Assembly: GCF_000018105.1 (NCBI RefSeq)
Contig: NC_009925.1
Location: 690,001 to 722,000 of the forward strand
Direction: 5' to 3'
Source: Acaryochloris marina MBIC11017
Lineage (GTDB): Bacteria; Cyanobacteriota; Cyanobacteriia; Thermosynechococcales; Thermosynechococcaceae
Length of the DNA stretch: 32,000 bases
Shown here: one piece after another, positions 1 through 32,000 of the stretch
Position numbering within the stretch: position 1 is the stretch's first letter
Layout: each line of letters starts with the position of its first letter
Made by a program: the position numbers and the translations under genes
Notes under the pieces: model-generated
The model's input: only the letters and a program-made list of their open reading frames with translations
The model's database searches: none
What the model was told of the DNA's origin: nothing

Positions 1-231
1 GACACCCTGTGTTATCGCCGTCAGATCTCTCCTGAAACGATCCAGACCATCCTTCAAGCTCATGTTGAAGGGAGTAGTCTACGAGGACTCTCTCGCATCA
101 CGGGTGTAGCGTATAACACTTGTGTGAGTGTGGTTCGTTCAGCGAGTCATAAATCCCAAATGATTCACAATGGGGAAGTTCAGGCCGTTGCGACCGACGT
201 CATTAATGCAGATGAGTTGTGGTCCTTTGTC

Positions 232-238
232 AAAAAAA
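232..238 (+). promoter_or_regulatory. A7 slippery run, candidate programmed -1 frameshift site joining the two IS1 transposase frames
   Basis: The sequence gtc aaa aaa agc sits right after the DELWSFV motif. The upstream frame stops 27 nt later at 265..267, and the downstream frame is open across the run in the -1 phase. Confidence 0.6.
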
Positions 239-686
239 GCAAAAGCACTGTGAGCCGAAGGAGTTGAGGGTAGGCGACTGCTGGATAGCATTGAGTCTTG
301 CGAAAGAGAGTGGTCTCGTGCTCAGTGGCCGTATTGGCAAACATACCGACGAGCTAGCTCAAGAATTGATTGAAAATACTGAGGGCAAAACCGCCTGTCA
401 TCATTGGCAAACGGATGGTTGGGAAGGGTACGCACGACAATTACCCGATGAGGTCGTCCATGAAGTGAGTAAAGCCCTGACCCAACGCTTAGAGCGGACC
501 AATGGCATCGTGCGTCAGCAGACCGGGCGTTGGCATCGACGACAGAATAAATTTGGCAAAGTCTGGCAACAGAGTGCGATGACTTTAAGATTGGTGCTGA
601 GCTATTTCAACTGGATTTGGTGCCACTCTCGATTCAAGAACACGGCTGCCCAACGAGCTGGATTGACGGAGCGTCCTTGGAGATGG

Positions 687-694
687 CAAGACTT
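687..694. repeat. Target-site duplication (caagactt), left copy, of the IS256-family element
   Basis: An identical 8-mer is present at 2041..2048, immediately outside the opposite terminal inverted repeat. Confidence 0.8.
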
Positions 695-2040
695 GAGAGT
701 GTTTAGATTTTTGTGTAAGCAGCAGTGTATTCAATAGTTGAATCGTGTTGGGAACAGAATAGCAAAATGGGACAGCGCCGCCTTCCAATTCAGAATTGGT
801 CTGGTCCATCGCTTCGAAATATTCCTCATCGCTAGAAACATCAATTTGTAGACAGACTCTTCATTAGGGAAAACCGCTTTGGTCTTAATCACCTTTCTCA
901 GTGAGCGGTTGAGCGACTCAATGGCATTGGTGGTGTAGATAACCTTACGGATGGCCATTGGGTATTGAAACAACGGGGCAACATTATCCCAATGTCGTAT
1001 CCAGATTTGGCTAATGCCAGGATACGTCTCGTCCCATTTATGGGCAAATGCATCCAACGCAGCCTCAGACTCTTCCAAAGTGGCCGCTTGGTAAATGGGC
1101 TTGAGGTCTGCAGCTACGGCTCGACTTTCCTTCCACGGCACATGGCGAAGGCTATTACGAATAAGATGGACAATACAAACCTGCACCTGGGTCTGAGGGT
1201 AGACCGACTCAATCGCTTGAGGAAAACCTTTGAGTCCATCACAGCAAGCAATCAAGATATCCTGAGTTCCTCGATTTTTAAGGTCTGTGAGCACCGAAAG
1301 CCAGAATTTTGCTCCCTCTCGTTCAGCGGCTCCTATCCATAATCCCAACAGTTCCTTGTTGCCCTCCACAGTCACTGCCAAAGCGACATAGACAGCTCGC
1401 TTGCTGACTTGACCATTGACTTTGATGTTCACATACAGCGCATCAAGATAGACAATCGGATACACCTCATCCAGCGGCCTTGAACGCCAGTCTTTGACCT
1501 CTTCCATGACGCTATTGATGACGTCACTAATCAGAGCTTCAGAGATATTGGCCCCATACAGCTCCACCAATTGGGCTCGAATATCACGGGTGGTCATGCC
1601 CCGAGCATATAAGGCGATGATTTTCTCATCGAGCCCTGCGATGCGTCGCTGGCCTTTAGGCACCAGGACAGGCTCAAACTCGCCGCAACGGTCACGAGGA
1701 ATCGATAGGTCCATCTCTCCTTGTTCAGACTGGACGGTCTTTTTCGAGTAACCATTGCGACTATTTCTGGGGCCATTAGAATTCTCATCACCTGACTGAT
1801 CGTTGGAGGATTGCTGCAGGTGATGAGTCAATTCACCTGCAAGGGCTCGTTCCACTAGGCGTTTGCTGAGTCGTTTAAGCAGTCCTGATTCGCCCAGAAT
1901 ATCTTCCGGTTGAGGGTTCTCTCCGATGAGTTCATCTAACAGTTCATCGACTCGATTGGGAGCTTTTTTCTTTCTAGACATCGTACGGTCTCCTGATGTG
2001 TTTGGATCCTAGACCGCTTACACAAAACTCTGAACAGTCC
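695..2040 (-). mobile_element. IS256-family insertion sequence, apparently intact (about 1346 bp)
   Basis: It has imperfect terminal IRs of about 26 bp: 695..720 gagagtgtttagatttttgtgtaagc versus the reverse complement of 2016..2040, ggactgttcagagttttgtgtaagc. It carries a single 416-aa transposase ORF and is flanked by the 8-bp direct repeat caagactt. The boundary is ambiguous by 1 nt. Confidence 0.85.
731..1981 (-). CDS. IS256-family (mutator-type) transposase
   Basis: The 416-aa ORF begins MSRKKKAPNRVDELLDELI...GLLKRLSKRLVERALAGELTHHL and contains YLDALYVNIK...ACCDGLKGFPQAIESVYP...QVCIVHLIRNSL, the typical IS256 transposase pattern. Confidence 0.9.
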   Translation of the reverse strand: MSRKKKAPNRVDELLDELIGENPQPEDILGESGLLKRLSKRLVERALAGELTHHLQQSSNDQSGDENSNGPRNSRNGYSKKTVQSEQGEMDLSIPRDRCGEFEPVLVPKGQRRIAGLDEKIIALYARGMTTRDIRAQLVELYGANISEALISDVINSVMEEVKDWRSRPLDEVYPIVYLDALYVNIKVNGQVSKRAVYVALAVTVEGNKELLGLWIGAAEREGAKFWLSVLTDLKNRGTQDILIACCDGLKGFPQAIESVYPQTQVQVCIVHLIRNSLRHVPWKESRAVAADLKPIYQAATLEESEAALDAFAHKWDETYPGISQIWIRHWDNVAPLFQYPMAIRKVIYTTNAIESLNRSLRKVIKTKAVFPNEESVYKLMFLAMRNISKRWTRPILNWKAALSHFAILFPTRFNY

Positions 2041-2048
2041 CAAGACTT
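2041..2048. repeat. Target-site duplication (caagactt), right copy, of the IS256-family element
   Basis: It is identical to 687..694. Confidence 0.8.
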
Positions 2049-3107
2049 AGCTTCCTATCCCACACTTTGTTGATGCACAATCGCATGTTTCCTCAACCGA
2101 TTCATTACAGCAGTCGCATCCGCAACTTGCAGCGGTTCTTAGTCCTACCCCAGTTGAGTGTACGTCTGTTATGGTTTCCCATTCTTAAGCACTGGCTTTC
2201 AGAAGAATTCAAGACAGGCCATGGCAATCGAGCCTATCGCCGAGCCCGCCTCAAACGCACCATTGATGGCTATGTGGTGATGGCCGTTGACCGCACCCAA
2301 TGAAAGGGACGTAATCTGATGATGGTGACAGTGGTGTGGGGTAAACATGCCTTGCCCGTGTATTGGGCACCATTGCCCAAATCAGGCAGTAGTAGTCTCA
2401 AACAGCAACTCCGTTTGTTGAAAACGGCTCTAAAAATCTTCAAACCTTATCCAGTTGTGGTACTAGCAGACCGAGATTTCCACAGTCCTAAACTGGCTCT
2501 GTGGCTGAGCCAACGACAGGTTGAGTTTGTGCTCAGGCAAAAGAAGAGTGCTTATGTCCAGCTCCAAGGTGAAGTAGACTATCAACCCCTCAAAGAGAGA
2601 GGATTTGCCCCAGGCCAGAAAGGTTTCCTTTGCGATGTCTATTGGGGAAAGCGAGACCAGTTAGGGCCGTTTAACCTCGCGTTTTACTGGAAGCGACAGT
2701 ATCGGGGCAAGGGGGGAAAAGATCCTTGGTTTATCATGACAAGTCTGCCAACCCTGGAGCAGGCTCTCTCGCTTTACGCTTGCCGATGGGGAATAGAGAT
2801 GATGTTCAAAGACTGTAAGAGTGGGGGATACAATCTCGAACGAACGAAAGTCAATGATGCTCGTTTTCTAGCTTTGGTACTGGTGATGGCGATGGCCTAT
2901 TGTTTGGCAACGCTTGCTGGCTATGGATTGAAAAAATTGAAAGTCAACCACTATGTTGCTCGGCTCAATGAGCACTCTCGACGGCGGCCTCGACACAGTG
3001 ACTTTGGCACGGCGTTGTATGGACACTTATGGTGTTGTGGCATGGAGGTCTGGACTTTATTAGCCACTGAATTAATGCAACTGAAACCCCATAAACGACT
3101 CAATTAG
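2043..3107 (+). pseudogene. IS4-family DDE transposase, N-terminally truncated and carrying an in-frame TGA (2301..2303)
   Basis: Track ORFs 2067..2303 and 2319..3107 are in the same frame, separated only by a TGA in AVDRTQ*KGRNL, where related transposases as I recall them have W (TGG). The IS4 signature Y(2)R(3)E(6)K is present as YACRWGIEMMFKDCK. Recognisable homology starts near 2085 (PQPIHYSSRIRNLQRFL), so about 50 N-terminal residues are missing. Confidence 0.7.
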
Positions 3108-3157
3108 CAGAGAGGCATGAGGGCGCTATCACTGATTCAGACTACGTTGTAAAATCC

Positions 3158-3598
3158 TTGCCATCCCCAAAGGAGAAGTGGATAGGTTGGTTGTTTTATG
3201 GTTTGGCTCTGGCTTTTGGTCTCATTCATGTGAGTAACTTCACGAGTTTGGGGGTTCAGGCCTTGCTTTTAGCTCCCCTTTTGGTTTTGCCCCAAATCGT
3301 GATTGGGGTGTTTTTGGGATTTATTCGATTGCAGTATGGGTTTTGGTGGGCGGTGTTGACCCATGGTTTCCACAATGCTTGTGCCATAACACCGCTGCTA
3401 CTGGTACGTTTGGGGTCAGAGAATTTGCTTGAGAGGATGGGCAATGGTATCCAAGAGAACTCCTTAGTGGGAACAGACTATGTGCTCATATTGCTGATGG
3501 CGACCTACGTACTCGGTGGTCTATTACTTTGTTTAATTACAGTGTGGAAGTTAATCGCAGAATGGCGACGGGAACAGCAGGTGAACTCCAGTTCCTAG
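3158..3598 (+). pseudogene. CPBP (CAAX/Abi) intramembrane protease family, C-terminal fragment lacking motif 1
   Basis: The product is a multi-TM protein with FGLIH (FxxxH motif 2) and HGFHN (HxxxN motif 3) but no EExxxR motif 1. The only start is a TTG, and the frame is open back to 3095 with unrelated sequence right after the IS4 remnant. Confidence 0.5.
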
Positions 3599-3680
3599 GA
3601 GCCATTAAGGGGAGGATGGTCTGGGCAAAAAGGGCGGGTGCGATCGCAATCATTGAAACCGCCCCAAAATAGTGTCGATA

Positions 3681-4838
3681 CTAGGATTCCTTCGGCATCA
3701 CAGGGTAACCCCGCACGGCGGTATCAATCACTTGGGTGGATTTAATCCGGCGAGAGAAGAGAGCCAAGGTTTCTACGGCTCGCAGAATGCCATAGGAGAG
3801 CCAGCCTCGCAGAGCACTGGCTTGGCCATCAAAAGGACGGCAGCGAGCCAGATCGGGTTCTAGGACCTGTTGGCGAAACGTCTCAATTACAGTGGGATTA
3901 GAAAAAATGGCCAGGACTTCTTCTTCAATGCGATAGCTCAAAAAATCAAAATTAGACGAACCCACCACCAGATAGCGATCGTCCACTAGAGCTGCTTTCA
4001 TATGGCTCATGCCGTCGTAGAGACGAACGTCAAACCCGGACCGTTGGGCCTCCCACAACAGATAATCTCGGACAGTGCCTTTGTTGTTGCCTTCTGGGGT
4101 GAGTAGAGTGACGGGTACCCCCCGCTGAGGGAGTTCAGCCAAGGCAGCACAGAAGGGGAAGGTGAGATAGGGACTAATAATATGCAGAGATTTCTGAGCA
4201 GAGCACAGCAGATCTAGCAAGATTGCAAATGTCGCTTCATTCGTTCGGCCATTCAGGAGAAAAAACTCGCAGTCCCCGAAGTCAGCGTGGCTGGGTTGAG
4301 ATTGATCTTGCCAAGTGGCCATAAAATCTGCCCGCAGGAATTCCACAATGGCTGGGTCTTCTAACCGAAACATCAGGTCATGCCAAGCAAAGTTATGGTC
4401 GCTGAAGTTAAAACCACCAATGTAGGCAATCTGGTTGTCAATTACGATCAGCTTTTTATGGCTACGCCCTACAAAATGAATCAAGAAGGGCCCGACAGGA
4501 TTCGTAAATCGGACCTGCCCCCCCTCCTGGATAAGGGCTTCAAACATAGCGTGGGTCTGGCGGACTTCAGTTTTGAGGTCTTGATCTGACCAATATTTGG
4601 GATGGTAGATAAACTTGTCACTCTGAATAAATCGCGTGTAGTTATCGACCAGGATCTGTTTGCAAGGCGCTTCAGATGCCAGCATGGCCTCGATTACTTG
4701 CTGGCCGGTTCGGTCACCTTCAAAGGTCATCATCTGGAGCATAATTTCGTGATCAGCCGCTTGTAGATCGTTCTGGAGACGATGCCAAAAGGCATCTGCA
4801 TCAACAAGAAGCTCCACAGAATTCATATGCTGAACCAA
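3681..4838 (-). CDS. Phospholipase D superfamily protein with two HKD motifs (cardiolipin-synthase-like, no obvious TM)
   Basis: It has two HxKxxxxD motifs: SHKKLIVIDNQIAYIGGFNF and SHMKAALVDDRYLVVGSSNFD. The track start at 4838 is TTG; an ATG (MNSVELL) lies at 4826. Confidence 0.8.
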   Translation of the reverse strand: MVQHMNSVELLVDADAFWHRLQNDLQAADHEIMLQMMTFEGDRTGQQVIEAMLASEAPCKQILVDNYTRFIQSDKFIYHPKYWSDQDLKTEVRQTHAMFEALIQEGGQVRFTNPVGPFLIHFVGRSHKKLIVIDNQIAYIGGFNFSDHNFAWHDLMFRLEDPAIVEFLRADFMATWQDQSQPSHADFGDCEFFLLNGRTNEATFAILLDLLCSAQKSLHIISPYLTFPFCAALAELPQRGVPVTLLTPEGNNKGTVRDYLLWEAQRSGFDVRLYDGMSHMKAALVDDRYLVVGSSNFDFLSYRIEEEVLAIFSNPTVIETFRQQVLEPDLARCRPFDGQASALRGWLSYGILRAVETLALFSRRIKSTQVIDTAVRGYPVMPKES

Positions 4839-5255
4839 ACCATAAGGGACTCACAGACCACCAAGGATTGTGTTCGGGCAACCCTCTTGGCGGTTGTTAC
4901 TTTGGTCAGAGTATCAAAGCTTGTTTCTCACAGCAAAAATAGCCACTTAAGGGATTAAGCCTGGAGTAGAGAGGGGATGCGATCTCATCGGGTATTGCCC
5001 TAGCAGTATCTGAAACAGGCGCAAGAGGATGCCCCCCATACAAAGTCCTTCGTTGAGCCGGATCTCAAAAGCCTTAATTGCCGAAACCTGGGGCTTCAAA
5101 TATTCGTTCACACGAGGCGGATAAAACAACCAGAAAAGGGTACGTAGCCTTAAAGACTTTGAAAAATCCTACATGACTTTAGCAGTATTGATTTTGGGCA
5201 TCCTAAGACTAGGTAAATATCGATTTTTGAGAGTTCTTATTGAGAACCAAGCATT

Positions 5256-6575
5256 ATGTCTGAGGGAAAAGAATCTTCGTTGTTGGTTAACTTTCAGCCT
5301 GGAGAGCTAATTTTTGCGACTGGTGAAGAAGGTCACCATGCCTACATTATTGAATCAGGCCAAGTCGATATTTTTGTGACCACAACGGGAAAAGACGTTT
5401 CCTTTAAGACCCTGGCCAAGGGAGATGTATTTGGTGAGATGGCTGTCATTGACGCTTCGCCCCGCTCAGCCTCTGCTCGGGCACTCACAGAGACCTGCTG
5501 TGTTGTGATTTCCCGCGAGCAAATCTCAGATCGGATTGAAGCCTCCGATCCTGTGGTCAAGCTATTAGTCTCGCGGTTATTGGACCATATTCGGTCCCTC
5601 AATACTGGCGTCTCCCAGGCTGAAATGTCCGCTTCAGACCTGCCGAATTCCTCGGTAACGTCATCGTCTCCTGTCTTGCCTCACCAACCCGTCTTGGAAA
5701 AAATGCGGTTGGAGTCGGAATTGCTAGATGCGATCGCAACCAATGCATTTATTCCCCATTACCAGCCCCTCGTTGATTTAGAGACGAAAGAGATCCTGGG
5801 ATTTGAGTTTTTAATTCGCTGGAAAAGTCCGACCCGAGGCTGGGTCTCGCCTGGGCTGTTTATCGATACGGCGGAAGAAACCTCACTCATTCTTCCCATC
5901 GGTCGTTGGGTGATTGAAAATGCCTGTACGGATCTCAATCGCTTTAATCAGGCTCTCAACCGTTCCTTGGGCACGTCTGGGAAAACAAGGCCACTATTTA
6001 TCAGCGTTAACGTCTCTGCTCGTCAGTTTCAGGCACCACAATTCAACGAGGAATTGCTGGAGATTCTGCAGCGACACCAGATTCCCCATTCCCAGATTAA
6101 GCTCGAGGTTACCGAACGGGTGTTGATGGAAGGGACATCGGCGATCAACATCATTCAGCAATGCCGACAGCTTGGCTTTCATCTGGCTCTGGATGATTTT
6201 GGGACGGGATTTTCAAGCCTGACTTATCTTGCCAAGTTCGAAATTGATAGTCTCAAGATCGACCAGTATTTTGTCCGTCAAATGTTAACCCATCCCCGCA
6301 CATTGGCTCTGATGAAACATATTTTGGCCATGACACGGGATTTGAGGATGGTTTCAGTGGCTGAAGGGGTGGAAACCCAGGAAGAATTTGATACTCTGCG
6401 ACGCTTGGGCTGTCAAATTGGACAAGGGTATTTATTTGGTAAACCCCTCCCTTTTGAATCTGCCCAACACTTACTGCTAGAGAACTATCGTCGCCCATTG
6501 GCACCCACTAGCCCACTTCTGGCCAGTAGCAAGGTTGAAAACAGCGTGCCTCTCCAAACGGGCGCAAGGGTTTAG
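5256..6575 (+). CDS. Cyclic-nucleotide-binding domain / EAL domain protein (putative c-di-GMP phosphodiesterase)
   Basis: The N-terminus has the cNMP phosphate-binding cassette FGEMAVIDASPRSASARAL. The C-terminus has the EAL-domain landmarks QPLVDL...GFEFLIRW, FISVNVS, LEVTER, LALDDFGTGFSSL, LKIDQ, VAEGVET, QGYLFGKP. Confidence 0.85.
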   Translation: MSEGKESSLLVNFQPGELIFATGEEGHHAYIIESGQVDIFVTTTGKDVSFKTLAKGDVFGEMAVIDASPRSASARALTETCCVVISREQISDRIEASDPVVKLLVSRLLDHIRSLNTGVSQAEMSASDLPNSSVTSSSPVLPHQPVLEKMRLESELLDAIATNAFIPHYQPLVDLETKEILGFEFLIRWKSPTRGWVSPGLFIDTAEETSLILPIGRWVIENACTDLNRFNQALNRSLGTSGKTRPLFISVNVSARQFQAPQFNEELLEILQRHQIPHSQIKLEVTERVLMEGTSAINIIQQCRQLGFHLALDDFGTGFSSLTYLAKFEIDSLKIDQYFVRQMLTHPRTLALMKHILAMTRDLRMVSVAEGVETQEEFDTLRRLGCQIGQGYLFGKPLPFESAQHLLLENYRRPLAPTSPLLASSKVENSVPLQTGARV

Positions 6576-6734
6576 GTTAGACCGTTTTCTGAGCATCACC
6601 CAGTCCTGAAAGACTCCTCCCCTCTGCGTCTTTAGCCTTCGAACTTCAGAGGTCTATATAACTGAATAAAGACTTCCGGCTACAGATATCGGCATATTTT
6701 CTGGGAAAATAGCTGAGAAGTTGTTAGAACCGTC

Positions 6735-8918
6735 GTGCCATCCCCAGTTTCAGTGAGAAAGATCCTGATTTTAGCGGCCAATCCCAAGAACACCAATCAA
6801 CTTCGGCTGGATGAAGAGGTGCGGGAGATCCAGGAAGGGTTGCAAAGATCGCGTATCCGAGACCAGTTTGAAATTGTATCTCGATGGGCCGTCCGCCCGG
6901 ATGACTTGCGCCGAGCCCTGTTGGACCATGAACCCCAGATTGTGCATTTTAGTGGTCATGGCGCGGGGGCAGGGGGATTAGCGCTGGAAAACAGCTCTGG
7001 TGAAGCGCAACTGGTGAGCAGTGCGGCATTGGCTAGGCTGTTCAAGCTATTTCAAAGAAATGTTGAATGTGTGTTGTTAAATGCCTGCTACTCGGAAGTT
7101 CAGGCGGAGGCGATTCATCAACATATTGGTTATGTCATCGGCATGAGTGAAAAGATTGGGGACCGAGCGGCGATTGAATTTGCGTCAGGGTTTTACGATG
7201 GCTTGGGGGCAAATCGAACCTATGAAGATGCCTTTGAATTTGGTTTATCTGCGATTGATTTAGAAGGGATTCCGGAGACCTCGATCCCGCAACTCAAGAA
7301 ACCCGATTCAACGGATTCCGCTCCGAAGACACCATCCATTCAACCAGAACCTTCACCCAGCGCTCCTGACCAACCTGGCAACAGCAATTTATCACCGATA
7401 GAGAATGCTCGAATCTTTATCAGCTACAAACGGGATGCTACCCCCGATGAACAACTGGCGTTGGAAATCTGTCAGCATCTAAACCAGCGCCATCAGGTCT
7501 TTATTGATCAGAGCATGCCGATTGGTACCTACTGGGCGGAGCGAATTGAGGAAGAATTACGGCAATCGGACTTTTTGATTACGCTGCTGTCGGAGCAATC
7601 GGTGGGGAGTGAGATGGTGCAGGGGGAGATAGAAACTGCCCATCGGCTGAGTAAGGAATTTAAGAAGCCGACTATTTTGCCGATTCGGGTGAAGTATCGA
7701 GAGCCGTTTGCCTATCCCTTGAGTGCCTATCTCGACCCCATTAACTGGGCCTTTTGGGAGCAGGAAGAGGATACGCCGGGTTTGCTGGCGGAGCTGGAGC
7801 AGGCGATCGCCGGTCAAGATCTCTCCATAAATTCTGATACGGCGAAGCGGAGCTTGCTCCTACCTGCGGTTGGAGCAGCAGCGATACCTCAGCCTTTTCC
7901 CTCGGCTCAGTTCCTGGAACTGCCGGAAGGGACGATGGAGCTGGAGTCGAAGTTTTATATCGAGCGGCAGTTGGACCGAATCGCCCTAGAGACGATTGAG
8001 CGGCAAGGGGTGACGGTAACGATTAAGGGGCCGCGCCAGATGGGCAAGAGTTCTTTGCTGAATCGGACCATGCAGGCTGCCCGCAAGGCAGGCAAGCAGG
8101 TTGTGTTTTTGGATTTCCAGCTATTTGAGAGGCAAGCACTCAAAGACTCCGAACTTTTTTTTCGGGAGTTTTGTACTTGGTTATCGGATGAGCTAGACCT
8201 GGACGATCAGGTGGACGCTTACTGGCAGCGGAAGGTGGGCAATGCTCAGCGCTGCACCCGCTATGTTAGCCGCCATATTCTTAAGTCGGTGCAAGCGCCG
8301 ATTGTGCTGGCGATGGATGAAGTGGAGAGTATTTTTGATACGACGTTTCGCAGCGATTTTTTTAGTATGTTGCGCAGTTGGCACAATAACCGTGCTATTC
8401 AGCCCCTGTGGAAGCAGCTAGATCTGGCCTTGGTGACTTCTACGGAGCCGTATCAGTTAATTGCGGACTTGAATCAGTCGCCGTTTAATGTGGGGCAGAT
8501 TATAGAGCTGTGCGACTTTACGCCAGCGGAGGTACATGACCTAAACGAGAGACATGGACTGCCCCTGAATGCGGCTCAGGAGCAAAAGCTTTTAGAGCTG
8601 GTGAATGGTCAGCCCTTTCTAGTGCGCAAAGCTCTGTATCTAGTCGCGAGCCAACAATTTACCGTGGCGGATCTGTTTGCCAAAGCCACGGATGATCGGG
8701 GACCGTTTGGGGCTCACTTGCGGTATCACCTGTTTCGGATGAATAACAAACCCGAGCTGGTGCAAGGGTTGATGCAGGTGATCCGTCGCCCCTGCCAGCT
8801 CGATGAACATCTGTTTTTCCGGCTGCGGGGAGCCGGGTTAGTCCAACGCCAGGGACAGCAAGTGATTCCTCGCTGTCCCCTCTATGCCGCCTATTTTCAG
8901 GAGCATTTGCATGACTAG
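6735..8918 (+). CDS. Three-domain protein: CHAT/caspase-like domain, TIR domain, AAA-like (AAA_35-type, STAND-like) ATPase
   Basis: Residues 8-190: ILILAANP...IVHFSGHG...VLLNACYS gives a His/Cys dyad arrangement, with Cys118 at 7086..7088. Residues 225-340: ARIFISYKRD...SDFLITLLSEQSVGSEMVQGEIETA is TIR_2-like, with Glu298 at 7626..7628. Residues 400-725: Walker A GPRQMGKSS and Walker B VLAMDEVE. The start at 6735 is GTG; an alternative GTG lies at 6753. Confidence 0.75.
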   Translation: MPSPVSVRKILILAANPKNTNQLRLDEEVREIQEGLQRSRIRDQFEIVSRWAVRPDDLRRALLDHEPQIVHFSGHGAGAGGLALENSSGEAQLVSSAALARLFKLFQRNVECVLLNACYSEVQAEAIHQHIGYVIGMSEKIGDRAAIEFASGFYDGLGANRTYEDAFEFGLSAIDLEGIPETSIPQLKKPDSTDSAPKTPSIQPEPSPSAPDQPGNSNLSPIENARIFISYKRDATPDEQLALEICQHLNQRHQVFIDQSMPIGTYWAERIEEELRQSDFLITLLSEQSVGSEMVQGEIETAHRLSKEFKKPTILPIRVKYREPFAYPLSAYLDPINWAFWEQEEDTPGLLAELEQAIAGQDLSINSDTAKRSLLLPAVGAAAIPQPFPSAQFLELPEGTMELESKFYIERQLDRIALETIERQGVTVTIKGPRQMGKSSLLNRTMQAARKAGKQVVFLDFQLFERQALKDSELFFREFCTWLSDELDLDDQVDAYWQRKVGNAQRCTRYVSRHILKSVQAPIVLAMDEVESIFDTTFRSDFFSMLRSWHNNRAIQPLWKQLDLALVTSTEPYQLIADLNQSPFNVGQIIELCDFTPAEVHDLNERHGLPLNAAQEQKLLELVNGQPFLVRKALYLVASQQFTVADLFAKATDDRGPFGAHLRYHLFRMNNKPELVQGLMQVIRRPCQLDEHLFFRLRGAGLVQRQGQQVIPRCPLYAAYFQEHLHD

Positions 8919-11268
8919 ACCTATGTTTACCTCCGGGGGAACGGTCCAAGCTGGAGATGGCATTTATCTAGAACGCAAGGCGGATCAAGAATTACTGGCT
9001 CTCTGTCAGGCAGGGAACTTTGTTTATATCCTTACCCCTCGACAGATGGGGAAATCGAGCTTAATGGTGCGAACGGCTCAAACCTTAGCCAGTCAGGGCA
9101 TTCAATCGGTAATTATTGACTTGACCCAGATTGGCACAGAGTTGGCGGCGGAGCAGTGGTATCTGGGATTCCTAACGCTGATCGAAGAACAGCTAGATCT
9201 AGAGACGGATGTAGAGGCGTGGTGGGAGTCGAAAGCAAAGTTAGGGGTGACCCAACGACTCACGCAGTTTTTTCAAACGGTTCTGCTCAAGGAGATAGAC
9301 AAACCCGTCGTTCTCTTTGTGGATGAAATTGATACGACATTGGGACTGGAGTTTACGGATGATCTATTTACCGCGATTCGTTTTCTCTACGTCGCTCGGG
9401 CTCACCAACCGGAAATGAAGCGGCTCTCAGTGGTGTTGATTGGGGTGGCGACGCCAGGGGATTTGATTCGAGATGCGAGAAGAACGCCGTTTAATATTGG
9501 CCATCGGGTGGATTTAACGGATTTCACCGTTGAGGAGGCAATGCCCTTAGCGGCTGGATTTGGCCTATCGGAAGAAAAGGCGCAAAGACTGTTGGGCAAG
9601 GTGTTGGCTTGGACGGGGGGGCATCCCTATCTGACTCAGCGACTTTGTGAGTCTTTGGTGAATGAGTGGTCTGGCTCCTTAGGGGAAGCTGATGTAGATA
9701 GAGCCGTGGGCCAAACTTTTTTGGGGGAGCGAAGCGAACAGGAGAATAACCTGCAGTTTGTCCGGGATATGCTGACCAAACGGGCCCCTGAGCCAAAGAA
9801 GTTGGTGTTAGAAACCTATCGGCAAATCCATCGGGACAAGGTGGCGGTCGCAGATGAGGAGCAATCTTTAGTTAAGTCTCATCTTAAGCTGGCAGGTGTG
9901 GTGCAGTTGGAAGGGCACCACCTGAAGGTTCGGAATCCGGTTTACCGAGAAGTCTTTGATTCCCAATGGATTCAGGACCATTGGCCCGAGACGCGTTGGC
10001 AGCGGTTAAAGCCAGCATTACCCTATATAGCTGGTTTATCCGCTGTTTTATTTGGCGTTACGGGATTGGCTGTTTATGCCATTGATCAAAGTGATAAAGC
10101 CTTAAAGGCTGAAGCAATAGCTGAGCAGAAGGCTAAAGAAACTGAAGTTGCTCTTGAACAATCTCGCAAAAATGAAACAGCTGCAGAAGCTGCCGCCCGT
10201 GAGGCGCAAAGACAAAAGAAACTGGCGCAAACATCGGCATCCCTGGCAAGGCGACGGTTGCAGCAAGTGAATACTGCCCGCAAGAGGGAAGTCCTAGAAA
10301 GGGAAAAGGCTCAAAAAGCCCAGAAGCTGGCAGAACGCCGACAGAGGGAAGCGGAAGCCCAGAAAAGCATTGCGATTGAGCAAAGAGCAGTTGCAGAACA
10401 GCAAAGAATTGCTGCTGAACAGGCAACGGCAAGAGAAAAAGAACAAACCATAGTTGCACGAAAGGCTACGCAACGCGCAGAAACGCAAGCCAAGTTAGCT
10501 ACTTTGAAAGAACAGGCCGCTTCAGGTTTGTATTGGCTTTCTGCGACGAATCCTACTTTTGGTTTTGTATTAGCCATTGACACAATGAATCAGAGTCAAT
10601 CTATTTCTGATGTTGAGGTAGTTGCCCAATCGGTTCTCCTTAAATCGATCCAACGGGTACAAGAAATAAAGCTGCTGCAAGGCCACCAGGCTGCTGTCTT
10701 GTCGGTGTCCTATAGCCCGGATGGAACGCGCATCGTCAGTGGGAGTTTGGACAATACCGTGCGCATTTGGGATGCCAAGACCGGGCAACCCATCGGAGAG
10801 CCCCTCCAAGGCCACCAGAATACTGTCTGGTCGGTGTCCTATAGCCCGGATGGAAGGCGCATCGTCAGTGGGAGTAGTGACAATACCGTGCGCATTTGGG
10901 ATGCCAAGACCGGGCAAGCGATCGGAGAGCCCCTCCAAGGCCACCAGAATGATGTCTATTCGGTGTCCTTTAGCCCGGATGGAACGCGCATTGTCAGTGG
11001 GAGTAGGGACAAGACCGTGCGCATTTGGGAAGTTGGCCCTGAGTCTTTAACTCGATTAGCTTGTGATCGGTTCAGGTTGCATCCCTTACTTCATCAGCCT
11101 GAGAAAGTTACTTCAGATCCATCTATTATTGAGGCAGCCATCCGTTCCAAGGCGGTTTGCAAACAACATTTCCCTGCTTGGGATTCCTACCGAGCATCCC
11201 AACCCGGATTCCCTAAATGGCTATTCAGTCGTTTCCAACAACTTTTGGCCGATTGGCTCAACACTTAA
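8911..11268 (+). CDS. AAA-like (AAA_35-type) ATPase / single TM helix / long coiled coil / WD40 repeats
   Basis: Walker A is TPRQMGKSS (Lys codon 9052..9054) and Walker B is VLFVDEID. A hydrophobic helix ALPYIAGLSAVLFGVTGLAVYAI maps to 10015..10083. An A/E/K/Q/R-rich segment of about 140 aa maps to 10090..10521. Three GH...WD units start at 10681. The ATG at 8911 overlaps the upstream stop (ATGACTAG); an in-frame ATG at 8884 is the alternative start. Confidence 0.8.
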   Translation: MTRPMFTSGGTVQAGDGIYLERKADQELLALCQAGNFVYILTPRQMGKSSLMVRTAQTLASQGIQSVIIDLTQIGTELAAEQWYLGFLTLIEEQLDLETDVEAWWESKAKLGVTQRLTQFFQTVLLKEIDKPVVLFVDEIDTTLGLEFTDDLFTAIRFLYVARAHQPEMKRLSVVLIGVATPGDLIRDARRTPFNIGHRVDLTDFTVEEAMPLAAGFGLSEEKAQRLLGKVLAWTGGHPYLTQRLCESLVNEWSGSLGEADVDRAVGQTFLGERSEQENNLQFVRDMLTKRAPEPKKLVLETYRQIHRDKVAVADEEQSLVKSHLKLAGVVQLEGHHLKVRNPVYREVFDSQWIQDHWPETRWQRLKPALPYIAGLSAVLFGVTGLAVYAIDQSDKALKAEAIAEQKAKETEVALEQSRKNETAAEAAAREAQRQKKLAQTSASLARRRLQQVNTARKREVLEREKAQKAQKLAERRQREAEAQKSIAIEQRAVAEQQRIAAEQATAREKEQTIVARKATQRAETQAKLATLKEQAASGLYWLSATNPTFGFVLAIDTMNQSQSISDVEVVAQSVLLKSIQRVQEIKLLQGHQAAVLSVSYSPDGTRIVSGSLDNTVRIWDAKTGQPIGEPLQGHQNTVWSVSYSPDGRRIVSGSSDNTVRIWDAKTGQAIGEPLQGHQNDVYSVSFSPDGTRIVSGSRDKTVRIWEVGPESLTRLACDRFRLHPLLHQPEKVTSDPSIIEAAIRSKAVCKQHFPAWDSYRASQPGFPKWLFSRFQQLLADWLNT
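10681..11029 (+). repeat. Tandem 129-bp (43-codon) WD40 repeat units, 2.7 copies, about 92% identical at DNA level
   Basis: Units start at 10681, 10810 and 10939. Units 1 and 2 differ at 10 nt, confined to 6 codons. Confidence 0.9.
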
Positions 11269-11463
11269 AATTGAGGCTGTCTTGCAGATACTGCTGATGA
11301 AGGGTTGTGTTCTAAGGGCAGGATATTGTCTCCGCAGGTTCTCTAGCCCATGATAACAGTCATCCTTTAGTACAGGACAAAACTTTTGTAAGCTAGCCAG
11401 GGGTACGTTTTTAAGGAGAGCACGACCCCTCAAAATTTTTTTAGTCATACAGTCTTAAGTATG

Positions 11464-11504
11464 CTGCATTCGCCCCCTAAATCCCCCATTCTGGGGGACT
11501 TTGA
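11464..11504. repeat. 41-bp inverted repeat, left arm, flanking the DUF559 gene
   Basis: The sequence ctgcattcgccccctaaatcccccattctgggggactttga is the reverse complement of 11933..11973 with one mismatch. Each arm contains a 7-bp stem hairpin, tccccca-ttc-tggggga. Confidence 0.9.
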
Positions 11505-11887
11505 CTATCGATCAGTGCTTTGCTCACTCGCATATCGGATTTGCTGAAGTACATGATCTAGGTGGTGCATAACGTCTGAGTTATGAAAGCGGATCAATCG
11601 AAAACCAAGCTGGTGGAGCTGCTCGGTACGGGCTTCATCATACTTCAGCCGATTGTGGATGTCGCCGTCTAGCTCAATCACTAATCGGCATTGAGGACAG
11701 TAAAAATCGACAATGAACGAACAGCGCGTTGACAGCGGAATTTCAGACCGCTGAGTTGACGTTTTTGCAGTGCTTTCCACAGCTTTTGTTCTGCAGTCGT
11801 CAGATTTAGTCGTAGTCGTCGCGCAGCGGCAACGACTGCTGGGGTCGTGCCGCGAATGCGGTGGTGTTGCGTTTGCTGCTCTCGCAT
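11505..11887 (-). pseudogene. DUF559 (Vsr-like endonuclease fold) protein, frameshifted
   Basis: Two overlapping minus-strand ORFs together give the DUF559 pattern. One reads TAEQKLWKALQKRQLSGLKFRCQR and the other FIVDFYCPQCRLVIELDGDIH...YDEARTEQLHQLGFRLIRFHNSDV. The frame switch lies within about 11715..11731. The likely ATG is at 11887. Confidence 0.7.
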
Positions 11888-11932
11888 CTTGTTACCCCTA
11901 ACCCTGTCTCCCATCTAGGATAATCATAAATC

Positions 11933-11973
11933 TCAAAGTCCCCCAGAATGGGGGATTTAGGGGGCCAATGCAG
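11933..11973. repeat. 41-bp inverted repeat, right arm, flanking the DUF559 gene
   Basis: The sequence tcaaagtcccccagaatgggggatttagggggccaatgcag pairs with 11464..11504 (40 of 41 positions). Confidence 0.9.
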
Positions 11974-12060
11974 GGTTTAACTGAGCTTTCAAAACAGCTT
12001 CTCAACGCGGCTCATGATGACAACAGAGAGCAACGGCTTTAAGTTTTATCCTGTAAGAAA

Positions 12061-13074
12061 TTACTTGGAAGTAACCTTAGAGCGCTCTGGAGTAACGGGA
12101 ATAGGCACCGCAGAATTCAACTTAGGTGAGAAGCGAACACTCAATTTTTGGATAAACATCCACACCGGCAATCCAAACAGTTGGTAAGCATGAAACATCG
12201 TGGCAATTACGACGCTTTGTGCCAAAGGAACCCCCATACCATTCAGAGAAAACGCCAAGGCCGCTTCATAGGTGCCCAAGTTTGCCATCGTGGTTGGCAC
12301 CGTCAGCCCCAAATTCAGAATAAATAGACAAATTAAAAGCTGCGGTAAAGACAGAACATGGCCTTGAGCCATACACAATAGCTGTAGCAGCAGACATTCC
12401 GTAAACCAATCCCCCAAATCCATGACCGCAGCATTGCGAATTTGGAGAGGATTACGAATCACCGCCAGTCCGACCTTAAACTTACGAAGCCACTGCCGTA
12501 GCTTTGGGAACCGTTGGCGCAAACTTCGTTGAAGTGCCCACAGGGCTATCCCCAGAAAAGGAACGCCGATCAGAACAATAATGCCTTTCTCCCACCAATC
12601 AACCTGGGGTAGACCAACAGAAACTTGTAAGGCCGATAGCACTGCCAAAGTGACCAAGATGCCCACATCCAGCACCTTATCCACTAAAATAACCGCCGTG
12701 GCTTCAGCCGCATCAATCTTGCGGCCCTTCGCATCTTTATCCTTGCGCAACAGGGCAATTTTGACGGCATGTCCAGCTTGGCTCAGCACGAAATTGCCAA
12801 TAAACTGTCCCGACACGTAGGTATTCGCTGCTTGTGCCCAACTCACCCCAGCCGCTTGGGGACAAAGCACCCATAAACGAGTTACCTGAAACACCATTTG
12901 CACCAAGGTAACCCCTAGCATTAGCACAAGCGCTTCGGGACTAAACCGCTGAAAGGCTTCTAGCAAATCACGGCCTTGGAGATTGATTTTTTGAAAGAGA
13001 AAAGTGAGTCCGAGTCCAACGCAAAACAGCATTAAGAGACGGACAAACGTTTTCTTATGCCAAAACTTATTCAT
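12061..13074 (-). CDS. Flippase-like / lysyl-PG-synthase TM-region family (UPF0104) integral membrane protein
   Basis: The product is polytopic and ends with TVPTTMANLGTYEAALAFSLNGMGVPLAQS, which resembles the P-x-x-P-G-G-x-G-x-x-E region of this family. The ATG at 13074 (MNKFWHKK) is preferred over the TTG at 13209. Confidence 0.55.
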   Translation of the reverse strand: MNKFWHKKTFVRLLMLFCVGLGLTFLFQKINLQGRDLLEAFQRFSPEALVLMLGVTLVQMVFQVTRLWVLCPQAAGVSWAQAANTYVSGQFIGNFVLSQAGHAVKIALLRKDKDAKGRKIDAAEATAVILVDKVLDVGILVTLAVLSALQVSVGLPQVDWWEKGIIVLIGVPFLGIALWALQRSLRQRFPKLRQWLRKFKVGLAVIRNPLQIRNAAVMDLGDWFTECLLLQLLCMAQGHVLSLPQLLICLFILNLGLTVPTTMANLGTYEAALAFSLNGMGVPLAQSVVIATMFHAYQLFGLPVWMFIQKLSVRFSPKLNSAVPIPVTPERSKVTSK

Positions 13075-13853
13075 GGATTTGCAGCAAGATGAGACTTGGC
13101 ATGAGCGGTTGAATGGGGGAATAACAACTTTGATATCTGCATGATTCGTCTCCTTCTCCACTGTTGGGTCTAATGCTCTACCTAGAGATGCTGATCGCCA
13201 ATTCTCCAATCATTCGTTTTAATTTGGGAAAAAGTTATCTGCATCATCTCTCTATACAAACGCGTGGTTTTGAGTAGAATCATCCTGTGACCTGGACAAT
13301 CAAAGCTTAGATCAACCAATATAAATGGATTGTTTTTTCAGATCTGAACTTGTCCCCCTTGAATCCAGGGAAGTCATTATTTCTAAGGGTTGACTTCTCC
13401 AAGATGAACAGACTTTTAGAGGCTTAATCCCCCTTGTATTTTGTAGCCATTATCCCTTTTTAGGGAGCGTTTGTCTTGGCAGCAAGTTCTGAGAAGTACG
13501 ATGCAACAGCCTCAAAACTTAGGAATTCCCTGCCTGGGACTTAAGCCAAAAACGCATCCTCACTCATCATTAACTATCGCTAGTATGGACAGGGAAAATG
13601 TGATTTCTGAGTCGCATATGCAACAAAATTGACCGTCACAGTTGATCGTCAAATCCATCTTTTAGAAGGAACTAGAGAGGCAATGGCCCGTCCAGGGAAG
13701 AGCCATTTACTGCCATCTGTACGCCAGAATACTTGAAGTCTAAAGCATCCCTAAACTACAGTAATGTGATGCAGATCCGCCTTCATTGTGATGCAAGTAC
13801 TAGCGGGTTTAGATGCTCAAATTTAGGATTTTGCTACTGCAGATTTTGACCCT

Positions 13854-15647
13854 ATGACCCAACCCTCAACTCTAGTCGACTTACTGCGAGAGCGGTCTCA
13901 GCTCCAGTCTGATTTAACGGCCTATACCTTTTTGGCCGACGGCAAAAACGAATCCGGGACTCTCACCTACGCCACCTTGGATTTGCAAGCTCGGGCAATT
14001 GCAGCCGCAATACAGGCCCTAACCGCCCGAGGCACAAACGTTCTGGTCGTTTATCCCTACGATGCCGGACTCGAATTTGTATCCGCATTTTTTGGCTGTC
14101 TCTATGCCGGGGTGGTAGCGGTTACTGATAATCCCCCCCGGAAACCTGAAGCCATTGCCAAGCTCCAAATTCGGGCGAAAGCCTCGGAAGCCACGGTGTT
14201 GGTTTCCACTGCAGGATTTTTGGAGCATCTGAAAAACCAGATGAAAAAGAATCCCGATTTAGCCCCGTATTTGAATCAATTGACCTGGCTGGCAACGGAT
14301 ACTGTACCCACGGATCAAGCCTCTACCTGGACCCAGCCGGAGTTAGAAACCGATACTCTAGCCTTCCTCCAATACACCTCGGGTTCCACTGGAGATCCGA
14401 AAGGGGTGATGGTTACCCACGGCAATATGCTCCATAACTCCAAGATGATTTATGAGAGCTTTGGCCATTCCGACCAGAGTCAGGGGGTGATTTGGCTGCC
14501 TCTGTTTCACGATATGGGGTTAGTGGGGGGTGTCCTCCAGCCTTTATATGGTGGCTTTCCGGTGACCTTGATGTCGCCGATTGCCCTGATCCAAAAACCG
14601 ATTTTGTGGTTAGAAGCCGTATCTAAATATGGGGCAACCACCAGCGGTGGACCCAACTTTGCCTACGATTTACTCTGCCAGAAGGTGAAGCCGAAGCAGC
14701 GAGACCAGCTAGATCTAAGTAAATGGGAAGTGGCCTTTTCCGGGGCAGAACCGATCAAAGCTGATACCCTCGATAAGTTTGTGGACTTCTTTGGTCCCTG
14801 TGGCTTCCGGCGAGAAGCTTTTTACCCCTGCTATGGTATGGCTGAAACGACCCTCTTTATTTCTGGGGGCCTGAAGTCAGAATCACCCATCGTTCGCTAT
14901 CTCGACAGTACGGCCCTGGCTGACAACAAGGTGGTTCCTGTGGAACCAGAATCTGACAAAGCCCAGGCCATTATCGGCTGTGGCCGCATGTGGTTAGGGG
15001 ATAAGGTTGCGATCGCAAATCCCGATACCCTGACAAAATGTGCGGAAAACCAAGTCGGTGAGATTTGGGTTGCCGGGGATGGCGTCGGCAAAGGGTACTG
15101 GAACAGACCCGACGTCACCGCCGAGGCCTTTCAGGCCCACTTAGCCGATACGGGCGAAGGACCCTTCCTGCGAACCGGAGATTTAGGCTTTGTCCAGGAT
15201 GGCGAAGTTTATATCACGGGCCGGATTAAAGATTTGATGATTATCTGGGGCCGAAACCAATATCCCCAGCTCATTGAACAGACCGTGGAGCAATGCCATC
15301 CCGCTCTCCGGCCTAATCATGGTGCCGCTTTTTCCATTCCCCTCAATGGTGAAGAGCATTTGGTGATTGTCCATGAGGTGGAACGAAACTTTTTCCGACG
15401 CCTCCCCGTCGAAGAGGTTATCGGAGCGATTCGTTTAGCCATTGCCGAGGACCATATGGCTGAAGTCTATGCCGTATTGCTCCTCAAGCCAGGTGCAATT
15501 CCCAAAACCTCTAGTGGCAAAATTCAACGCCGGGCTTGTCGGACTAAATTTTTAGAAAGCAGCTTTCAACCTGTTGCCGAGTGGAAACAAGAAACCCAAG
15601 GCAATATCTCCGATTTGATGGCGCCTATGGCTGCGAATCAACCGTAA
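13854..15647 (+). CDS. Fatty acyl-AMP ligase (FAAL, FadD32-like adenylating enzyme), copy 1
   Basis: The N-terminus is LVDLLRERS...TYATLDLQARAIAAA...GLEFVSAFFGCLYAGVVAV. Further motifs are LAFLQYTSGSTGDPKGVMVTHGN, GGPNFAYDL, YGMAETTL and IPKTSSGKIQR. Confidence 0.85.
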   Translation: MTQPSTLVDLLRERSQLQSDLTAYTFLADGKNESGTLTYATLDLQARAIAAAIQALTARGTNVLVVYPYDAGLEFVSAFFGCLYAGVVAVTDNPPRKPEAIAKLQIRAKASEATVLVSTAGFLEHLKNQMKKNPDLAPYLNQLTWLATDTVPTDQASTWTQPELETDTLAFLQYTSGSTGDPKGVMVTHGNMLHNSKMIYESFGHSDQSQGVIWLPLFHDMGLVGGVLQPLYGGFPVTLMSPIALIQKPILWLEAVSKYGATTSGGPNFAYDLLCQKVKPKQRDQLDLSKWEVAFSGAEPIKADTLDKFVDFFGPCGFRREAFYPCYGMAETTLFISGGLKSESPIVRYLDSTALADNKVVPVEPESDKAQAIIGCGRMWLGDKVAIANPDTLTKCAENQVGEIWVAGDGVGKGYWNRPDVTAEAFQAHLADTGEGPFLRTGDLGFVQDGEVYITGRIKDLMIIWGRNQYPQLIEQTVEQCHPALRPNHGAAFSIPLNGEEHLVIVHEVERNFFRRLPVEEVIGAIRLAIAEDHMAEVYAVLLLKPGAIPKTSSGKIQRRACRTKFLESSFQPVAEWKQETQGNISDLMAPMAANQP

Positions 15648-15720
15648 TTTAAAGTTCCCCGAATATTGTCCTCCTTGGTGCAAGCCAAGGACCGATTGTC
15701 TACCCCAAAACTCCAGTGCT

Positions 15721-16494
15721 ATGAATGTTCTCAGTCAACCGGATGGAAATTGGCAGGCCAAAATTCGCCAACGCTTTCTCAAGGCAGCCGAGCAGCTCCT
15801 GCGGCGATTCGAAGGTCTGATCGAGTCCCACTCCCTCGTGGGCAATACGCCGTTTATCGAGGCTCAATCGTTCCCCTGGGTCAAGCAGCTAGAGCATAAC
15901 TGGCCCACCATTGCTCAAGAATTAGATGACATTCTTCAGTATCAGGATGAGCTGCCCAATTTCCAAGATTTATCGCCGGATCAGTATCGTCTCACCCAAG
16001 ACGATCGCTGGAAAACCTTTTTCTTCTATGCCTTTGGCGTCAAAGCGGCCCAAAACTGCGCCCGCTGTCCTCAAACCAGCCAGCTGATTGAATCGATTCC
16101 GGGGATGAAAACGGCCTTTTTCTCGATTCTGTTGCCCCAGAAACATATTCCCGAGCATTGCGGGGTCTTTAAAGGGGTCGTCCGGTACCATCTGGCTCTG
16201 AAAGTGCCTCAACCGGAGACCCAATGTCGTCTCCGGGTGGCGGACCAAATTCGCCATTGGCAACAGGGACAAGGGTTAATCTTTGATGATCGATTTCCCC
16301 ATGAGGTTTGGAACGATAGCGACGAGGTGCGGGTCGTCCTGATTATTGATGTGGTCCGTCCTCTTCAGTTCCCCGTCTCCCTCCTCAATCAGACCCTGAT
16401 TCGCCTGATTTCCTGGTCGCCCTTTGTCCAGGATGCTAAAAAGCTGCAAAACCAGTGGGAAAAGCGCTTAGGTGCCATTATGAAATCCCACTAA
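15721..16494 (+). CDS. Aspartyl/asparaginyl beta-hydroxylase family (AspH/LpxO-like Fe(II)/2OG oxygenase), paralog 1
   Basis: It reads CPQTSQLIESIPGMKTAFFSILLPQKHIPEHCG...VRYHLALKVP...IFDDRFPHEVWNDSDEVRVVLIIDVVRP. I recall human ASPH as HTGPTN...FDDSFEHEVW, which this resembles. Confidence 0.75.
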   Translation: MNVLSQPDGNWQAKIRQRFLKAAEQLLRRFEGLIESHSLVGNTPFIEAQSFPWVKQLEHNWPTIAQELDDILQYQDELPNFQDLSPDQYRLTQDDRWKTFFFYAFGVKAAQNCARCPQTSQLIESIPGMKTAFFSILLPQKHIPEHCGVFKGVVRYHLALKVPQPETQCRLRVADQIRHWQQGQGLIFDDRFPHEVWNDSDEVRVVLIIDVVRPLQFPVSLLNQTLIRLISWSPFVQDAKKLQNQWEKRLGAIMKSH

Positions 16495-16557
16495 TCCAAT
16501 TCTGGTGTCTGGCTCAGGCATCAAGATTAAGGATTTATTAATATAGTCAACACATGA

Positions 16558-17304
16558 TTGGAAGATAGTCCCGTGAAAGAATTTCTCGAAACTTTAATGC
16601 GTCAGCATATTGGGGGTTTGGTTTCGCGTTCGTCCCTCGTGGGCCACCAAACCTTCTTTGACCCCAGTATCTTTAACTGGATTCCGCTTTTGGAAAAAAA
16701 CTGGCGCACCATTCGCCAGGAACTAGAACAGGTTCTCCAATATAAAGAGGCATTGCCCAATTTTGAAGAATTGGTGGAGTACGATGCCGACCTCACCAAA
16801 GATACCCAGTGGAAAATGTTCGCCTTCTACGCCTATGGGATTAAGGCCGAAAAAAATTGTGATCGCTGCCCGGAAACCACCCGGCTGATCGAACAAATCC
16901 CCGGGTTAAAAACCGCTTTTTTCTCGATCTTGCTGCCTCACCAGCGCATCCCCCCCCACCGAGGCCCTTATAACGGAGTGCTGCGTTATCACCTCGGCCT
17001 GATGGTCCCAGAGGCCACGGACCAATGCGGCATCCGCGTTGGCAAGGATATTCGCCATTGGCAAGAAGGCCAAAGCCTCGTCTTTGATGATTCCTTCGAA
17101 CATACGGCCTGGAACGACACGGATAGTGTCCGCGTCGTCCTGTTTTTGGATGTGGTCCGACCCGTCAAATTTCCTATTTCTCTGTTGAATCAAGCCGTGA
17201 TTCAGCTCTTTTCTTTGTCCCCCTATATTCAAGGCGCAGCCGCCAATCAAAAGAAGTGGGACAAGCGATTGGATGCCGTATTGGCAGCGAAAGGGACCCA
17301 ATAG
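16558..17304 (+). CDS. Aspartyl/asparaginyl beta-hydroxylase family oxygenase, paralog 2
   Basis: It reads CPETTRLIEQIPGLKTAFFSILLPHQRIPPHRGPYNGVLRYHLGLMVP...VFDDSFEHTAWNDTDSVRVVLFLDVVRP. The start is uncertain: TTG 16558, GTG 16573 or ATG 16597. Confidence 0.75.
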   Translation: MEDSPVKEFLETLMRQHIGGLVSRSSLVGHQTFFDPSIFNWIPLLEKNWRTIRQELEQVLQYKEALPNFEELVEYDADLTKDTQWKMFAFYAYGIKAEKNCDRCPETTRLIEQIPGLKTAFFSILLPHQRIPPHRGPYNGVLRYHLGLMVPEATDQCGIRVGKDIRHWQEGQSLVFDDSFEHTAWNDTDSVRVVLFLDVVRPVKFPISLLNQAVIQLFSLSPYIQGAAANQKKWDKRLDAVLAAKGTQ

Positions 17305-17377
17305 CGCCGTGACAGATCATGGTGTACATTGGCTGGAGTGTTAATGCGCCCGATTGTTGATTTCTAAGCCCTAACTT

Positions 17378-18160
17378 ATGAGTGCATTGAGCCAGTTTTA
17401 CACCGATTTCAAAACCAAAAACCGTGAGGTTGCCCTCAAAGCAGGGGAAGGCTTGTTGCGTCAGTTGGAGCGCATCATTCGAACCTCTTCCCTAGTGGGC
17501 AACTCAACCTTCTTCGATCCTGATCAGTTTGAATGGGTCAAAACCTTCGAAGATAACTGGCAGGTGATTCGGAAGGAACTCGATGAGATTCTCAAATATA
17601 GAGACGACCTGCCGAATTTCCAAGATATTTCCCCGGATCAGTACAACATAACCAATGATCAGCGCTGGAAAACCTTTTTCTTCTATGCCTATGGGGTGAC
17701 GGCAGAGCAAAACTGCCGCCTCTGCCCGGAAACGGCCAAGCTGTTGTCCAGTATCCCCGGGGTTAAAACGGCTTTTTTCTCGATTTTGCTGCCCCAAAAG
17801 CAAATCCCGCCCCACCGAGGTCCCTTTAATGGCGTGTTGCGCTACCATTTGGGCTTGATCATCCCTGAGGCTGCCTCAGACTGTGGGATTCGGGTGGGAG
17901 ACGATGTCCGCCATTGGCAAGAAGGCAAAAGCCTCGTGTTCGATGACTCCTTCGAGCATGAAGCCTGGAATAATACCGATGAAGTTCGGGTGGTCCTCTT
18001 TGTCGATATTGTCCGTCCCCTCAAATTCCCTGCGTCCCTGCTGAATCAATTTATTATTCAGCTGATTGCCTGGTCTCCCTATATCAAGGATGCCGAAACC
18101 AATCAAAAGAAATGGGACCAGCGGTTACAAGGGCTGTTCAAATCGAAAACGAATTCATAA
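17378..18160 (+). CDS. Aspartyl/asparaginyl beta-hydroxylase family oxygenase, paralog 3
   Basis: It reads CPETAKLLSSIPGVKTAFFSILLPQKQIPPHRGPFNGVLRYHLGLIIP...VFDDSFEHEAWNNTDEVRVVLFVDIVRP. Confidence 0.75.
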   Translation: MSALSQFYTDFKTKNREVALKAGEGLLRQLERIIRTSSLVGNSTFFDPDQFEWVKTFEDNWQVIRKELDEILKYRDDLPNFQDISPDQYNITNDQRWKTFFFYAYGVTAEQNCRLCPETAKLLSSIPGVKTAFFSILLPQKQIPPHRGPFNGVLRYHLGLIIPEAASDCGIRVGDDVRHWQEGKSLVFDDSFEHEAWNNTDEVRVVLFVDIVRPLKFPASLLNQFIIQLIAWSPYIKDAETNQKKWDQRLQGLFKSKTNS

Positions 18161-18173
18161 TCCTGTAGTCAGG

Positions 18174-20054
18174 ATGGAGTATAACGTGGCTGAAACAACC
18201 AATTGGGACGCCAAGGTCGAAGGAACCTGTCCGCCAAAGGTAGACAGTTTGGTGGATCTGCTCCGCTATCGAGCGACTCACCAGCCAGACCATAAAGGCT
18301 TTACCTTTCTCGTCGATGGTGAAGACGAAACCCTCCATCTCACCTATGCAGAGCTGGATGCCAAAGCCCGTGCGATCGCAGCTGCGTTACAGTCGGCCTG
18401 TCAACCGGGTGATCGAGCCCTATTGGTTTATCAGCCTGGATTAGAATATGTGGCCGCTTTCTTTGGCTGCCTCTATGCGGGCGTCACGGCAGTCCCCATT
18501 TATCCACCCCGTCCGAATCGCTCCCTGATGCGATTGCAGAGTGTGATCGCGGACTCCCAAGCCATTTTTGCCCTGACCACCTCTCAAATTCTGTCGAAGC
18601 TAGAACGACAGTTGATTGATGCCCCAGAGTTAAGGGCCCTAAAGTGGTTGGCCACTGATAGTCTTAGCGTCACCGAACCTCGTCAAGCTTGGCAAGAGAT
18701 TCATCCCCAAGGTCAAGATTTAGCCTTTCTTCAATACACCTCTGGCTCAACCGCAACGCCCAAAGGGGTGATGATTACCCATCACAATCTGTTGCAGAAC
18801 CTGGCGCTGATTCATCAATGCTTTGAGCATAGTTCTCAGTGCCAAGGCGTGATTTGGCTACCGCCCTACCACGATATGGGCTTGATCGGCGGGATTTTGC
18901 AGCCTTTATACGGCGGGTTCCCCGTGGCCCTGATGTCTCCCTTTATGTTTTTACAGAGTCCCATTCGCTGGCTGCAAGCCATTTCTCGCTATCGGGCGAC
19001 CACCAGTGGGGGACCAAATTTTGCCTACGATTTATGTTTGCGCAAGATCAAGCCAGAACAGATTGAAACCCTAGATCTAAGCTCCTGGCGGGTGGCCTTT
19101 AATGGCGCAGAACCCATCAGTGCTCAAACCCTCGAAGACTTTGCCACCAAGTTTGCATCCTGTGGATTTCGGCCTGAAGCCTTTTTCCCCTGTTATGGCC
19201 TTGCCGAAGCCACCCTGATCGTTTCTGGGGGACAGAGACAGGCTAAACCTGCGCTTAAAACGGTCCAAGGGGCAGCCTTAGAACAACATCAAGTCGTCTC
19301 TGCTCACTTAGGAGATACAGATGCTCGCACCTTAGTGGGCTGCGGTACTGCTCTCCAAGGCCAAGAAATTGTGATCGCCAATCCTGAAACCCTCCAACAA
19401 TGTTCAGCCGAAGAAGTCGGCGAAATTTGGGTGTCTGGCCAAAGCATTGCCCAGGGATACTGGCGGCAATCGGAAGTATCTGGGGAAACCTTTCAGGCCC
19501 ATTTGGCCGATACCGGAGCTGGCCCCTTTTTACGCACCGGAGACTATGGCTTTTTGGTGGGTTCCGAGCTGTTTGTGACCGGACGCCTAAAGGACGTGAT
19601 TATCATCAATGGCCGCAATCATTATCCCCAGGACATTGAGTTGACCGTCGTCCAAAGCTATCCGGGGATTCGACCCAATTGTGCTGCAGCGTTTTCGATT
19701 ACGGAAGCCGGGGAAGAACGGCTAGTCGTAGTGGCGGAATTGGAGCGGAACTATATCAATCGCTATCAAAAAAATGGCAAGAAGCCCTCTTCCCAACCGC
19801 CTCAGCTCAATAATTTTGTCCCCCCCACCAGCCTGACTGAGGAATCAGAACCCGCTGCCGTCGAAAAAGATATTCTCACTCAAATCCGTCGAGCCGTTGC
19901 CAAAGACCATGACCTGCAGATTCATGCCCTGCTGCTGCTCAAACCCGGCAGTATTCCCAAGACCTCTAGTGGTAAAATCCAGCGGTTTACCTGTAGAGCC
20001 AAGTTTCTAGAGGGAGACCTAGAGAGCGTGGCCAAGAGTGTGCCCCGCGCCTAA
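18174..20054 (+). CDS. Fatty acyl-AMP ligase (FAAL), copy 2
   Basis: It reads LVDLLRYRATHQPDHKGFTFL...LTYAELDAKARAIAAAL...GLEYVAAFFGCLYAGVTAVPIYPPRPNRS, then LAFLQYTSGSTATPKGVMITHHN and IPKTSSGKIQR. The ATG at 18174 (MEYNV) avoids overlap with the upstream hydroxylase; the track start at 18066 is rejected. Confidence 0.85.
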   Translation: MEYNVAETTNWDAKVEGTCPPKVDSLVDLLRYRATHQPDHKGFTFLVDGEDETLHLTYAELDAKARAIAAALQSACQPGDRALLVYQPGLEYVAAFFGCLYAGVTAVPIYPPRPNRSLMRLQSVIADSQAIFALTTSQILSKLERQLIDAPELRALKWLATDSLSVTEPRQAWQEIHPQGQDLAFLQYTSGSTATPKGVMITHHNLLQNLALIHQCFEHSSQCQGVIWLPPYHDMGLIGGILQPLYGGFPVALMSPFMFLQSPIRWLQAISRYRATTSGGPNFAYDLCLRKIKPEQIETLDLSSWRVAFNGAEPISAQTLEDFATKFASCGFRPEAFFPCYGLAEATLIVSGGQRQAKPALKTVQGAALEQHQVVSAHLGDTDARTLVGCGTALQGQEIVIANPETLQQCSAEEVGEIWVSGQSIAQGYWRQSEVSGETFQAHLADTGAGPFLRTGDYGFLVGSELFVTGRLKDVIIINGRNHYPQDIELTVVQSYPGIRPNCAAAFSITEAGEERLVVVAELERNYINRYQKNGKKPSSQPPQLNNFVPPTSLTEESEPAAVEKDILTQIRRAVAKDHDLQIHALLLLKPGSIPKTSSGKIQRFTCRAKFLEGDLESVAKSVPRA

Positions 20055-20418
20055 AAGAAAATAGCAACTCTTGGAACTTTTGCAGGCAAAAAGTCAGTCT
20101 CAACTTACACACTTATCTCAGGAAGGACATCAGCCATGCTTACCATGAGTCAGTTTCAATTGACGCAACCTTGATCACTTTTCCCCCCTCTGGACTAAGT
20201 TATAACTACCCTATAGCGGCAAGGGAATAGACCGATCAGCGGCATTACTAAGGAGATTGGAACATTTAGTTTCTGAGATTTTAAAGAATGGGCCAATTGA
20301 TTAATCTCTACATGCCACCTTGTTGCTGTTAAATAAATCTTTTATGATGAACCGAAGTTTTAACTTAAATTCACAATTCGGTTTAACCTGTTGTCTAAGC
20401 AATTAGAGTAAAAACAAT

Positions 20419-20874
20419 ATGCCAATCCAGGATAACTATCAAAGCACGGTCGCTGTGGCGGAAGCACAGCCTCAGGGCGCTGTTTCGCCCTTGGAGACTT
20501 CCCCTAAACTAGCAGATATTCAAGCCTGGTTAAAAAAACACTTGGCAACTTCTTTGGAAATGAGTCCAGAGGAAATTGATATCGATGTGGATTTCATTGA
20601 TTACGGAATGAACTCCGTAGAAGTCGTCAATATTTCCGGTGAACTAGAACATTTTCTGGGTCGCCGTTTGGATCCCATGCTGGTTTTAGATTATTCCAAT
20701 ATTCGTGAATTATCAGAGCACCTAGTAACCGATAATGAAGGCAGTTCTCCCACTACTTCAGCATTACCCACAGAAGCCGATGAACTCCTATCCAAATTGG
20801 ATGTACTGAGTGACGATGAAGTGGATGGTCTGCTGAACGCGATGTTGTCAGAGCATAATGTTGCCCATGAGTAA
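20419..20874 (+). CDS. Stand-alone acyl/peptidyl carrier protein (PP-binding) with N- and C-terminal extensions
   Basis: The sequence DVDFIDYGMNSVEVVNISGELEHFLGRRL fits the DxxFxxxGxDS carrier motif, with the candidate phosphopantetheine Ser66 at 20614..20616. The protein is 151 aa with an acidic tail, and the gene overlaps the next gene by 17 nt. Confidence 0.7.
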   Translation: MPIQDNYQSTVAVAEAQPQGAVSPLETSPKLADIQAWLKKHLATSLEMSPEEIDIDVDFIDYGMNSVEVVNISGELEHFLGRRLDPMLVLDYSNIRELSEHLVTDNEGSSPTTSALPTEADELLSKLDVLSDDEVDGLLNAMLSEHNVAHE

Positions 20875-22192
20875 TTCCTCTAATTCCCTGGATCATCTCT
20901 CCGCAGAAGAAAAGCGCGAATTGCTGGCGGAATTATTGCAGAAAAAAGCCGACGCTGAACCTGAGATTCCTCCCGAGCACTATCGCTTCGATCTCTACCC
21001 TGAATATCTCCAGCTCAAAGAGCAACAAGCCCAACTGCAGGCGAATGATATCCGCAACCCTTATTTCTCCGTCCATGAAGGGATTGCCCGAGATACCACC
21101 CGCATTGATGGAAAAGAGCTGATCAACTTCTCCAGCTACAACTATTTAGGGCTAGCCGGACATCCGACGGTTTCTGAAACAGCTAAACAAGCCATTGACC
21201 GCTACGGCACTTCGGTGTCAGCCAGCCGCCCCGTTTCTGGTGAGAAACCCTTACATTTAGAGCTTGAGCAAGGAATTGCAGACTTTATTGGTGTAGATGA
21301 CGCCGTTCTTTACGTCGCGGGTCACGGTACCAACGTCACAACCATTGGGCATTTATTTGGCCGTAATGACCTGATTCTTTACGATGCCTATAGTCACAAC
21401 AGTATTTTTCTTGGCTGTGTACTGTCGGGCGCTCGGGCCATGTCGTTTGCCCATAATGATGTAGCCGATCTAGAAAGACTTTTAAAGCAGCATCGTCATC
21501 GCTATCAGCGAGTTCTGGTAGTGATTGAAGGGGTCTACAGTGCCGATGGCGACATTCCTGAATTACCTAAATTTATTGAACTCAAAGAACGCCACAAAGC
21601 TTTTCTGATGGTGGATGAAGCCCACTCGATTGGTGTTTTGGGCGAACATGGTCAGGGTATTAGCGAGCATTTTGGCATTGACCCCAAAACGGTCGATATT
21701 TGGATGGGCACCCTTAGTAAGTCCTTTGCCAGCTGTGGCGGATATATTGCCGGTTCTCAGCCCCTGATTGAATATCTCAAATGTACGGCACCGGGATTTA
21801 TCTATAGTATTGGCATTACCCCTGCCAATACGGCGGCCTCTTTGGCGGCGCTACAAGTTTTGAAACAAGAACCTGAACGCGTAGCTAGGCTCCATGCTCG
21901 GGCTCAGTTGTTCCTCGACTTGGCTAAAGAAAAAGGATTGAATACTGGTACCAGTCACGGTTCAGCGGTGATTCCGGTGATGGTGGGGGAGACCCTTAAA
22001 GCCCTGCACTTGTCGCAGCAGCTATTTCACCAAGGGATTAATGTTCAGCCCATGACCTTCCCGGTGGTGCCCCAAAACGAGGCTCGACTTCGCTTTTTCC
22101 TCAGCAGCACCCATACGGAAGCGCAAATTCGCCAAACCGTAGAGACCCTCGCTGCTGCCCTAGCTCATATTGAGACTGAAATCCCTGCCTAA
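20858..22192 (+). CDS. PLP-dependent alpha-oxoamine synthase (serine palmitoyltransferase / BioF / KBL family)
   Basis: It has NFSSYNYLGLAGHP, MVDEAHSIGVLGEHGQG and GTLSKSF, with the PLP lysine codon at 21719..21721. The N-terminal extension reads NPYFSVHEG...IDGKELI. Confidence 0.85.
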   Translation: MLPMSNSSNSLDHLSAEEKRELLAELLQKKADAEPEIPPEHYRFDLYPEYLQLKEQQAQLQANDIRNPYFSVHEGIARDTTRIDGKELINFSSYNYLGLAGHPTVSETAKQAIDRYGTSVSASRPVSGEKPLHLELEQGIADFIGVDDAVLYVAGHGTNVTTIGHLFGRNDLILYDAYSHNSIFLGCVLSGARAMSFAHNDVADLERLLKQHRHRYQRVLVVIEGVYSADGDIPELPKFIELKERHKAFLMVDEAHSIGVLGEHGQGISEHFGIDPKTVDIWMGTLSKSFASCGGYIAGSQPLIEYLKCTAPGFIYSIGITPANTAASLAALQVLKQEPERVARLHARAQLFLDLAKEKGLNTGTSHGSAVIPVMVGETLKALHLSQQLFHQGINVQPMTFPVVPQNEARLRFFLSSTHTEAQIRQTVETLAAALAHIETEIPA

Positions 22193-22206
22193 TTGGGGGT
22201 GCCCAT

Positions 22207-22878
22207 ATGGCTGAAGTAGTGTGGATTGCGCGGCATGGCCATCGGCAAGATTATGCTGACTTAGGCTGGCGAAAACGGGCAGAACGTCCCCATGACCCAG
22301 GTCTTTCGGCTGCAGGAGTAGTGGAGGCTCAAGATCTGGCTCAGTGTCTTAAGTCAGAATCCATTGAGCATATCGTTGCCTCCCCTTTTTTACGAACTGT
22401 TGTAACAGCCGCTCATACAGCAACGGCGCTAGCTTTGCCGATCCAGCTTGAAGCCGGTCTAGGGGAACATATGAGCTCCAAGCTGTTTAAGCATCGTCCA
22501 GAACCACTGCCTGTCGATGAAATGGCCGATCGATTCCCTCAAGTTGATCGACTCTACCAGAGCCAAATTATTCCTCCTTTTCCAGAAACAGAAGAAGAAG
22601 CGCTCGCTCGAGCCGGAAAAGCACTGCAGCAATTATTGGACACCTTTTCAGGGCCGCTGCTGATTGTTACCCATGAGTTGATTGGCAAAGGAGCGGTTTG
22701 GGGGCTGGTCAATCAACGCCCTCCCGTTCGCTTTCCCACCTGTAGCTTAACCAAACTGGTCCATGAGCAGGGAGAATGGAAGATGGCTTTTACGGGCAAA
22801 ACTTCCCATCTCAGCCAGCCCCGCCACCCGATTCCAGAGATCTGGAATTATCTATTACGGCAAATTGTTCATCGCTAA
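22207..22878 (+). CDS. Histidine phosphatase superfamily (phosphoglycerate-mutase-like) protein
   Basis: It has the N-terminal RHG motif (VVWIARHGHRQDY) and a distal LLIVTHE histidine. Confidence 0.7.
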   Translation: MAEVVWIARHGHRQDYADLGWRKRAERPHDPGLSAAGVVEAQDLAQCLKSESIEHIVASPFLRTVVTAAHTATALALPIQLEAGLGEHMSSKLFKHRPEPLPVDEMADRFPQVDRLYQSQIIPPFPETEEEALARAGKALQQLLDTFSGPLLIVTHELIGKGAVWGLVNQRPPVRFPTCSLTKLVHEQGEWKMAFTGKTSHLSQPRHPIPEIWNYLLRQIVHR

Positions 22879-22932
22879 GGGTGAGGGTTCCAAGGCAATT
22901 TCTATCATTCAGGACAACCTTTGAGTTAGCGA

Positions 22933-23754
22933 ATGGACTTTAATCAGCGCCATATCATGATTACGGGTGGATCGAGTGGCATTGGTAAAGCCACTGCCTG
23001 CCTCCTTGCCAATCAGGGGGCCAATCTCTCCTTGATTGCTCGCACACCGAGTCAATTAGACATCGCAGTCCAGGAGATTACAGCGGCTCAGGTCCAGTCA
23101 GACCAGCAGGCTTTAGCATTCGCAGCAGATGTAGCTGACCGAGAAGCCTCAACTCAAGCCATCCAAACCGCAACGGCTCAACTGGGACCGCCCGATATTT
23201 TAATTACCGCTGCAGGGATAGCTCGTCCAGGCTATTTTCAAGAAATACCGCTAGAGGTTTTTGAGCAAACGATGGCGGTCAACTACTTTGGTACCTTGTA
23301 TGCGATCAAAGCGGTTTTGCCCCTTATGGAGGAACGTCAGCGGGGGCATATTGTGTTGATTTCGTCAGGGGCAGGACTGGTAGGACTCTTTGGTTATACC
23401 CCCTATAGCCCTAGTAAGTTTGCACTGCGGGGGTTGGCCGAATCTTTACGGGGAGAACTGAAAGGGATTGGAATTGGTTTATCGATTGTTTATCCCCCCG
23501 ATACCGATACACCTCAACTGGAAGCAGAGAATAAAACCAAGCCTCCAGAAACAAAAAATATCACCGCCTCGGCGGAGATGTGGCAACCGGAAGCTGTGGC
23601 CCAAGAGATTGTCAAAGGGATTAAACACCAAAAGTTTGTGGTGGCGCCTGGTTTAGAAATGGGGCTATTGGCTAAGCTGCACAGTGTTTTAGCCCCAGGG
23701 CTGAACTGGTATTTTGATCGGATTGTTACGAAGACGAGATCGCAATCCTCTTAA
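22933..23754 (+). CDS. Short-chain dehydrogenase, 3-ketodihydrosphingosine reductase (KDSR/FVT1)-like
   Basis: It reads [11 protein letters not shown]...[15 protein letters not shown]...[24 protein letters not shown]. I recall human KDSR as [10 protein letters not shown]...YSASKFAIRGLAEAL...[24 protein letters not shown], and the two track along the whole length. Confidence 0.75.
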   Translation: [273 protein letters not shown]

Positions 23755-25034
23755 TGGACGTTTCTAACCCCAAAGACCTGAACCTGAATCGCTTGCAGGA
23801 GTGCGATCGCAGTTTTCATGATTGGTATCGCTTTATCTTGTCCTTTCCGCCCCATTTAGTTCGCACCTATATCAATAAGTTTGGTCTGACCGAAAAAAGC
23901 ACGCTACTAGATCCCTTTTGTGGCACCGGGACAACGATTGTAGAGGCCAAAAAGCAGGGCATTCCTGCCGTTGGCACCGAAGCAACCCCCATGTCCTGGT
24001 TTGCCTCCCGGACCAAAACCACCTGGACCGTTGACCCGGATCAGGTGCGAAGGGCTGCAGAACGGATTTGCGATCGCCTGGCCACCGATATTACACCTAA
24101 AAATACAACCCACCTAAAAAAGCTGGCACCAGACGCGCGATCTCTCCTGCTTACAAACTCCATTGGCGATCTGCCCCTCCATAAATGTTTGGTCCTGCGA
24201 GAGGCTATCGATGCCGAATCCAATCTGCCACTGCGACATCTTCTTCAGCTCGCCCTCGCCCATACCAGCGTCCACACTGCTAGCAACCTCCGATTTGCCC
24301 CAGAAGTGGGTATTAGCCGCCAGCGAAAACAGGATGCCCCTGTCTTGACGGCTTGGCATCAGCAGGTTTTGGCGATGGCAGCGGACTTAGCAACCATTGA
24401 TCGCCCCCCTGGAACAATTTGTTATCACCAAGATGCCCGGGATTTAACCCGAATTCTGCAGCCAGAATCCATTGACGCGGTGATTACCTCTCCCCCCTAT
24501 CCGAATGAAAAAGACTATACCCGCACTACCCGACTAGAATCGGTGCTGCTTGGTTTTCTCAAGGACCCATCCGACTTGAAAGCTTATAAGCAATCACTGC
24601 TCCGCTCCAACACCCGCAATGCCTTTGCAGCGGATCAGGATGATTTATGGGTAGCAAACACACCGCAAATCACCCAGCTTGCTGCCACTATCGAACGCCG
24701 CCGGCTAGAATTGGGCAAAGATTCTGGGTTTGAGAAGTTATATCATAGGGTCACCTCCCTCTACTTTGGGGGCATGAAACGCCATTTTGCGAATTTGCGC
24801 CCCATCCTCAAACCGGGAGCCCAACTAGCCTATGTTGTTGGCGATCAAGCCTCTTTCCTTCAGGTTTTAATTCGAACCGGAGATCTATTGGCGGCCATTG
24901 CTGAAGAACTTGGCTATATAGTCCGGGACGTAGAGCTGTTTCGAACTCGCTTATCCAGTGTCACGGGCGAACAATTACGGGAAGAAGTCGTTTGGCTGGA
25001 ATGGCCAGGGTATAAGCGATTGTCCTCCCCCTAA
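23754..25034 (+). CDS. SAM-dependent amino-methyltransferase fold protein (N6/N4 DNA-methylase-like)
   Basis: Motif I is LLDPFCGTGTTIVEA near the N-terminus, and motif IV is AVITSPPYPNEKDY about 190 residues later. The start overlaps the SDR stop (TAATG at 23752..23756). Confidence 0.65.
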   Translation: MDVSNPKDLNLNRLQECDRSFHDWYRFILSFPPHLVRTYINKFGLTEKSTLLDPFCGTGTTIVEAKKQGIPAVGTEATPMSWFASRTKTTWTVDPDQVRRAAERICDRLATDITPKNTTHLKKLAPDARSLLLTNSIGDLPLHKCLVLREAIDAESNLPLRHLLQLALAHTSVHTASNLRFAPEVGISRQRKQDAPVLTAWHQQVLAMAADLATIDRPPGTICYHQDARDLTRILQPESIDAVITSPPYPNEKDYTRTTRLESVLLGFLKDPSDLKAYKQSLLRSNTRNAFAADQDDLWVANTPQITQLAATIERRRLELGKDSGFEKLYHRVTSLYFGGMKRHFANLRPILKPGAQLAYVVGDQASFLQVLIRTGDLLAAIAEELGYIVRDVELFRTRLSSVTGEQLREEVVWLEWPGYKRLSSP

Positions 25035-25040
25035 GCACAG

Positions 25041-26003
25041 ATGGACAGCGAAATGATAGCAACAACATCAACCCCGCCCGATCAGGGGTCACAAGAACAG
25101 TGGGCCTTGACCCTATCGATTATGGGATCCGCCGTCTTTGCCGTTTTGGGTGGGGTGTTTGGACTCTATACCCATTCTGGCGCTATCTTGCTGGACGGGT
25201 TTTATTCCCTGATGACCATGACCATGAGCTTTGTCAGTCTCAAGGTGGCAGCCCTAATCCAGGAAGGTCCCAGTCGGCGTTACCAGTTTGGCTATTACGG
25301 TTTTGAGCCTTTTATTAACACGATTAAAGGCATCATTGTTCTATCGGTTAGTTTGTTCGCTTTCGTTTCTGCGATAGAAGACTTACTGCATGGCGGTCGA
25401 GATCTTGTCGTGGGCCTAGCCTTGGCTTACGCGACCCTATCAACAGTCGGGTGTTTTACCTTCGCCATCTTGATGCATCGCTATGCTCAACGGTTGAACT
25501 TACCGTTGCTGGAGGTGGAAGCCCGGGACTGGACAGTAGATGGCTGTATCAGTAGCGCGGTAGCGTTGACCTTTGTAGTGACTTTGTTGCTGCAAGAAAC
25601 CTCCTGGAATATTTATCTCTCTTACGTTGACCCGCTGCTGGTTTCCATATTGGTGCTGATTATTATTCCGCTGCCCTTACGTACCGTATTTGAAGGCGTG
25701 AATCAGTTATTAGGGGTTGCTCCAGAAAGTGAGTTGGATCGAGAGATTCGCAAGACCATTTCCCAAGTTGCCCGCATTCAAAAACACCCCATCGATCGCT
25801 TTCATTTGCAGATGATGGTGCAAGGACGGGTGTTGTATGTGTTTATTCAGATCTTGGTCCCTGCTGAGTTTGGGGTGGATCGGGTGCAAGAACTAGACCA
25901 ACTGAGGCAGAAGTTTGCGGATGCGATCGCAGATTTACATCCATTTCCAGAAATCGATATTGTATTTACGGAAGATCCCTATTGGCTTAAAGATGGCCAA
26001 TAG
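25041..26003 (+). CDS. Cation diffusion facilitator (CDF) family transporter
   Basis: The product has six hydrophobic segments, reads SGAILLDGFYSL...RYQFGYYGFEP, and has a C-terminal cytoplasmic-domain-like region. It starts 6 nt after the MTase stop. Confidence 0.7.
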   Translation: MDSEMIATTSTPPDQGSQEQWALTLSIMGSAVFAVLGGVFGLYTHSGAILLDGFYSLMTMTMSFVSLKVAALIQEGPSRRYQFGYYGFEPFINTIKGIIVLSVSLFAFVSAIEDLLHGGRDLVVGLALAYATLSTVGCFTFAILMHRYAQRLNLPLLEVEARDWTVDGCISSAVALTFVVTLLLQETSWNIYLSYVDPLLVSILVLIIIPLPLRTVFEGVNQLLGVAPESELDREIRKTISQVARIQKHPIDRFHLQMMVQGRVLYVFIQILVPAEFGVDRVQELDQLRQKFADAIADLHPFPEIDIVFTEDPYWLKDGQ

Positions 26004-26054
26004 GAAGGAGCTTTTCTATATCACCGCACAATCTCATATTTTTCCGAAATTGGG

Positions 26055-26495
26055 TTAGCTATCAATACCATGAATTATCAGCAACCAGAATTCTAGGCCC
26101 ACCATTATCAAGGGAAATCCAATTCCGGCCAAACCAAGCCAACTCCCAATATTCGCAAAGGCAACCAAAAACTTTTTTTTAGGATCGGTTTTATGCAATC
26201 GCACATGGCAGTATTGCAACCAGCTAGAGCAAAGACCGATGATGATAGATCCAATAATTCCTAAAGGAGCACTTATCAAAACCCAAGTCAGGGTTTTATT
26301 TTCCCCACTGATCAGTGTGAAGTTGGGCAAGAGAATAAAGCTAAATCCTTCGAGAATCACCCAAACTACTAAGGCACTCAAAATATCCTGCTGAGTGAGA
26401 AAAGAATCAATTACTTGAACGGGGGGCTTTGGTTTAGTTGGAGCCATATTCCCTAGTTTGTATTGGATAAAAGGATTGTCAAGTAGCCAAATCAT
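26055..26495 (-). CDS. Hypothetical integral membrane protein
   Basis: The 146-aa ORF has about 4 hydrophobic segments. I recognise no family. Confidence 0.4.
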   Translation of the reverse strand: MIWLLDNPFIQYKLGNMAPTKPKPPVQVIDSFLTQQDILSALVVWVILEGFSFILLPNFTLISGENKTLTWVLISAPLGIIGSIIIGLCSSWLQYCHVRLHKTDPKKKFLVAFANIGSWLGLAGIGFPLIMVGLEFWLLIIHGIDS

Positions 26496-26589
26496 ATCTA
26501 TTTGGCCCTAACAACAGGTTTCCCATTCACTTGTCAGATTTGACACGGTACGTTACAAGGAAGAGTAGTTTGATTCGGGGAGAGTCTGA

Positions 26590-26874
26590 ATGGCACAAGC
26601 AGTTTGGAATGGTGTGGTTGTGGCTGAAAGCAACCAATGCGAAGTGGTAGAAGGGAATCAATACTTCCCACCCGATGCCATTAAATCTGACTATTTCAAG
26701 GCCAGCGACACCCATACGACCTGCCCTTGGAAAGGTGTTGCTAGCTATTACAGTCTTGAAGTGGACGGTCAGGTCAACAAAGATGCCGCTTGGTATTATC
26801 CTGACCCCAAAGATGCCGCTAAGAATATTAAGGGGTACATTGCTTTTTGGAAAGGCGTGCAGGTGACGGCCTAA
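26590..26874 (+). CDS. DUF427 domain protein
   Basis: The 94-aa product reads WNGVVVAES...VVEGNQYFPPD...TCPWKGVASYY...AAWYYPDP...IAFW, the characteristic DUF427 pattern. Confidence 0.75.
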   Translation: MAQAVWNGVVVAESNQCEVVEGNQYFPPDAIKSDYFKASDTHTTCPWKGVASYYSLEVDGQVNKDAAWYYPDPKDAAKNIKGYIAFWKGVQVTA

Positions 26875-26909
26875 TTGGGGTGTATCCCAAGAAAGCTTTC
26901 CTGGCTGGT

Positions 26910-27302
26910 TTACTCTGACACTTCTCGAATGATAGTGGCATCGATTTCGACTAACTGATCGGCATACCCTAACTGAGCAACACATAGCAATGTTGCAGGA
27001 GGTACGTTCCTGTTAAACCACTGTTCGACAGCACTCCAGGCACTCGTAAGATTGGCAGCTTCGCCGACCACATAAATGGTGAGCTGCTGAATATCGACTT
27101 CGCTAAATCCATGCACAATAAGAAGCTGCCGGAAATTAGCTAAGCATTGAGCTGCTTGAACGGATGGATCAGATTGCCCAACCCGTTGAGCATTGGAATC
27201 ATGTGGGACTTGTCCAGCCACAAATAGCTGGTTGCCTACTTGTTTGGCATAACGATAGTTTGATGTTTTTGGAAGTCCCGCTACTTCTTCTGCGTCATTC
27301 AT
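26910..27302 (-). CDS. RidA/YjgF/L-PSP family protein
   Basis: It reads QLFVAGQVPHD...QAAQCLANFRQLL...DIQQLTIYV...PPATLLCVAQL...LVEIDA, the typical RidA fold sequence pattern. Confidence 0.75.
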   Translation of the reverse strand: MNDAEEVAGLPKTSNYRYAKQVGNQLFVAGQVPHDSNAQRVGQSDPSVQAAQCLANFRQLLIVHGFSEVDIQQLTIYVVGEAANLTSAWSAVEQWFNRNVPPATLLCVAQLGYADQLVEIDATIIREVSE

Positions 27303-27312
27303 TATTTATCTA

Positions 27313-27543
27313 TCAACATCCGAATCCATTTAAATCACGATATGAATAAACGCGATACCCCTCTTCTTGTTGAAAACCGTTAGGTGTCCATCCCTTCGCC
27401 AAGATTCGGTCCGTGATAATTGCCATGTTGATGCCAATATTATCCATGAGCGATTCTGAGATGGGTAATTGAAATTCAGCAGCTTCGCCAGAAAACGTAT
27501 CTATCTTCTGTAAAGCCGCTTCAACAGTTGTGATGGGTTGCAT
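27313..27543 (-). CDS. Hypothetical small protein (about 76 aa)
   Basis: The internal ATG (MQPITTVEAAL) is preferred. The longer track ORF to 27648 would overlap the GNAT remnant in another frame. Confidence 0.35.
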   Translation of the reverse strand: MQPITTVEAALQKIDTFSGEAAEFQLPISESLMDNIGINMAIITDRILAKGWTPNGFQQEEGYRVYSYRDLNGFGC

Positions 27544-27581
27544 GCCTGATGTAAAAGTTTTGCTTCTTAATACCCTAACGC

Positions 27582-27773
27582 TTATGCTCCGGTTGGATAG
27601 GGTGGAACTTGGGGCAGAATGAGCTGCATGATGGCAACATCTTGCCAACGATCAGCAACATGCCCAACCTCTTTTTGCACGCCGACCATTTCAAAGCCAA
27701 AGCCATTATGGAAGGCGAAACTGACATCATTTGTCGCGGAATCAAATTCTTGCACCTTCAATTCACTCAGGAC
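27582..27773 (-). pseudogene. GNAT acetyltransferase C-terminal remnant
   Basis: The minus-strand frame reads VLSELKVQEFDSATNDVSFAFHNGFGFEMVGVQKEVGHVADRWQDVAIMQLIL, which resembles the C-terminal NxxAxxLYxKxGF...GRWxD...MQL part of phosphinothricin-acetyltransferase-like GNATs. Stops lie immediately upstream (27774..27776 and 27792..27794) and there is no start. Confidence 0.4.
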
Positions 27774-27877
27774 TTACGCATTGACATAAACTCAGTAGAT
27801 CGTAAAGGTCGAGAAATGTCGTAAACGATGGAGTCTGTATTAGACTCCGCGTCCTTAATAAATTGTTGACTGCTATT

Positions 27878-28111
27878 ATGTACAATCTCCAACTACTGGA
27901 GTTTATCGAGGCCATTCAAGAAACCCACGACTTGGAAGAACTCAAACAGATCAGACGGAGAGTATGCTCAATTCTGCAAGCCGTTGTGATTGATCTTGAT
28001 AAGGACCGCATTTCGGCAGAATCTTTCTGGTCCTTCACTATGCCCTGGGAAGTGGCTATTACTACGCTGCGACATAGAGAAACCATCTTGTTAAAGGTGC
28101 ATTTGAACTAA
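27878..28111 (+). CDS. Hypothetical small protein
   Basis: It is an ORF only. The ATG at 27878 is preferred to the TTG at 27863, and I recognise no motif. Confidence 0.3.
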   Translation: MYNLQLLEFIEAIQETHDLEELKQIRRRVCSILQAVVIDLDKDRISAESFWSFTMPWEVAITTLRHRETILLKVHLN

Positions 28112-28344
28112 TTATTATTCAAGTAGGCAAAATATTGTCAATTCACCCTGTTTTTCACCTATTCTTAGGTTTAATCTCTAGCCAAAGCCACCAATTTTAA
28201 AGATATGAAGTTGGTGTGTCTTGAATTCTTTACGCTGAATAGTTATTGTATGGTTTCGATATTAGTTGATCTCATGTTCTAGTCTAAATCGAAATATAAC
28301 TGTGGTTTGCTGTTCTGCAAGTGAAGATATGAGGGAAAGTTGGA

Positions 28345-29420
28345 GTGCAATTCAAAACGTTAGCGAGATTGGGAGGTAAACATGCGAAAAATGCCATTGC
28401 TGAAGCAGTTTACTTACAAACAAATTTGGATTTTACCCAGCCTATAAGCTTTTCAGGCTTAATCAATGAGAGGTGTAATGTTAAATGTCGCTATTGTGAT
28501 TATTGGCGATTAAAAGAATATCAAGATGAATTATCGATTAAAGAGTGGCAGGATGCGCTGTTAAGCATTAAGGCATTTGTTGGTGAATTTTCAATTAATT
28601 TTAGCGGTGGTGAACCTTTTTTAAAGCCAGGATTTATTGATCTGCTTCACTTTTTTGTCAGCAGGGTATTCACAGTGGTGTTACTACAAACGGGTCTTGT
28701 TTATCTAAAGTAAATGCACAAAAGATAGTCTCTGCACGACCATTTAATGTCAATATTTCAGTTGATGCCCCAAATTCAGAAATCCATGATTACTTACGGG
28801 GGTTTTCTGGACTTTTTGACACCTTGTCGCAAGGAATTACCTATCTAACAGAAGAACGAACAAAGCAACAACAATCTTTCCCGATTGTGATTAAGACGAC
28901 TATTACGGCAAAAAACTTCCGGTATTTACCTGCTGTTGTGAAGTGGTCACAAGAAATAGGTGCAACTGCAGTTCACTTCCAACCTTTAAGTCGGTCGACA
29001 GACGAAACATTTGGTGAGCTGTGGATTGAAGAGAACGATCTAGAAGAGTTAACTCAGATTGGGGCGCAATTGATCACTCTTAAGCAGAAGGGAGCGCCTA
29101 TTATGAATAGTGAGCAAGTACTCTCATTACTACCCTCCTACTTTCGGGAAGAAGATCTAGGGAAAGCAATAGGGCCGAATCGTACAGGCCTCCGCACCTA
29201 CACCATCACAACCAACGGAGATGTTTTTTTATCCATCCATTGGCCGAGTATTGGCAATGTGAAGAACCAGAGTGCCCGAGATATTTGGTATGGGCAGAAA
29301 GCCCAAGAGGTGCGGAAAAAAAGTATTTCAACTTATGGCAAGTATTGGATGAACGCAACAGAGGCGCCCAAAACCTTAAGGGATAAATTTCAGATGGGAT
29401 GGCAATTGCTCAAGGCATAA
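28345..29420 (+). pseudogene. Radical SAM enzyme with SPASM-like C-terminal region, split by a 1-nt frameshift in a T6 run (28651..28656)
   Basis: It has CNVKCRYC (CxxxCxxC) and FSGGEPFL. After the T6 run the other frame continues CQQGIHSGVTTNGS...NISVDAPNSEIHDYLRG into track ORF 28824..29420. One extra T would give a single ORF of about 358 aa. Confidence 0.7.
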
Positions 29421-29463
29421 ACATCGTTAGCCATCTATAAAGATGTGTTCACTAAGCGCTGCG

Positions 29464-30049
29464 CTATCTGCGATATTTAACGCTTCCCAAGATTCCGAGC
29501 GCTAGCCCTGAGACCAATATCGTGGATGATTCAGGTACCCCGGCGACCCATTGATTGGTTCTGGAGTCACCTGTAACATCACGAAATTGCCCTGCAGAAC
29601 AGCCATTGGTGGCCGTAAAATTAGGGTTATTCTGAATTTCAAATCCAGTCTGAGGAAGGTTGCCCATAGAGCGATTATAGAAATTGTTGAATTGGCTCAC
29701 TGCAACTTTCATATGTGCCGGGAGTCAGGGATCGGACAATGCGAGAATCATAGGCTGAACCTGTTGTCGGGTCACTCCTGCCTTCTCGAGCATCGTTTTC
29801 AGCAATAAAAGTATTGTTGCTATCAAACAAGGTCAAGATGGGGTCAAATCCACCTGGTGAAATATCTGGTCCTGGTCCATCTGCTAAACGCCCACCCCCG
29901 TGAGAGAGGGTCTTAATTCCTACTCTTGAAGGCGCATCCACCGTAACCTGAAAGAGGGAAACGCCATCAGCGATGCTCAACGTTCCGGTAAAGGACTAAA
30001 GTGTGAGGGTTACAGCTTGAACTGGCAGCGTCCAAAGGGTAATAACCAT
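29464..30049 (-). pseudogene. PEP-CTERM-anchored secreted protein, decayed (in-frame TAG plus 1-nt frameshift)
   Basis: The C-terminus is GVPESSTILVSGLALGILGSVKYRR, a PEP-CTERM-like sorting signal. The upstream part is FDPILTLFDSNNTFIAENDA...LTPGTYE. A signal-peptide-like MVITLWTLPVQA is followed by TAG (29996..29998), and the frame switches at gaaagtt near 29705. Confidence 0.6.
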
Positions 30050-30300
30050 ACACCCGAATAGAAGAGCCCGGAGTGAATGAGTCAGTATCGTTTGAGAATT
30101 ACCTGAGGTCGTCCTTGATGGGCTAGACGATAAAACGCAGCTAGAGCTAGATATTCAATATTTTTTACTGCTTTTGCAATAAAAGAGCTCTTTGTCTTAA
30201 TTTATGCAGGATAAGCGGATAAAATTCCCAATTTATCTCACACCAGTTTTTTTTACATAATTTAAACATGTTCCACAACAAAAAAATAGTCTGGTGTCCT

Positions 30301-30309
30301 GCTGCTATT
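30301..30309. repeat. 9-bp target-site duplication (gctgctatt), left copy, of the IS1-family element
   Basis: An identical 9-mer lies at 31106..31114, directly outside the opposite IR. Confidence 0.85.
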
Positions 30310-31105
30310 GGCGTTGCTCAATGACGGGATGAATTAATTGGATTGCGTCAGGATAACCTCATGACTATTTCAAACATCATGAGGAATCTGTATGAAGTGT
30401 CCTGAGTGTGGTGGTCAACATATCCATAAGAATGGGCATCGTCGAGGTAAACAAAATCATATCTGTGTGACCTGTGGACGACAGTTTCTTTCAACTTACT
30501 CAAAGCGTGGCTACAGTGATTGGACGAAACGACTCTGCCTGAGAATGTATGTCAATGGAATGGGGTTGAAGGGTATCGAACGAGTCATAGGCGTTGCTCA
30601 TACCACTGTGATTCATTGGGTTCAACAAGTTGGAGTTCTATTACCCGATGCTTATGACCCCGACGATATCCCACAGGTCGGAGAATTAGATGAACTCGAA
30701 ACCTTTGTGGGCAAAAAACGCAATAAGGTCTGGATTTGGACTGTGGTGGATCATTTTCACCCCGGCATTCTAGGCTGGGTTGTGGGTAACCATAGTGCTG
30801 AGACCTTTCGACCGTTATGGCAAGCAATCGTCTGTTGGCAATGTTTTTTCTGGGTCAGTGATGGCAATCCCGTCTATCCAGGCTTTATCCCAGAGGGTGA
30901 CCAGATTGTTAGCAAGACCTACATGACACGAGTAGAGGGAGAAAATACTCGTTTACGACATTACTTGGCACGGCTCCATCGCAAGACTTTATGTTATTCA
31001 AAGTCGGTGGACATGCTCAAGCATTCAATTCGACTATTGATCCACTATCTCAAGTTTGGGGAAGTACCTATTCCTGCGTGAGTCATCCCGTCATTGAGCA
31101 ACGCC
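30310..31105 (+). mobile_element. IS1-family insertion sequence, intact (796 bp)
   Basis: It has perfect 23-bp terminal IRs: 30310..30332 ggcgttgctcaatgacgggatga and 31083..31105 as its reverse complement. It carries a single transposase ORF and a 9-bp TSD, and its size is typical of IS1. Confidence 0.9.
30392..31081 (+). CDS. IS1-family transposase, single fused ORF
   Basis: It has an N-terminal zinc-finger CPECGG...CVTCGRQF, an HTH GIERVIGVAHTTVIHWV, then DELETFVGKKRNKVWIWT...SDGNPVY...SKTYMTRVEGENTRLRHYLARLHRKT. Confidence 0.9.
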   Translation: MKCPECGGQHIHKNGHRRGKQNHICVTCGRQFLSTYSKRGYSDWTKRLCLRMYVNGMGLKGIERVIGVAHTTVIHWVQQVGVLLPDAYDPDDIPQVGELDELETFVGKKRNKVWIWTVVDHFHPGILGWVVGNHSAETFRPLWQAIVCWQCFFWVSDGNPVYPGFIPEGDQIVSKTYMTRVEGENTRLRHYLARLHRKTLCYSKSVDMLKHSIRLLIHYLKFGEVPIPA

Positions 31106-31114
31106 GCTGCTATT
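31106..31114. repeat. 9-bp target-site duplication (gctgctatt), right copy
   Basis: It is identical to 30301..30309. Confidence 0.85.
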
Positions 31115-31241
31115 TGCTGAGTTAATTTCCCCTCCATCAATCGCGTGGAGGTTCAACCTGATTGATGTTCACTTTGGGAACTCCCATTTCTTCGATTCAA
31201 GCTAAATACTTAAGGTGGAAGGTTTGAGAGGTTTCAGCTCT

Positions 31242-32000
31242 ATGAGTAGGGTTTTAGTCATTGGCGGAGGGGGACGGATAGGGCAGAGTGTTGCATCTGA
31301 TCTTGTAAAGCAATTAGAGGCTGATGTAACCCTCACCAGCCGGGATGTAAAAACTGTGCAAGAGGCAGCTGATGGCCTTGCCTCAACCGCCCAGGCTTTG
31401 CCGTTGGATTTGGATGACTGGGTGGCATTGGATACTGCGATCTCATCCCATGATCTCGTCATTCACTGTGCCGGCCCATTCCATGATCGGGATGCGCGAG
31501 TATTGAAATCCTGCATTCAAAACCAAGTTAATTATCTGGATGTCAGCGATCATCCTTCTTTTACAGAAAAAGCGCTTCAGTATCAGGAGCAAGCCCAGGC
31601 TGCAGGGGTTACCGCGATCATTAACACAGGGGTTTTCCCTGGGATTTCCAACAGCATGGTCCGCCAAGATGTGGAAGCGTTGGATCAGCCCGATACCATT
31701 CACCTTAGCTATGTCGTCGCTGGTACGGGAGGTGCTGGGGTGACGATTATGCGCACTACTTTTCTGGGATTAATTGAGTCGTTTCCTGGGTGGCTGCAGG
31801 GGAAATGGCAGCCCATCCAGCCCTATAGTGGTCGGGAAACGATTACGTTTCCCTCGCCCTACGGTCGGGTCAATGTCTTTTGGTTTGATGTGCCGGAGCG
31901 ACTCACCTTACCGCAGACGTTTCCCGTACAGTCTGTCATCACTAAATTTGGATCAGTTCCTGAGATTTATAACGGGATTACCTGGGCTTTAGCCCATTGG
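31242..32000 (+). CDS. Saccharopine dehydrogenase-like NAD(P)-binding protein, 5' partial (runs off window)
   Basis: This ORF is not in the supplied track because it has no stop in the window. From ATG 31242 I read MSRVLVIGGGGRIGQSVASDL...DLVIHCAGPFHDRDARVLKSCIQNQVNYLDVSD, a Rossmann GxGxxG plus the Sacchrp_dh pattern. It is open for 253 codons to the window end. Confidence 0.75.
   Translation, partial: MSRVLVIGGGGRIGQSVASDLVKQLEADVTLTSRDVKTVQEAADGLASTAQALPLDLDDWVALDTAISSHDLVIHCAGPFHDRDARVLKSCIQNQVNYLDVSDHPSFTEKALQYQEQAQAAGVTAIINTGVFPGISNSMVRQDVEALDQPDTIHLSYVVAGTGGAGVTIMRTTFLGLIESFPGWLQGKWQPIQPYSGRETITFPSPYGRVNVFWFDVPERLTLPQTFPVQSVITKFGSVPEIYNGITWALAHW

Follow-up and report, generated by a model that had tools for sequence, protein, structure and literature searches.

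Bacterial NLR-like immunity has so far been understood through single-chain cytosolic proteins. Split pairs, in which one NLR senses and another executes, are known from NAIP/NLRC4 in animals and from RGA5/RGA4, RRS1/RPS4, and the NRC network in plants. To our knowledge, no characterised bacterial STAND reads extracytoplasmic signals. WD40 propeller sensors have been described for bacterial STANDs (bioRxiv 10.64898/2026.01.04.697583), and EAD adaptor domains separate the effector from the STAND protein in bacteria (PMC7159879). In type IV Thoeris, the product of a TIR protein activates a caspase-family protease (Rousset et al., bioRxiv 10.1101/2024.10.24.620036). Here we describe two overlapping genes, A and B, from a 32,000-nucleotide stretch of the Acaryochloris marina MBIC11017 chromosome (the window). 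The pair has apparently not been named and looks like an NLR-type switch for cell death or immunity that is split over two genes.

The features of the locus are collected in Table 1. A first-pass annotation had read gene A as carrying effector domains N-terminal to an ATPase, with no repeat sensor, and gene B as carrying a TM helix, a coiled coil, and WD40 repeats C-terminal to a paralogous ATPase, with no effector, so that the roles would be divided between the two. This reading stood up to profile searches. Pfam matched all of the expected domains on the two proteins (CHAT, TIR_2, AAA_35, and WD40), with only the first three on gene A, while effectors were confined to gene A and WD40 repeats to gene B; the remaining parts of gene B were recovered by Kyte-Doolittle analysis and as a long helix in its AF2 model. 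Pfam found no repeats in the gene A protein and no effector domain in the gene B protein. The paralogy, proposed earlier from a shared Walker A (PRQMGKSSL) and Walker B (DE[VI][ED]), is borne out by an alignment of the two AAA_35 modules at 34% identity over 238 aa (E=2e-35). PRQMGKSSL is present in both; the A-type module reads GPRQMGKSS at Walker A, MDEVE at Walker B, and NGQPFL at a GxP-like motif, and the B-type module reads TPRQMGKSS, VDEID, and GGHPYL at the corresponding positions. Among 44 A-type and B-type sequences, none of the three motifs varies.

Table 1. Features of the gene A/gene B locus, in positions of the window.
Feature	Positions	Strand	Description
gene A	6735..8918	+	ORF, 727 aa, GTG start; CHAT-TIR-AAA_35, predicted cytosolic executioner
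CHAT domain	6774..7232	+	gene A residues 14-166; Pfam CHAT E=5e-12; caspase-like protease
TIR domain	7413..7763	+	gene A residues 227-343; Pfam TIR_2 E=6e-20; conserved Glu in SEMV..E
A-type AAA_35 module	7920..8903	+	gene A residues 396-723; Pfam E=1.7e-121, 405.5 bits; NBD, helical domain, winged helix
start/stop overlap ATGACTAG	8911..8918	+	gene B ATG over gene A TAG; 8 nt
gene B	8911..11268	+	ORF, 785 aa; predicted membrane-anchored sensor partner
B-type AAA_35 module	8938..9960	+	gene B residues 10-350; Pfam E=4e-43, 148 bits
single TM helix, IAGLSAVLFGVTGLAVYAI	10018..10083	+	gene B about residues 370-392; Kyte-Doolittle 2.05
helical stalk	10087..10650	+	A/E/Q/K/R-rich, ~190 aa; AF2
three WD40 repeats	10672..11046	+	Pfam WD40 (gene B residues 588-712), TRF, AF2 blades pLDDT >90
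helical C-terminal cap	11047..11265	+	AF2 helices; after last repeat

The overlap of the gene B ATG with the gene A stop codon, from which co-translation had been proposed, was read again at 8911-8918, and the -8 start is kept across orthologous loci. An alternative ATG for gene B is found at 8884; the start at 8911 is preferred because 12 other loci have an ATG or GTG at exactly -8. The 8-nt overlap is common to 12 of the 16 CHAT-TIR loci, and gene coordinates show it at two further loci as well (L039 and L040). Translational coupling of genes A and B is implied by this arrangement.

In gene A, the catalytic residues of the CHAT domain, which is also matched by the 'chat' model of PADLOC (E=2.6e-24), are a His within HFSGHG and a Cys within LNACYS; both motifs are invariant in all 20 gene A orthologues. 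The Glu of the TIR motif is invariant in all 16 TIR-bearing orthologues and is presumably the equivalent of the SARM1-type catalytic Glu (WV.KE). Judged by sequence, gene A has the residues expected of an active CHAT protease (the His-Cys dyad) and an active TIR NADase (the Glu). Full-length homologues occur in many cyanobacteria at 59-95% identity, and identity across orders is about 60-65%, which is unusually high for a defence gene and counts against an immune reading.

The gene B product matches a 781-aa entry, 'WD-repeat protein [Acaryochloris marina MBIC11017]', at 100% identity across 99% of the length of the product. Its B-type module follows the same NBD-HD-WHD order in the AF2 model as the A-type module. 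A hydrophobic segment at the position of the TM helix is found in all 20 gene B locus orthologues and in 111 of 120 database homologues. The AF2 model has residues 362-544 as one unbroken helix, followed by two short helices and then three beta-propeller blades. Stalk length is bimodal among gene B homologues, at about 62-100 or 150-224 aa. A match of the stalk to TolA was weak (E=1e-3) and driven by composition, and was discounted as evidence of homology. The WD40 repeats are nearly identical to one another, with a 129-nt period and 91% nucleotide identity by TRF, and the cap is kept after the last repeat in two long orthologues (L007 and L009).

The AAA_35 modules are best described as STAND-like. 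Both exceed the Pfam gathering score for AAA_35 (PF14516) of 27 bits. The AF2 model of the A-type module (pLDDT 92.4) has a core of five strands, then a bundle of helices, and ends in a helix-strand-strand-helix unit, which gives the tripartite STAND order of NBD, helical domain, and winged helix. The criteria for a STAND NTPase that were applied here reportedly go back to Leipe et al. in 2004. Of these, the P-loop signature (Walker A GK[ST], Walker B hhhhD[DE]) is present, with GKSS and DE invariant in the 44 sequences. G241 and P243 (GQPFL/GHPYL) are invariant, with their match to the canonical GxP judged by eye, as are Y24, R27, and D30 (Y[IV]ER..D) upstream of the P-loop, whose match to a GRE-like motif was likewise judged by eye. 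At Walker B, DN replaces DE in two A-type genes that are divergent (L027 and L028).

The best Foldseek matches to the AAA_35 model in the PDB were the archaeal PF01637-type structures 2qen and 2fna (E about 1e-9, TM-score 0.60-0.65), at 12-14% sequence identity. Next were CED-4, ORC/Cdc6, Avs3/4, and MalT, together with Dark and Roq1, and the alignment along ORC/Cdc6 was equal in quality to that along CED-4, Avs3/4, MalT, Dark, and Roq1. A PDB sequence search gave nothing meaningful; its RecA matches covered only the P-loop and were inflated by repeated copies. Pfam gave no NACHT, NB-ARC, or nSTAND match in either protein, with AAA_16 and ATPase_2 below threshold, and the module falls outside the recognised STAND clades (NACHT, NB-ARC/AP-ATPase, MalT/SWACOS, nSTAND). 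For this reason, and because the nearest structures are of PF01637 type, the label 'STAND-like' is used, the module being possibly a separate branch at the STAND/ORC border. As modelled, the assignment of the AAA_35 fold to the STAND/ORC type holds.

The two genes travel together. Wherever gene A was complete and downstream sequence was available, which was so at 19 distinct cyanobacterial loci, gene B lies directly downstream of it on the same strand; the flanking genes are unrelated between these loci. Outside cyanobacteria, the pair was found in Chloroflexota, Myxococcota, Abditibacteriota, and a genome that had been deposited under the name Aminicenantes; besides that genome, the carriers are Anaerolineae, Archangium, plasmids of Chlorohelix, and a plasmid from Abditibacteriota. 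The pair recurs in at least four bacterial phyla, and the earlier expectation of conserved neighbours in related genomes was thereby confirmed. A tree of AAA_35 domains separates an A clade from a B clade, with one member of every pair in each, and A-A distances correlate with B-B distances (r=0.94; r=0.74 in the CHAT-TIR subset), a value not reached in any of 2000 permutations. On plasmids, AAA_35 matches are even-numbered (2, 4, or 6) in 24 of 25 records among those listed. It is very improbable that genes A and B are functionally independent neighbours from one ATPase family, given their adjacency at cyanobacterial loci with non-syntenic flanks and across phyla, the conserved overlap, the mirrored trees, and the even counts on plasmids. 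Genes A and B are, as read from these comparisons, an obligate, co-inherited unit from two old AAA_35 paralog lineages. Fused forms also occur, namely 24 B-B tandems and one B-TIR-A chain, which suggest that the modules work together.

The copy in the window has an unusually short WD40 array. The usual number of repeats in gene B homologues is 14, and only 3 of 121 homologues have three, as here; three blades cannot close a propeller within one chain. The contraction means that the window copy may be impaired, and it is possible, if somewhat doubtful, that it is a decaying or sensor-impaired paralog in which recombination between repeats reduced about 14 to 3, with a second chromosomal pair doing the work. 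The 91% nucleotide identity of the repeats and the IS elements nearby are consistent with this. So is a second A gene (P0010), 65% identical and on the same 6,503,724-bp chromosome, whose close relative in another A. marina strain precedes a B gene in which the WD40 region is longer; in addition, a paralog from a further A. marina genome (P0121) has at least 12 repeats. The repeats of P0121 are nearly identical, with their differences concentrated at few positions, a pattern that supports a sensor role for B. Several observations argue against decay, however. Both ORFs in the window are intact with all catalytic motifs present, the contraction is in frame and has left the first repeat, the last repeat, and the C-terminal cap in place, and intact short forms persist, both in a close relative (P0126; 2 repeats, 741 aa) and independently (P0200, P0234, L006, and L013). 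The blades of several chains could also complete one propeller in an oligomer.

The TM helix between the ATPase and the WD40 repeats points to an extracytoplasmic WD40 sensor, and the WD40 domain is predicted to lie outside the cytoplasm. K and R are more common on the N-terminal side of the TM helix (83 vs 41 proteins, p=2e-4), a modest bias in favour of this topology. A periplasmic disulfide between two cysteines in the gene B tail was considered and dropped, since a helical cap like that of gene B presumably also follows the WD40 arrays of cytosolic cyanobacterial proteins. A more ambitious and less likely proposal is that these pairs are obligate heteromeric transmembrane NLR-like receptors, in which a diversifying WD40 propeller, carried on the long stalk into the periplasm or thylakoid lumen, would detect an extracytoplasmic cue. 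The cue might be a phage on entry, damage to the envelope, or another cell close by. The ATPase module of B, next to the membrane, would then template the assembly of the soluble A, which would fire its TIR and caspase-like executioners. If this were true, Toll-like receptor logic (ectodomain, TM, TIR) would be joined to NAIP/NLRC4 logic, with swappable inputs (WD40, GUN4, GAF/PAS) and outputs (TIR, CHAT, kinase/HTH).

The wider family shows the same division of labour. The outputs of A-type proteins vary among TIR, CHAT, EAD-TIR, and a kinase with a LuxR HTH (Pkinase-AAA_35-GerE), some A-type proteins carry the adaptors EAD7 or EAD9, and the inputs of B-type proteins vary among WD40, GUN4, and GAF/PAS. 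In the best 150 representative matches, tandem-module proteins excepted, the B-module match begins within about 25 residues of the N-terminus, indicating that B-type proteins have no N-terminal effector. All surveyed pairs lack repeats on A and an effector on B, and the single-chain tripartite arrangement does not describe them. At E<=1e-30, the B module has matches in about 4,300 clusters (50% identity). The kinase/LuxR outputs and the GUN4 or GAF/PAS inputs show that the AAA_35 chassis serves signalling in general and is not confined to immunity, and the family may be an under-recognised signalling chassis with modular inputs and outputs in cyanobacteria, Chloroflexota, Acidobacteriota, and Myxococcota.

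The genomic context is mixed. In the window there are IS elements, genes for PLD and cNMP-EAL proteins, a DUF559 fragment, and a cluster for lipid-type biosynthesis, and from the gene content around the pair its interpretation as a defence island was rejected. An EAL gene lies upstream of gene A across an intergenic gap of 160 bp, and a scan for promoters and terminators gave nothing beyond chance. A link to known defence genes, raised in the first-pass annotation, was seen at some loci outside cyanobacteria and was mostly absent within them, where the neighbours are mostly non-defence genes; the defence or mobile neighbours elsewhere include DUF1156/DUF499/SNF2, AbiEi with an MmeI-type methylase, and plasmids with integrases and toxin-antitoxin genes. 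No homologues of the pair were found among 50,697 phage records. An Archangium CHAT-nSTAND1 gene followed by a 1032-aa gene was rejected as a second split system; the 1032-aa ORF begins at nSTAND1 profile position 181, and the two are one nSTAND1-WD40 gene broken in two.

Named systems do not account for the pair. In PADLOC-DB 2.0.0, gene A matched only generic chat and TIR models and, by its P-loop only, PDC-S01, and gene B had no match; NCBIfam matches were far below cut-offs, including a weak, sub-threshold TIR match on gene A. The EACC1-caspase 'System 4', where the C-terminal domains that follow an N-terminal caspase vary (Kaur 2020, PMC7159879), was rejected, as no small TM gene precedes gene A and the system is mainly actinobacterial. 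The pair is not described in Kaur 2020, Kaur 2021, Doré 2024, the 2026 STAND survey, the 2025 TIR survey, or the orthocaspase survey, and a full-text literature search gave no name or description of it, with no papers for PF14516 and only noise for 'AAA_35', which collapses to 'aaa35'. The earlier impression that this two-gene architecture is not a named defence system agrees with these searches, in which neither a PADLOC 2.0 model nor a full-text description was found.

From the effector types and from some of the non-cyanobacterial defence and mobile neighbours, we infer a putative immune or conflict role. On a different reading, the pair would serve multicellular-type bacteria as a general device for envelope or stress signalling or for regulated cell death, rather than as an anti-phage system, with the CHAT-TIR version serving developmental or stress-induced cell death or kin recognition. 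The sister pairs with Pkinase-AAA_35-GerE outputs and small-molecule-type inputs (GUN4, GAF/PAS) would fit, as would the high conservation of gene A in cyanobacteria, the non-defence neighbours there, the empty search of phage records, and a distribution skewed to filamentous or social bacteria. We nevertheless consider it unlikely, because a TIR with a caspase-like protease is a proven anti-phage combination in type IV Thoeris (bioRxiv 10.1101/2024.10.24.620036), the presence of EAD7 or EAD9 in some A-type proteins links the family with the network of conflict systems (PMC7159879), and the pair has defence-island and plasmid contexts outside cyanobacteria.

The reading that we favour, at a probability of roughly 60%, is that genes A and B form one signalling unit of a membrane receptor (B) and a soluble executioner (A), built on sister STAND-like modules and ending in arrest or death. 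The two proteins would be made together through the 8-nt start/stop overlap. B would be a single-pass receptor with its ATPase module in the cytoplasm, a TM helix and stalk, and a WD40 propeller predicted on the opposite side of the membrane; A would be a soluble executioner, a CHAT protease and TIR fused to the sister ATPase module. A signal at B might flip the nucleotide-bound module to an assembly-competent state, and the B module would then seed co-assembly with the A module, as NAIP does with NLRC4. Clustering could turn on the CHAT protease as well as the TIR, which would cleave NAD+ or produce a signal, and the cell would stop growing or die, with abortive infection or regulated cell death as the likeliest form. 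The analysis establishes how the domains are arranged, that the genes stay paired, that their modules co-evolve, that the catalytic motifs are intact, and which fold class and membrane anchor are present; in this scheme we infer the contact between A and B, the trigger, the topology, and the outcome. Several findings count against the favoured reading: the mostly non-defence neighbours in cyanobacteria, the high conservation of gene A, the relatives with kinase/LuxR outputs or GUN4 and GAF/PAS inputs, the three blades of the window copy, the modest charge bias, and structural matches that are closest to archaeal PF01637-type ATPases, which do not form a canonical NLR clade.

The direction of control could also be reversed. 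In plants, the sensor RGA5 represses RGA4, and on this model B would be a brake or tether whose ATPase module holds A at the membrane by capping or sequestering it, with CHAT and TIR silenced, until the loss or displacement of B frees A to self-assemble. Such a guard-like arrangement might respond to membrane damage, proteolysis, or host translation shut-off. Translational coupling would supply matched amounts of A and B, as in toxin-antitoxin pairs, the membrane anchor is kept in sensor-less B variants (B-B tandems with a C-terminal TM helix), and the recurrence of short WD40 arrays suggests that a full propeller may be dispensable. Pairing alone does not tell seeding from repression. A brake is improbable, however, in that B retains an intact Walker A, Walker B, and GxP-like motif, like an active switch, and in that the roughly 14 diversified WD40 repeats of most B proteins would be wasteful for a mere tether.

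If the favoured reading of a receptor and its executioner is true, bacteria too have evolved the division into sensor and helper that is seen in plant and animal NLRs, and the pair would offer a simple two-gene model for NOD-to-NOD activation. The TM helix ahead of the WD40 repeats raises the testable possibility of a STAND-type switch that senses outside the cytoplasm.

Among described systems, the PF01637 ATPases (2qen, 2fna) are the closest structural match to the AAA_35 module; they are stand-alone proteins of unknown role, unlike the AAA_35 pair, and have neither effector or sensor fusions nor known pairing. Single-chain STANDs (Avs1-4, bNACHT, and the cyanobacterial Apaf-1-like caspase-STAND-WD40 proteins) share the NBD-HD-WHD fold, as seen in the Avs3/Avs4 and CED-4 matches, and the bacterial ones have TIR or caspase-like effectors and WD40 propeller sensors like those of the A/B pair. 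They hold effector, NTPase, and sensor in one cytosolic chain, whereas the A/B pair is split and has a TM helix before the sensor. The TIR and caspase-family killing arm of type IV Thoeris resembles that of gene A, but there the ThsB-type TIR and the caspase-like effector are separate proteins from separate genes, linked by a diffusible nucleotide with no STAND, while in gene A CHAT and TIR are fused to the ATPase; no Thoeris model matched at threshold. In the EAD and ternary conflict systems (PMC7159879), effectors are likewise encoded apart from an NTPase/sensor core to which they are recruited; the phyletic bias resembles that of the A/B pair, and TIR and caspase domains are among the effectors of both. 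Coupling there is by Death-like adaptors or MoxR-vWA chaperones, whereas in the A/B pair a duplicated NTPase is the proposed adaptor; AAA_35 is not mentioned in that work (PMC7159879). The nearest likeness in organisation is to paired NLRs, whose description as linked paralogous NOD proteins with sensing and output divided fits genes A and B. As in NAIP/NLRC4 and the plant pairs, there are two NOD paralogs with sensing repeats on one and output on the other, and by analogy co-assembly through the NTPase modules would be expected for the AAA_35 pair; the plant pairs are also genetically linked. In contrast to the NACHT or NB-ARC modules of those pairs, the module here is AAA_35. Genes A and B are, moreover, co-directional and translationally coupled, the executioner A has no repeats, and the sensor B sits in the membrane, with its repeats predicted to be extracytoplasmic.

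Both adjacent reading frames described in the first-pass annotation were recovered at their proposed extents, and Pfam searches assigned CHAT, TIR_2 and AAA_35 domains to gene A, the proposed executioner, and AAA_35 and WD40 to gene B, its proposed sensor partner. The two ATPases had been called paralogous; their regions align with 34% identity over 238 residues (E=2e-35), and both carry PRQMGKSSL and a DE Walker B. The overlap of the B start with the A stop was also found as described. Gene B matches 'WD-repeat protein [Acaryochloris marina MBIC11017]' with 100% identity over 99% of its length, and a second A gene (P0010, 65% identity) lies on the same chromosome as the window pair.

Features of the gene pair and of the rest of the window
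Feature	Location	Strand	Basis or remarks
IS-element genes	219-3107		IS1-like, Mutator-family and DDE_Tnp_1 transposases; upstream of pair
Gene A	6735..8918	+	ORF, 727 aa, GTG start
CHAT	A residues 14-166		Pfam, E=5e-12
TIR_2	A residues 227-343		Pfam, E=6e-20
AAA_35	A residues 396-723		Pfam, E=1.7e-121
Gene B	8884/8911..11268	+	ORF, two candidate starts
Overlap of B ATG with A TAG	8911-8918		ATGACTAG, sequence read
AAA_35	B residues 10-350		Pfam, E=4e-43
Three WD40 repeats	B residues 588-712		Pfam
Antisense ORF	10570-10944	-	overlaps B repeat array
B WD40 array	10672-11046		129-nt repeats, 91% nucleotide identity
Out-of-frame ORF	10721-11050	+	overlaps B repeat array
DUF559 endonuclease-like ORF	11505-11780	-	91 aa, C-terminal part of profile only; just downstream of B
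Co-directional cluster	13854-23754	+	two AMP-binding enzymes, acyl carrier protein, class I/II aminotransferase, histidine phosphatase, SDR
Three tandem Asp/Asn beta-hydroxylase paralogs	15721-18160		within the cluster
Gene with partial DNA-methylase-like match	23754-25034		after the cluster
IS1 transposase	30392-31081		near window end

The region is recombination-prone. The co-directional cluster appears to encode the biosynthesis of a hydroxylated lipid or lipopeptide-type natural product. In an unrelated metagenomic locus (L040), too, a DUF559 gene (10724-11092) is found about 2 kb downstream of the pair, and its presence near both pairs may be coincidence.

Conservation of the pair was surveyed in 32 loci from species-representative genomes, to which exact-protein look-up added several, with all ORFs classified against the domains of the window. 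Full-length homologues of the CHAT-TIR-AAA_35 protein (59-65% identity) occur in Acaryochloris, Calothrix, Nostoc, Scytonema, Rivularia, Leptolyngbya, Fischerella and others. Wherever a complete A gene and its downstream sequence were available (19 distinct loci; 15 CHAT-TIR-AAA_35 and 4 CHAT-AAA_35 lacking the TIR), a B-type AAA_35 gene lay directly downstream on the same strand (19/19); the pair is a conserved unit. In 12 of 16 CHAT-TIR loci the B start, ATG or GTG, precedes the A stop by exactly 8 nt, and the same overlap is present in L039 and L040. The flanks vary between genomes, and one pair is on a Calothrix parasitica plasmid (L018). Plasmid records held 99 AAA_35 matches in 44 records, and among those listed 24 of 25 had an even count (2, 4 or 6); no AAA_35 match was found in phage records.

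The A and B modules are two old paralogous lineages that co-evolve. A neighbour-joining tree built from 61 AAA_35 domains and covering all loci divides at its midpoint into A and B clades, with every pair represented once in either clade; a divergent sub-clade (L017, L021, L022, L027, L028, L045) is present in both halves. A-A and B-B module distances correlate at r=0.94 over 19 pairs and at r=0.74 within the CHAT-TIR subset, and none of 2000 permutations attained the observed value. At E<=1e-30 the B module had 4,292 matches in a set of representatives clustered at 50% identity, and in essentially all of the best 150 it begins no more than about 25 residues from the N-terminus, the exceptions being tandem-module proteins. 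Fused forms comprise 24 B-B tandems, one B-B-B protein and one single chain with a B module, a TIR and an A module (P0396, 884 aa, metagenomic), and lend indirect support to the idea that the modules act together. The tandem forms include P0361, P0366 and P0382 (B-B and B-B-B), and in one of them two B modules flank an LptF/LptG-like permease segment.

An AlphaFold2 model of the A module (mean pLDDT 92.4), for which 44 sequences from both lineages were aligned, combines a P-loop core of five strands with a helical bundle and, at its end, a winged helix. A Foldseek search of the PDB ranked the archaeal Walker-type ATPases 2qen and 2fna first (E about 1e-9, TM-score 0.60-0.65), followed by CED-4, archaeal and eukaryotic ORC/Cdc6, Avs3, Avs4, MalT, Dark and Roq1. 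In that alignment, the Walker A RQ.GKS.L, the Walker B DE, two arginines after it, a PFN.G motif, a Y..R..D before the P-loop, and a G..P in the helical domain (GQPFL/GHPYL) are invariant. The AAA_35 module is of the NOD type that STAND and ORC proteins share. Pfam profiles placed neither module in NACHT, NB-ARC or nSTAND, and for this reason we call AAA_35 STAND-like and assign it to no named clade.

The effector motifs of A are intact, with the CHAT histidine (HFSGHG) and cysteine (LNACYS) invariant in 20/20 orthologues and the TIR glutamate in SEMV..E in 16/16. Stand-alone CHAT proteins lie a few kb from other pairs (L007, 4941-6320, and L008, 2590-3762, with CHAT domains 53-61% identical to that of A; L001, 2193-3599), as does a Peptidase_C14 orthocaspase (L044, 8540-10684); these neighbours may be additional components of the protease arm or its substrates.

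A single hydrophobic helix follows the ATPase module of B in 20/20 orthologues from the loci and in 111 of 120 database homologues, including those of Archangium, Anaerolineae and Aminicenantes. Lysine and arginine are commoner N-terminal to it (83 proteins against 41, sign test p=2e-4), a bias that fits a cytoplasm-facing ATPase. Since ATPase and WD40 are separated by one transmembrane helix, they must lie across the membrane from each other, and a periplasmic or lumenal position is predicted for the WD40 array. One tandem-B relative has a PPC domain, typical of secreted peptidases, after its transmembrane helix and WD40 repeat, and B-B variants lacking a sensor retain a C-terminal transmembrane helix; both fit the predicted extracytoplasmic array. 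The AlphaFold2 model of B (pLDDT 81) shows residues 362-544 as one unbroken helix, followed by three WD40 blades (pLDDT >90) and a helical cap.

Among 121 B homologues the commonest repeat number is 14, enough for two seven-bladed propellers; the copy in the window has 3. The near-identical repeats of a paralog (P0121) vary mostly at repeat positions 6, 7, 9, 25 and 27, as would be expected of a diversifying binding surface, and such a pattern is known from fungal HET/NWD WD40 NLRs. Because the window B retains first-type and last-type repeats and the cap, its array looks like an in-frame contraction through recombination. A close relative (P0126) has 2 repeats, and independent short forms of B were also found. 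The two long ORFs overlapping the array, one antisense and one out of frame, are probably its by-products.

The best-supported model builds on the observed architecture, pairing, coupling, co-evolution, intact motifs, fold and membrane anchor. B, a single-pass receptor, would sense a cue via its propeller, its module would become assembly-competent and seed co-assembly of the sister module of A, and clustering would set off TIR and CHAT, leading to arrest or death. Contact between A and B, the topology, the trigger and the physiological role are inferred in this model, as is the direction of control, whether by seeding or by release from repression.

The pair extends outside cyanobacteria. In Anaerolineae a TIR-AAA_35 gene overlaps B by 8 nt, with SNF2, DUF1156 and DUF499 genes adjoining; in Archangium gephyra B precedes TIR-AAA_35; and in a genome labelled Aminicenantes TIR, AAA_35, B and AbiEi_2 follow in that order, with an MmeI-type methylase near. 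The chassis is modular on both input and output sides. An Abditibacteriota plasmid (L043, 7001-11387) has a TIR-AAA_35 overlapping a B in which a C-terminal GAF/PAS replaces WD40 and the transmembrane helix is absent, a Chlorohelix plasmid (L046, 654-7290) has B-WD40 followed by Pkinase-AAA_35-GerE, and a Tolypothrix plasmid (L045, 4894-9549) has CHAT-AAA_35 followed by B-GUN4. Collectively, these three sister pairs show non-lethal outputs and other inputs. The kinase/LuxR, GUN4 and GAF/PAS variants show the chassis to be a general input-output device, of which the CHAT-TIR and TIR versions look like conflict systems. An EAD7 or EAD9 adaptor domain stands at the N-terminus of some A-type proteins. 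An Anaerolineales locus (L042, 7001-14450) holds a three-ATPase set, with EAD7-TIR-AAA_35 first and then a 454-aa A-type AAA_35 protein, its 120-aa N-terminus without domain assignment, whose gene overlaps B-WD40; the set could represent an extension of the pair through an adaptor. Adjoining the AAA_35 pair in Archangium gephyra (L038, 13292-17991) are a CHAT-nSTAND1 gene and an overlapping 1032-aa ORF that resumes the nSTAND1 profile at position 181 and continues into about 12 WD40 repeats, either a frameshifted single-chain caspase-STAND-WD40 gene of the classical kind or a gene that is truly split.

The first-pass annotation did not recognise the two-gene architecture as a named defence system, and neither PADLOC 2.0 nor the surveys consulted named it. 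No description of a paralogous-NOD pair, of AAA_35 or of a transmembrane helix before the sensor was found in Kaur 2020, Kaur 2021 or Doré 2024, nor in a 2026 STAND survey, a 2025 TIR survey or PADLOC 2.0, with subscription papers and supplements thinly covered. In bacteria, the described cases of effectors split from STAND cores involve EAD adaptor domains or ternary MoxR-vWA systems (PMC7159879). The killing arm of type IV Thoeris combines a TIR with a caspase, the TIR product N7-cADPR turning on a caspase-like protease (bioRxiv 10.1101/2024.10.24.620036), and A has the same combination of TIR and caspase-like domains; its TIR might act on the CHAT of the same protein or just consume NAD+. 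A wide distribution, a simplicity that invites testing and the prediction of an extracytoplasmic STAND-type sensor give the pair substantial interest; its logic matches that of NAIP/NLRC4 and of the sensor/helper NLR pairs of plants.

Follow-up and report, generated by a model that had tools for sequence, protein, structure and literature searches.

The closest known systems to the locus described here are SgaABC of Pseudomonas fluorescens MYb115 (Peters et al., Nat Commun 2025) and AasR/AcpR/Spt of Caulobacter and other Rhodobacteria (Padilla-Gomez et al. 2022), and the core logic is common to all three. SgaABC produces free sphinganines and phosphoglycerol derivatives, and no ceramide synthase has been recognized in it (PMC12134224). 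Its alpha-oxoamine synthase (AOS), PfSgaB, has been purified, uses L-serine almost exclusively, and is required for sphinganine production (PMC12134224). In AasR/AcpR/Spt, a dedicated ligase acylates only a specialized acyl carrier protein (ACP), and the serine palmitoyltransferase (SPT) prefers that acyl-ACP (PMC9386255). In Caulobacter, bCerS acts next, followed by CerR, which is of the epimerase type (Stankeviciute et al. 2022, as cited in PMC12134224). Fungi make sphinganine analogues, namely the fumonisins, through Fum1/Fum8/Fum13, and sphingofungin; Fum8 uses alanine, and the sphingofungin pathway uses aminomalonate (both as cited in PMC12134224). Cyanobacteria are not named in the main text of PMC12134224, and the cyanobacterial genus names that were looked for are absent from its supplements.

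The locus lies in a 32,000-nucleotide window of the Acaryochloris marina MBIC11017 chromosome, and all coordinates are those of the window. Judged from its genes, it is probably a chromosomal operon pair that uses a carrier-protein route to make a serine-derived, hydroxylated long-chain (sphingoid) base. A sequence-only reading had described 11 same-strand genes with particular gaps and overlaps, and the ORF and profile searches bear this out, as all 11 plus-strand ORFs match in coordinates and domains. Two blocks are separated by 364 bp (20055–20418) between the genes for the second fatty acyl-AMP ligase (FAAL2) and the ACP. Also read directly from the sequence are the overlap of the ACP and AOS genes, the TAATG overlap (23752–23756) of the reductase and methyltransferase genes, and the 6-nt gap before the cation-efflux (CDF) gene. 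The same gene order was found again in four other Acaryochloris-type assemblies, and orthologous FAAL1, hydroxylase, FAAL2, ACP, and AOS genes occur together in Lyngbya, Limnoraphis, and Moorena, of which only Moorena has an orthologous reductase. Thus, the arrangement is more than chance, and the genes are co-conserved, both blocks being kept in all four genera. In Moorena producens JHB, the orthologous set is joined to a gene of family GT21, the ceramide glucosyltransferase family. A glucosylceramide has been isolated from M. producens (PMC6272925); the link between mooreaside and the cluster is circumstantial, as the compound came from material collected in the field.

The stand-alone ACP (20419–20874, plus strand; PF00550, E 2e-14) carries its serine within a GMNS motif. 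The AOS gene (20858–22192, plus strand) may start at ATG 20867, which would give a protein of 441 aa and an 8-nt overlap with the ACP gene, as in relatives. Over 413 aa, N-terminal extension motif included, the AOS shares 56% identity with PfSgaB, as against 33–36% with canonical SPT (SmSPT), BioF, and Kbl. The PLP lysine (TLSKS), His180, Asp253/His256, and Arg410 align with SmSPT, so the catalytic residues are kept. The protein falls into a single clade with 80 homologues linked to FAALs or PKSs, at least 60 of which are encoded beside a FAAL or an iterative type-I PKS; an sgaAB-type PKS-AOS pair is present at a Pseudomonas locus. The cyanobacterial sequences make up a subclade of their own, and amino-acid specificity is known for a single clade member, PfSgaB. 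In many cyanobacteria, the ACP and AOS are fused, and a Planctomycete (L012) has FAAL, ACP, and AOS as a single protein. We predict that the AOS is a carrier-protein-dependent serine palmitoyltransferase, its amino-acid substrate being suggested by the likeness to PfSgaB. The comparison with SPT, BioF, and Kbl that the sequence-only reading had called for places the AOS apart from BioF, Kbl, and canonical SPT and nearer PfSgaB. That reading had seen in FAAL, ACP, SPT-like AOS, and reductase the makings of an ACP-dependent long-chain-base synthase, a view that gains support from the likeness to a serine-specific enzyme.

Two orthologous FAAL lineages are present, one found with hydroxylases and the other with ACP-AOS. 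FAAL1 (13854–15647, plus strand; Pfam AMP-binding, all best NCBIfam matches being FAAL families) is 59–61% identical to the hydroxylase-adjacent FAALs of Lyngbya and Moorena and 51% to FAAL2; hydroxylases always adjoin its lineage. FAAL2 (18174–20054, plus strand; ORF open from 18066), placed by profile match and relatives, most likely starts at ATG 18174, 13 nt past hydroxylase 3, as called in relatives, giving 626 aa. It is 59–61% identical to the ACP/AOS-adjacent FAALs of Lyngbya, L006, and L086 and 55% identical to the FAAL domain of the Planctomycete fusion. The cluster has a single carrier protein for its two FAALs, which counts against our reading.

Between the FAAL genes lie three plus-strand genes for AspH/OlsC/LpxO-type Fe(II)/2-oxoglutarate dioxygenases: hydroxylase 1 (15721–16494), hydroxylase 2 (16558–17304), and hydroxylase 3 (17378–18160). 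All match PF05118 (Asp_Arg_Hydrox) over its full length and have the iron-binding His motifs P-x-H-x-G and F-x-H-E-x-W. Hydroxylase 1 (residues 1–157 of 157 of the model, E 4e-53) shows no transmembrane segment and has counterparts in L085, L093, and L096, with none in L081. Hydroxylase 2 (E 6e-57) has an 83% identical orthologue in L081. Hydroxylase 3 (E 1e-59) has human AspH as its closest solved structure, and Acaryochloris sp. CCMEE 5410 has a protein that matches it at 99% identity; homologues of about 60% identity occur across cyanobacteria. The best NCBIfam models are OlsC (ornithine-lipid 2-hydroxylase) and then LpxO (lipid A 2-hydroxylase), which belong to the same fold family, but the OlsC scores of 261, 266, and 293 bits, in gene order, are well under the cut-off of 450, and the proteins fall far under that of LpxO. 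The hydroxylase substrate is uncertain because of these scores and because homologues of about 60% identity adjoin glycosyltransferases where no AOS is present. No ornithine-lipid genes are found near the cluster hydroxylases. Since the hydroxylase genes belong with a FAAL and an SPT cluster, a lipid substrate other than those of OlsC and LpxO is expected.

The reductase (22933–23754, plus strand) is a KDSR/Tsc10-like classical SDR (adh_short, E 3e-49) with TGxxxGxG and YxxxK motifs. Of all PDB chains, the closest is the 3-ketodihydrosphingosine reductase Tsc10 (8jat, 113 bits), a match only 12 bits above the next. Orthologues of 60–69% identity adjoin the AOS at seven loci (L008, L019, L022, L032, L041, L089, and L097), and in Microcystis, Nostoc, Moorena, and others an SDR orthologue comes directly behind that enzyme in gene order. 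Both the Tsc10 match and the co-conserved AOS-SDR pairs argue for the proposal that a KDSR-like reductase carries out the next canonical step. A branch 1 histidine phosphatase (22207–22878, plus strand; PF00300, His_Phos_1), whose closest solved structures, yeast YNL108C and Tfc7, are both weak matches, holds the AOS-SDR interval, as it does in L081, L085, L093, and L096. A 53% identical orthologue has the same position in the divergent L097 cluster, and the gene is missing from the L032, Moorena, and Lyngbya clusters. The phosphatase is a recurrent, accessory cluster member.

The last two genes have looser ties to the cluster. The protein encoded at 23754–25034 (plus strand) has the DPFCGTGT and TSPPY motifs typical of nucleic-acid amino-methyltransferases (N4-cytosine/N6-adenine type), and its homologues, widespread in cyanobacteria, are named DNA methyltransferase. 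A Leptolyngbya orthologue sits among the housekeeping FtsH/IspH genes. The gene is missing from L081–83, L032, L096, and L097, and relatives with 85–88% AOS identity have the cluster without it. By its motifs and family it is a conserved cyanobacterial DNA methyltransferase and, because it joins the operon only within the A. marina subclade, a passenger outside the pathway. These features speak against the N-methylase tailoring enzyme that the sequence-only reading had seen in it. A pathway link is doubtful for the CDF transporter (25041–26003, plus strand; PF01545, weak NCBIfam matches to MamM, ZitB, and MntE), a variable, dispensable neighbor present in L032, L081, L085, and L093 and not in L096.

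Two minus-strand genes upstream were missed by the first reading of the locus. One (12061–13074), divergent from FAAL1, encodes a flippase-like membrane protein of the LPG_synthase_TM/MprF transmembrane family (PF03706, TIGR00374) with multiple hydrophobic segments; its ORF is open to 13209, and the probable start gives 337 aa. The other (3681–4838) encodes a soluble PLD-superfamily protein (Pfam PLDc_2/PLDc) with both HxK(x)4D (HKD) motifs, whose top NCBIfam matches, cardiolipin synthase and ClsB, are under cut-off; it is a candidate head-group transferase. The flippase-like gene has the same position in L081, L082, and L085. In L081 and L082, an 80% identical PLD-like orthologue lies 131 bp from it, directly upstream of FAAL1. 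Thus, both genes adjoin the cluster in relatives, whereas here a 7-kb insertion separates them. In L097, a different AOS cluster, the divergent neighbor is a PF03706-family protein paired with a GT4 glycosyltransferase. Synteny within one genus and this one analogous case suggest that both genes probably belong to the system.

From the observed order of the genes, their families, their orthologues, and their co-conservation we infer the following route, substrates and products included. FAAL2 would adenylate a long-chain fatty acid and load it onto the ACP. The SgaB-type AOS would condense acyl-S-ACP with L-serine, with decarboxylation, to 3-ketodihydrosphingosine, and the SDR would reduce C3 to yield a 2-amino-1,3-diol. 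The two to three soluble dioxygenases would add hydroxyls, most likely alpha to a carbonyl as OlsC and LpxO do, that is, at acyl C2 or keto-base C4, giving a phytosphingosine-type base and/or a 2-hydroxyacyl chain. The histidine phosphatase would act as a recurrent accessory, and the flippase-like and PLD-like proteins would probably attach a polar head group and translocate the lipid across the membrane. FAAL1 would probably supply a second or modified acyl chain, although neither a ceramide synthase (bCerS), nor CerR, nor another N-acyltransferase is recognizable in the cluster. The tailored free base proposed earlier is plausible as the product, given the free sphinganines of SgaABC, although the methyltransferase lends no support to the suggested N-methylation.

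The same machinery might use another building block, in that AOS specificity cannot be deduced from sequence. Alanine, glycine, or another, possibly phosphorylated, amino acid would lead to a 1-deoxy or otherwise non-sphingoid fatty amino-ketone or amino-alcohol, secreted as a specialized metabolite and not used as a membrane sphingolipid. Sister clusters do have tailoring enzymes of natural-product style, a CylC-type halogenase in L086 and L097 and, in Lyngbya and Moorena, a Rieske oxygenase with a B12 radical-SAM enzyme; the recurrent phosphatase could be a sign that a substrate or intermediate is phosphorylated. Its profile and structure matches, however, reveal no specific similarity to phosphoserine phosphatases. 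The sole characterized clade member is strictly serine-specific, and GT21 in Moorena and the head-group-type enzymes in L097 and Acaryochloris need a C1 hydroxyl, which only serine provides. We consider another building block unlikely. The idea that the AOS is the host BioF, serving biotin synthesis, draws on names and a top score: several sources call homologues 8-amino-7-oxononanoate synthase, and bioF is the best NCBIfam model. That score, 369.6 bits, is under the curated cut-off of 426, and the AOS in fact reaches none of the NCBIfam equivalog cut-offs. It shares 33% identity with E. coli BioF, its gene goes together with those for a dedicated ACP, two FAALs, and a KDSR-like reductase, no other bio genes being nearby, and cyanobacterial BioF homologues are described as a separate group of ~394-aa proteins (PMC8895605). 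The BioF assignment is close to refuted.

The 364-bp gap raises the question of whether the blocks are unrelated neighbors, block 1 (FAAL1, hydroxylases, FAAL2) making 2-hydroxy fatty acids for other lipids such as lipid A or glycolipids and block 2 (ACP, AOS, SDR) alone making an amino alcohol. OlsC and LpxO modify finished membrane lipids, and the AOS-free hydroxylase homologues beside glycosyltransferases and a hydroxylase-FAAL pair in Nostoc fit such a division. However, the orthologous blocks stay joined in the four genera despite rearrangements, block 1 lacks a carrier protein, and the ligase that serves ACP-AOS in minimal clusters and in fused proteins is an orthologue of FAAL2. The gap itself looks like internal regulation because its length is conserved and it carries a conserved element. 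This block (20288–20418, plus strand), directly 5′ of the ACP gene, hardly differs between the window, L085, and L081, whereas the gap is divergent in its 5′ part. It has no Rfam match and no stable RNA fold (z = −0.04); it is probably a promoter/operator or 5′ leader. Promoter and terminator scans, which bear on co-transcription, gave results at chance level. Separate units thus seem improbable.

SgaABC shares with the cluster an AOS of the same clade with the N-terminal extension, an acyl chain held on a carrier protein and not on CoA, a eukaryote-like KDSR-type SDR, and the lack of a recognizable ceramide synthase; it yields free long-chain bases, optionally carrying phospho-head groups. 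It differs in its host, a Pseudomonas and not a cyanobacterium, and in building the chain with a ~2500-aa iterative type-I PKS, whereas here FAAL2 would recruit fatty acids onto the ACP. Acaryochloris adds a second FAAL, two or three AspH/OlsC-type hydroxylases, the histidine phosphatase, and the flippase-like and PLD-like neighbors. AasR-AcpR-Spt has the same three-part logic of adenylating ligase, ACP, and SPT. Its ligase, however, is an acyl-ACP synthetase and not a FAAL, and its SPT belongs to a different clade, the cluster AOS reaching 234 bits against the alpha-proteobacterial SPT model (cut-off 670). The Caulobacter pathway has bCerS and CerR, both missing from the cluster, whose reductase is a classical Tsc10-like SDR. 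By their described logic, the fungal sphinganine-analogue pathways likewise combine a carrier-bound chain, an AOS, a KDSR-like 3-ketoreductase, and oxygenase tailoring toward a polyhydroxylated free amino-alcohol, but they are eukaryotic and PKS-based, with hydroxylases of other families. The sequence-only reading was aware of no characterized pathway with this gene set. The core logic is known, from SgaABC (PMC12134224) and AasR/AcpR/Spt (PMC9386255); the full set, with two FAALs, AspH/OlsC-type hydroxylases, and a histidine phosphatase, is indeed without characterized precedent. If our reading is true, it would provide a first genetic handle on cyanobacterial sphingolipid synthesis, although other bacteria are already known to have the core chemistry.

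Eleven genes on the forward strand at 13854–26003 make up the cluster, and an ORF scan reproduced them. They lie in two blocks, as follows. The first holds a fatty acyl-AMP ligase (FAAL1), three full-length PF05118 hydroxylases and a second ligase (FAAL2), whose start is most likely the ATG at 18174, 13 nt past the third hydroxylase. The second holds a PP-binding carrier protein (ACP), an alpha-oxoamine synthase (AOS, 20858–22192), a branch-1 histidine phosphatase, a classical SDR of KDSR/Tsc10-like type (22933–23754), a methyltransferase (23754–25034) and a CDF transporter. Pfam and NCBIfam agree with the domains named in the sequence-only reading, for one gene by a short amino-methyltransferase match only. 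The 364-bp gap between the blocks, the ACP/AOS overlap, the TAATG overlap and the 6-nt gap that it described can each be read straight from the sequence. The nearest database proteins, 97–99% identical, are from Acaryochloris. A plasmid location was rejected, since in relatives the cluster lies on contigs of the chromosome, 2.0 and 5.7 Mb long; A. marina plasmids carry only FAAL2 paralogues, not the cluster.

Judged by its sequence, the AOS is a member of the SgaB-type, carrier-protein-dependent clade of serine palmitoyltransferases (SPTs). The assignment is made because of its likeness to PfSgaB, the SPT of Pseudomonas fluorescens, its N-terminal extension, its place in a single clade and its conserved catalytic residues. 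AOS and PfSgaB (the latter sequence from the supplement of PMC12134224) are 56% identical, with 73% positives, over 413 residues, including a family-specific N-terminal extension that precedes the AOS fold; the extension motif reads IPPEHYRFDLYPEY versus VPEAFYRFDLHPGY in the AOS–PfSgaB comparison. Against the SPT of Sphingobacterium and the BioF and Kbl of E. coli, identity is only 33–36%. A genome-wide AOS scan gave, as its best 80 loci, homologues 51–86% identical. In a neighbour-joining tree, a single clade unites the window AOS with all 80 loci, and a long branch separates it from SPT, BioF and Kbl. Set against SPT, BioF, Kbl and PKS-linked synthases, four of the classes listed for such a comparison by the sequence-only reading, the enzyme groups with the SgaB-type clade and not with BioF. 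Lys288 (the PLP-binding residue, in TLSKS), His180, Asp253, His256 and Arg410 align with residues of SmSPT, a canonical SPT, and are invariant in a 15-sequence family alignment. ACP and AOS genes overlap, and upstream FAAL2 completes a carrier-protein-bearing acyl supplier, as in SgaB-type SPTs. L-serine specificity would follow by analogy with one characterised relative, PfSgaB.

The AOS falls below every NCBIfam equivalog cut-off, among them those for the Bacteroidetes-type SPT (348 versus 640 bits) and Kbl (325 versus 460 bits). Its best solved relatives are scattered among SPT, BioF/KBL and Kbl. That the gene encodes BioF was considered and rejected: its TIGR00858 score, 369.6 bits, falls short of the cut-off of 426.45, and identity to E. 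coli BioF is 33%. Domain scans of the window ORFs found no bio genes.

The best 80 AOS loci span cyanobacteria, Planctomycetes (29 of the 80), Acidobacteria, Myxococcota, Actinobacteria and many Proteobacteria. At 60 or more of them the AOS adjoins or is fused to a FAAL or a ~2500-aa highly reducing type-I PKS. FAAL, ACP and AOS occur as a single protein of 1080–1200 aa in Planctomycetes, Acidobacteria (Pyrinomonadaceae) and Nostoc (loci L012, L015, L019 and L022), with all three domains confirmed by Pfam in L012 only; often no further pathway gene is nearby. At loci of a Nitrosomonas, a Pontibacterium MAG and others (L078, L079, L046), an sgaAB-type PKS-AOS pair adjoins capsule genes, i.e., KpsS/KpsC-like (Capsule_synth), Wza-like and ABC-2 export genes. 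The arrangement resembles wcbR/wcbT of the Burkholderia capsule loci. It hints at a possible role of the PKS-derived base as the lipid anchor of a capsule in Proteobacteria.

The SDR carries the TGxxxGxG and YxxxK motifs, read in the sequence. Among all PDB chains its best match is Tsc10, the 3-ketodihydrosphingosine (3-KDS) reductase (8jat, 113 bits; the next scores 101 bits). More telling for its role is its adjacency to the AOS. Orthologues with 60–69% identity adjoin the AOS in Microcystis, two Nostocaceae loci (one from Nostoc minutum), Moorena, a Thermosynechococcaceae MAG, an Acaryochloridaceae MAG and a TARA metagenome contig. This conserved adjacency makes the SDR a putative 3-KDS reductase, acting on the C3 ketone.

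The rest of the cluster is kept to varying degrees. A. marina and the 'Moss Beach' strains share the window's gene order, methyltransferase and all three hydroxylases included; the AOS of an A. marina assembly is 97% identical. Relatives with an 88% identical AOS have, in order, a Rce1-like gene, PLD-like and flippase-like genes on the reverse strand, FAAL1, two hydroxylases, FAAL2, ACP, AOS, phosphatase, SDR and CDF transporter, with no methyltransferase. A relative with an 85% identical AOS has three hydroxylases and lacks methyltransferase and CDF transporter, and the Acaryochloridaceae MAG cluster lacks phosphatase and methyltransferase. Lyngbya PCC 8106 and Limnoraphis have FAAL1, two hydroxylases, a Rieske oxygenase, FAAL2, ACP, AOS and a B12 radical-SAM enzyme. 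In Moorena producens JHB, orthologues of FAAL1 (61%), a hydroxylase (60%), FAAL2 (60%), ACP-AOS (63%) and SDR (65%) share one locus with a gene of GT21, the ceramide glucosyltransferase family, and other glycosyltransferases. Field collections of M. producens have yielded a glucosylceramide, mooreaside A (PMC6272925), which fits a role for the Moorena cluster but does not prove it.

The TARA contig (AOS 70% identical) has a CylC-type halogenase, ACP, AOS, phosphatase (53%) and SDR (67%); the phosphatase is therefore a recurrent member. Divergent and upstream are a flippase-like gene and a GT4 gene, so a flippase-like protein with a head-group enzyme is a recurrent neighbour. There (L097, 8145–12864) and at a second locus (L086, 4141–11317), a CylC-type dimetal-carboxylate halogenase takes the place of the hydroxylases between FAAL and ACP-AOS. 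From the gene content, the products of these two loci should be chlorinated long-chain amino-ketones or amino-alcohols.

Both ligases have the ANL fold and, by sequence, are nearest to FAAL families rather than acyl-CoA synthetases: the top NCBIfam matches are FadD32, PRK12476, PRK05850 and FadD21, all FAAL families and all below equivalog cut-offs. A plasmid paralogue 89% identical to FAAL2 is annotated as a fatty acyl-AMP ligase. FAAL1 and FAAL2 are separate orthologous lineages. The FAAL1 type always adjoins hydroxylases, and the FAAL2 type goes with ACP-AOS where these stand in minimal clusters or are fused. FAALs 89% (protein) and 82–83% (DNA) identical to FAAL2 occur on three plasmids, one on each. 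On one of these plasmids, pREC2 of A. marina MBIC10699 (L084), the FAAL (12049–13929) lies amid metal-homeostasis genes, i.e., cobW, zigA, metallothionein, an ArsR/SmtB regulator and Fur-family regulators. The gene table of that plasmid, which is incomplete, shows neither an ACP nor an AOS in the 12 kb to each side of the FAAL.

The three hydroxylases have no TM segments and retain both iron-binding His motifs. Their best NCBIfam match is OlsC, at 261–293 bits versus a cut-off of 450, and the LpxO model gives 115–146 bits versus 500. As these curated cut-offs are missed, we reject assignment to either equivalog and keep membership of the PF05118 superfamily only. Hydroxylases about 60% identical occur in two other settings (L090, L094, L095). 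In Microcoleaceae they belong to a conserved set of GT1, GT2/MptA_B, DUF547 and hydroxylase with no AOS. In Nostoc, a hydroxylase and a FAAL accompany a protein that resembles GT28/MGDG-synthase, as judged by eye from the sequence, again with no AOS.

Upstream of the cluster, the PLD-like (3681–4838) and flippase-like (12061–13074) genes are separated by a ~7-kb insertion in the window versus 131 bp in relatives. The insertion (4839–12060) encodes a cNMP-binding EAL protein (5256–6575), a CHAT-TIR-AAA_35 protein (6735–8918), an AAA_35-WD40 protein (8884–11268) and a DUF559 endonuclease-like ORF (11505–11780), and looks like a defence or signalling island. The Lyngbya cluster was considered to contain PLD and flippase-like genes as well; those ORFs proved to be the Rieske oxygenase and an IS605 transposase. 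The window flanks (regions 219–3107, 27594–27737, 28345–29420 and 30392–31081) are decayed, with IS1-, Mutator- and DDE-type transposase ORFs, a GNAT remnant, a radical-SAM/SPASM gene split in two ORFs and a Rce1-like gene cut down to its C-terminal half (3158–3598). At 26055–26495, on the reverse strand, lies a small membrane protein of 146 aa with about four hydrophobic segments and no family match. It follows immediately after the cluster in L032, L081, L085 and L096, loci of Acaryochloris-type relatives and the Acaryochloridaceae MAG among them, whether or not the CDF transporter is present.

About 130 nt directly upstream of the ACP gene (20288–20418) are almost identical between assemblies whose coding genes are only 79–88% identical, and the FAAL2–ACP gap keeps a length of 300–380 bp even in Lyngbya. 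The RNA fold of this block gives z = −0.04, so a structured RNA is unsupported. Neither the block nor the whole window has an Rfam match. The block is therefore probably a DNA-level regulatory site. Promoter and terminator scans of 11.8–27.8 kb gave counts equal to those of shuffles and are therefore uninformative on operon structure.

The sequence-only reading had suggested that 23754–25034 encodes a small-molecule or lipid N-methyltransferase. This does not hold, as the gene is missing from the clusters of the Acaryochloris-type relatives (L081–83, L096), the Acaryochloridaceae MAG (L032), the TARA contig, Moorena and Lyngbya. It carries DPFCGTGT and TSPPY at motifs I and IV, which we take to be the signatures of nucleic-acid amino-methyltransferases. 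Homologues across cyanobacteria (55–62% identity) are named DNA methyltransferase, one of them cytosine-N4-specific, and in Leptolyngbya the orthologue has FtsH and IspH genes on either side, a housekeeping context. The gene is a passenger in the A. marina subclade and no tailoring enzyme. The best solved relatives of the histidine phosphatase are yeast YNL108C and Tfc7; a PspA-type phosphoserine phosphatase is unsupported, with only a 26-bit partial NCBIfam match.

The proposed pathway is as follows, with substrates predicted throughout from family assignments and conservation. FAAL2 would load a fatty acid onto the ACP, the AOS would condense the bound fatty acid with serine, and the SDR would reduce the ketone. 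The AspH/OlsC-type soluble dioxygenases may hydroxylate next to a carbonyl, i.e., at C2 of an acyl chain that FAAL1 has activated or at C4 of the keto-base. The PLD-like enzyme and flippase-like protein may serve lipid decoration and translocation. The detail of this mechanism is weakened by the single ACP for two FAALs, by hydroxylase homologues away from any AOS and by the lack of an N-acyltransferase. On the last point the sequence-only reading was right: a domain scan of the window ORFs recognised no ceramide synthase or N-acyltransferase. The canonical bacterial ceramide pathway (Spt-bCerS-CerR) is rejected here, as the bCerS N-acyltransferase and epimerase-type CerR domains are lacking in those ORFs. 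The only GNAT near the cluster is a remnant, the last 48 codons (27594–27737). One could suppose instead a complete sphingolipid route of the cyanobacteria's own that needs neither known type of ceramide synthase, a supposition we regard as quite unlikely. FAAL2, ACP, AOS and SDR would make the base, and the dioxygenases, acting next to a carbonyl, would yield phytosphingosine-type bases or 2-hydroxyacyl chains, a new way of making them if true. FAAL1 would be an ATP-dependent N-acylating enzyme that passes acyl-AMP or acyl-ACP directly onto the base. The head group would come from a PLD-type transferase, or in other lineages from GT21/GT4 enzymes, and an MprF-like flippase would bring the lipid to the outer leaflet.

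Compared with known systems, the core chemistry of the cluster is no longer surprising. In Caulobacter, the logic of a dedicated ligase, a dedicated ACP and an SPT is proven (PMC9386255). In Pseudomonas, the AOS clade and a KDSR-type step are proven or proposed: purified SgaB of P. fluorescens MYb115 is an SPT with an almost exclusive preference for L-serine, and the sga cluster, which has a KDSR-like SDR, yields free C24–C28 sphinganines and phosphoglycerol derivatives (PMC12134224). For cyanobacteria, a 2022 study stated that neither a genetic basis nor an enzyme for sphingolipids was known, and the obvious candidate, the BioF-like AOS from Nostoc punctiforme, yielded no 3-KDS (PMC8895605). 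Within the incomplete searchable literature, we found no description of the FAAL/ACP-fed form, the FAAL-hydroxylase sub-module or cyanobacterial sphingolipid genes; the FAAL reviews and the papers on cyanobacterial fatty acids and halogenases that this literature covers do not mention AOS enzymes. The cluster family, found in Acaryochloris, Lyngbya, Limnoraphis, Moorena, Nostoc, Microcystis and others, is a concrete, testable candidate for such genes. Its FAAL-hydroxylase sub-module may show by what means hydroxyl groups are put on sphingoid bases, or on their acyl chains, in bacteria. The PKS-AOS pair at homologous loci has the sgaAB arrangement of MYb115 (PMC12134224), and the PKS-linked SgaB story of 2025 is here extended to a FAAL/ACP-fed version, apparently common in cyanobacteria and Planctomycetes.

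Follow-up and report, generated by a model that had tools for sequence, protein, structure and literature searches.

AspH, OlsC and LpxO are 2-oxoglutarate (2OG) oxygenases of a single family, and all of them hydroxylate a carbon next to a carbonyl. To our knowledge, AspH/OlsC-type dioxygenases have so far been shown by experiment to act only on EGF domains, ornithine lipids and lipid A. Here we analyze three genes of this family, named H1, H2 and H3, that are found in tandem in Acaryochloris marina MBIC11017, within a stretch of 32,000 nucleotides (NC_009925.1, positions 690,001 to 722,000) that we call the window.

OlsC, the 2-hydroxylase of the ester-linked acyl chain of ornithine lipid in Rhizobium tropici, shares with H1-H3 the PF05118 fold, a length of about 250-260 aa and the absence of transmembrane (TM) segments, and by analogy a hydroxylation of the carbon beside the acyl carbonyl of a membrane lipid would be expected also for H1-H3. 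However, OlsC is present in one copy, whereas H1-H3 are three diverged tandem copies in a cyanobacterial cluster of fatty acyl-AMP ligase (FAAL), acyl carrier protein (ACP), oxoamine synthase (AOS) and SDR genes, with no ornithine-lipid genes nearby. LpxO, the lipid A 2-hydroxylase, belongs to the same family and has the same His...His and Arg residues, but LpxO of K. pneumoniae is only 27% identical and carries hydrophobic membrane segments at both termini, which H1-H3 lack. The closest solved structure is the oxygenase domain of human AspH (sequence E-value 2.7e-27), which has the same two-His iron site and R-X-S 2OG site; in contrast to AspH, H1-H3 do not conserve the residues that bind Asp and the EGF domain, and they have in addition a long amphipathic N-terminal helix and further C-terminal helices. 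No structure of LpxO or OlsC was found in PDB searches.

The second term of comparison is given by the bacterial sphingolipid pathways. In Rhodobacteria the route is composed of Spt, a dedicated ACP and an acyl-ACP synthetase (PMC9386255), and in P. fluorescens MYb115 of a PKS/AOS(SgaB)/SDR cluster (PMC12134224). The shared logic, which is predicted also here, is that an adenylating enzyme or a PKS loads the carrier, an SPT-like AOS carries out the condensation and reduction of the 3-keto group falls to an SDR. The Acaryochloris cluster differs in having two FAALs, three AspH-type hydroxylases, a His phosphatase and no recognisable ceramide synthase. The ceramide acyl hydroxylase of Caulobacter belongs to the DesA family and not to the AspH type (PMC11324152). 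In the sphingolipid literature that we found, cyanobacteria are not listed among the producers, and our searches returned nothing on the Acaryochloris cluster or on sphingolipid hydroxylases of the AspH type.

Judged by its genes, the cluster looks built for a sphingolipid-like aminolipid, and thus H1-H3 probably hydroxylate that lipid. We favour, with moderate confidence, the reading that H1-H3 are Fe(II)/2OG lipid hydroxylases of the OlsC/LpxO branch, soluble or peripheral, with diverged roles in a cluster for a sphingoid- or ceramide-like aminolipid.

Results and Discussion

Three complete hydroxylase genes between two FAAL genes

H1 (15721..16494, forward strand) encodes a protein of 257 aa, scoring 180 bits with PF05118 (Asp_Arg_Hydrox) and 261 bits with the OlsC model; H2 (16573..17304, forward strand) encodes 243 aa, with 192 and 266 bits, and H3 (17378..18160, forward strand) 260 aa, with 201 and 293 bits. 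The genes are complete and arranged head to tail, with a FAAL gene on either side. The PF05118 model is covered from position 1 to 157 of 157 by all three proteins, and their 180-201 bits compare with a Pfam cut-off of 22.6. The open reading frame of H2 is listed from a TTG at 16558, giving 248 aa; the ortholog in CCMEE 5410 is annotated with 243 aa, and the GTG at 16573 is the more likely start. Amino-acid identity in pairwise BLASTP is 54% between H1 and H2, 58% between H1 and H3 and 61% between H2 and H3, and the E-values, between 1e-98 and 1e-119, put the similarity far above chance; at the DNA level the identity is 64-70%, without long identical tracts.

A sequence-only reading of this DNA had described three consecutive paralogs of about 250 aa between two FAAL genes and had assigned them to the AspH/LpxO/OlsC-type 2OG oxygenases; both points are borne out by the reading frames (257, 243-248 and 260 aa), by the full-length PF05118 matches and by the intact catalytic residues. 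Of the four sequence blocks that it considered common to the three, KTAFFSILLP, RYHL.L..P and RVVL..D.VRP are in fact invariant, while H2, with FDDSFEHTAWN, departs from FDD.F.HE.WN at a single position. The contrast that it drew between H1 and the other two copies was found as described, with PEHCG in H1 against PPHRGP in H2 and H3, and RFPHE against SFEHE or SFEHT.

With respect to the curated families, the OlsC model NF052565, by which alone OlsC was represented, aligns with H1-H3 over positions 26-251 of 259, and its equivalog cut-off of 450 bits is missed by 160-190 bits. With the LpxO model NF033391 the scores are 114-146 bits, against an equivalog cut-off of 500. H1-H3 thus resemble OlsC more than LpxO in sequence and stay below both NCBIfam cut-offs, so that 2-hydroxylation of an acyl chain is suggested by analogy and not by a test. 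In the plasmid collection no PGAP-named OlsC was present among the 30 matches listed, a spread sample of 108, which were LpxO-named or generic entries.

Catalytic site and substrate residues

Neither the two iron ligands, H146 and H194, nor the four 2OG residues, R204, S135, H157 and R155, vary among H1-H3, and their counterparts in the alignment with AspH are H679, H725, R735, S668, H690 and R688, respectively; the roles of the AspH residues used for this mapping were taken from PMC6817910. H1-H3 have the DSBH fold, with a predicted two-His Fe(II) site and a predicted Arg/Ser/His/Arg site for 2-oxoglutarate. Superposition of the AF2 model of H3 (pLDDT 88.5) on the oxygenase domain of human AspH gave an rmsd of 2.1-2.5 A and a Foldseek E-value of 1e-16. 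TM segments were found in none of the three proteins, where no window of 19 residues exceeds a Kyte-Doolittle hydropathy of 1.6.

The match of the fold and of the two-His metal site with human AspH is what could suggest that H1-H3 are Asp/Asn beta-hydroxylases of proteins or peptides, of the AspH or lanthipeptide type, acting on the ACP, on a FAAL or on a small peptide; moreover, H2 and H3 converged on AspH-like residues at both histidines (PH.GP.N, SFEHE). We regard this function as highly improbable. H1-H3 are only 243-260 aa long and gave no Pfam match to a TPR domain, and the residues with which AspH binds its protein substrate, by the carboxylate of Asp and the backbone of the EGF domain (E615-E617 loop, Q627, K666 and R686), are all replaced: in H1-H3 K666 corresponds to F or a gap, Q627 to T or M, D616/E617 to Q/D and Y/A, and R686 to V. 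The neighbours are lipid enzymes, and the intergenic regions contain no plausible precursor-peptide reading frame: the candidates considered in the two long ones, 13210-13853 and 20055-20418, were mostly short reading frames starting with TTG or GTG, plus one ATG frame of 32 aa on the reverse strand, and were rejected.

The residues that distinguish the three copies are placed around the same site. H1 has E145, K151 and P193 beside the iron histidines, where H2 and H3 have the changes E to P, K to N and P to E. From the clade consensus, by which ancestral and derived states were called, the residues of H1 (motifs PEH..K and FPHE) appear to be mostly the ancestral state of the bacterial subfamily, and those of H2 and H3 derived and AspH-like. 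The sequence-only reading had set H1 apart by these positions; any change of specificity there would be in H2/H3 and not in H1. Beside the histidines, C147 and V149 alone are specific to H1, and HCG recurs in a homolog from Chthoniobacterales; further H1-specific residues are A65, G185 and I208. H2 has a shorter N-terminus, M, A, Q and T at positions conserved elsewhere, and a derived EELVEYD loop, a remodelled loop that by alignment would be equivalent to the substrate-binding loop of AspH.

Organization of the cluster

The gene order around the array is conserved: FAAL1-H1-H2-H3-FAAL2-ACP-SPT-like oxoamine synthase-His phosphatase-SDR, preceded by the gene of an MprF-type membrane protein. 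The MprF-type gene (12061..13209, reverse strand; LPG_synthase_TM, flippase-like, PF03706 94 bits) is divergently transcribed, keeps its place beside the cluster across Acaryochloris and is located upstream of FAAL1 in loci L001-L004, L080, L081, L083 and L085. Its product has 47 hydropathy windows above 1.6, and since the annotated orthologs have 323-340 aa, the listed TTG probably lies upstream of the true start.

FAAL1 (13854..15647, forward strand) and FAAL2 (18174..20054, forward strand) both match PF00501 and the FAAL models, those of NCBIfam in the case of FAAL1. The start of FAAL2 is placed at 18174 (the listed reading frame begins at 18066) because the annotated protein of CCMEE 5410 has 626 aa. 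FAAL1 is 61% identical to FAALa of Moorena, versus 50% to FAAL2, and is the ortholog of the Moorena FAAL located directly upstream of the lone hydroxylase of that cluster; the FAAL2 ortholog of Scytonema (L039) is fused to ACAD-ACP-AOS.

Downstream of FAAL2 are a stand-alone ACP (20419..20874, forward strand; PF00550 54 bits) and a PLP-dependent alpha-oxoamine synthase, SPT/BioF/Kbl-like (20858..22192, forward strand; PF00155). The latter scores 370 bits with the bioF model (cut-off 426) and 348 bits with the SPT model (cut-off 640), below both NCBIfam cut-offs, and its best solved relative in the PDB is the serine palmitoyltransferase of Sphingobacterium (E-value 5e-71). A histidine phosphatase of branch 1 (22207..22878, forward strand; PF00300 74 bits) follows, which is present in L006, L080 and L085, absent from L023 and Moorena, and counts as an accessory gene that only the Acaryochloris cluster has. 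The SDR ketoreductase (22933..23754, forward strand; PF00106 167 bits) is 65% identical to its Moorena counterpart and is the last conserved cluster gene in L085. Two genes beyond it were excluded from the cluster as absent in L085: the reading frame 23754-25034 (426 aa), an orphan type II DNA methyltransferase, and a CDF transporter (25041-26003), though the transporter follows the SDR in L023.

The cluster is probably co-transcribed, judging only by the shared strand and by gaps of 13-78 nt; the scans for promoter and terminator consensus did no better than on shuffled sequence and are therefore uninformative on operon structure. Rfam scans at gathering thresholds and tRNA scans gave nothing in the window. 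No N-acyltransferase or ceramide synthase (bCerS-like) was recognised in the cluster by the Pfam scan.

Related clusters in other genomes

The cluster is kept in at least six assemblies of Acaryochloris or Acaryochloridaceae. The Moorena cluster contains orthologs of both FAALs, of ACP-AOS and of the SDR, one hydroxylase, and in addition a GT21 gene (ceramide-glucosyltransferase family); in Scytonema a FAAL-ACAD-ACP-AOS fusion adjoins a single hydroxylase homolog, and the cluster of L084 has a single hydroxylase copy linked to a FAAL and/or an AOS. Of 79 loci from other phyla, 27, from Verrucomicrobiota and Actinomycetota, have an AOS homolog at most 2 kb from the hydroxylase homolog, a linkage which supports a lipid substrate. 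The neighbours of a Chthoniobacterales homolog are an AOS, a GNAT and two CDP-alcohol phosphatidyltransferases, and a homolog on a Pseudomonas plasmid sits among phospholipid and LPS genes. In the actinobacterial locus L033 the hydroxylase-AOS pair is alone, with unrelated flanks and no wider lipid cluster. The preference for a lipid over a protein context, already expressed from the sequence alone, is supported by the lipid-enzyme neighbours, by the recurrent linkage with FAAL and AOS and by the replacement of the AspH protein-substrate residues.

The lipid might nevertheless be made elsewhere in the cell, H1-H3 acting as true OlsC or LpxO on ornithine lipid, lipid A or another acyloxyacyl lipid. 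Such a role would agree with OlsC being the best curated match, with the name that JGI gives to homologs ('ornithine lipid ester-linked acyl 2-hydroxylase') and with the many cyanobacterial homologs that are stand-alone genes, without FAAL or AOS nearby. It is nonetheless quite unlikely in our judgement, given the distance of H1-H3 from the OlsC cut-off and the recurrence of the FAAL and/or AOS linkage in Acaryochloris, Moorena, Scytonema, L084 and the 27 loci of other phyla; moreover, the window contains no ols or lpx genes, the Pfam scan of its reading frames of at least 120 aa giving no ols-type acyltransferase.

Duplication history and selection

Trees were built by NJ only (numpy implementation) on a set of 202 taxa, with 200 bootstraps. 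Each of the three paralog clades is recovered in 200/200 bootstraps, and H2 and H3 are sisters in 181-188/200 (about 90%). A group of H1, H2 and H3, whether or not the metagenomic single-copy P0074 is included, is obtained in 27-80/200 (14-40%). Therefore, of the tandem triplication that the sequence-only reading had proposed, the H2/H3 duplication is clear from these trees, but the monophyly of all three copies gets just 14-40% NJ bootstrap; its closer pairing of H2 with H3 agrees with the tree and, marginally, with the identities (61% versus 58% and 54%).

All three paralogs are under strong purifying selection: across lineages with saturated dS, dN/dS is 0.04-0.09 for H1, 0.04-0.06 for H2 and 0.016-0.037 for H3, the most conserved of the three. 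Rows in which non-orthologs were compared, because a short contig did not contain the ortholog, were disregarded (H3 and FAAL2 of L003, H1 and FAAL1 of L006, and H2, H3 and FAAL2 of L004).

The long-term retention of three diverged, functionally constrained copies fits non-redundant roles. The opposite case would be that H1-H3 modify the same position of the same lipid and are kept for dosage or for particular conditions, such as O2 or iron in an ascidian or biofilm niche. In locus L005, an Acaryochloris MAG, H3 alone is retained and H1/H2 are reduced to a decayed remnant, so that two copies are dispensable in that lineage, which also fits partial redundancy; the single hydroxylase of the Moorena, Scytonema and L084 clusters and the identical catalytic residues of H1-H3 point in the same direction. 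Yet plain redundancy rarely lasts so long as 54-61% identity, saturated ortholog dS, fully supported clades and dN/dS below 0.1 imply, and the fixed clade-specific substitutions are concentrated next to the iron ligands and on what is predicted to be the equivalent of the AspH substrate loop. On balance we consider redundancy unlikely, though a serious alternative.

A possible pathway

Under the favoured reading, that of lipid hydroxylases with diverged roles, we infer what H1-H3 act on, with which regiochemistry, and how they share the work, as follows. FAAL2 would adenylate a fatty acid and load it on the ACP for the oxoamine synthase; this SPT-like enzyme would join the acyl chain to an amino acid in a condensation that yields a 2-amino-3-keto long chain, whose 3-keto group the SDR would reduce. 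FAAL1 might supply a second acyl chain, and the MprF-type protein would handle the lipid in the membrane. Since no N-acyltransferase or ceramide synthase is recognisable, the role of FAAL1 and the 'ceramide-like' nature of the product are guesses. By analogy with OlsC, LpxO and AspH, H1, H2 and H3 would each add a hydroxyl to the carbon beside a carbonyl, acting presumably on different chains, positions or intermediates. In this reading H1 retains the ancestral residues flanking the active site and the ancestral place just after FAAL1, and the later duplication gave H2 and H3, which share derived residues beside both iron histidines.

A bolder and rather doubtful extension is that Acaryochloris, Moorena and Scytonema make an undescribed sphingolipid-like lipid, a polyhydroxylated amino-alcohol or a ceramide-like one, through a FAAL-ACP-SPT-SDR route, and that enzymes of the AspH/OlsC type are, across phyla, an unrecognised class of sphingoid or ceramide hydroxylases that work with oxoamine synthases, three of them regiospecific in Acaryochloris, for example at C4 of the long-chain base, which is alpha to the 3-keto group, and at C2 of the acyl chains.

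Conclusions

The H1-H3 array is a modest variation on known enzymology, and if its copies were redundant the locus would be an ordinary expansion of a tailoring gene. Together, the three paralogs, the relatives with one copy and the natural deletion variant offer a compact system in which to ask how the iron-site flanks and the substrate loop determine specificity in a branch of enzymes that is still poorly characterised. If the product of the cluster is a hydroxylated sphingoid-like lipid, the range of sphingolipid-type chemistry would come to include cyanobacteria and the AspH/OlsC-type dioxygenases would gain a new class of substrates; in that case the pairing of hydroxylase and AOS in Actinomycetota and Verrucomicrobiota would indicate a general step of lipid hydroxylation that has escaped annotation.

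Three hydroxylase genes in a conserved, probable lipid cluster

The window encodes three intact, selected and soluble 2-oxoglutarate (2OG) oxygenases of the AspH fold and of an OlsC-like branch, within a conserved cluster of FAAL, ACP, alpha-oxoamine synthase (AOS) and SDR genes. The ORFs H1 (15721-16494, 257 aa), H2 (16558-17304, 248 aa) and H3 (17378-18160, 260 aa) lie on the same strand; the H2 ortholog of Acaryochloris sp. CCMEE 5410 is annotated with 243 aa, corresponding to a GTG start at 16573, and this strain also has a protein with 99% identity to H3. Each gives a full-model match to Pfam PF05118 (Asp_Arg_Hydrox; 180-201 bits), and pairwise amino-acid identities are 54% (H1-H2), 58% (H1-H3) and 61% (H2-H3), all with E <= 1e-98. 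With a DNA identity of 64-70% and no long identical tracts, nothing points to recent gene conversion. The conserved blocks quoted in the sequence-only reading are present, with the one exception of H2, which has FDDSFEHTAWN. An N-C-x-x-C-P motif is kept across 57 homologs, with C116 invariant and C113 at least 90% conserved (H1 numbering); a third cysteine, C169, is likewise invariant. These cysteines may have a disulfide, metal or redox function.

The gene order, on one strand, is FAAL1 (13854-15647), H1, H2, H3, FAAL2 (18174-20054), ACP (20419-20874), AOS (20858-22192), His phosphatase and SDR (22933-23754); the gaps next to the hydroxylase genes measure 13-78 nt. Both flanking genes do encode FAAL-type adenylases, as had been read, according to Pfam and NCBIfam, and share 51% identity. 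The nearest solved structure to AOS is Sphingobacterium serine palmitoyltransferase (5e-71), and none of the NCBIfam equivalog cut-offs is reached by AOS. Upstream, a divergently transcribed gene encodes a membrane protein of the MprF type (LPG_synthase_TM). The block is found again, with different flanking genes, in Acaryochloris/Acaryochloridaceae assemblies and metagenomic contigs (L001-L004, L006, L080-L083, L085), and in L085 the SDR is its last gene; thus the DNA methyltransferase and cation-efflux genes that follow the SDR in the window lie outside the cluster. This orphan type II methyltransferase (23754-25034, +; PADLOC MTase_II, 117 bits), located between the SDR and cation-efflux genes and with no restriction enzyme recognised nearby, is missing from the otherwise syntenic L085.

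The upstream flank in the window is completely unlike those of CCMEE 5410 (L080) and L085, and transposase genes or fragments occur at both window ends (219-3107 and 30392-31081): IS1-like (219-737 and 30392-31081), Mutator family (731-1981, -) and DDE_Tnp_1 (2319-3107). The cluster thus lies in a rearranging region. Elsewhere in the window, adjacent genes for a CHAT-TIR-AAA_35 protein (727 aa; PADLOC 'chat' and TIR matches) and an AAA_35-WD40 protein (794 aa) at 6735-11268 (+) look like a candidate NLR/STAND-type defence or signalling pair, and a PLD-family gene at 3681-4838 (-) has weak DrmC-like matches. In a stretch of low GC content (38% at 28-29 kb), a Radical_SAM N-terminal fragment (28345-28713, +) is followed by a separate SPASM-domain ORF (28824-29420, +); together they may represent a radical SAM/SPASM maturase gene that has been disrupted.

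History of the copies

In a neighbor-joining (NJ) tree of 202 homologs with 200 bootstraps, H1, H2 and H3 each form their own ortholog clade (200/200), and H2 and H3 are sisters in 181-188 of the 200 replicates. Together with their 61% identity, this bears out the earlier view that paralogs 2 and 3 are mutually closest, and H2/H3 are a clear duplication, older than the sampled Acaryochloris diversity. The proposed tandem triplication stands for this pair, but H1, H2 and H3 group together in no more than 27-80/200 replicates, a value that depends on inclusion of the single-copy metagenomic homolog P0074, which tends to join H1. H1 may thus share this duplication series or may be a FAAL-linked paralog of greater age.

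NG86 dN/dS values against true orthologs are low (H1 0.04-0.09, H2 0.04-0.06, H3 0.016-0.037) and similar to those of the FAALs and AOS, even at saturated dS, so all three paralogs are evidently maintained by selection. A rival explanation, in which the copies are redundant or kept for dosage, has these values against it and, in its favour, a deletion variant in Acaryochloris sp. IP29b_bin.137 (L005:2540-2900, equivalent to window 15739-17135, between FAAL1 and FAAL2). Here the deletion runs from H1 codon 7 to about H2 residue 190, the H2 remnant is decayed by a stop codon and indels, and H3 alone is intact.

Fold and active site

H1-H3 align end to end with the NCBIfam OlsC model (261-293 bits, missing the equivalog cut-off of 450) and score much lower with the LpxO model (114-146 bits, cut-off 500 also missed). 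Among solved structures, their only relatives are those of human AspH (E 2.7e-27). H3, modelled with AlphaFold2 (pLDDT 88.5), superposes onto the AspH oxygenase domain with an rmsd of 2.1-2.5 A (Foldseek E 1e-16), but the model has in addition a long helix at the N-terminus and further helices at the C-terminus. In H1 and H3 the N-terminal helix is strongly amphipathic (hydrophobic moment about 0.75), and the N-terminus is shorter in H2. No TM-like segment was found in any paralog; LpxO of K. pneumoniae, in contrast, has hydrophobic termini.

Residue roles were transferred by mapping onto the AspH structure paper (PMC6817910). The predicted iron-binding histidines H146 and H194 and 2OG-binding residues R204, S135, H157 and R155 are invariant in H1-H3, and all three therefore look catalytically competent. 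A rival explanation is a protein substrate; the residues with which AspH holds the Asp carboxylate and EGF backbone (D616/E617, Q627, K666, R686) are replaced, so that H1-H3 look unlike protein Asp/Asn hydroxylases.

Paralog 1 had been singled out as distinct beside both histidines. The difference is real, with H1 mostly keeping the ancestral state: some 160 homologs from outside these three clades have the consensus IPeHrGpyKG and FDDtfpHeaWN, which makes E145, K151 and P193 of H1 ancestral and P145, N151 and E193, common to H2 and H3, derived. The latter happen to match PHTGPTN and SFEHE of human AspH. Fixed changes specific to H1 are R147C, P149V, R65A, S185G and F208I. Those of H2 are concentrated in QDIS.DQ to EELV.YD, aligned with the acidic substrate-binding loop 614-620 of AspH; further H2 changes are K to Q, T to M at the Q627 equivalent, and E to T behind the second histidine. 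Comparable states are found again in other homologs (HCG in Chthoniobacterales, PPH..N in a Pseudomonas plasmid homolog), so these positions are hot spots of variation in the family, and plausibly specificity determinants.

Relatives outside Acaryochloris

Moorena producens JHB has a homologous but larger cluster (L087:65-15383, CP017708.2 6085520-6102290), ordered SDR, B12-radical SAM enzyme, ACP-AOS fusion, FAAL, hydroxylase, GMC oxidoreductase, epimerase-like SDR, second FAAL, GT21 (ceramide-glucosyltransferase family) and GT1. Both FAALs have orthologs there (61% and 60% identity), as do ACP-AOS (61%) and SDR (65%), and the single hydroxylase gene comes directly downstream of the FAAL1 ortholog; the cluster suggests a glycosylated aminolipid product. 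Scytonema HK-05 encodes a FAAL-ACAD-ACP-AOS fusion of 1708 aa, with a FAAL2-like FAAL, next to a hydroxylase homolog; this supports FAAL2-ACP-AOS as a chain-loading and condensation module. Metagenomic contig L084 carries MFS-FAAL-hydroxylase and nothing more of the cluster.

Outside cyanobacteria, at most 2 kb separates the hydroxylase homolog from an AOS homolog (33-40% identical to the window AOS) in 27 of the 79 retrieved genome loci, mainly in Chthoniobacterales/Verrucomicrobiota and Acidimicrobiia/Actinomycetota. The Chthoniobacterales locus L013 (9998-14818), ordered hydroxylase, AOS, CDP-alcohol phosphatidyltransferase, GNAT and CDP-alcohol phosphatidyltransferase, resembles a cluster of the phosphosphingolipid type; no published description of an AspH-type hydroxylase in such hydroxylase-AOS clusters was found. 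A single hydroxylase homolog is directly beside AOS also in L014, L015, L022, L025, L027 and L028, and at about 20 Actinomycetota loci (L033-L077); in L033 conservation is limited to this pair. The Pseudomonas plasmid homolog, with 55% identity, has cytidylyltransferase, CDP-alcohol phosphatidyltransferase, acylglycerol-kinase-family and lptFG genes as neighbours. An unrelated lipid as substrate is a further rival explanation, and many cyanobacterial homologs stand alone; despite these, the linkage across all these loci taken together supports a membrane lipid tied to oxoamine-synthase chemistry. The Acaryochloridaceae cyanobacterium SU_2_1 MAG has a stand-alone member (L010:737-1459, 60% identity to H3) in addition to cluster copies (L023:350-1081), so a fourth paralog may exist in the family Acaryochloridaceae, separate from the cluster.

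Proposed pathway and meaning

LpxO and OlsC hydroxylate the carbon adjacent to a carbonyl. AspH chemistry is likewise (PMC6817910). From the named families, FAAL2 would load ACP, AOS would yield a 2-amino-3-keto long chain, SDR would reduce it, FAAL1 would contribute a second acyl group, and H1-H3 would hydroxylate carbons adjacent to a carbonyl, speculatively each at its own position or on its own intermediate. The loading, condensation and reduction steps parallel both the Spt/ACP/ACS route of Rhodobacteria (PMC9386255) and the P. fluorescens SgaB/SDR cluster (PMC12134224). In Caulobacter, for comparison, the enzyme that hydroxylates ceramide belongs to the DesA family (PMC11324152).

H1-H3 are new members of a known enzyme family, with the chemistry expected for it. 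What goes beyond the described OlsC, LpxO and AspH cases is the triple arrangement, the setting in a cyanobacterial oxoamine-synthase lipid cluster and the cross-phylum hydroxylase-AOS linkage, none of which was found in the searchable literature. The hydroxylase triplet in a lipid cluster is a real finding and gives a testable hypothesis.

What the first reader, a model, noticed from the sequence alone, without database searches (positions are those of the whole stretch)
22933..23754. KDSR-type reductase that tracks the eukaryotic enzyme closely
The SDR matches my recollection of human KDSR/FVT1 beyond the generic SDR motifs. The best example is the segment [15 protein letters not shown]...[23 protein letters not shown], compared with human YSASKFAIRGLAEAL...[23 protein letters not shown]. 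As I recall, the alphaproteobacterial ceramide pathway uses a different reductase class acting after N-acylation. A eukaryote/Bacteroidetes-type KDSR here, coupled to an ACP-dependent AOS, would therefore be a hybrid pathway logic.
Basis: partly seen in the sequence, partly recalled or inferred. Interest (0 to 1): 0.6.

Follow-up and report, generated by a model that had tools for sequence, protein, structure and literature searches.

The report
Eukaryote-type KDSR reductase in cyanobacterium
A cyanobacterium (Acaryochloris) carries a reductase that is a close relative of the eukaryotic enzyme for the second step of sphingolipid synthesis, next to genes that could perform the first step, so this is a good candidate for the unknown genetic basis of cyanobacterial sphingolipid-like lipids, though a similar bacterial arrangement was proposed in Pseudomonas in 2025.

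Summary
ORF 22933-23754 (+, 273 aa) is an intact classical SDR. Its best solved relative is fungal TSC10 (3-ketodihydrosphingosine reductase). It is 39-49% identical to named eukaryotic KDSRs and is their best match in this genome (about 216 bits against 128 for the next paralogue). It shares the KDSR-specific block [13 protein letters not shown].ET as well as the cofactor motifs.

The host is Acaryochloris, a cyanobacterium, not an alphaproteobacterium. In trees the eukaryotic KDSRs form one clade. The window protein lies in a separate, broad bacterial clade next to it, so a recent transfer from a eukaryote is not supported. It lacks the eukaryotic membrane helices.

Orthologues occur in 17 of 301 sampled cyanobacterial genomes. 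Sixteen of those 17 also carry a specialised, non-BioF alpha-oxoamine synthase (AOS), often adjacent. Partners are split FAAL/ACP/AOS genes, fused FAAL-ACP-AOS proteins, or PKS-AOS. Carriers include Moorena and Scytonema, the genera with reported cyanobacterial sphingolipids.

Most likely function: NADPH-dependent reduction of the 3-keto group of the AOS product. No activity was tested.

A KDSR-like SDR beside a carrier-protein-dependent AOS was already proposed as PfSgaC (Nat Commun 2025), so this is a new variant, not a new kind. This scan has noted KDSR-like SDRs on other cyanobacterial DNA before.

The parts
22933..23754 (+). KDSR-type short-chain dehydrogenase/reductase, 273 aa (P0001); the finding itself
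   Evidence: ORF. Pfam adh_short 3e-49. Best PDB hit is TSC10 8jat. 39-49% identity to named eukaryotic KDSRs. Reciprocal best hit in the genome. AF2 model pLDDT 97.4.
22963..22986 (+). TGGSSGIG dinucleotide-binding motif (residues 11-18)
   Evidence: Translation. G12, G13, S14, G16, I17 and G18 are nearly invariant in alignment A1.
23041..23043 (+). Arg37, directly after beta-strand 2. A basic residue here is the classical-SDR signature of NADP(H) preference (inference from established SDR classification).
   Evidence: A36 and R37 are conserved in at least 90% of A1 rows. Strand E31-36 in the model.
23365..23418 (+). Catalytic Ser145 and the YSPSK block (Tyr158, Lys162)
   Evidence: S145, Y158 and K162 are invariant in A1.
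23491..23556 (+). KDSR-clade signature [22 protein letters not shown] (residues 187-208)
   Evidence: P188, P189, D190, T191, T193, P194, E199 and T207 are at least 90% conserved across cyanobacterial, other bacterial and eukaryotic KDSR rows. The block is absent from the three own-genome SDR paralogues used as outgroup and from most of the more distant clades.
20858..22192 (+). Alpha-oxoamine synthase (AOS), 444 aa; the presumed producer of the SDR's substrate
   Evidence: Pfam Aminotran_1_2. Below the NCBIfam cut-offs of bioF and of all three SPT models. Best PDB hit is Sphingobacterium SPT 3a2b/8guh at 5e-71. Distinct from the genome's BioF-like copy at C1:2294668, which is 40% identical.
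20419..20874 (+). Stand-alone acyl carrier protein, 151 aa; overlaps the AOS start by 17 nt
   Evidence: Pfam PP-binding 2e-14. GMNS serine motif. The same domain is fused to the AOS, or to FAAL plus AOS, in other cyanobacteria.
18066..20054 (+). Fatty acyl-AMP ligase FAAL2, which presumably loads the ACP
   Evidence: Pfam AMP-binding; NCBIfam FAAL models. It aligns to residues 11-579 of the fused FAAL-ACP-AOS protein of L026. The window has a real split: three reading frames and a 364-nt gap full of stop codons.
22207..22878 (+). Histidine phosphatase (His_Phos_1) between the AOS and the SDR; a lineage-specific insertion
   Evidence: Pfam 2e-20. Absent between AOS and SDR in the Acaryochloridaceae locus L034, where the gap is 64 nt, and in all other AOS-SDR loci.
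23754..25034 (+). 426-aa protein with a short amino-methyltransferase motif. Its ATG overlaps the SDR stop codon (TAATG).
   Evidence: Sequence. Pfam N6_N4_Mtase match over residues 29-77 only. No homologue in any of the 96 related loci.
25041..26003 (+). Cation-diffusion-facilitator family transporter at the end of the same-strand block
   Evidence: Pfam Cation_efflux. Also directly follows the SDR in L034 at 64% identity.
13854..18160 (+). Upstream block: FAAL1 (13854-15647) and three OlsC/LpxO-type hydroxylases (15721-16494, 16558-17304, 17378-18160)
   Evidence: Pfam and NCBIfam. FAAL1 orthologues (49-63% identity) flank the AOS-SDR pair in many other cyanobacterial loci.

Best explanation
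The gene encodes a soluble or peripheral, probably NADPH-dependent, 3-ketodihydrosphingosine-reductase-type SDR. It acts as the second enzyme of a cyanobacterial long-chain-base pathway.

Proposed steps, all inferred:
1. FAAL2 adenylates a fatty acid and loads it onto the dedicated ACP.
2. The AOS condenses the acyl-ACP with an amino acid. Serine is the default guess; the actual substrate is not established. The product is a 2-amino-3-keto long-chain base.
3. This SDR reduces the C3 ketone to the alcohol, giving a sphinganine-like amino alcohol.
4. The neighbouring hydroxylases, second FAAL, phosphatase, methyltransferase-like protein and transporter tailor or export the product.

What is shown here: family membership by sequence and phylogeny, intact catalytic and cofactor motifs, and conserved linkage and co-occurrence with the AOS. 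What is inferred: the substrate, the cofactor and the order of steps.
For: - Family membership. TSC10 is the best PDB hit. Identity to named eukaryotic KDSRs is 39-49%, and the match is reciprocal-best in the genome. The TGxxxGxG motif, Arg37, and Ser145/Tyr158/Lys162 are intact, and the KDSR block [8 protein letters not shown]..E..T is present. The AF2 model is confident (pLDDT 97.4).
- Trees. FastTree on 160 rows and IQ-TREE on 72 rows place the protein in a bacterial clade (support 95) grouped with the eukaryotic KDSR clade (99-100), away from the other SDRs.
- Synteny. The AOS lies within the fetched flanks in 6 of 16 and 22 of 80 orthologue loci. Forms seen: fused FAAL-ACP-AOS of 1078-1098 aa directly upstream, an ACP-AOS fusion in Moorena, or PKS plus AOS.
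- Co-occurrence. Of 17 SDR-positive cyanobacterial genomes, 16 have a specialised AOS, against 7 of 284 SDR-negative genomes. This holds even where the two genes are unlinked. Fisher p = 3e-20, which is overstated because related genomes are not independent.
- Carriers. They include Moorena and Scytonema, the two genera with reported cyanobacterial sphingolipids (PMC8895605).
- Precedent. PfSgaC was proposed for the same role beside PfSgaB, whose SPT activity has been shown (PMC12134224).
Against: - No biochemical or expression data exist for this protein or for any member of its bacterial clade.
- The AOS fails the curated NCBIfam cut-offs for all SPT models and for bioF, so its amino-acid substrate is unknown.
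- Seven cyanobacterial genomes have the AOS orthologue without this SDR.
- About half of the orthologue loci show no AOS within 8-10 kb.
- The same SDR clade also sits in KS/SRPBCC/594-aa membrane-protein cassettes.
- A phosphatase lies between the AOS and the SDR. This hints that the true substrate may be phosphorylated or otherwise non-canonical.
- No sphingolipid has been reported from Acaryochloris, as far as the searched literature shows.
Confidence: 0.7

Rival explanations
1. The SDR does reduce a 3-keto group in this pathway, but at a later stage. It would act on the N-acylated 3-keto intermediate, as Caulobacter CerR does, or on a phosphorylated or hydroxylated derivative rather than on the free 3-keto base.
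For: A second FAAL and three acyl hydroxylases lie in the same block, and a phosphatase sits between the AOS and the SDR. In most bacteria studied so far, reduction follows N-acylation (as stated in PMC9278070 and PMC12134224).
Against: The protein belongs to the KDSR clade, whose characterised eukaryotic members act on the free base. It is not of the epimerase/dehydratase-type family: Pfam PF01370 is not hit. The minimal conserved unit elsewhere is the AOS plus the SDR, without the phosphatase.
Confidence: 0.13
2. The SDR is a general long-chain keto-lipid reductase of cyanobacterial envelope or secondary lipids, for example polyketide-derived keto-alcohols. Its link to the AOS would then be only one of several uses.
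For: Ten of 80 loci, plus L022, L028 and L033, place it in a KS / SRPBCC-cyclase / SDR / 594-aa membrane-protein cassette next to large PKS genes. 44 of 80 loci show none of these partners in the fetched flanks. An earlier scan report describes that cassette.
Against: In the PKS-type genomes the AOS is still present, as the C-terminal part of 2465-2746-aa PKS-AOS proteins. In G017 it lies about 21 kb from the SDR. At genome level, 16 of 17 SDR carriers have a specialised AOS. So the PKS context looks like a PKS-fed version of the same amino-ketone chemistry, as in PfSgaABC (PMC12134224).
Confidence: 0.12
3. It is a housekeeping or unrelated SDR, such as a FabG-like reductase, and its position beside the AOS is accidental.
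For: SDRs are numerous. There are 21 tblastn hits in this genome, and structure search cannot tell them apart.
Against: The next paralogue is only 30% identical. Distribution is patchy (17 of 301 genomes) and tracks the AOS. Adjacency is conserved across many cyanobacterial families and in alphaproteobacteria and Verrucomicrobiota. The stop codon overlaps the next gene's start.
Confidence: 0.03

Closest known systems
Eukaryotic 3-ketodihydrosphingosine reductase (KDSR/FVT1, yeast and fungal TSC10; EC 1.1.1.102)
   Same: Classical SDR with the same catalytic and cofactor motifs and the same C-terminal [12 protein letters not shown].ET block. Identity is 39-49% over 230-290 residues. TSC10 is the best solved relative. 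The two are reciprocal best hits.
   Different: The window protein has no N-terminal transmembrane helix and lacks the roughly 22-residue C-terminal hydrophobic insert of the eukaryotic proteins. It sits outside the eukaryotic clade, in a bacterial clade grouped with it. Its substrate donor is an ACP-dependent AOS, not the membrane-bound SPT complex that uses acyl-CoA.
PfSgaC of the Pseudomonas fluorescens MYb115 sphinganine cluster PfSgaABC (PMC12134224, 2025)
   Same: A KDSR-homologous SDR encoded beside a carrier-protein-dependent AOS. It is proposed to reduce 3-ketodihydrosphinganine before acylation, a 'eukaryote-like step' in a bacterial pathway. PKS+AOS+SDR loci with this layout carry close relatives of the window SDR (L099 Shimia, L103, L107, L064, L075, L092).
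   Different: In Pseudomonas the acyl chain is built by an iterative type I PKS. In the window it is supplied by a FAAL plus a stand-alone ACP. PfSgaC itself has not been assayed.
Bacteroides thetaiotaomicron KDSR BT_0972 (PMC9278070)
   Same: A bacterial SDR with demonstrated 3-ketosphinganine reductase activity, acting on the free base.
   Different: BT_0972 is reported as only 16-30% identical to Tsc10p/FVT1, with 'no full homologs', and is not clustered with SPT. The window protein is 39-49% identical to eukaryotic KDSRs and is clustered with its AOS. No direct alignment was made, because no sequence was available by reference.
Caulobacter-type bacterial ceramide pathway (Spt + specialised ACP + acyl-ACP synthetase; bCerS; CerR)
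   Same: It uses a dedicated ACP loaded by an AMP-forming ligase to feed the AOS (PMC9386255), as FAAL2, ACP and AOS appear to do here.
   Different: In that pathway reduction is done after N-acylation by CerR, a different reductase class (as described in PMC9278070, PMC12134224 and PMC11334938). Here the reductase is KDSR-type.
Fungal sphinganine-analogue clusters (fumonisin FUM13, sphingofungin SphF)
   Same: KDSR homologues encoded in PKS + AOS clusters that reduce the C3 ketone of the amino-ketone product (as summarised in PMC12134224).
   Different: These are eukaryotic secondary-metabolite clusters with PKS-derived chains. The relationship to the window protein was not tested.

Membership tests
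KDSR / TSC10 / FVT1 (3-dehydrosphinganine reductase, EC 1.1.1.102) | Classical SDR fold with TGxxxGxG and the Asn-Ser-Tyr-Lys catalytic set | tested here: met
   TGGSSGIG at residues 11-18; N117, S145, Y158 and K162 conserved. Pfam adh_short. AF2 Rossmann model with pLDDT 97.4.
KDSR / TSC10 / FVT1 (3-dehydrosphinganine reductase, EC 1.1.1.102) | Closest similarity is to authenticated KDSRs rather than to other SDR subfamilies, in both directions | tested here: met
   TSC10 8jat is the top PDB hit. Named eukaryotic KDSRs match at E 1e-59 to 1e-73. Those proteins hit this ORF first in the genome, about 216 bits against 128.
KDSR / TSC10 / FVT1 (3-dehydrosphinganine reductase, EC 1.1.1.102) | Family-specific C-terminal block (Y/F)PPDT(D/E)TP ... 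E(N) .. KP . ET after beta-strand 6 | tested here: met
   Residues 187-208. Columns P188, P189, D190, T191, T193, P194, E199 and T207 are at least 90% conserved across bacterial and eukaryotic rows of A1. The block is absent from the own-genome paralogues.
KDSR / TSC10 / FVT1 (3-dehydrosphinganine reductase, EC 1.1.1.102) | Phylogenetic placement with eukaryotic KDSRs, to the exclusion of other SDRs | tested here: met
   In FastTree, an 86-row clade (support 97) contains the eukaryotic clade (100) plus the bacterial group that holds the window protein. In IQ-TREE, eukaryotes score 99, the bacterial clade 95, and their joint group 84. The window protein is NOT inside the eukaryotic clade.
KDSR / TSC10 / FVT1 (3-dehydrosphinganine reductase, EC 1.1.1.102) | Membrane anchoring by N-terminal (and, in animals, C-terminal) transmembrane helices | tested here: not met
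   The maximum 19-residue Kyte-Doolittle mean is 1.37, so no segment reaches 1.6. The eukaryotic proteins reach 2.1-2.95 at the N-terminus. The N-terminal extension and C-terminal insert are missing in A1. This is a feature of the eukaryotic form, not of the catalytic family.
KDSR / TSC10 / FVT1 (3-dehydrosphinganine reductase, EC 1.1.1.102) | NADPH-dependent reduction of 3-ketodihydrosphingosine to dihydrosphingosine | not testable with these tools
   Indirect evidence only: Arg37 after beta-strand 2 (an NADP(H)-type signature) and pathway context.
KDSR / TSC10 / FVT1 (3-dehydrosphinganine reductase, EC 1.1.1.102) | Works downstream of a serine-palmitoyltransferase-type AOS | tested here: met
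   The AOS is two genes upstream. Synteny is conserved. 16 of 17 SDR carriers have a specialised AOS. Whether that AOS uses serine is unknown.
CerR (Caulobacter-type ceramide reductase) | Epimerase/dehydratase-type extended SDR acting on N-acylated 3-keto intermediates | tested here: not met
   The window protein is a 273-aa classical SDR. Pfam lists adh_short, adh_short_C2, KR and SDR, with no Epimerase PF01370 at E<=0.001. No CerR sequence was available for a direct comparison.
PfSgaC-type SDR of PKS-dependent bacterial sphinganine clusters | KDSR-homologous SDR encoded with a carrier-protein-dependent AOS | tested here: met
   Context in the window and in 22 of 80 related loci, 8 of them with a PKS.
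PfSgaC-type SDR of PKS-dependent bacterial sphinganine clusters | Sequence orthology to PfSgaC (KW062_RS19775) | not tested
A search seeded with the Shimia PKS-AOS-linked SDR returned no Pseudomonas or Burkholderia entries among the best 120. Only 2 of 201 Burkholderiales genomes matched at E<=1e-45.

The most novel reading that the evidence does not exclude
A minority of cyanobacteria (about 5-8% of sampled species genomes, including Moorena, Scytonema, Chlorogloeopsis, Trichodesmium and Acaryochloris) possess a genuine, so far unrecognised sphingoid-base pathway. It is built from FAAL (or PKS) to ACP to AOS to a eukaryote-type KDSR. This would be the missing genetic basis of the cyanobacterial ceramides reported from Moorea and Scytonema. 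The bacterial clade to which this reductase belongs would be the closest prokaryotic kin of the eukaryotic KDSR. In Acaryochloris marina the pathway would additionally be rewired through a phosphorylated intermediate and an amine methylation, via the inserted histidine phosphatase and methyltransferase-like genes.
Probability: 0.45. Interest if true: 0.65.

Novelty: new variant of a known kind. Interest (0 to 1): 0.5.

Why it matters
According to PMC8895605, no sphingolipid enzyme or genetic basis has been described for cyanobacteria. The one candidate tested there, Nostoc punctiforme BioF, was negative. That paper pointed to a second 571-aa AOS in Moorea producens as worth testing.

The present analysis ties that type of AOS to a reductase 39-49% identical to eukaryotic KDSR, across many cyanobacterial families. 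In Moorena bouillonii the AOS is an ACP-AOS fusion of 577 aa. This gives a concrete, testable gene set for cyanobacterial long-chain bases.

It also shows that the 'eukaryote-like' KDSR step, regarded as unusual in bacteria (PMC12134224), has a broad bacterial clade next to the eukaryotic one. That bears on where the eukaryotic sphingolipid pathway came from.

The value is moderate. The enzyme class and the pathway logic are known, and nothing here has been tested at the bench.

Tried and rejected
Contexts were obtained with the genome search, the fetch from genomes and the search for related loci instead.
- Structure search: the AF2 model is excellent, but Foldseek against the PDB ranks 17beta-HSD13 and generic SDRs first. 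It does not separate KDSR from other SDRs, so it is uninformative.
- Expression: no RNA holder was listed for window:20400-25100, and no reads were laid.
- Link to PfSgaC: a Burkholderiales sample gave only 2 of 201 matches at E<=1e-45. A search seeded with the Shimia SDR returned roseobacterial and cyanobacterial proteins only. Orthology is unresolved.
- A eukaryote-type ceramide synthase (PF03798) was not found in the genome, but the control genomes were silent too, so this says nothing.
- Promoter and terminator scans were at background level.
- Hypothesis that the split FAAL/ACP/AOS genes are a frameshifted fusion gene: rejected. The three parts are in three different frames. The FAAL ends where the FAAL domain of the fused protein ends. 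The 364-nt spacer has stops in all frames. The ACP is only 25% identical to the fused ACP domain.
- Hypothesis of recent transfer from a eukaryote: rejected by the trees.
- Literature searches for a described cyanobacterial FAAL-AOS pathway found nothing. The 2025 FAAL review does not mention oxoamine synthases or sphingolipids.
- NCBIfam gave only generic SDR models for the reductase, all below cut-off.
Full report
**What is there.** The window comes from an Acaryochloris-type cyanobacterium. The nearest proteins are 96% identical (Acaryochloris sp.) and 90% identical (A. marina NIES-2412). It sits in a same-strand block with these members:
- FAAL1 (13854-15647)
- three OlsC/LpxO-type hydroxylases (15721-18160)
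- FAAL2 (18066-20054)
- a 151-aa ACP (20419-20874)
- an alpha-oxoamine synthase, AOS (20858-22192)
- a histidine phosphatase (22207-22878)
- the SDR
- a 426-aa protein with a short amino-methyltransferase motif (23754-25034), whose ATG overlaps the SDR stop as TAATG
- a CDF transporter (25041-26003)

**Is it KDSR-like beyond generic SDR motifs? Yes.**
- Among solved structures, the best sequence match is TSC10 3-ketodihydrosphingosine reductase (8jat): E 1.6e-31, 113 bits, aligned over residues 5-238. The next single-domain SDR scores 87.6 bits.
- An exhaustive HMMER search of 1.8 billion cluster representatives gave 926 relatives at E<=1e-30.
- Many of the 317-346-aa hits are eukaryotic KDSRs. 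Cluster look-ups name Acanthamoeba castellanii 3-ketodihydrosphingosine reductase, Trichoplax 3-dehydrosphinganine reductase and Orbicella KDSR-like. They also include EukProt entries from a MAST stramenopile, Diphylleia and Gloeochaete.
- Pairwise identity of the window protein to these is 39-49% over 230-290 residues.
- In the reverse direction they hit this ORF first in the 8.36-Mb genome, at 201-216 bits against 128-131 for the next paralogue. The genome has no second copy; the next SDR is 30% identical.
- Alignment A1 has 32 rows. The shared features are TGGSSGIG, A36-R37, N117, S145, Y158 and K162, plus a clade-specific block: P188, P189, D190, T191, T193, P194, E199 and T207 within [13 protein letters not shown].ET.
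- Eukaryotic proteins add an N-terminal transmembrane helix and a hydrophobic C-terminal insert of about 22 residues. The window protein lacks both, and no segment reaches a transmembrane-like hydropathy.
Coral and stramenopile KDSRs carry the same block.

**Phylogeny.**
- FastTree, 160 rows, rooted on three own-genome SDR paralogues. An 86-row clade (support 97) consists of a eukaryotic clade (33 rows, support 100) and a bacterial group of 52 rows. That group contains a cyanobacterial clade of 19 rows (support 94), which includes the window protein.
- IQ-TREE, 72 rows, LG+C20+F+G4. The eukaryotes again form one clade (99). A 39-row bacterial clade (95) holds the cyanobacteria (94). Roseobacter, Micropepsaceae and other alphaproteobacterial sequences are their nearest neighbours (87). 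Verrucomicrobiota, Chloroflexota and Burkholderiaceae members lie further out.
- The protein therefore 'tracks' the eukaryotic enzyme because it belongs to the bacterial clade placed next to eukaryotic KDSR. It was not recently acquired from a eukaryote.

**Context elsewhere.**
- Orthologues (E<=1e-60, 56-67% identity) occur in 17 of 301 sampled cyanobacterial genomes, from at least nine families.
- In six of the 16 other loci, a single 1078-1098-aa FAAL-ACP-AOS fusion protein lies directly upstream of the SDR. A second FAAL (the FAAL1 orthologue), glycosyltransferases and a flippase-like gene are nearby.
- In the window the three domains are genuinely separate genes.
- A second set of 80 named loci shows the AOS within the flanks in 22 cases: 13 with a FAAL and 8 with a PKS.
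  - Moorena bouillonii and a second Moorena MAG have a divergently transcribed FAAL, an ACP-AOS fusion of 577 aa, a B12-radical-SAM gene and the SDR.
  - Scytonema tolypothrichoides has a FAAL, a fatty-acid desaturase, an ACP, a CMAS-type methyltransferase, the AOS, a Rieske oxygenase and the SDR.
  - Other carriers are Chlorogloeopsis fritschii PCC 6912, a Microcystis strain (PKS-AOS-SDR), Shimia sediminis and a Verrucomicrobiota genome.
- Ten loci, plus L022, L028 and L033, show a KS / SRPBCC-cyclase / SDR / 594-aa membrane-protein cassette next to a large PKS. An earlier report of this scan describes that cassette on other DNA.

**Co-occurrence at genome level.**
- The window AOS has clear orthologues (E<=1e-120, 45-64% identity) in 20 of the 301 genomes. 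They are well separated from the ubiquitous BioF-like copy (about 1e-70).
- Thirteen of the 17 SDR carriers have such an AOS. Three more (G131, G174, G192) have the diverged fused form adjacent to the SDR. That makes 16 of 17.
- In several genomes the two genes are on different contigs or 2 Mb apart (G274). In G017, G158, G014 and G202 the AOS is the C-terminal part of a 2465-2746-aa PKS-AOS protein.
- Seven genomes have the AOS without an SDR orthologue; their best SDR matches are at 1e-27 to 1e-29.
- Fisher's test on 16/1 against 7/277 gives p = 3e-20. The figure is overstated because related genomes are not independent. The pattern spans many families.

**Mechanism.** The best-supported reading is an NADPH-type 3-ketoreductase that acts on the 2-amino-3-keto product of the ACP-dependent AOS and yields a sphinganine-like base. 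Family membership, motif integrity and coupling to the AOS are shown. Substrate, cofactor and order of steps are inferred. The AOS's best solved relatives are Sphingobacterium SPT, a promiscuous BioF/KBL enzyme and human SPTLC2. It falls below all curated NCBIfam cut-offs, so serine is only the default guess. The phosphatase and the methyltransferase-like gene flanking the SDR are absent from the otherwise collinear Acaryochloridaceae locus L034 (Hyd-FAAL-ACP-AOS-SDR-CDF). They are lineage-specific additions, not part of the conserved core.

**Comparison with what is known.**
- Eukaryotic KDSR/TSC10 is the closest characterised family.
- The characterised Bacteroides KDSR BT_0972 is reported to be only 16-30% identical to Tsc10p/FVT1 (PMC9278070). 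Other bacterial 3-keto reductases are at 21-27% (PMC11211663). The window protein is therefore much nearer to the eukaryotic enzyme than any characterised bacterial one.
- The Caulobacter-type pathway uses a dedicated ACP and an AMP-forming ligase (PMC9386255) but a different, later-acting reductase, CerR.
- The closest precedent for the combination is PfSgaABC of Pseudomonas fluorescens MYb115: an iterative PKS, an AOS with demonstrated SPT activity, and a proposed but unassayed KDSR-homologous SDR, PfSgaC (PMC12134224). That paper explicitly calls the KDSR step 'eukaryotic-like' and unusual in bacteria.
- The window is thus a FAAL/ACP-fed cyanobacterial variant of a logic already proposed. 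I could not test orthology to PfSgaC.

**Literature on cyanobacteria.** PMC8895605 states that no cyanobacterial sphingolipid enzyme or genetic basis has been described. It reports that N. punctiforme BioF does not make KDS. It also notes that Moorea producens has a second AOS of 571 aa worth testing. The 577-aa ACP-AOS fusion found here 2.9 kb upstream of the KDSR-type SDR in Moorena bouillonii fits that description. Searches for a described cyanobacterial FAAL-AOS pathway found nothing.

**Verdict.** This is a new variant of a known kind, of moderate interest. The main value is a concrete, testable gene set for cyanobacterial long-chain bases, together with the recognition of a broad bacterial clade placed next to eukaryotic KDSR. 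The scan has noted KDSR-like SDRs on other cyanobacterial DNA before.

Noticed in passing
window 22207-22878 and 23754-25034, compared with L034:4033-7203: The histidine phosphatase and the 426-aa methyltransferase-like gene that flank the SDR are missing from the otherwise collinear Acaryochloridaceae locus. There AOS-SDR and SDR-CDF are separated by 64 and 84 nt. Neither gene has a homologue between the AOS and the SDR in any other locus. They look like lineage-specific insertions into a conserved AOS-SDR-CDF operon.
   Followed up: partly
L019, L021, L025, L026, L027, L029 (e.g. L026:6708-9956); L045:3373-5106; G017:C1:2533676-2534905: The AOS partner occurs in four architectures: three separate genes (window); an ACP-AOS fusion of 577 aa (Moorena); a FAAL-ACP-AOS fusion of 1078-1098 aa; and the C-terminal domain of 2465-2746-aa PKS proteins.
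   Followed up: partly
L038:966-8831 (Scytonema tolypothrichoides): The cluster reads FAAL, fatty-acid desaturase, ACP, CMAS-type C-methyltransferase, AOS, Rieske oxygenase, KDSR-type SDR. These are the tailoring enzyme types that modify sphingoid bases in fungi and plants.
   Followed up: no
L022, L028, L033, L036, L044, L067, L079, L091, L093, L094, L100, L104, L108: The same SDR clade sits in a KS / SRPBCC-cyclase / SDR / 594-637-aa membrane-protein cassette beside large PKS genes. The 594-aa protein has no Pfam hit. An earlier scan report calls it GT-C-like.
   Followed up: partly
L099:8001-8795 (Shimia sediminis, Roseobacteraceae): This PKS-AOS-linked SDR is 60% identical to the window protein. 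Apart from a few roseobacter-group sequences, its nearest database relatives are cyanobacterial. This suggests transfer between cyanobacteria and marine alphaproteobacteria.
   Followed up: no
window 18066-20054; genome contigs C7:43959-45887 and C3:106314-108242: FAAL2 has two paralogues at about 88% identity on other contigs of the assembly. No second copy of the ACP, phosphatase, SDR or methyltransferase-like gene exists, and the only other AOS-family hit is a 40%-identical BioF-like gene.
   Followed up: no
window 12061-13209 (-): A protein with a lysyl-phosphatidylglycerol-synthase-type transmembrane domain is encoded divergently, just upstream of the lipid block.
   Followed up: no
window 6735-11268: An overlapping gene pair: CHAT-TIR-AAA_35 ATPase and AAA_35-WD40. 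Already covered by another report of this scan.
   Followed up: no
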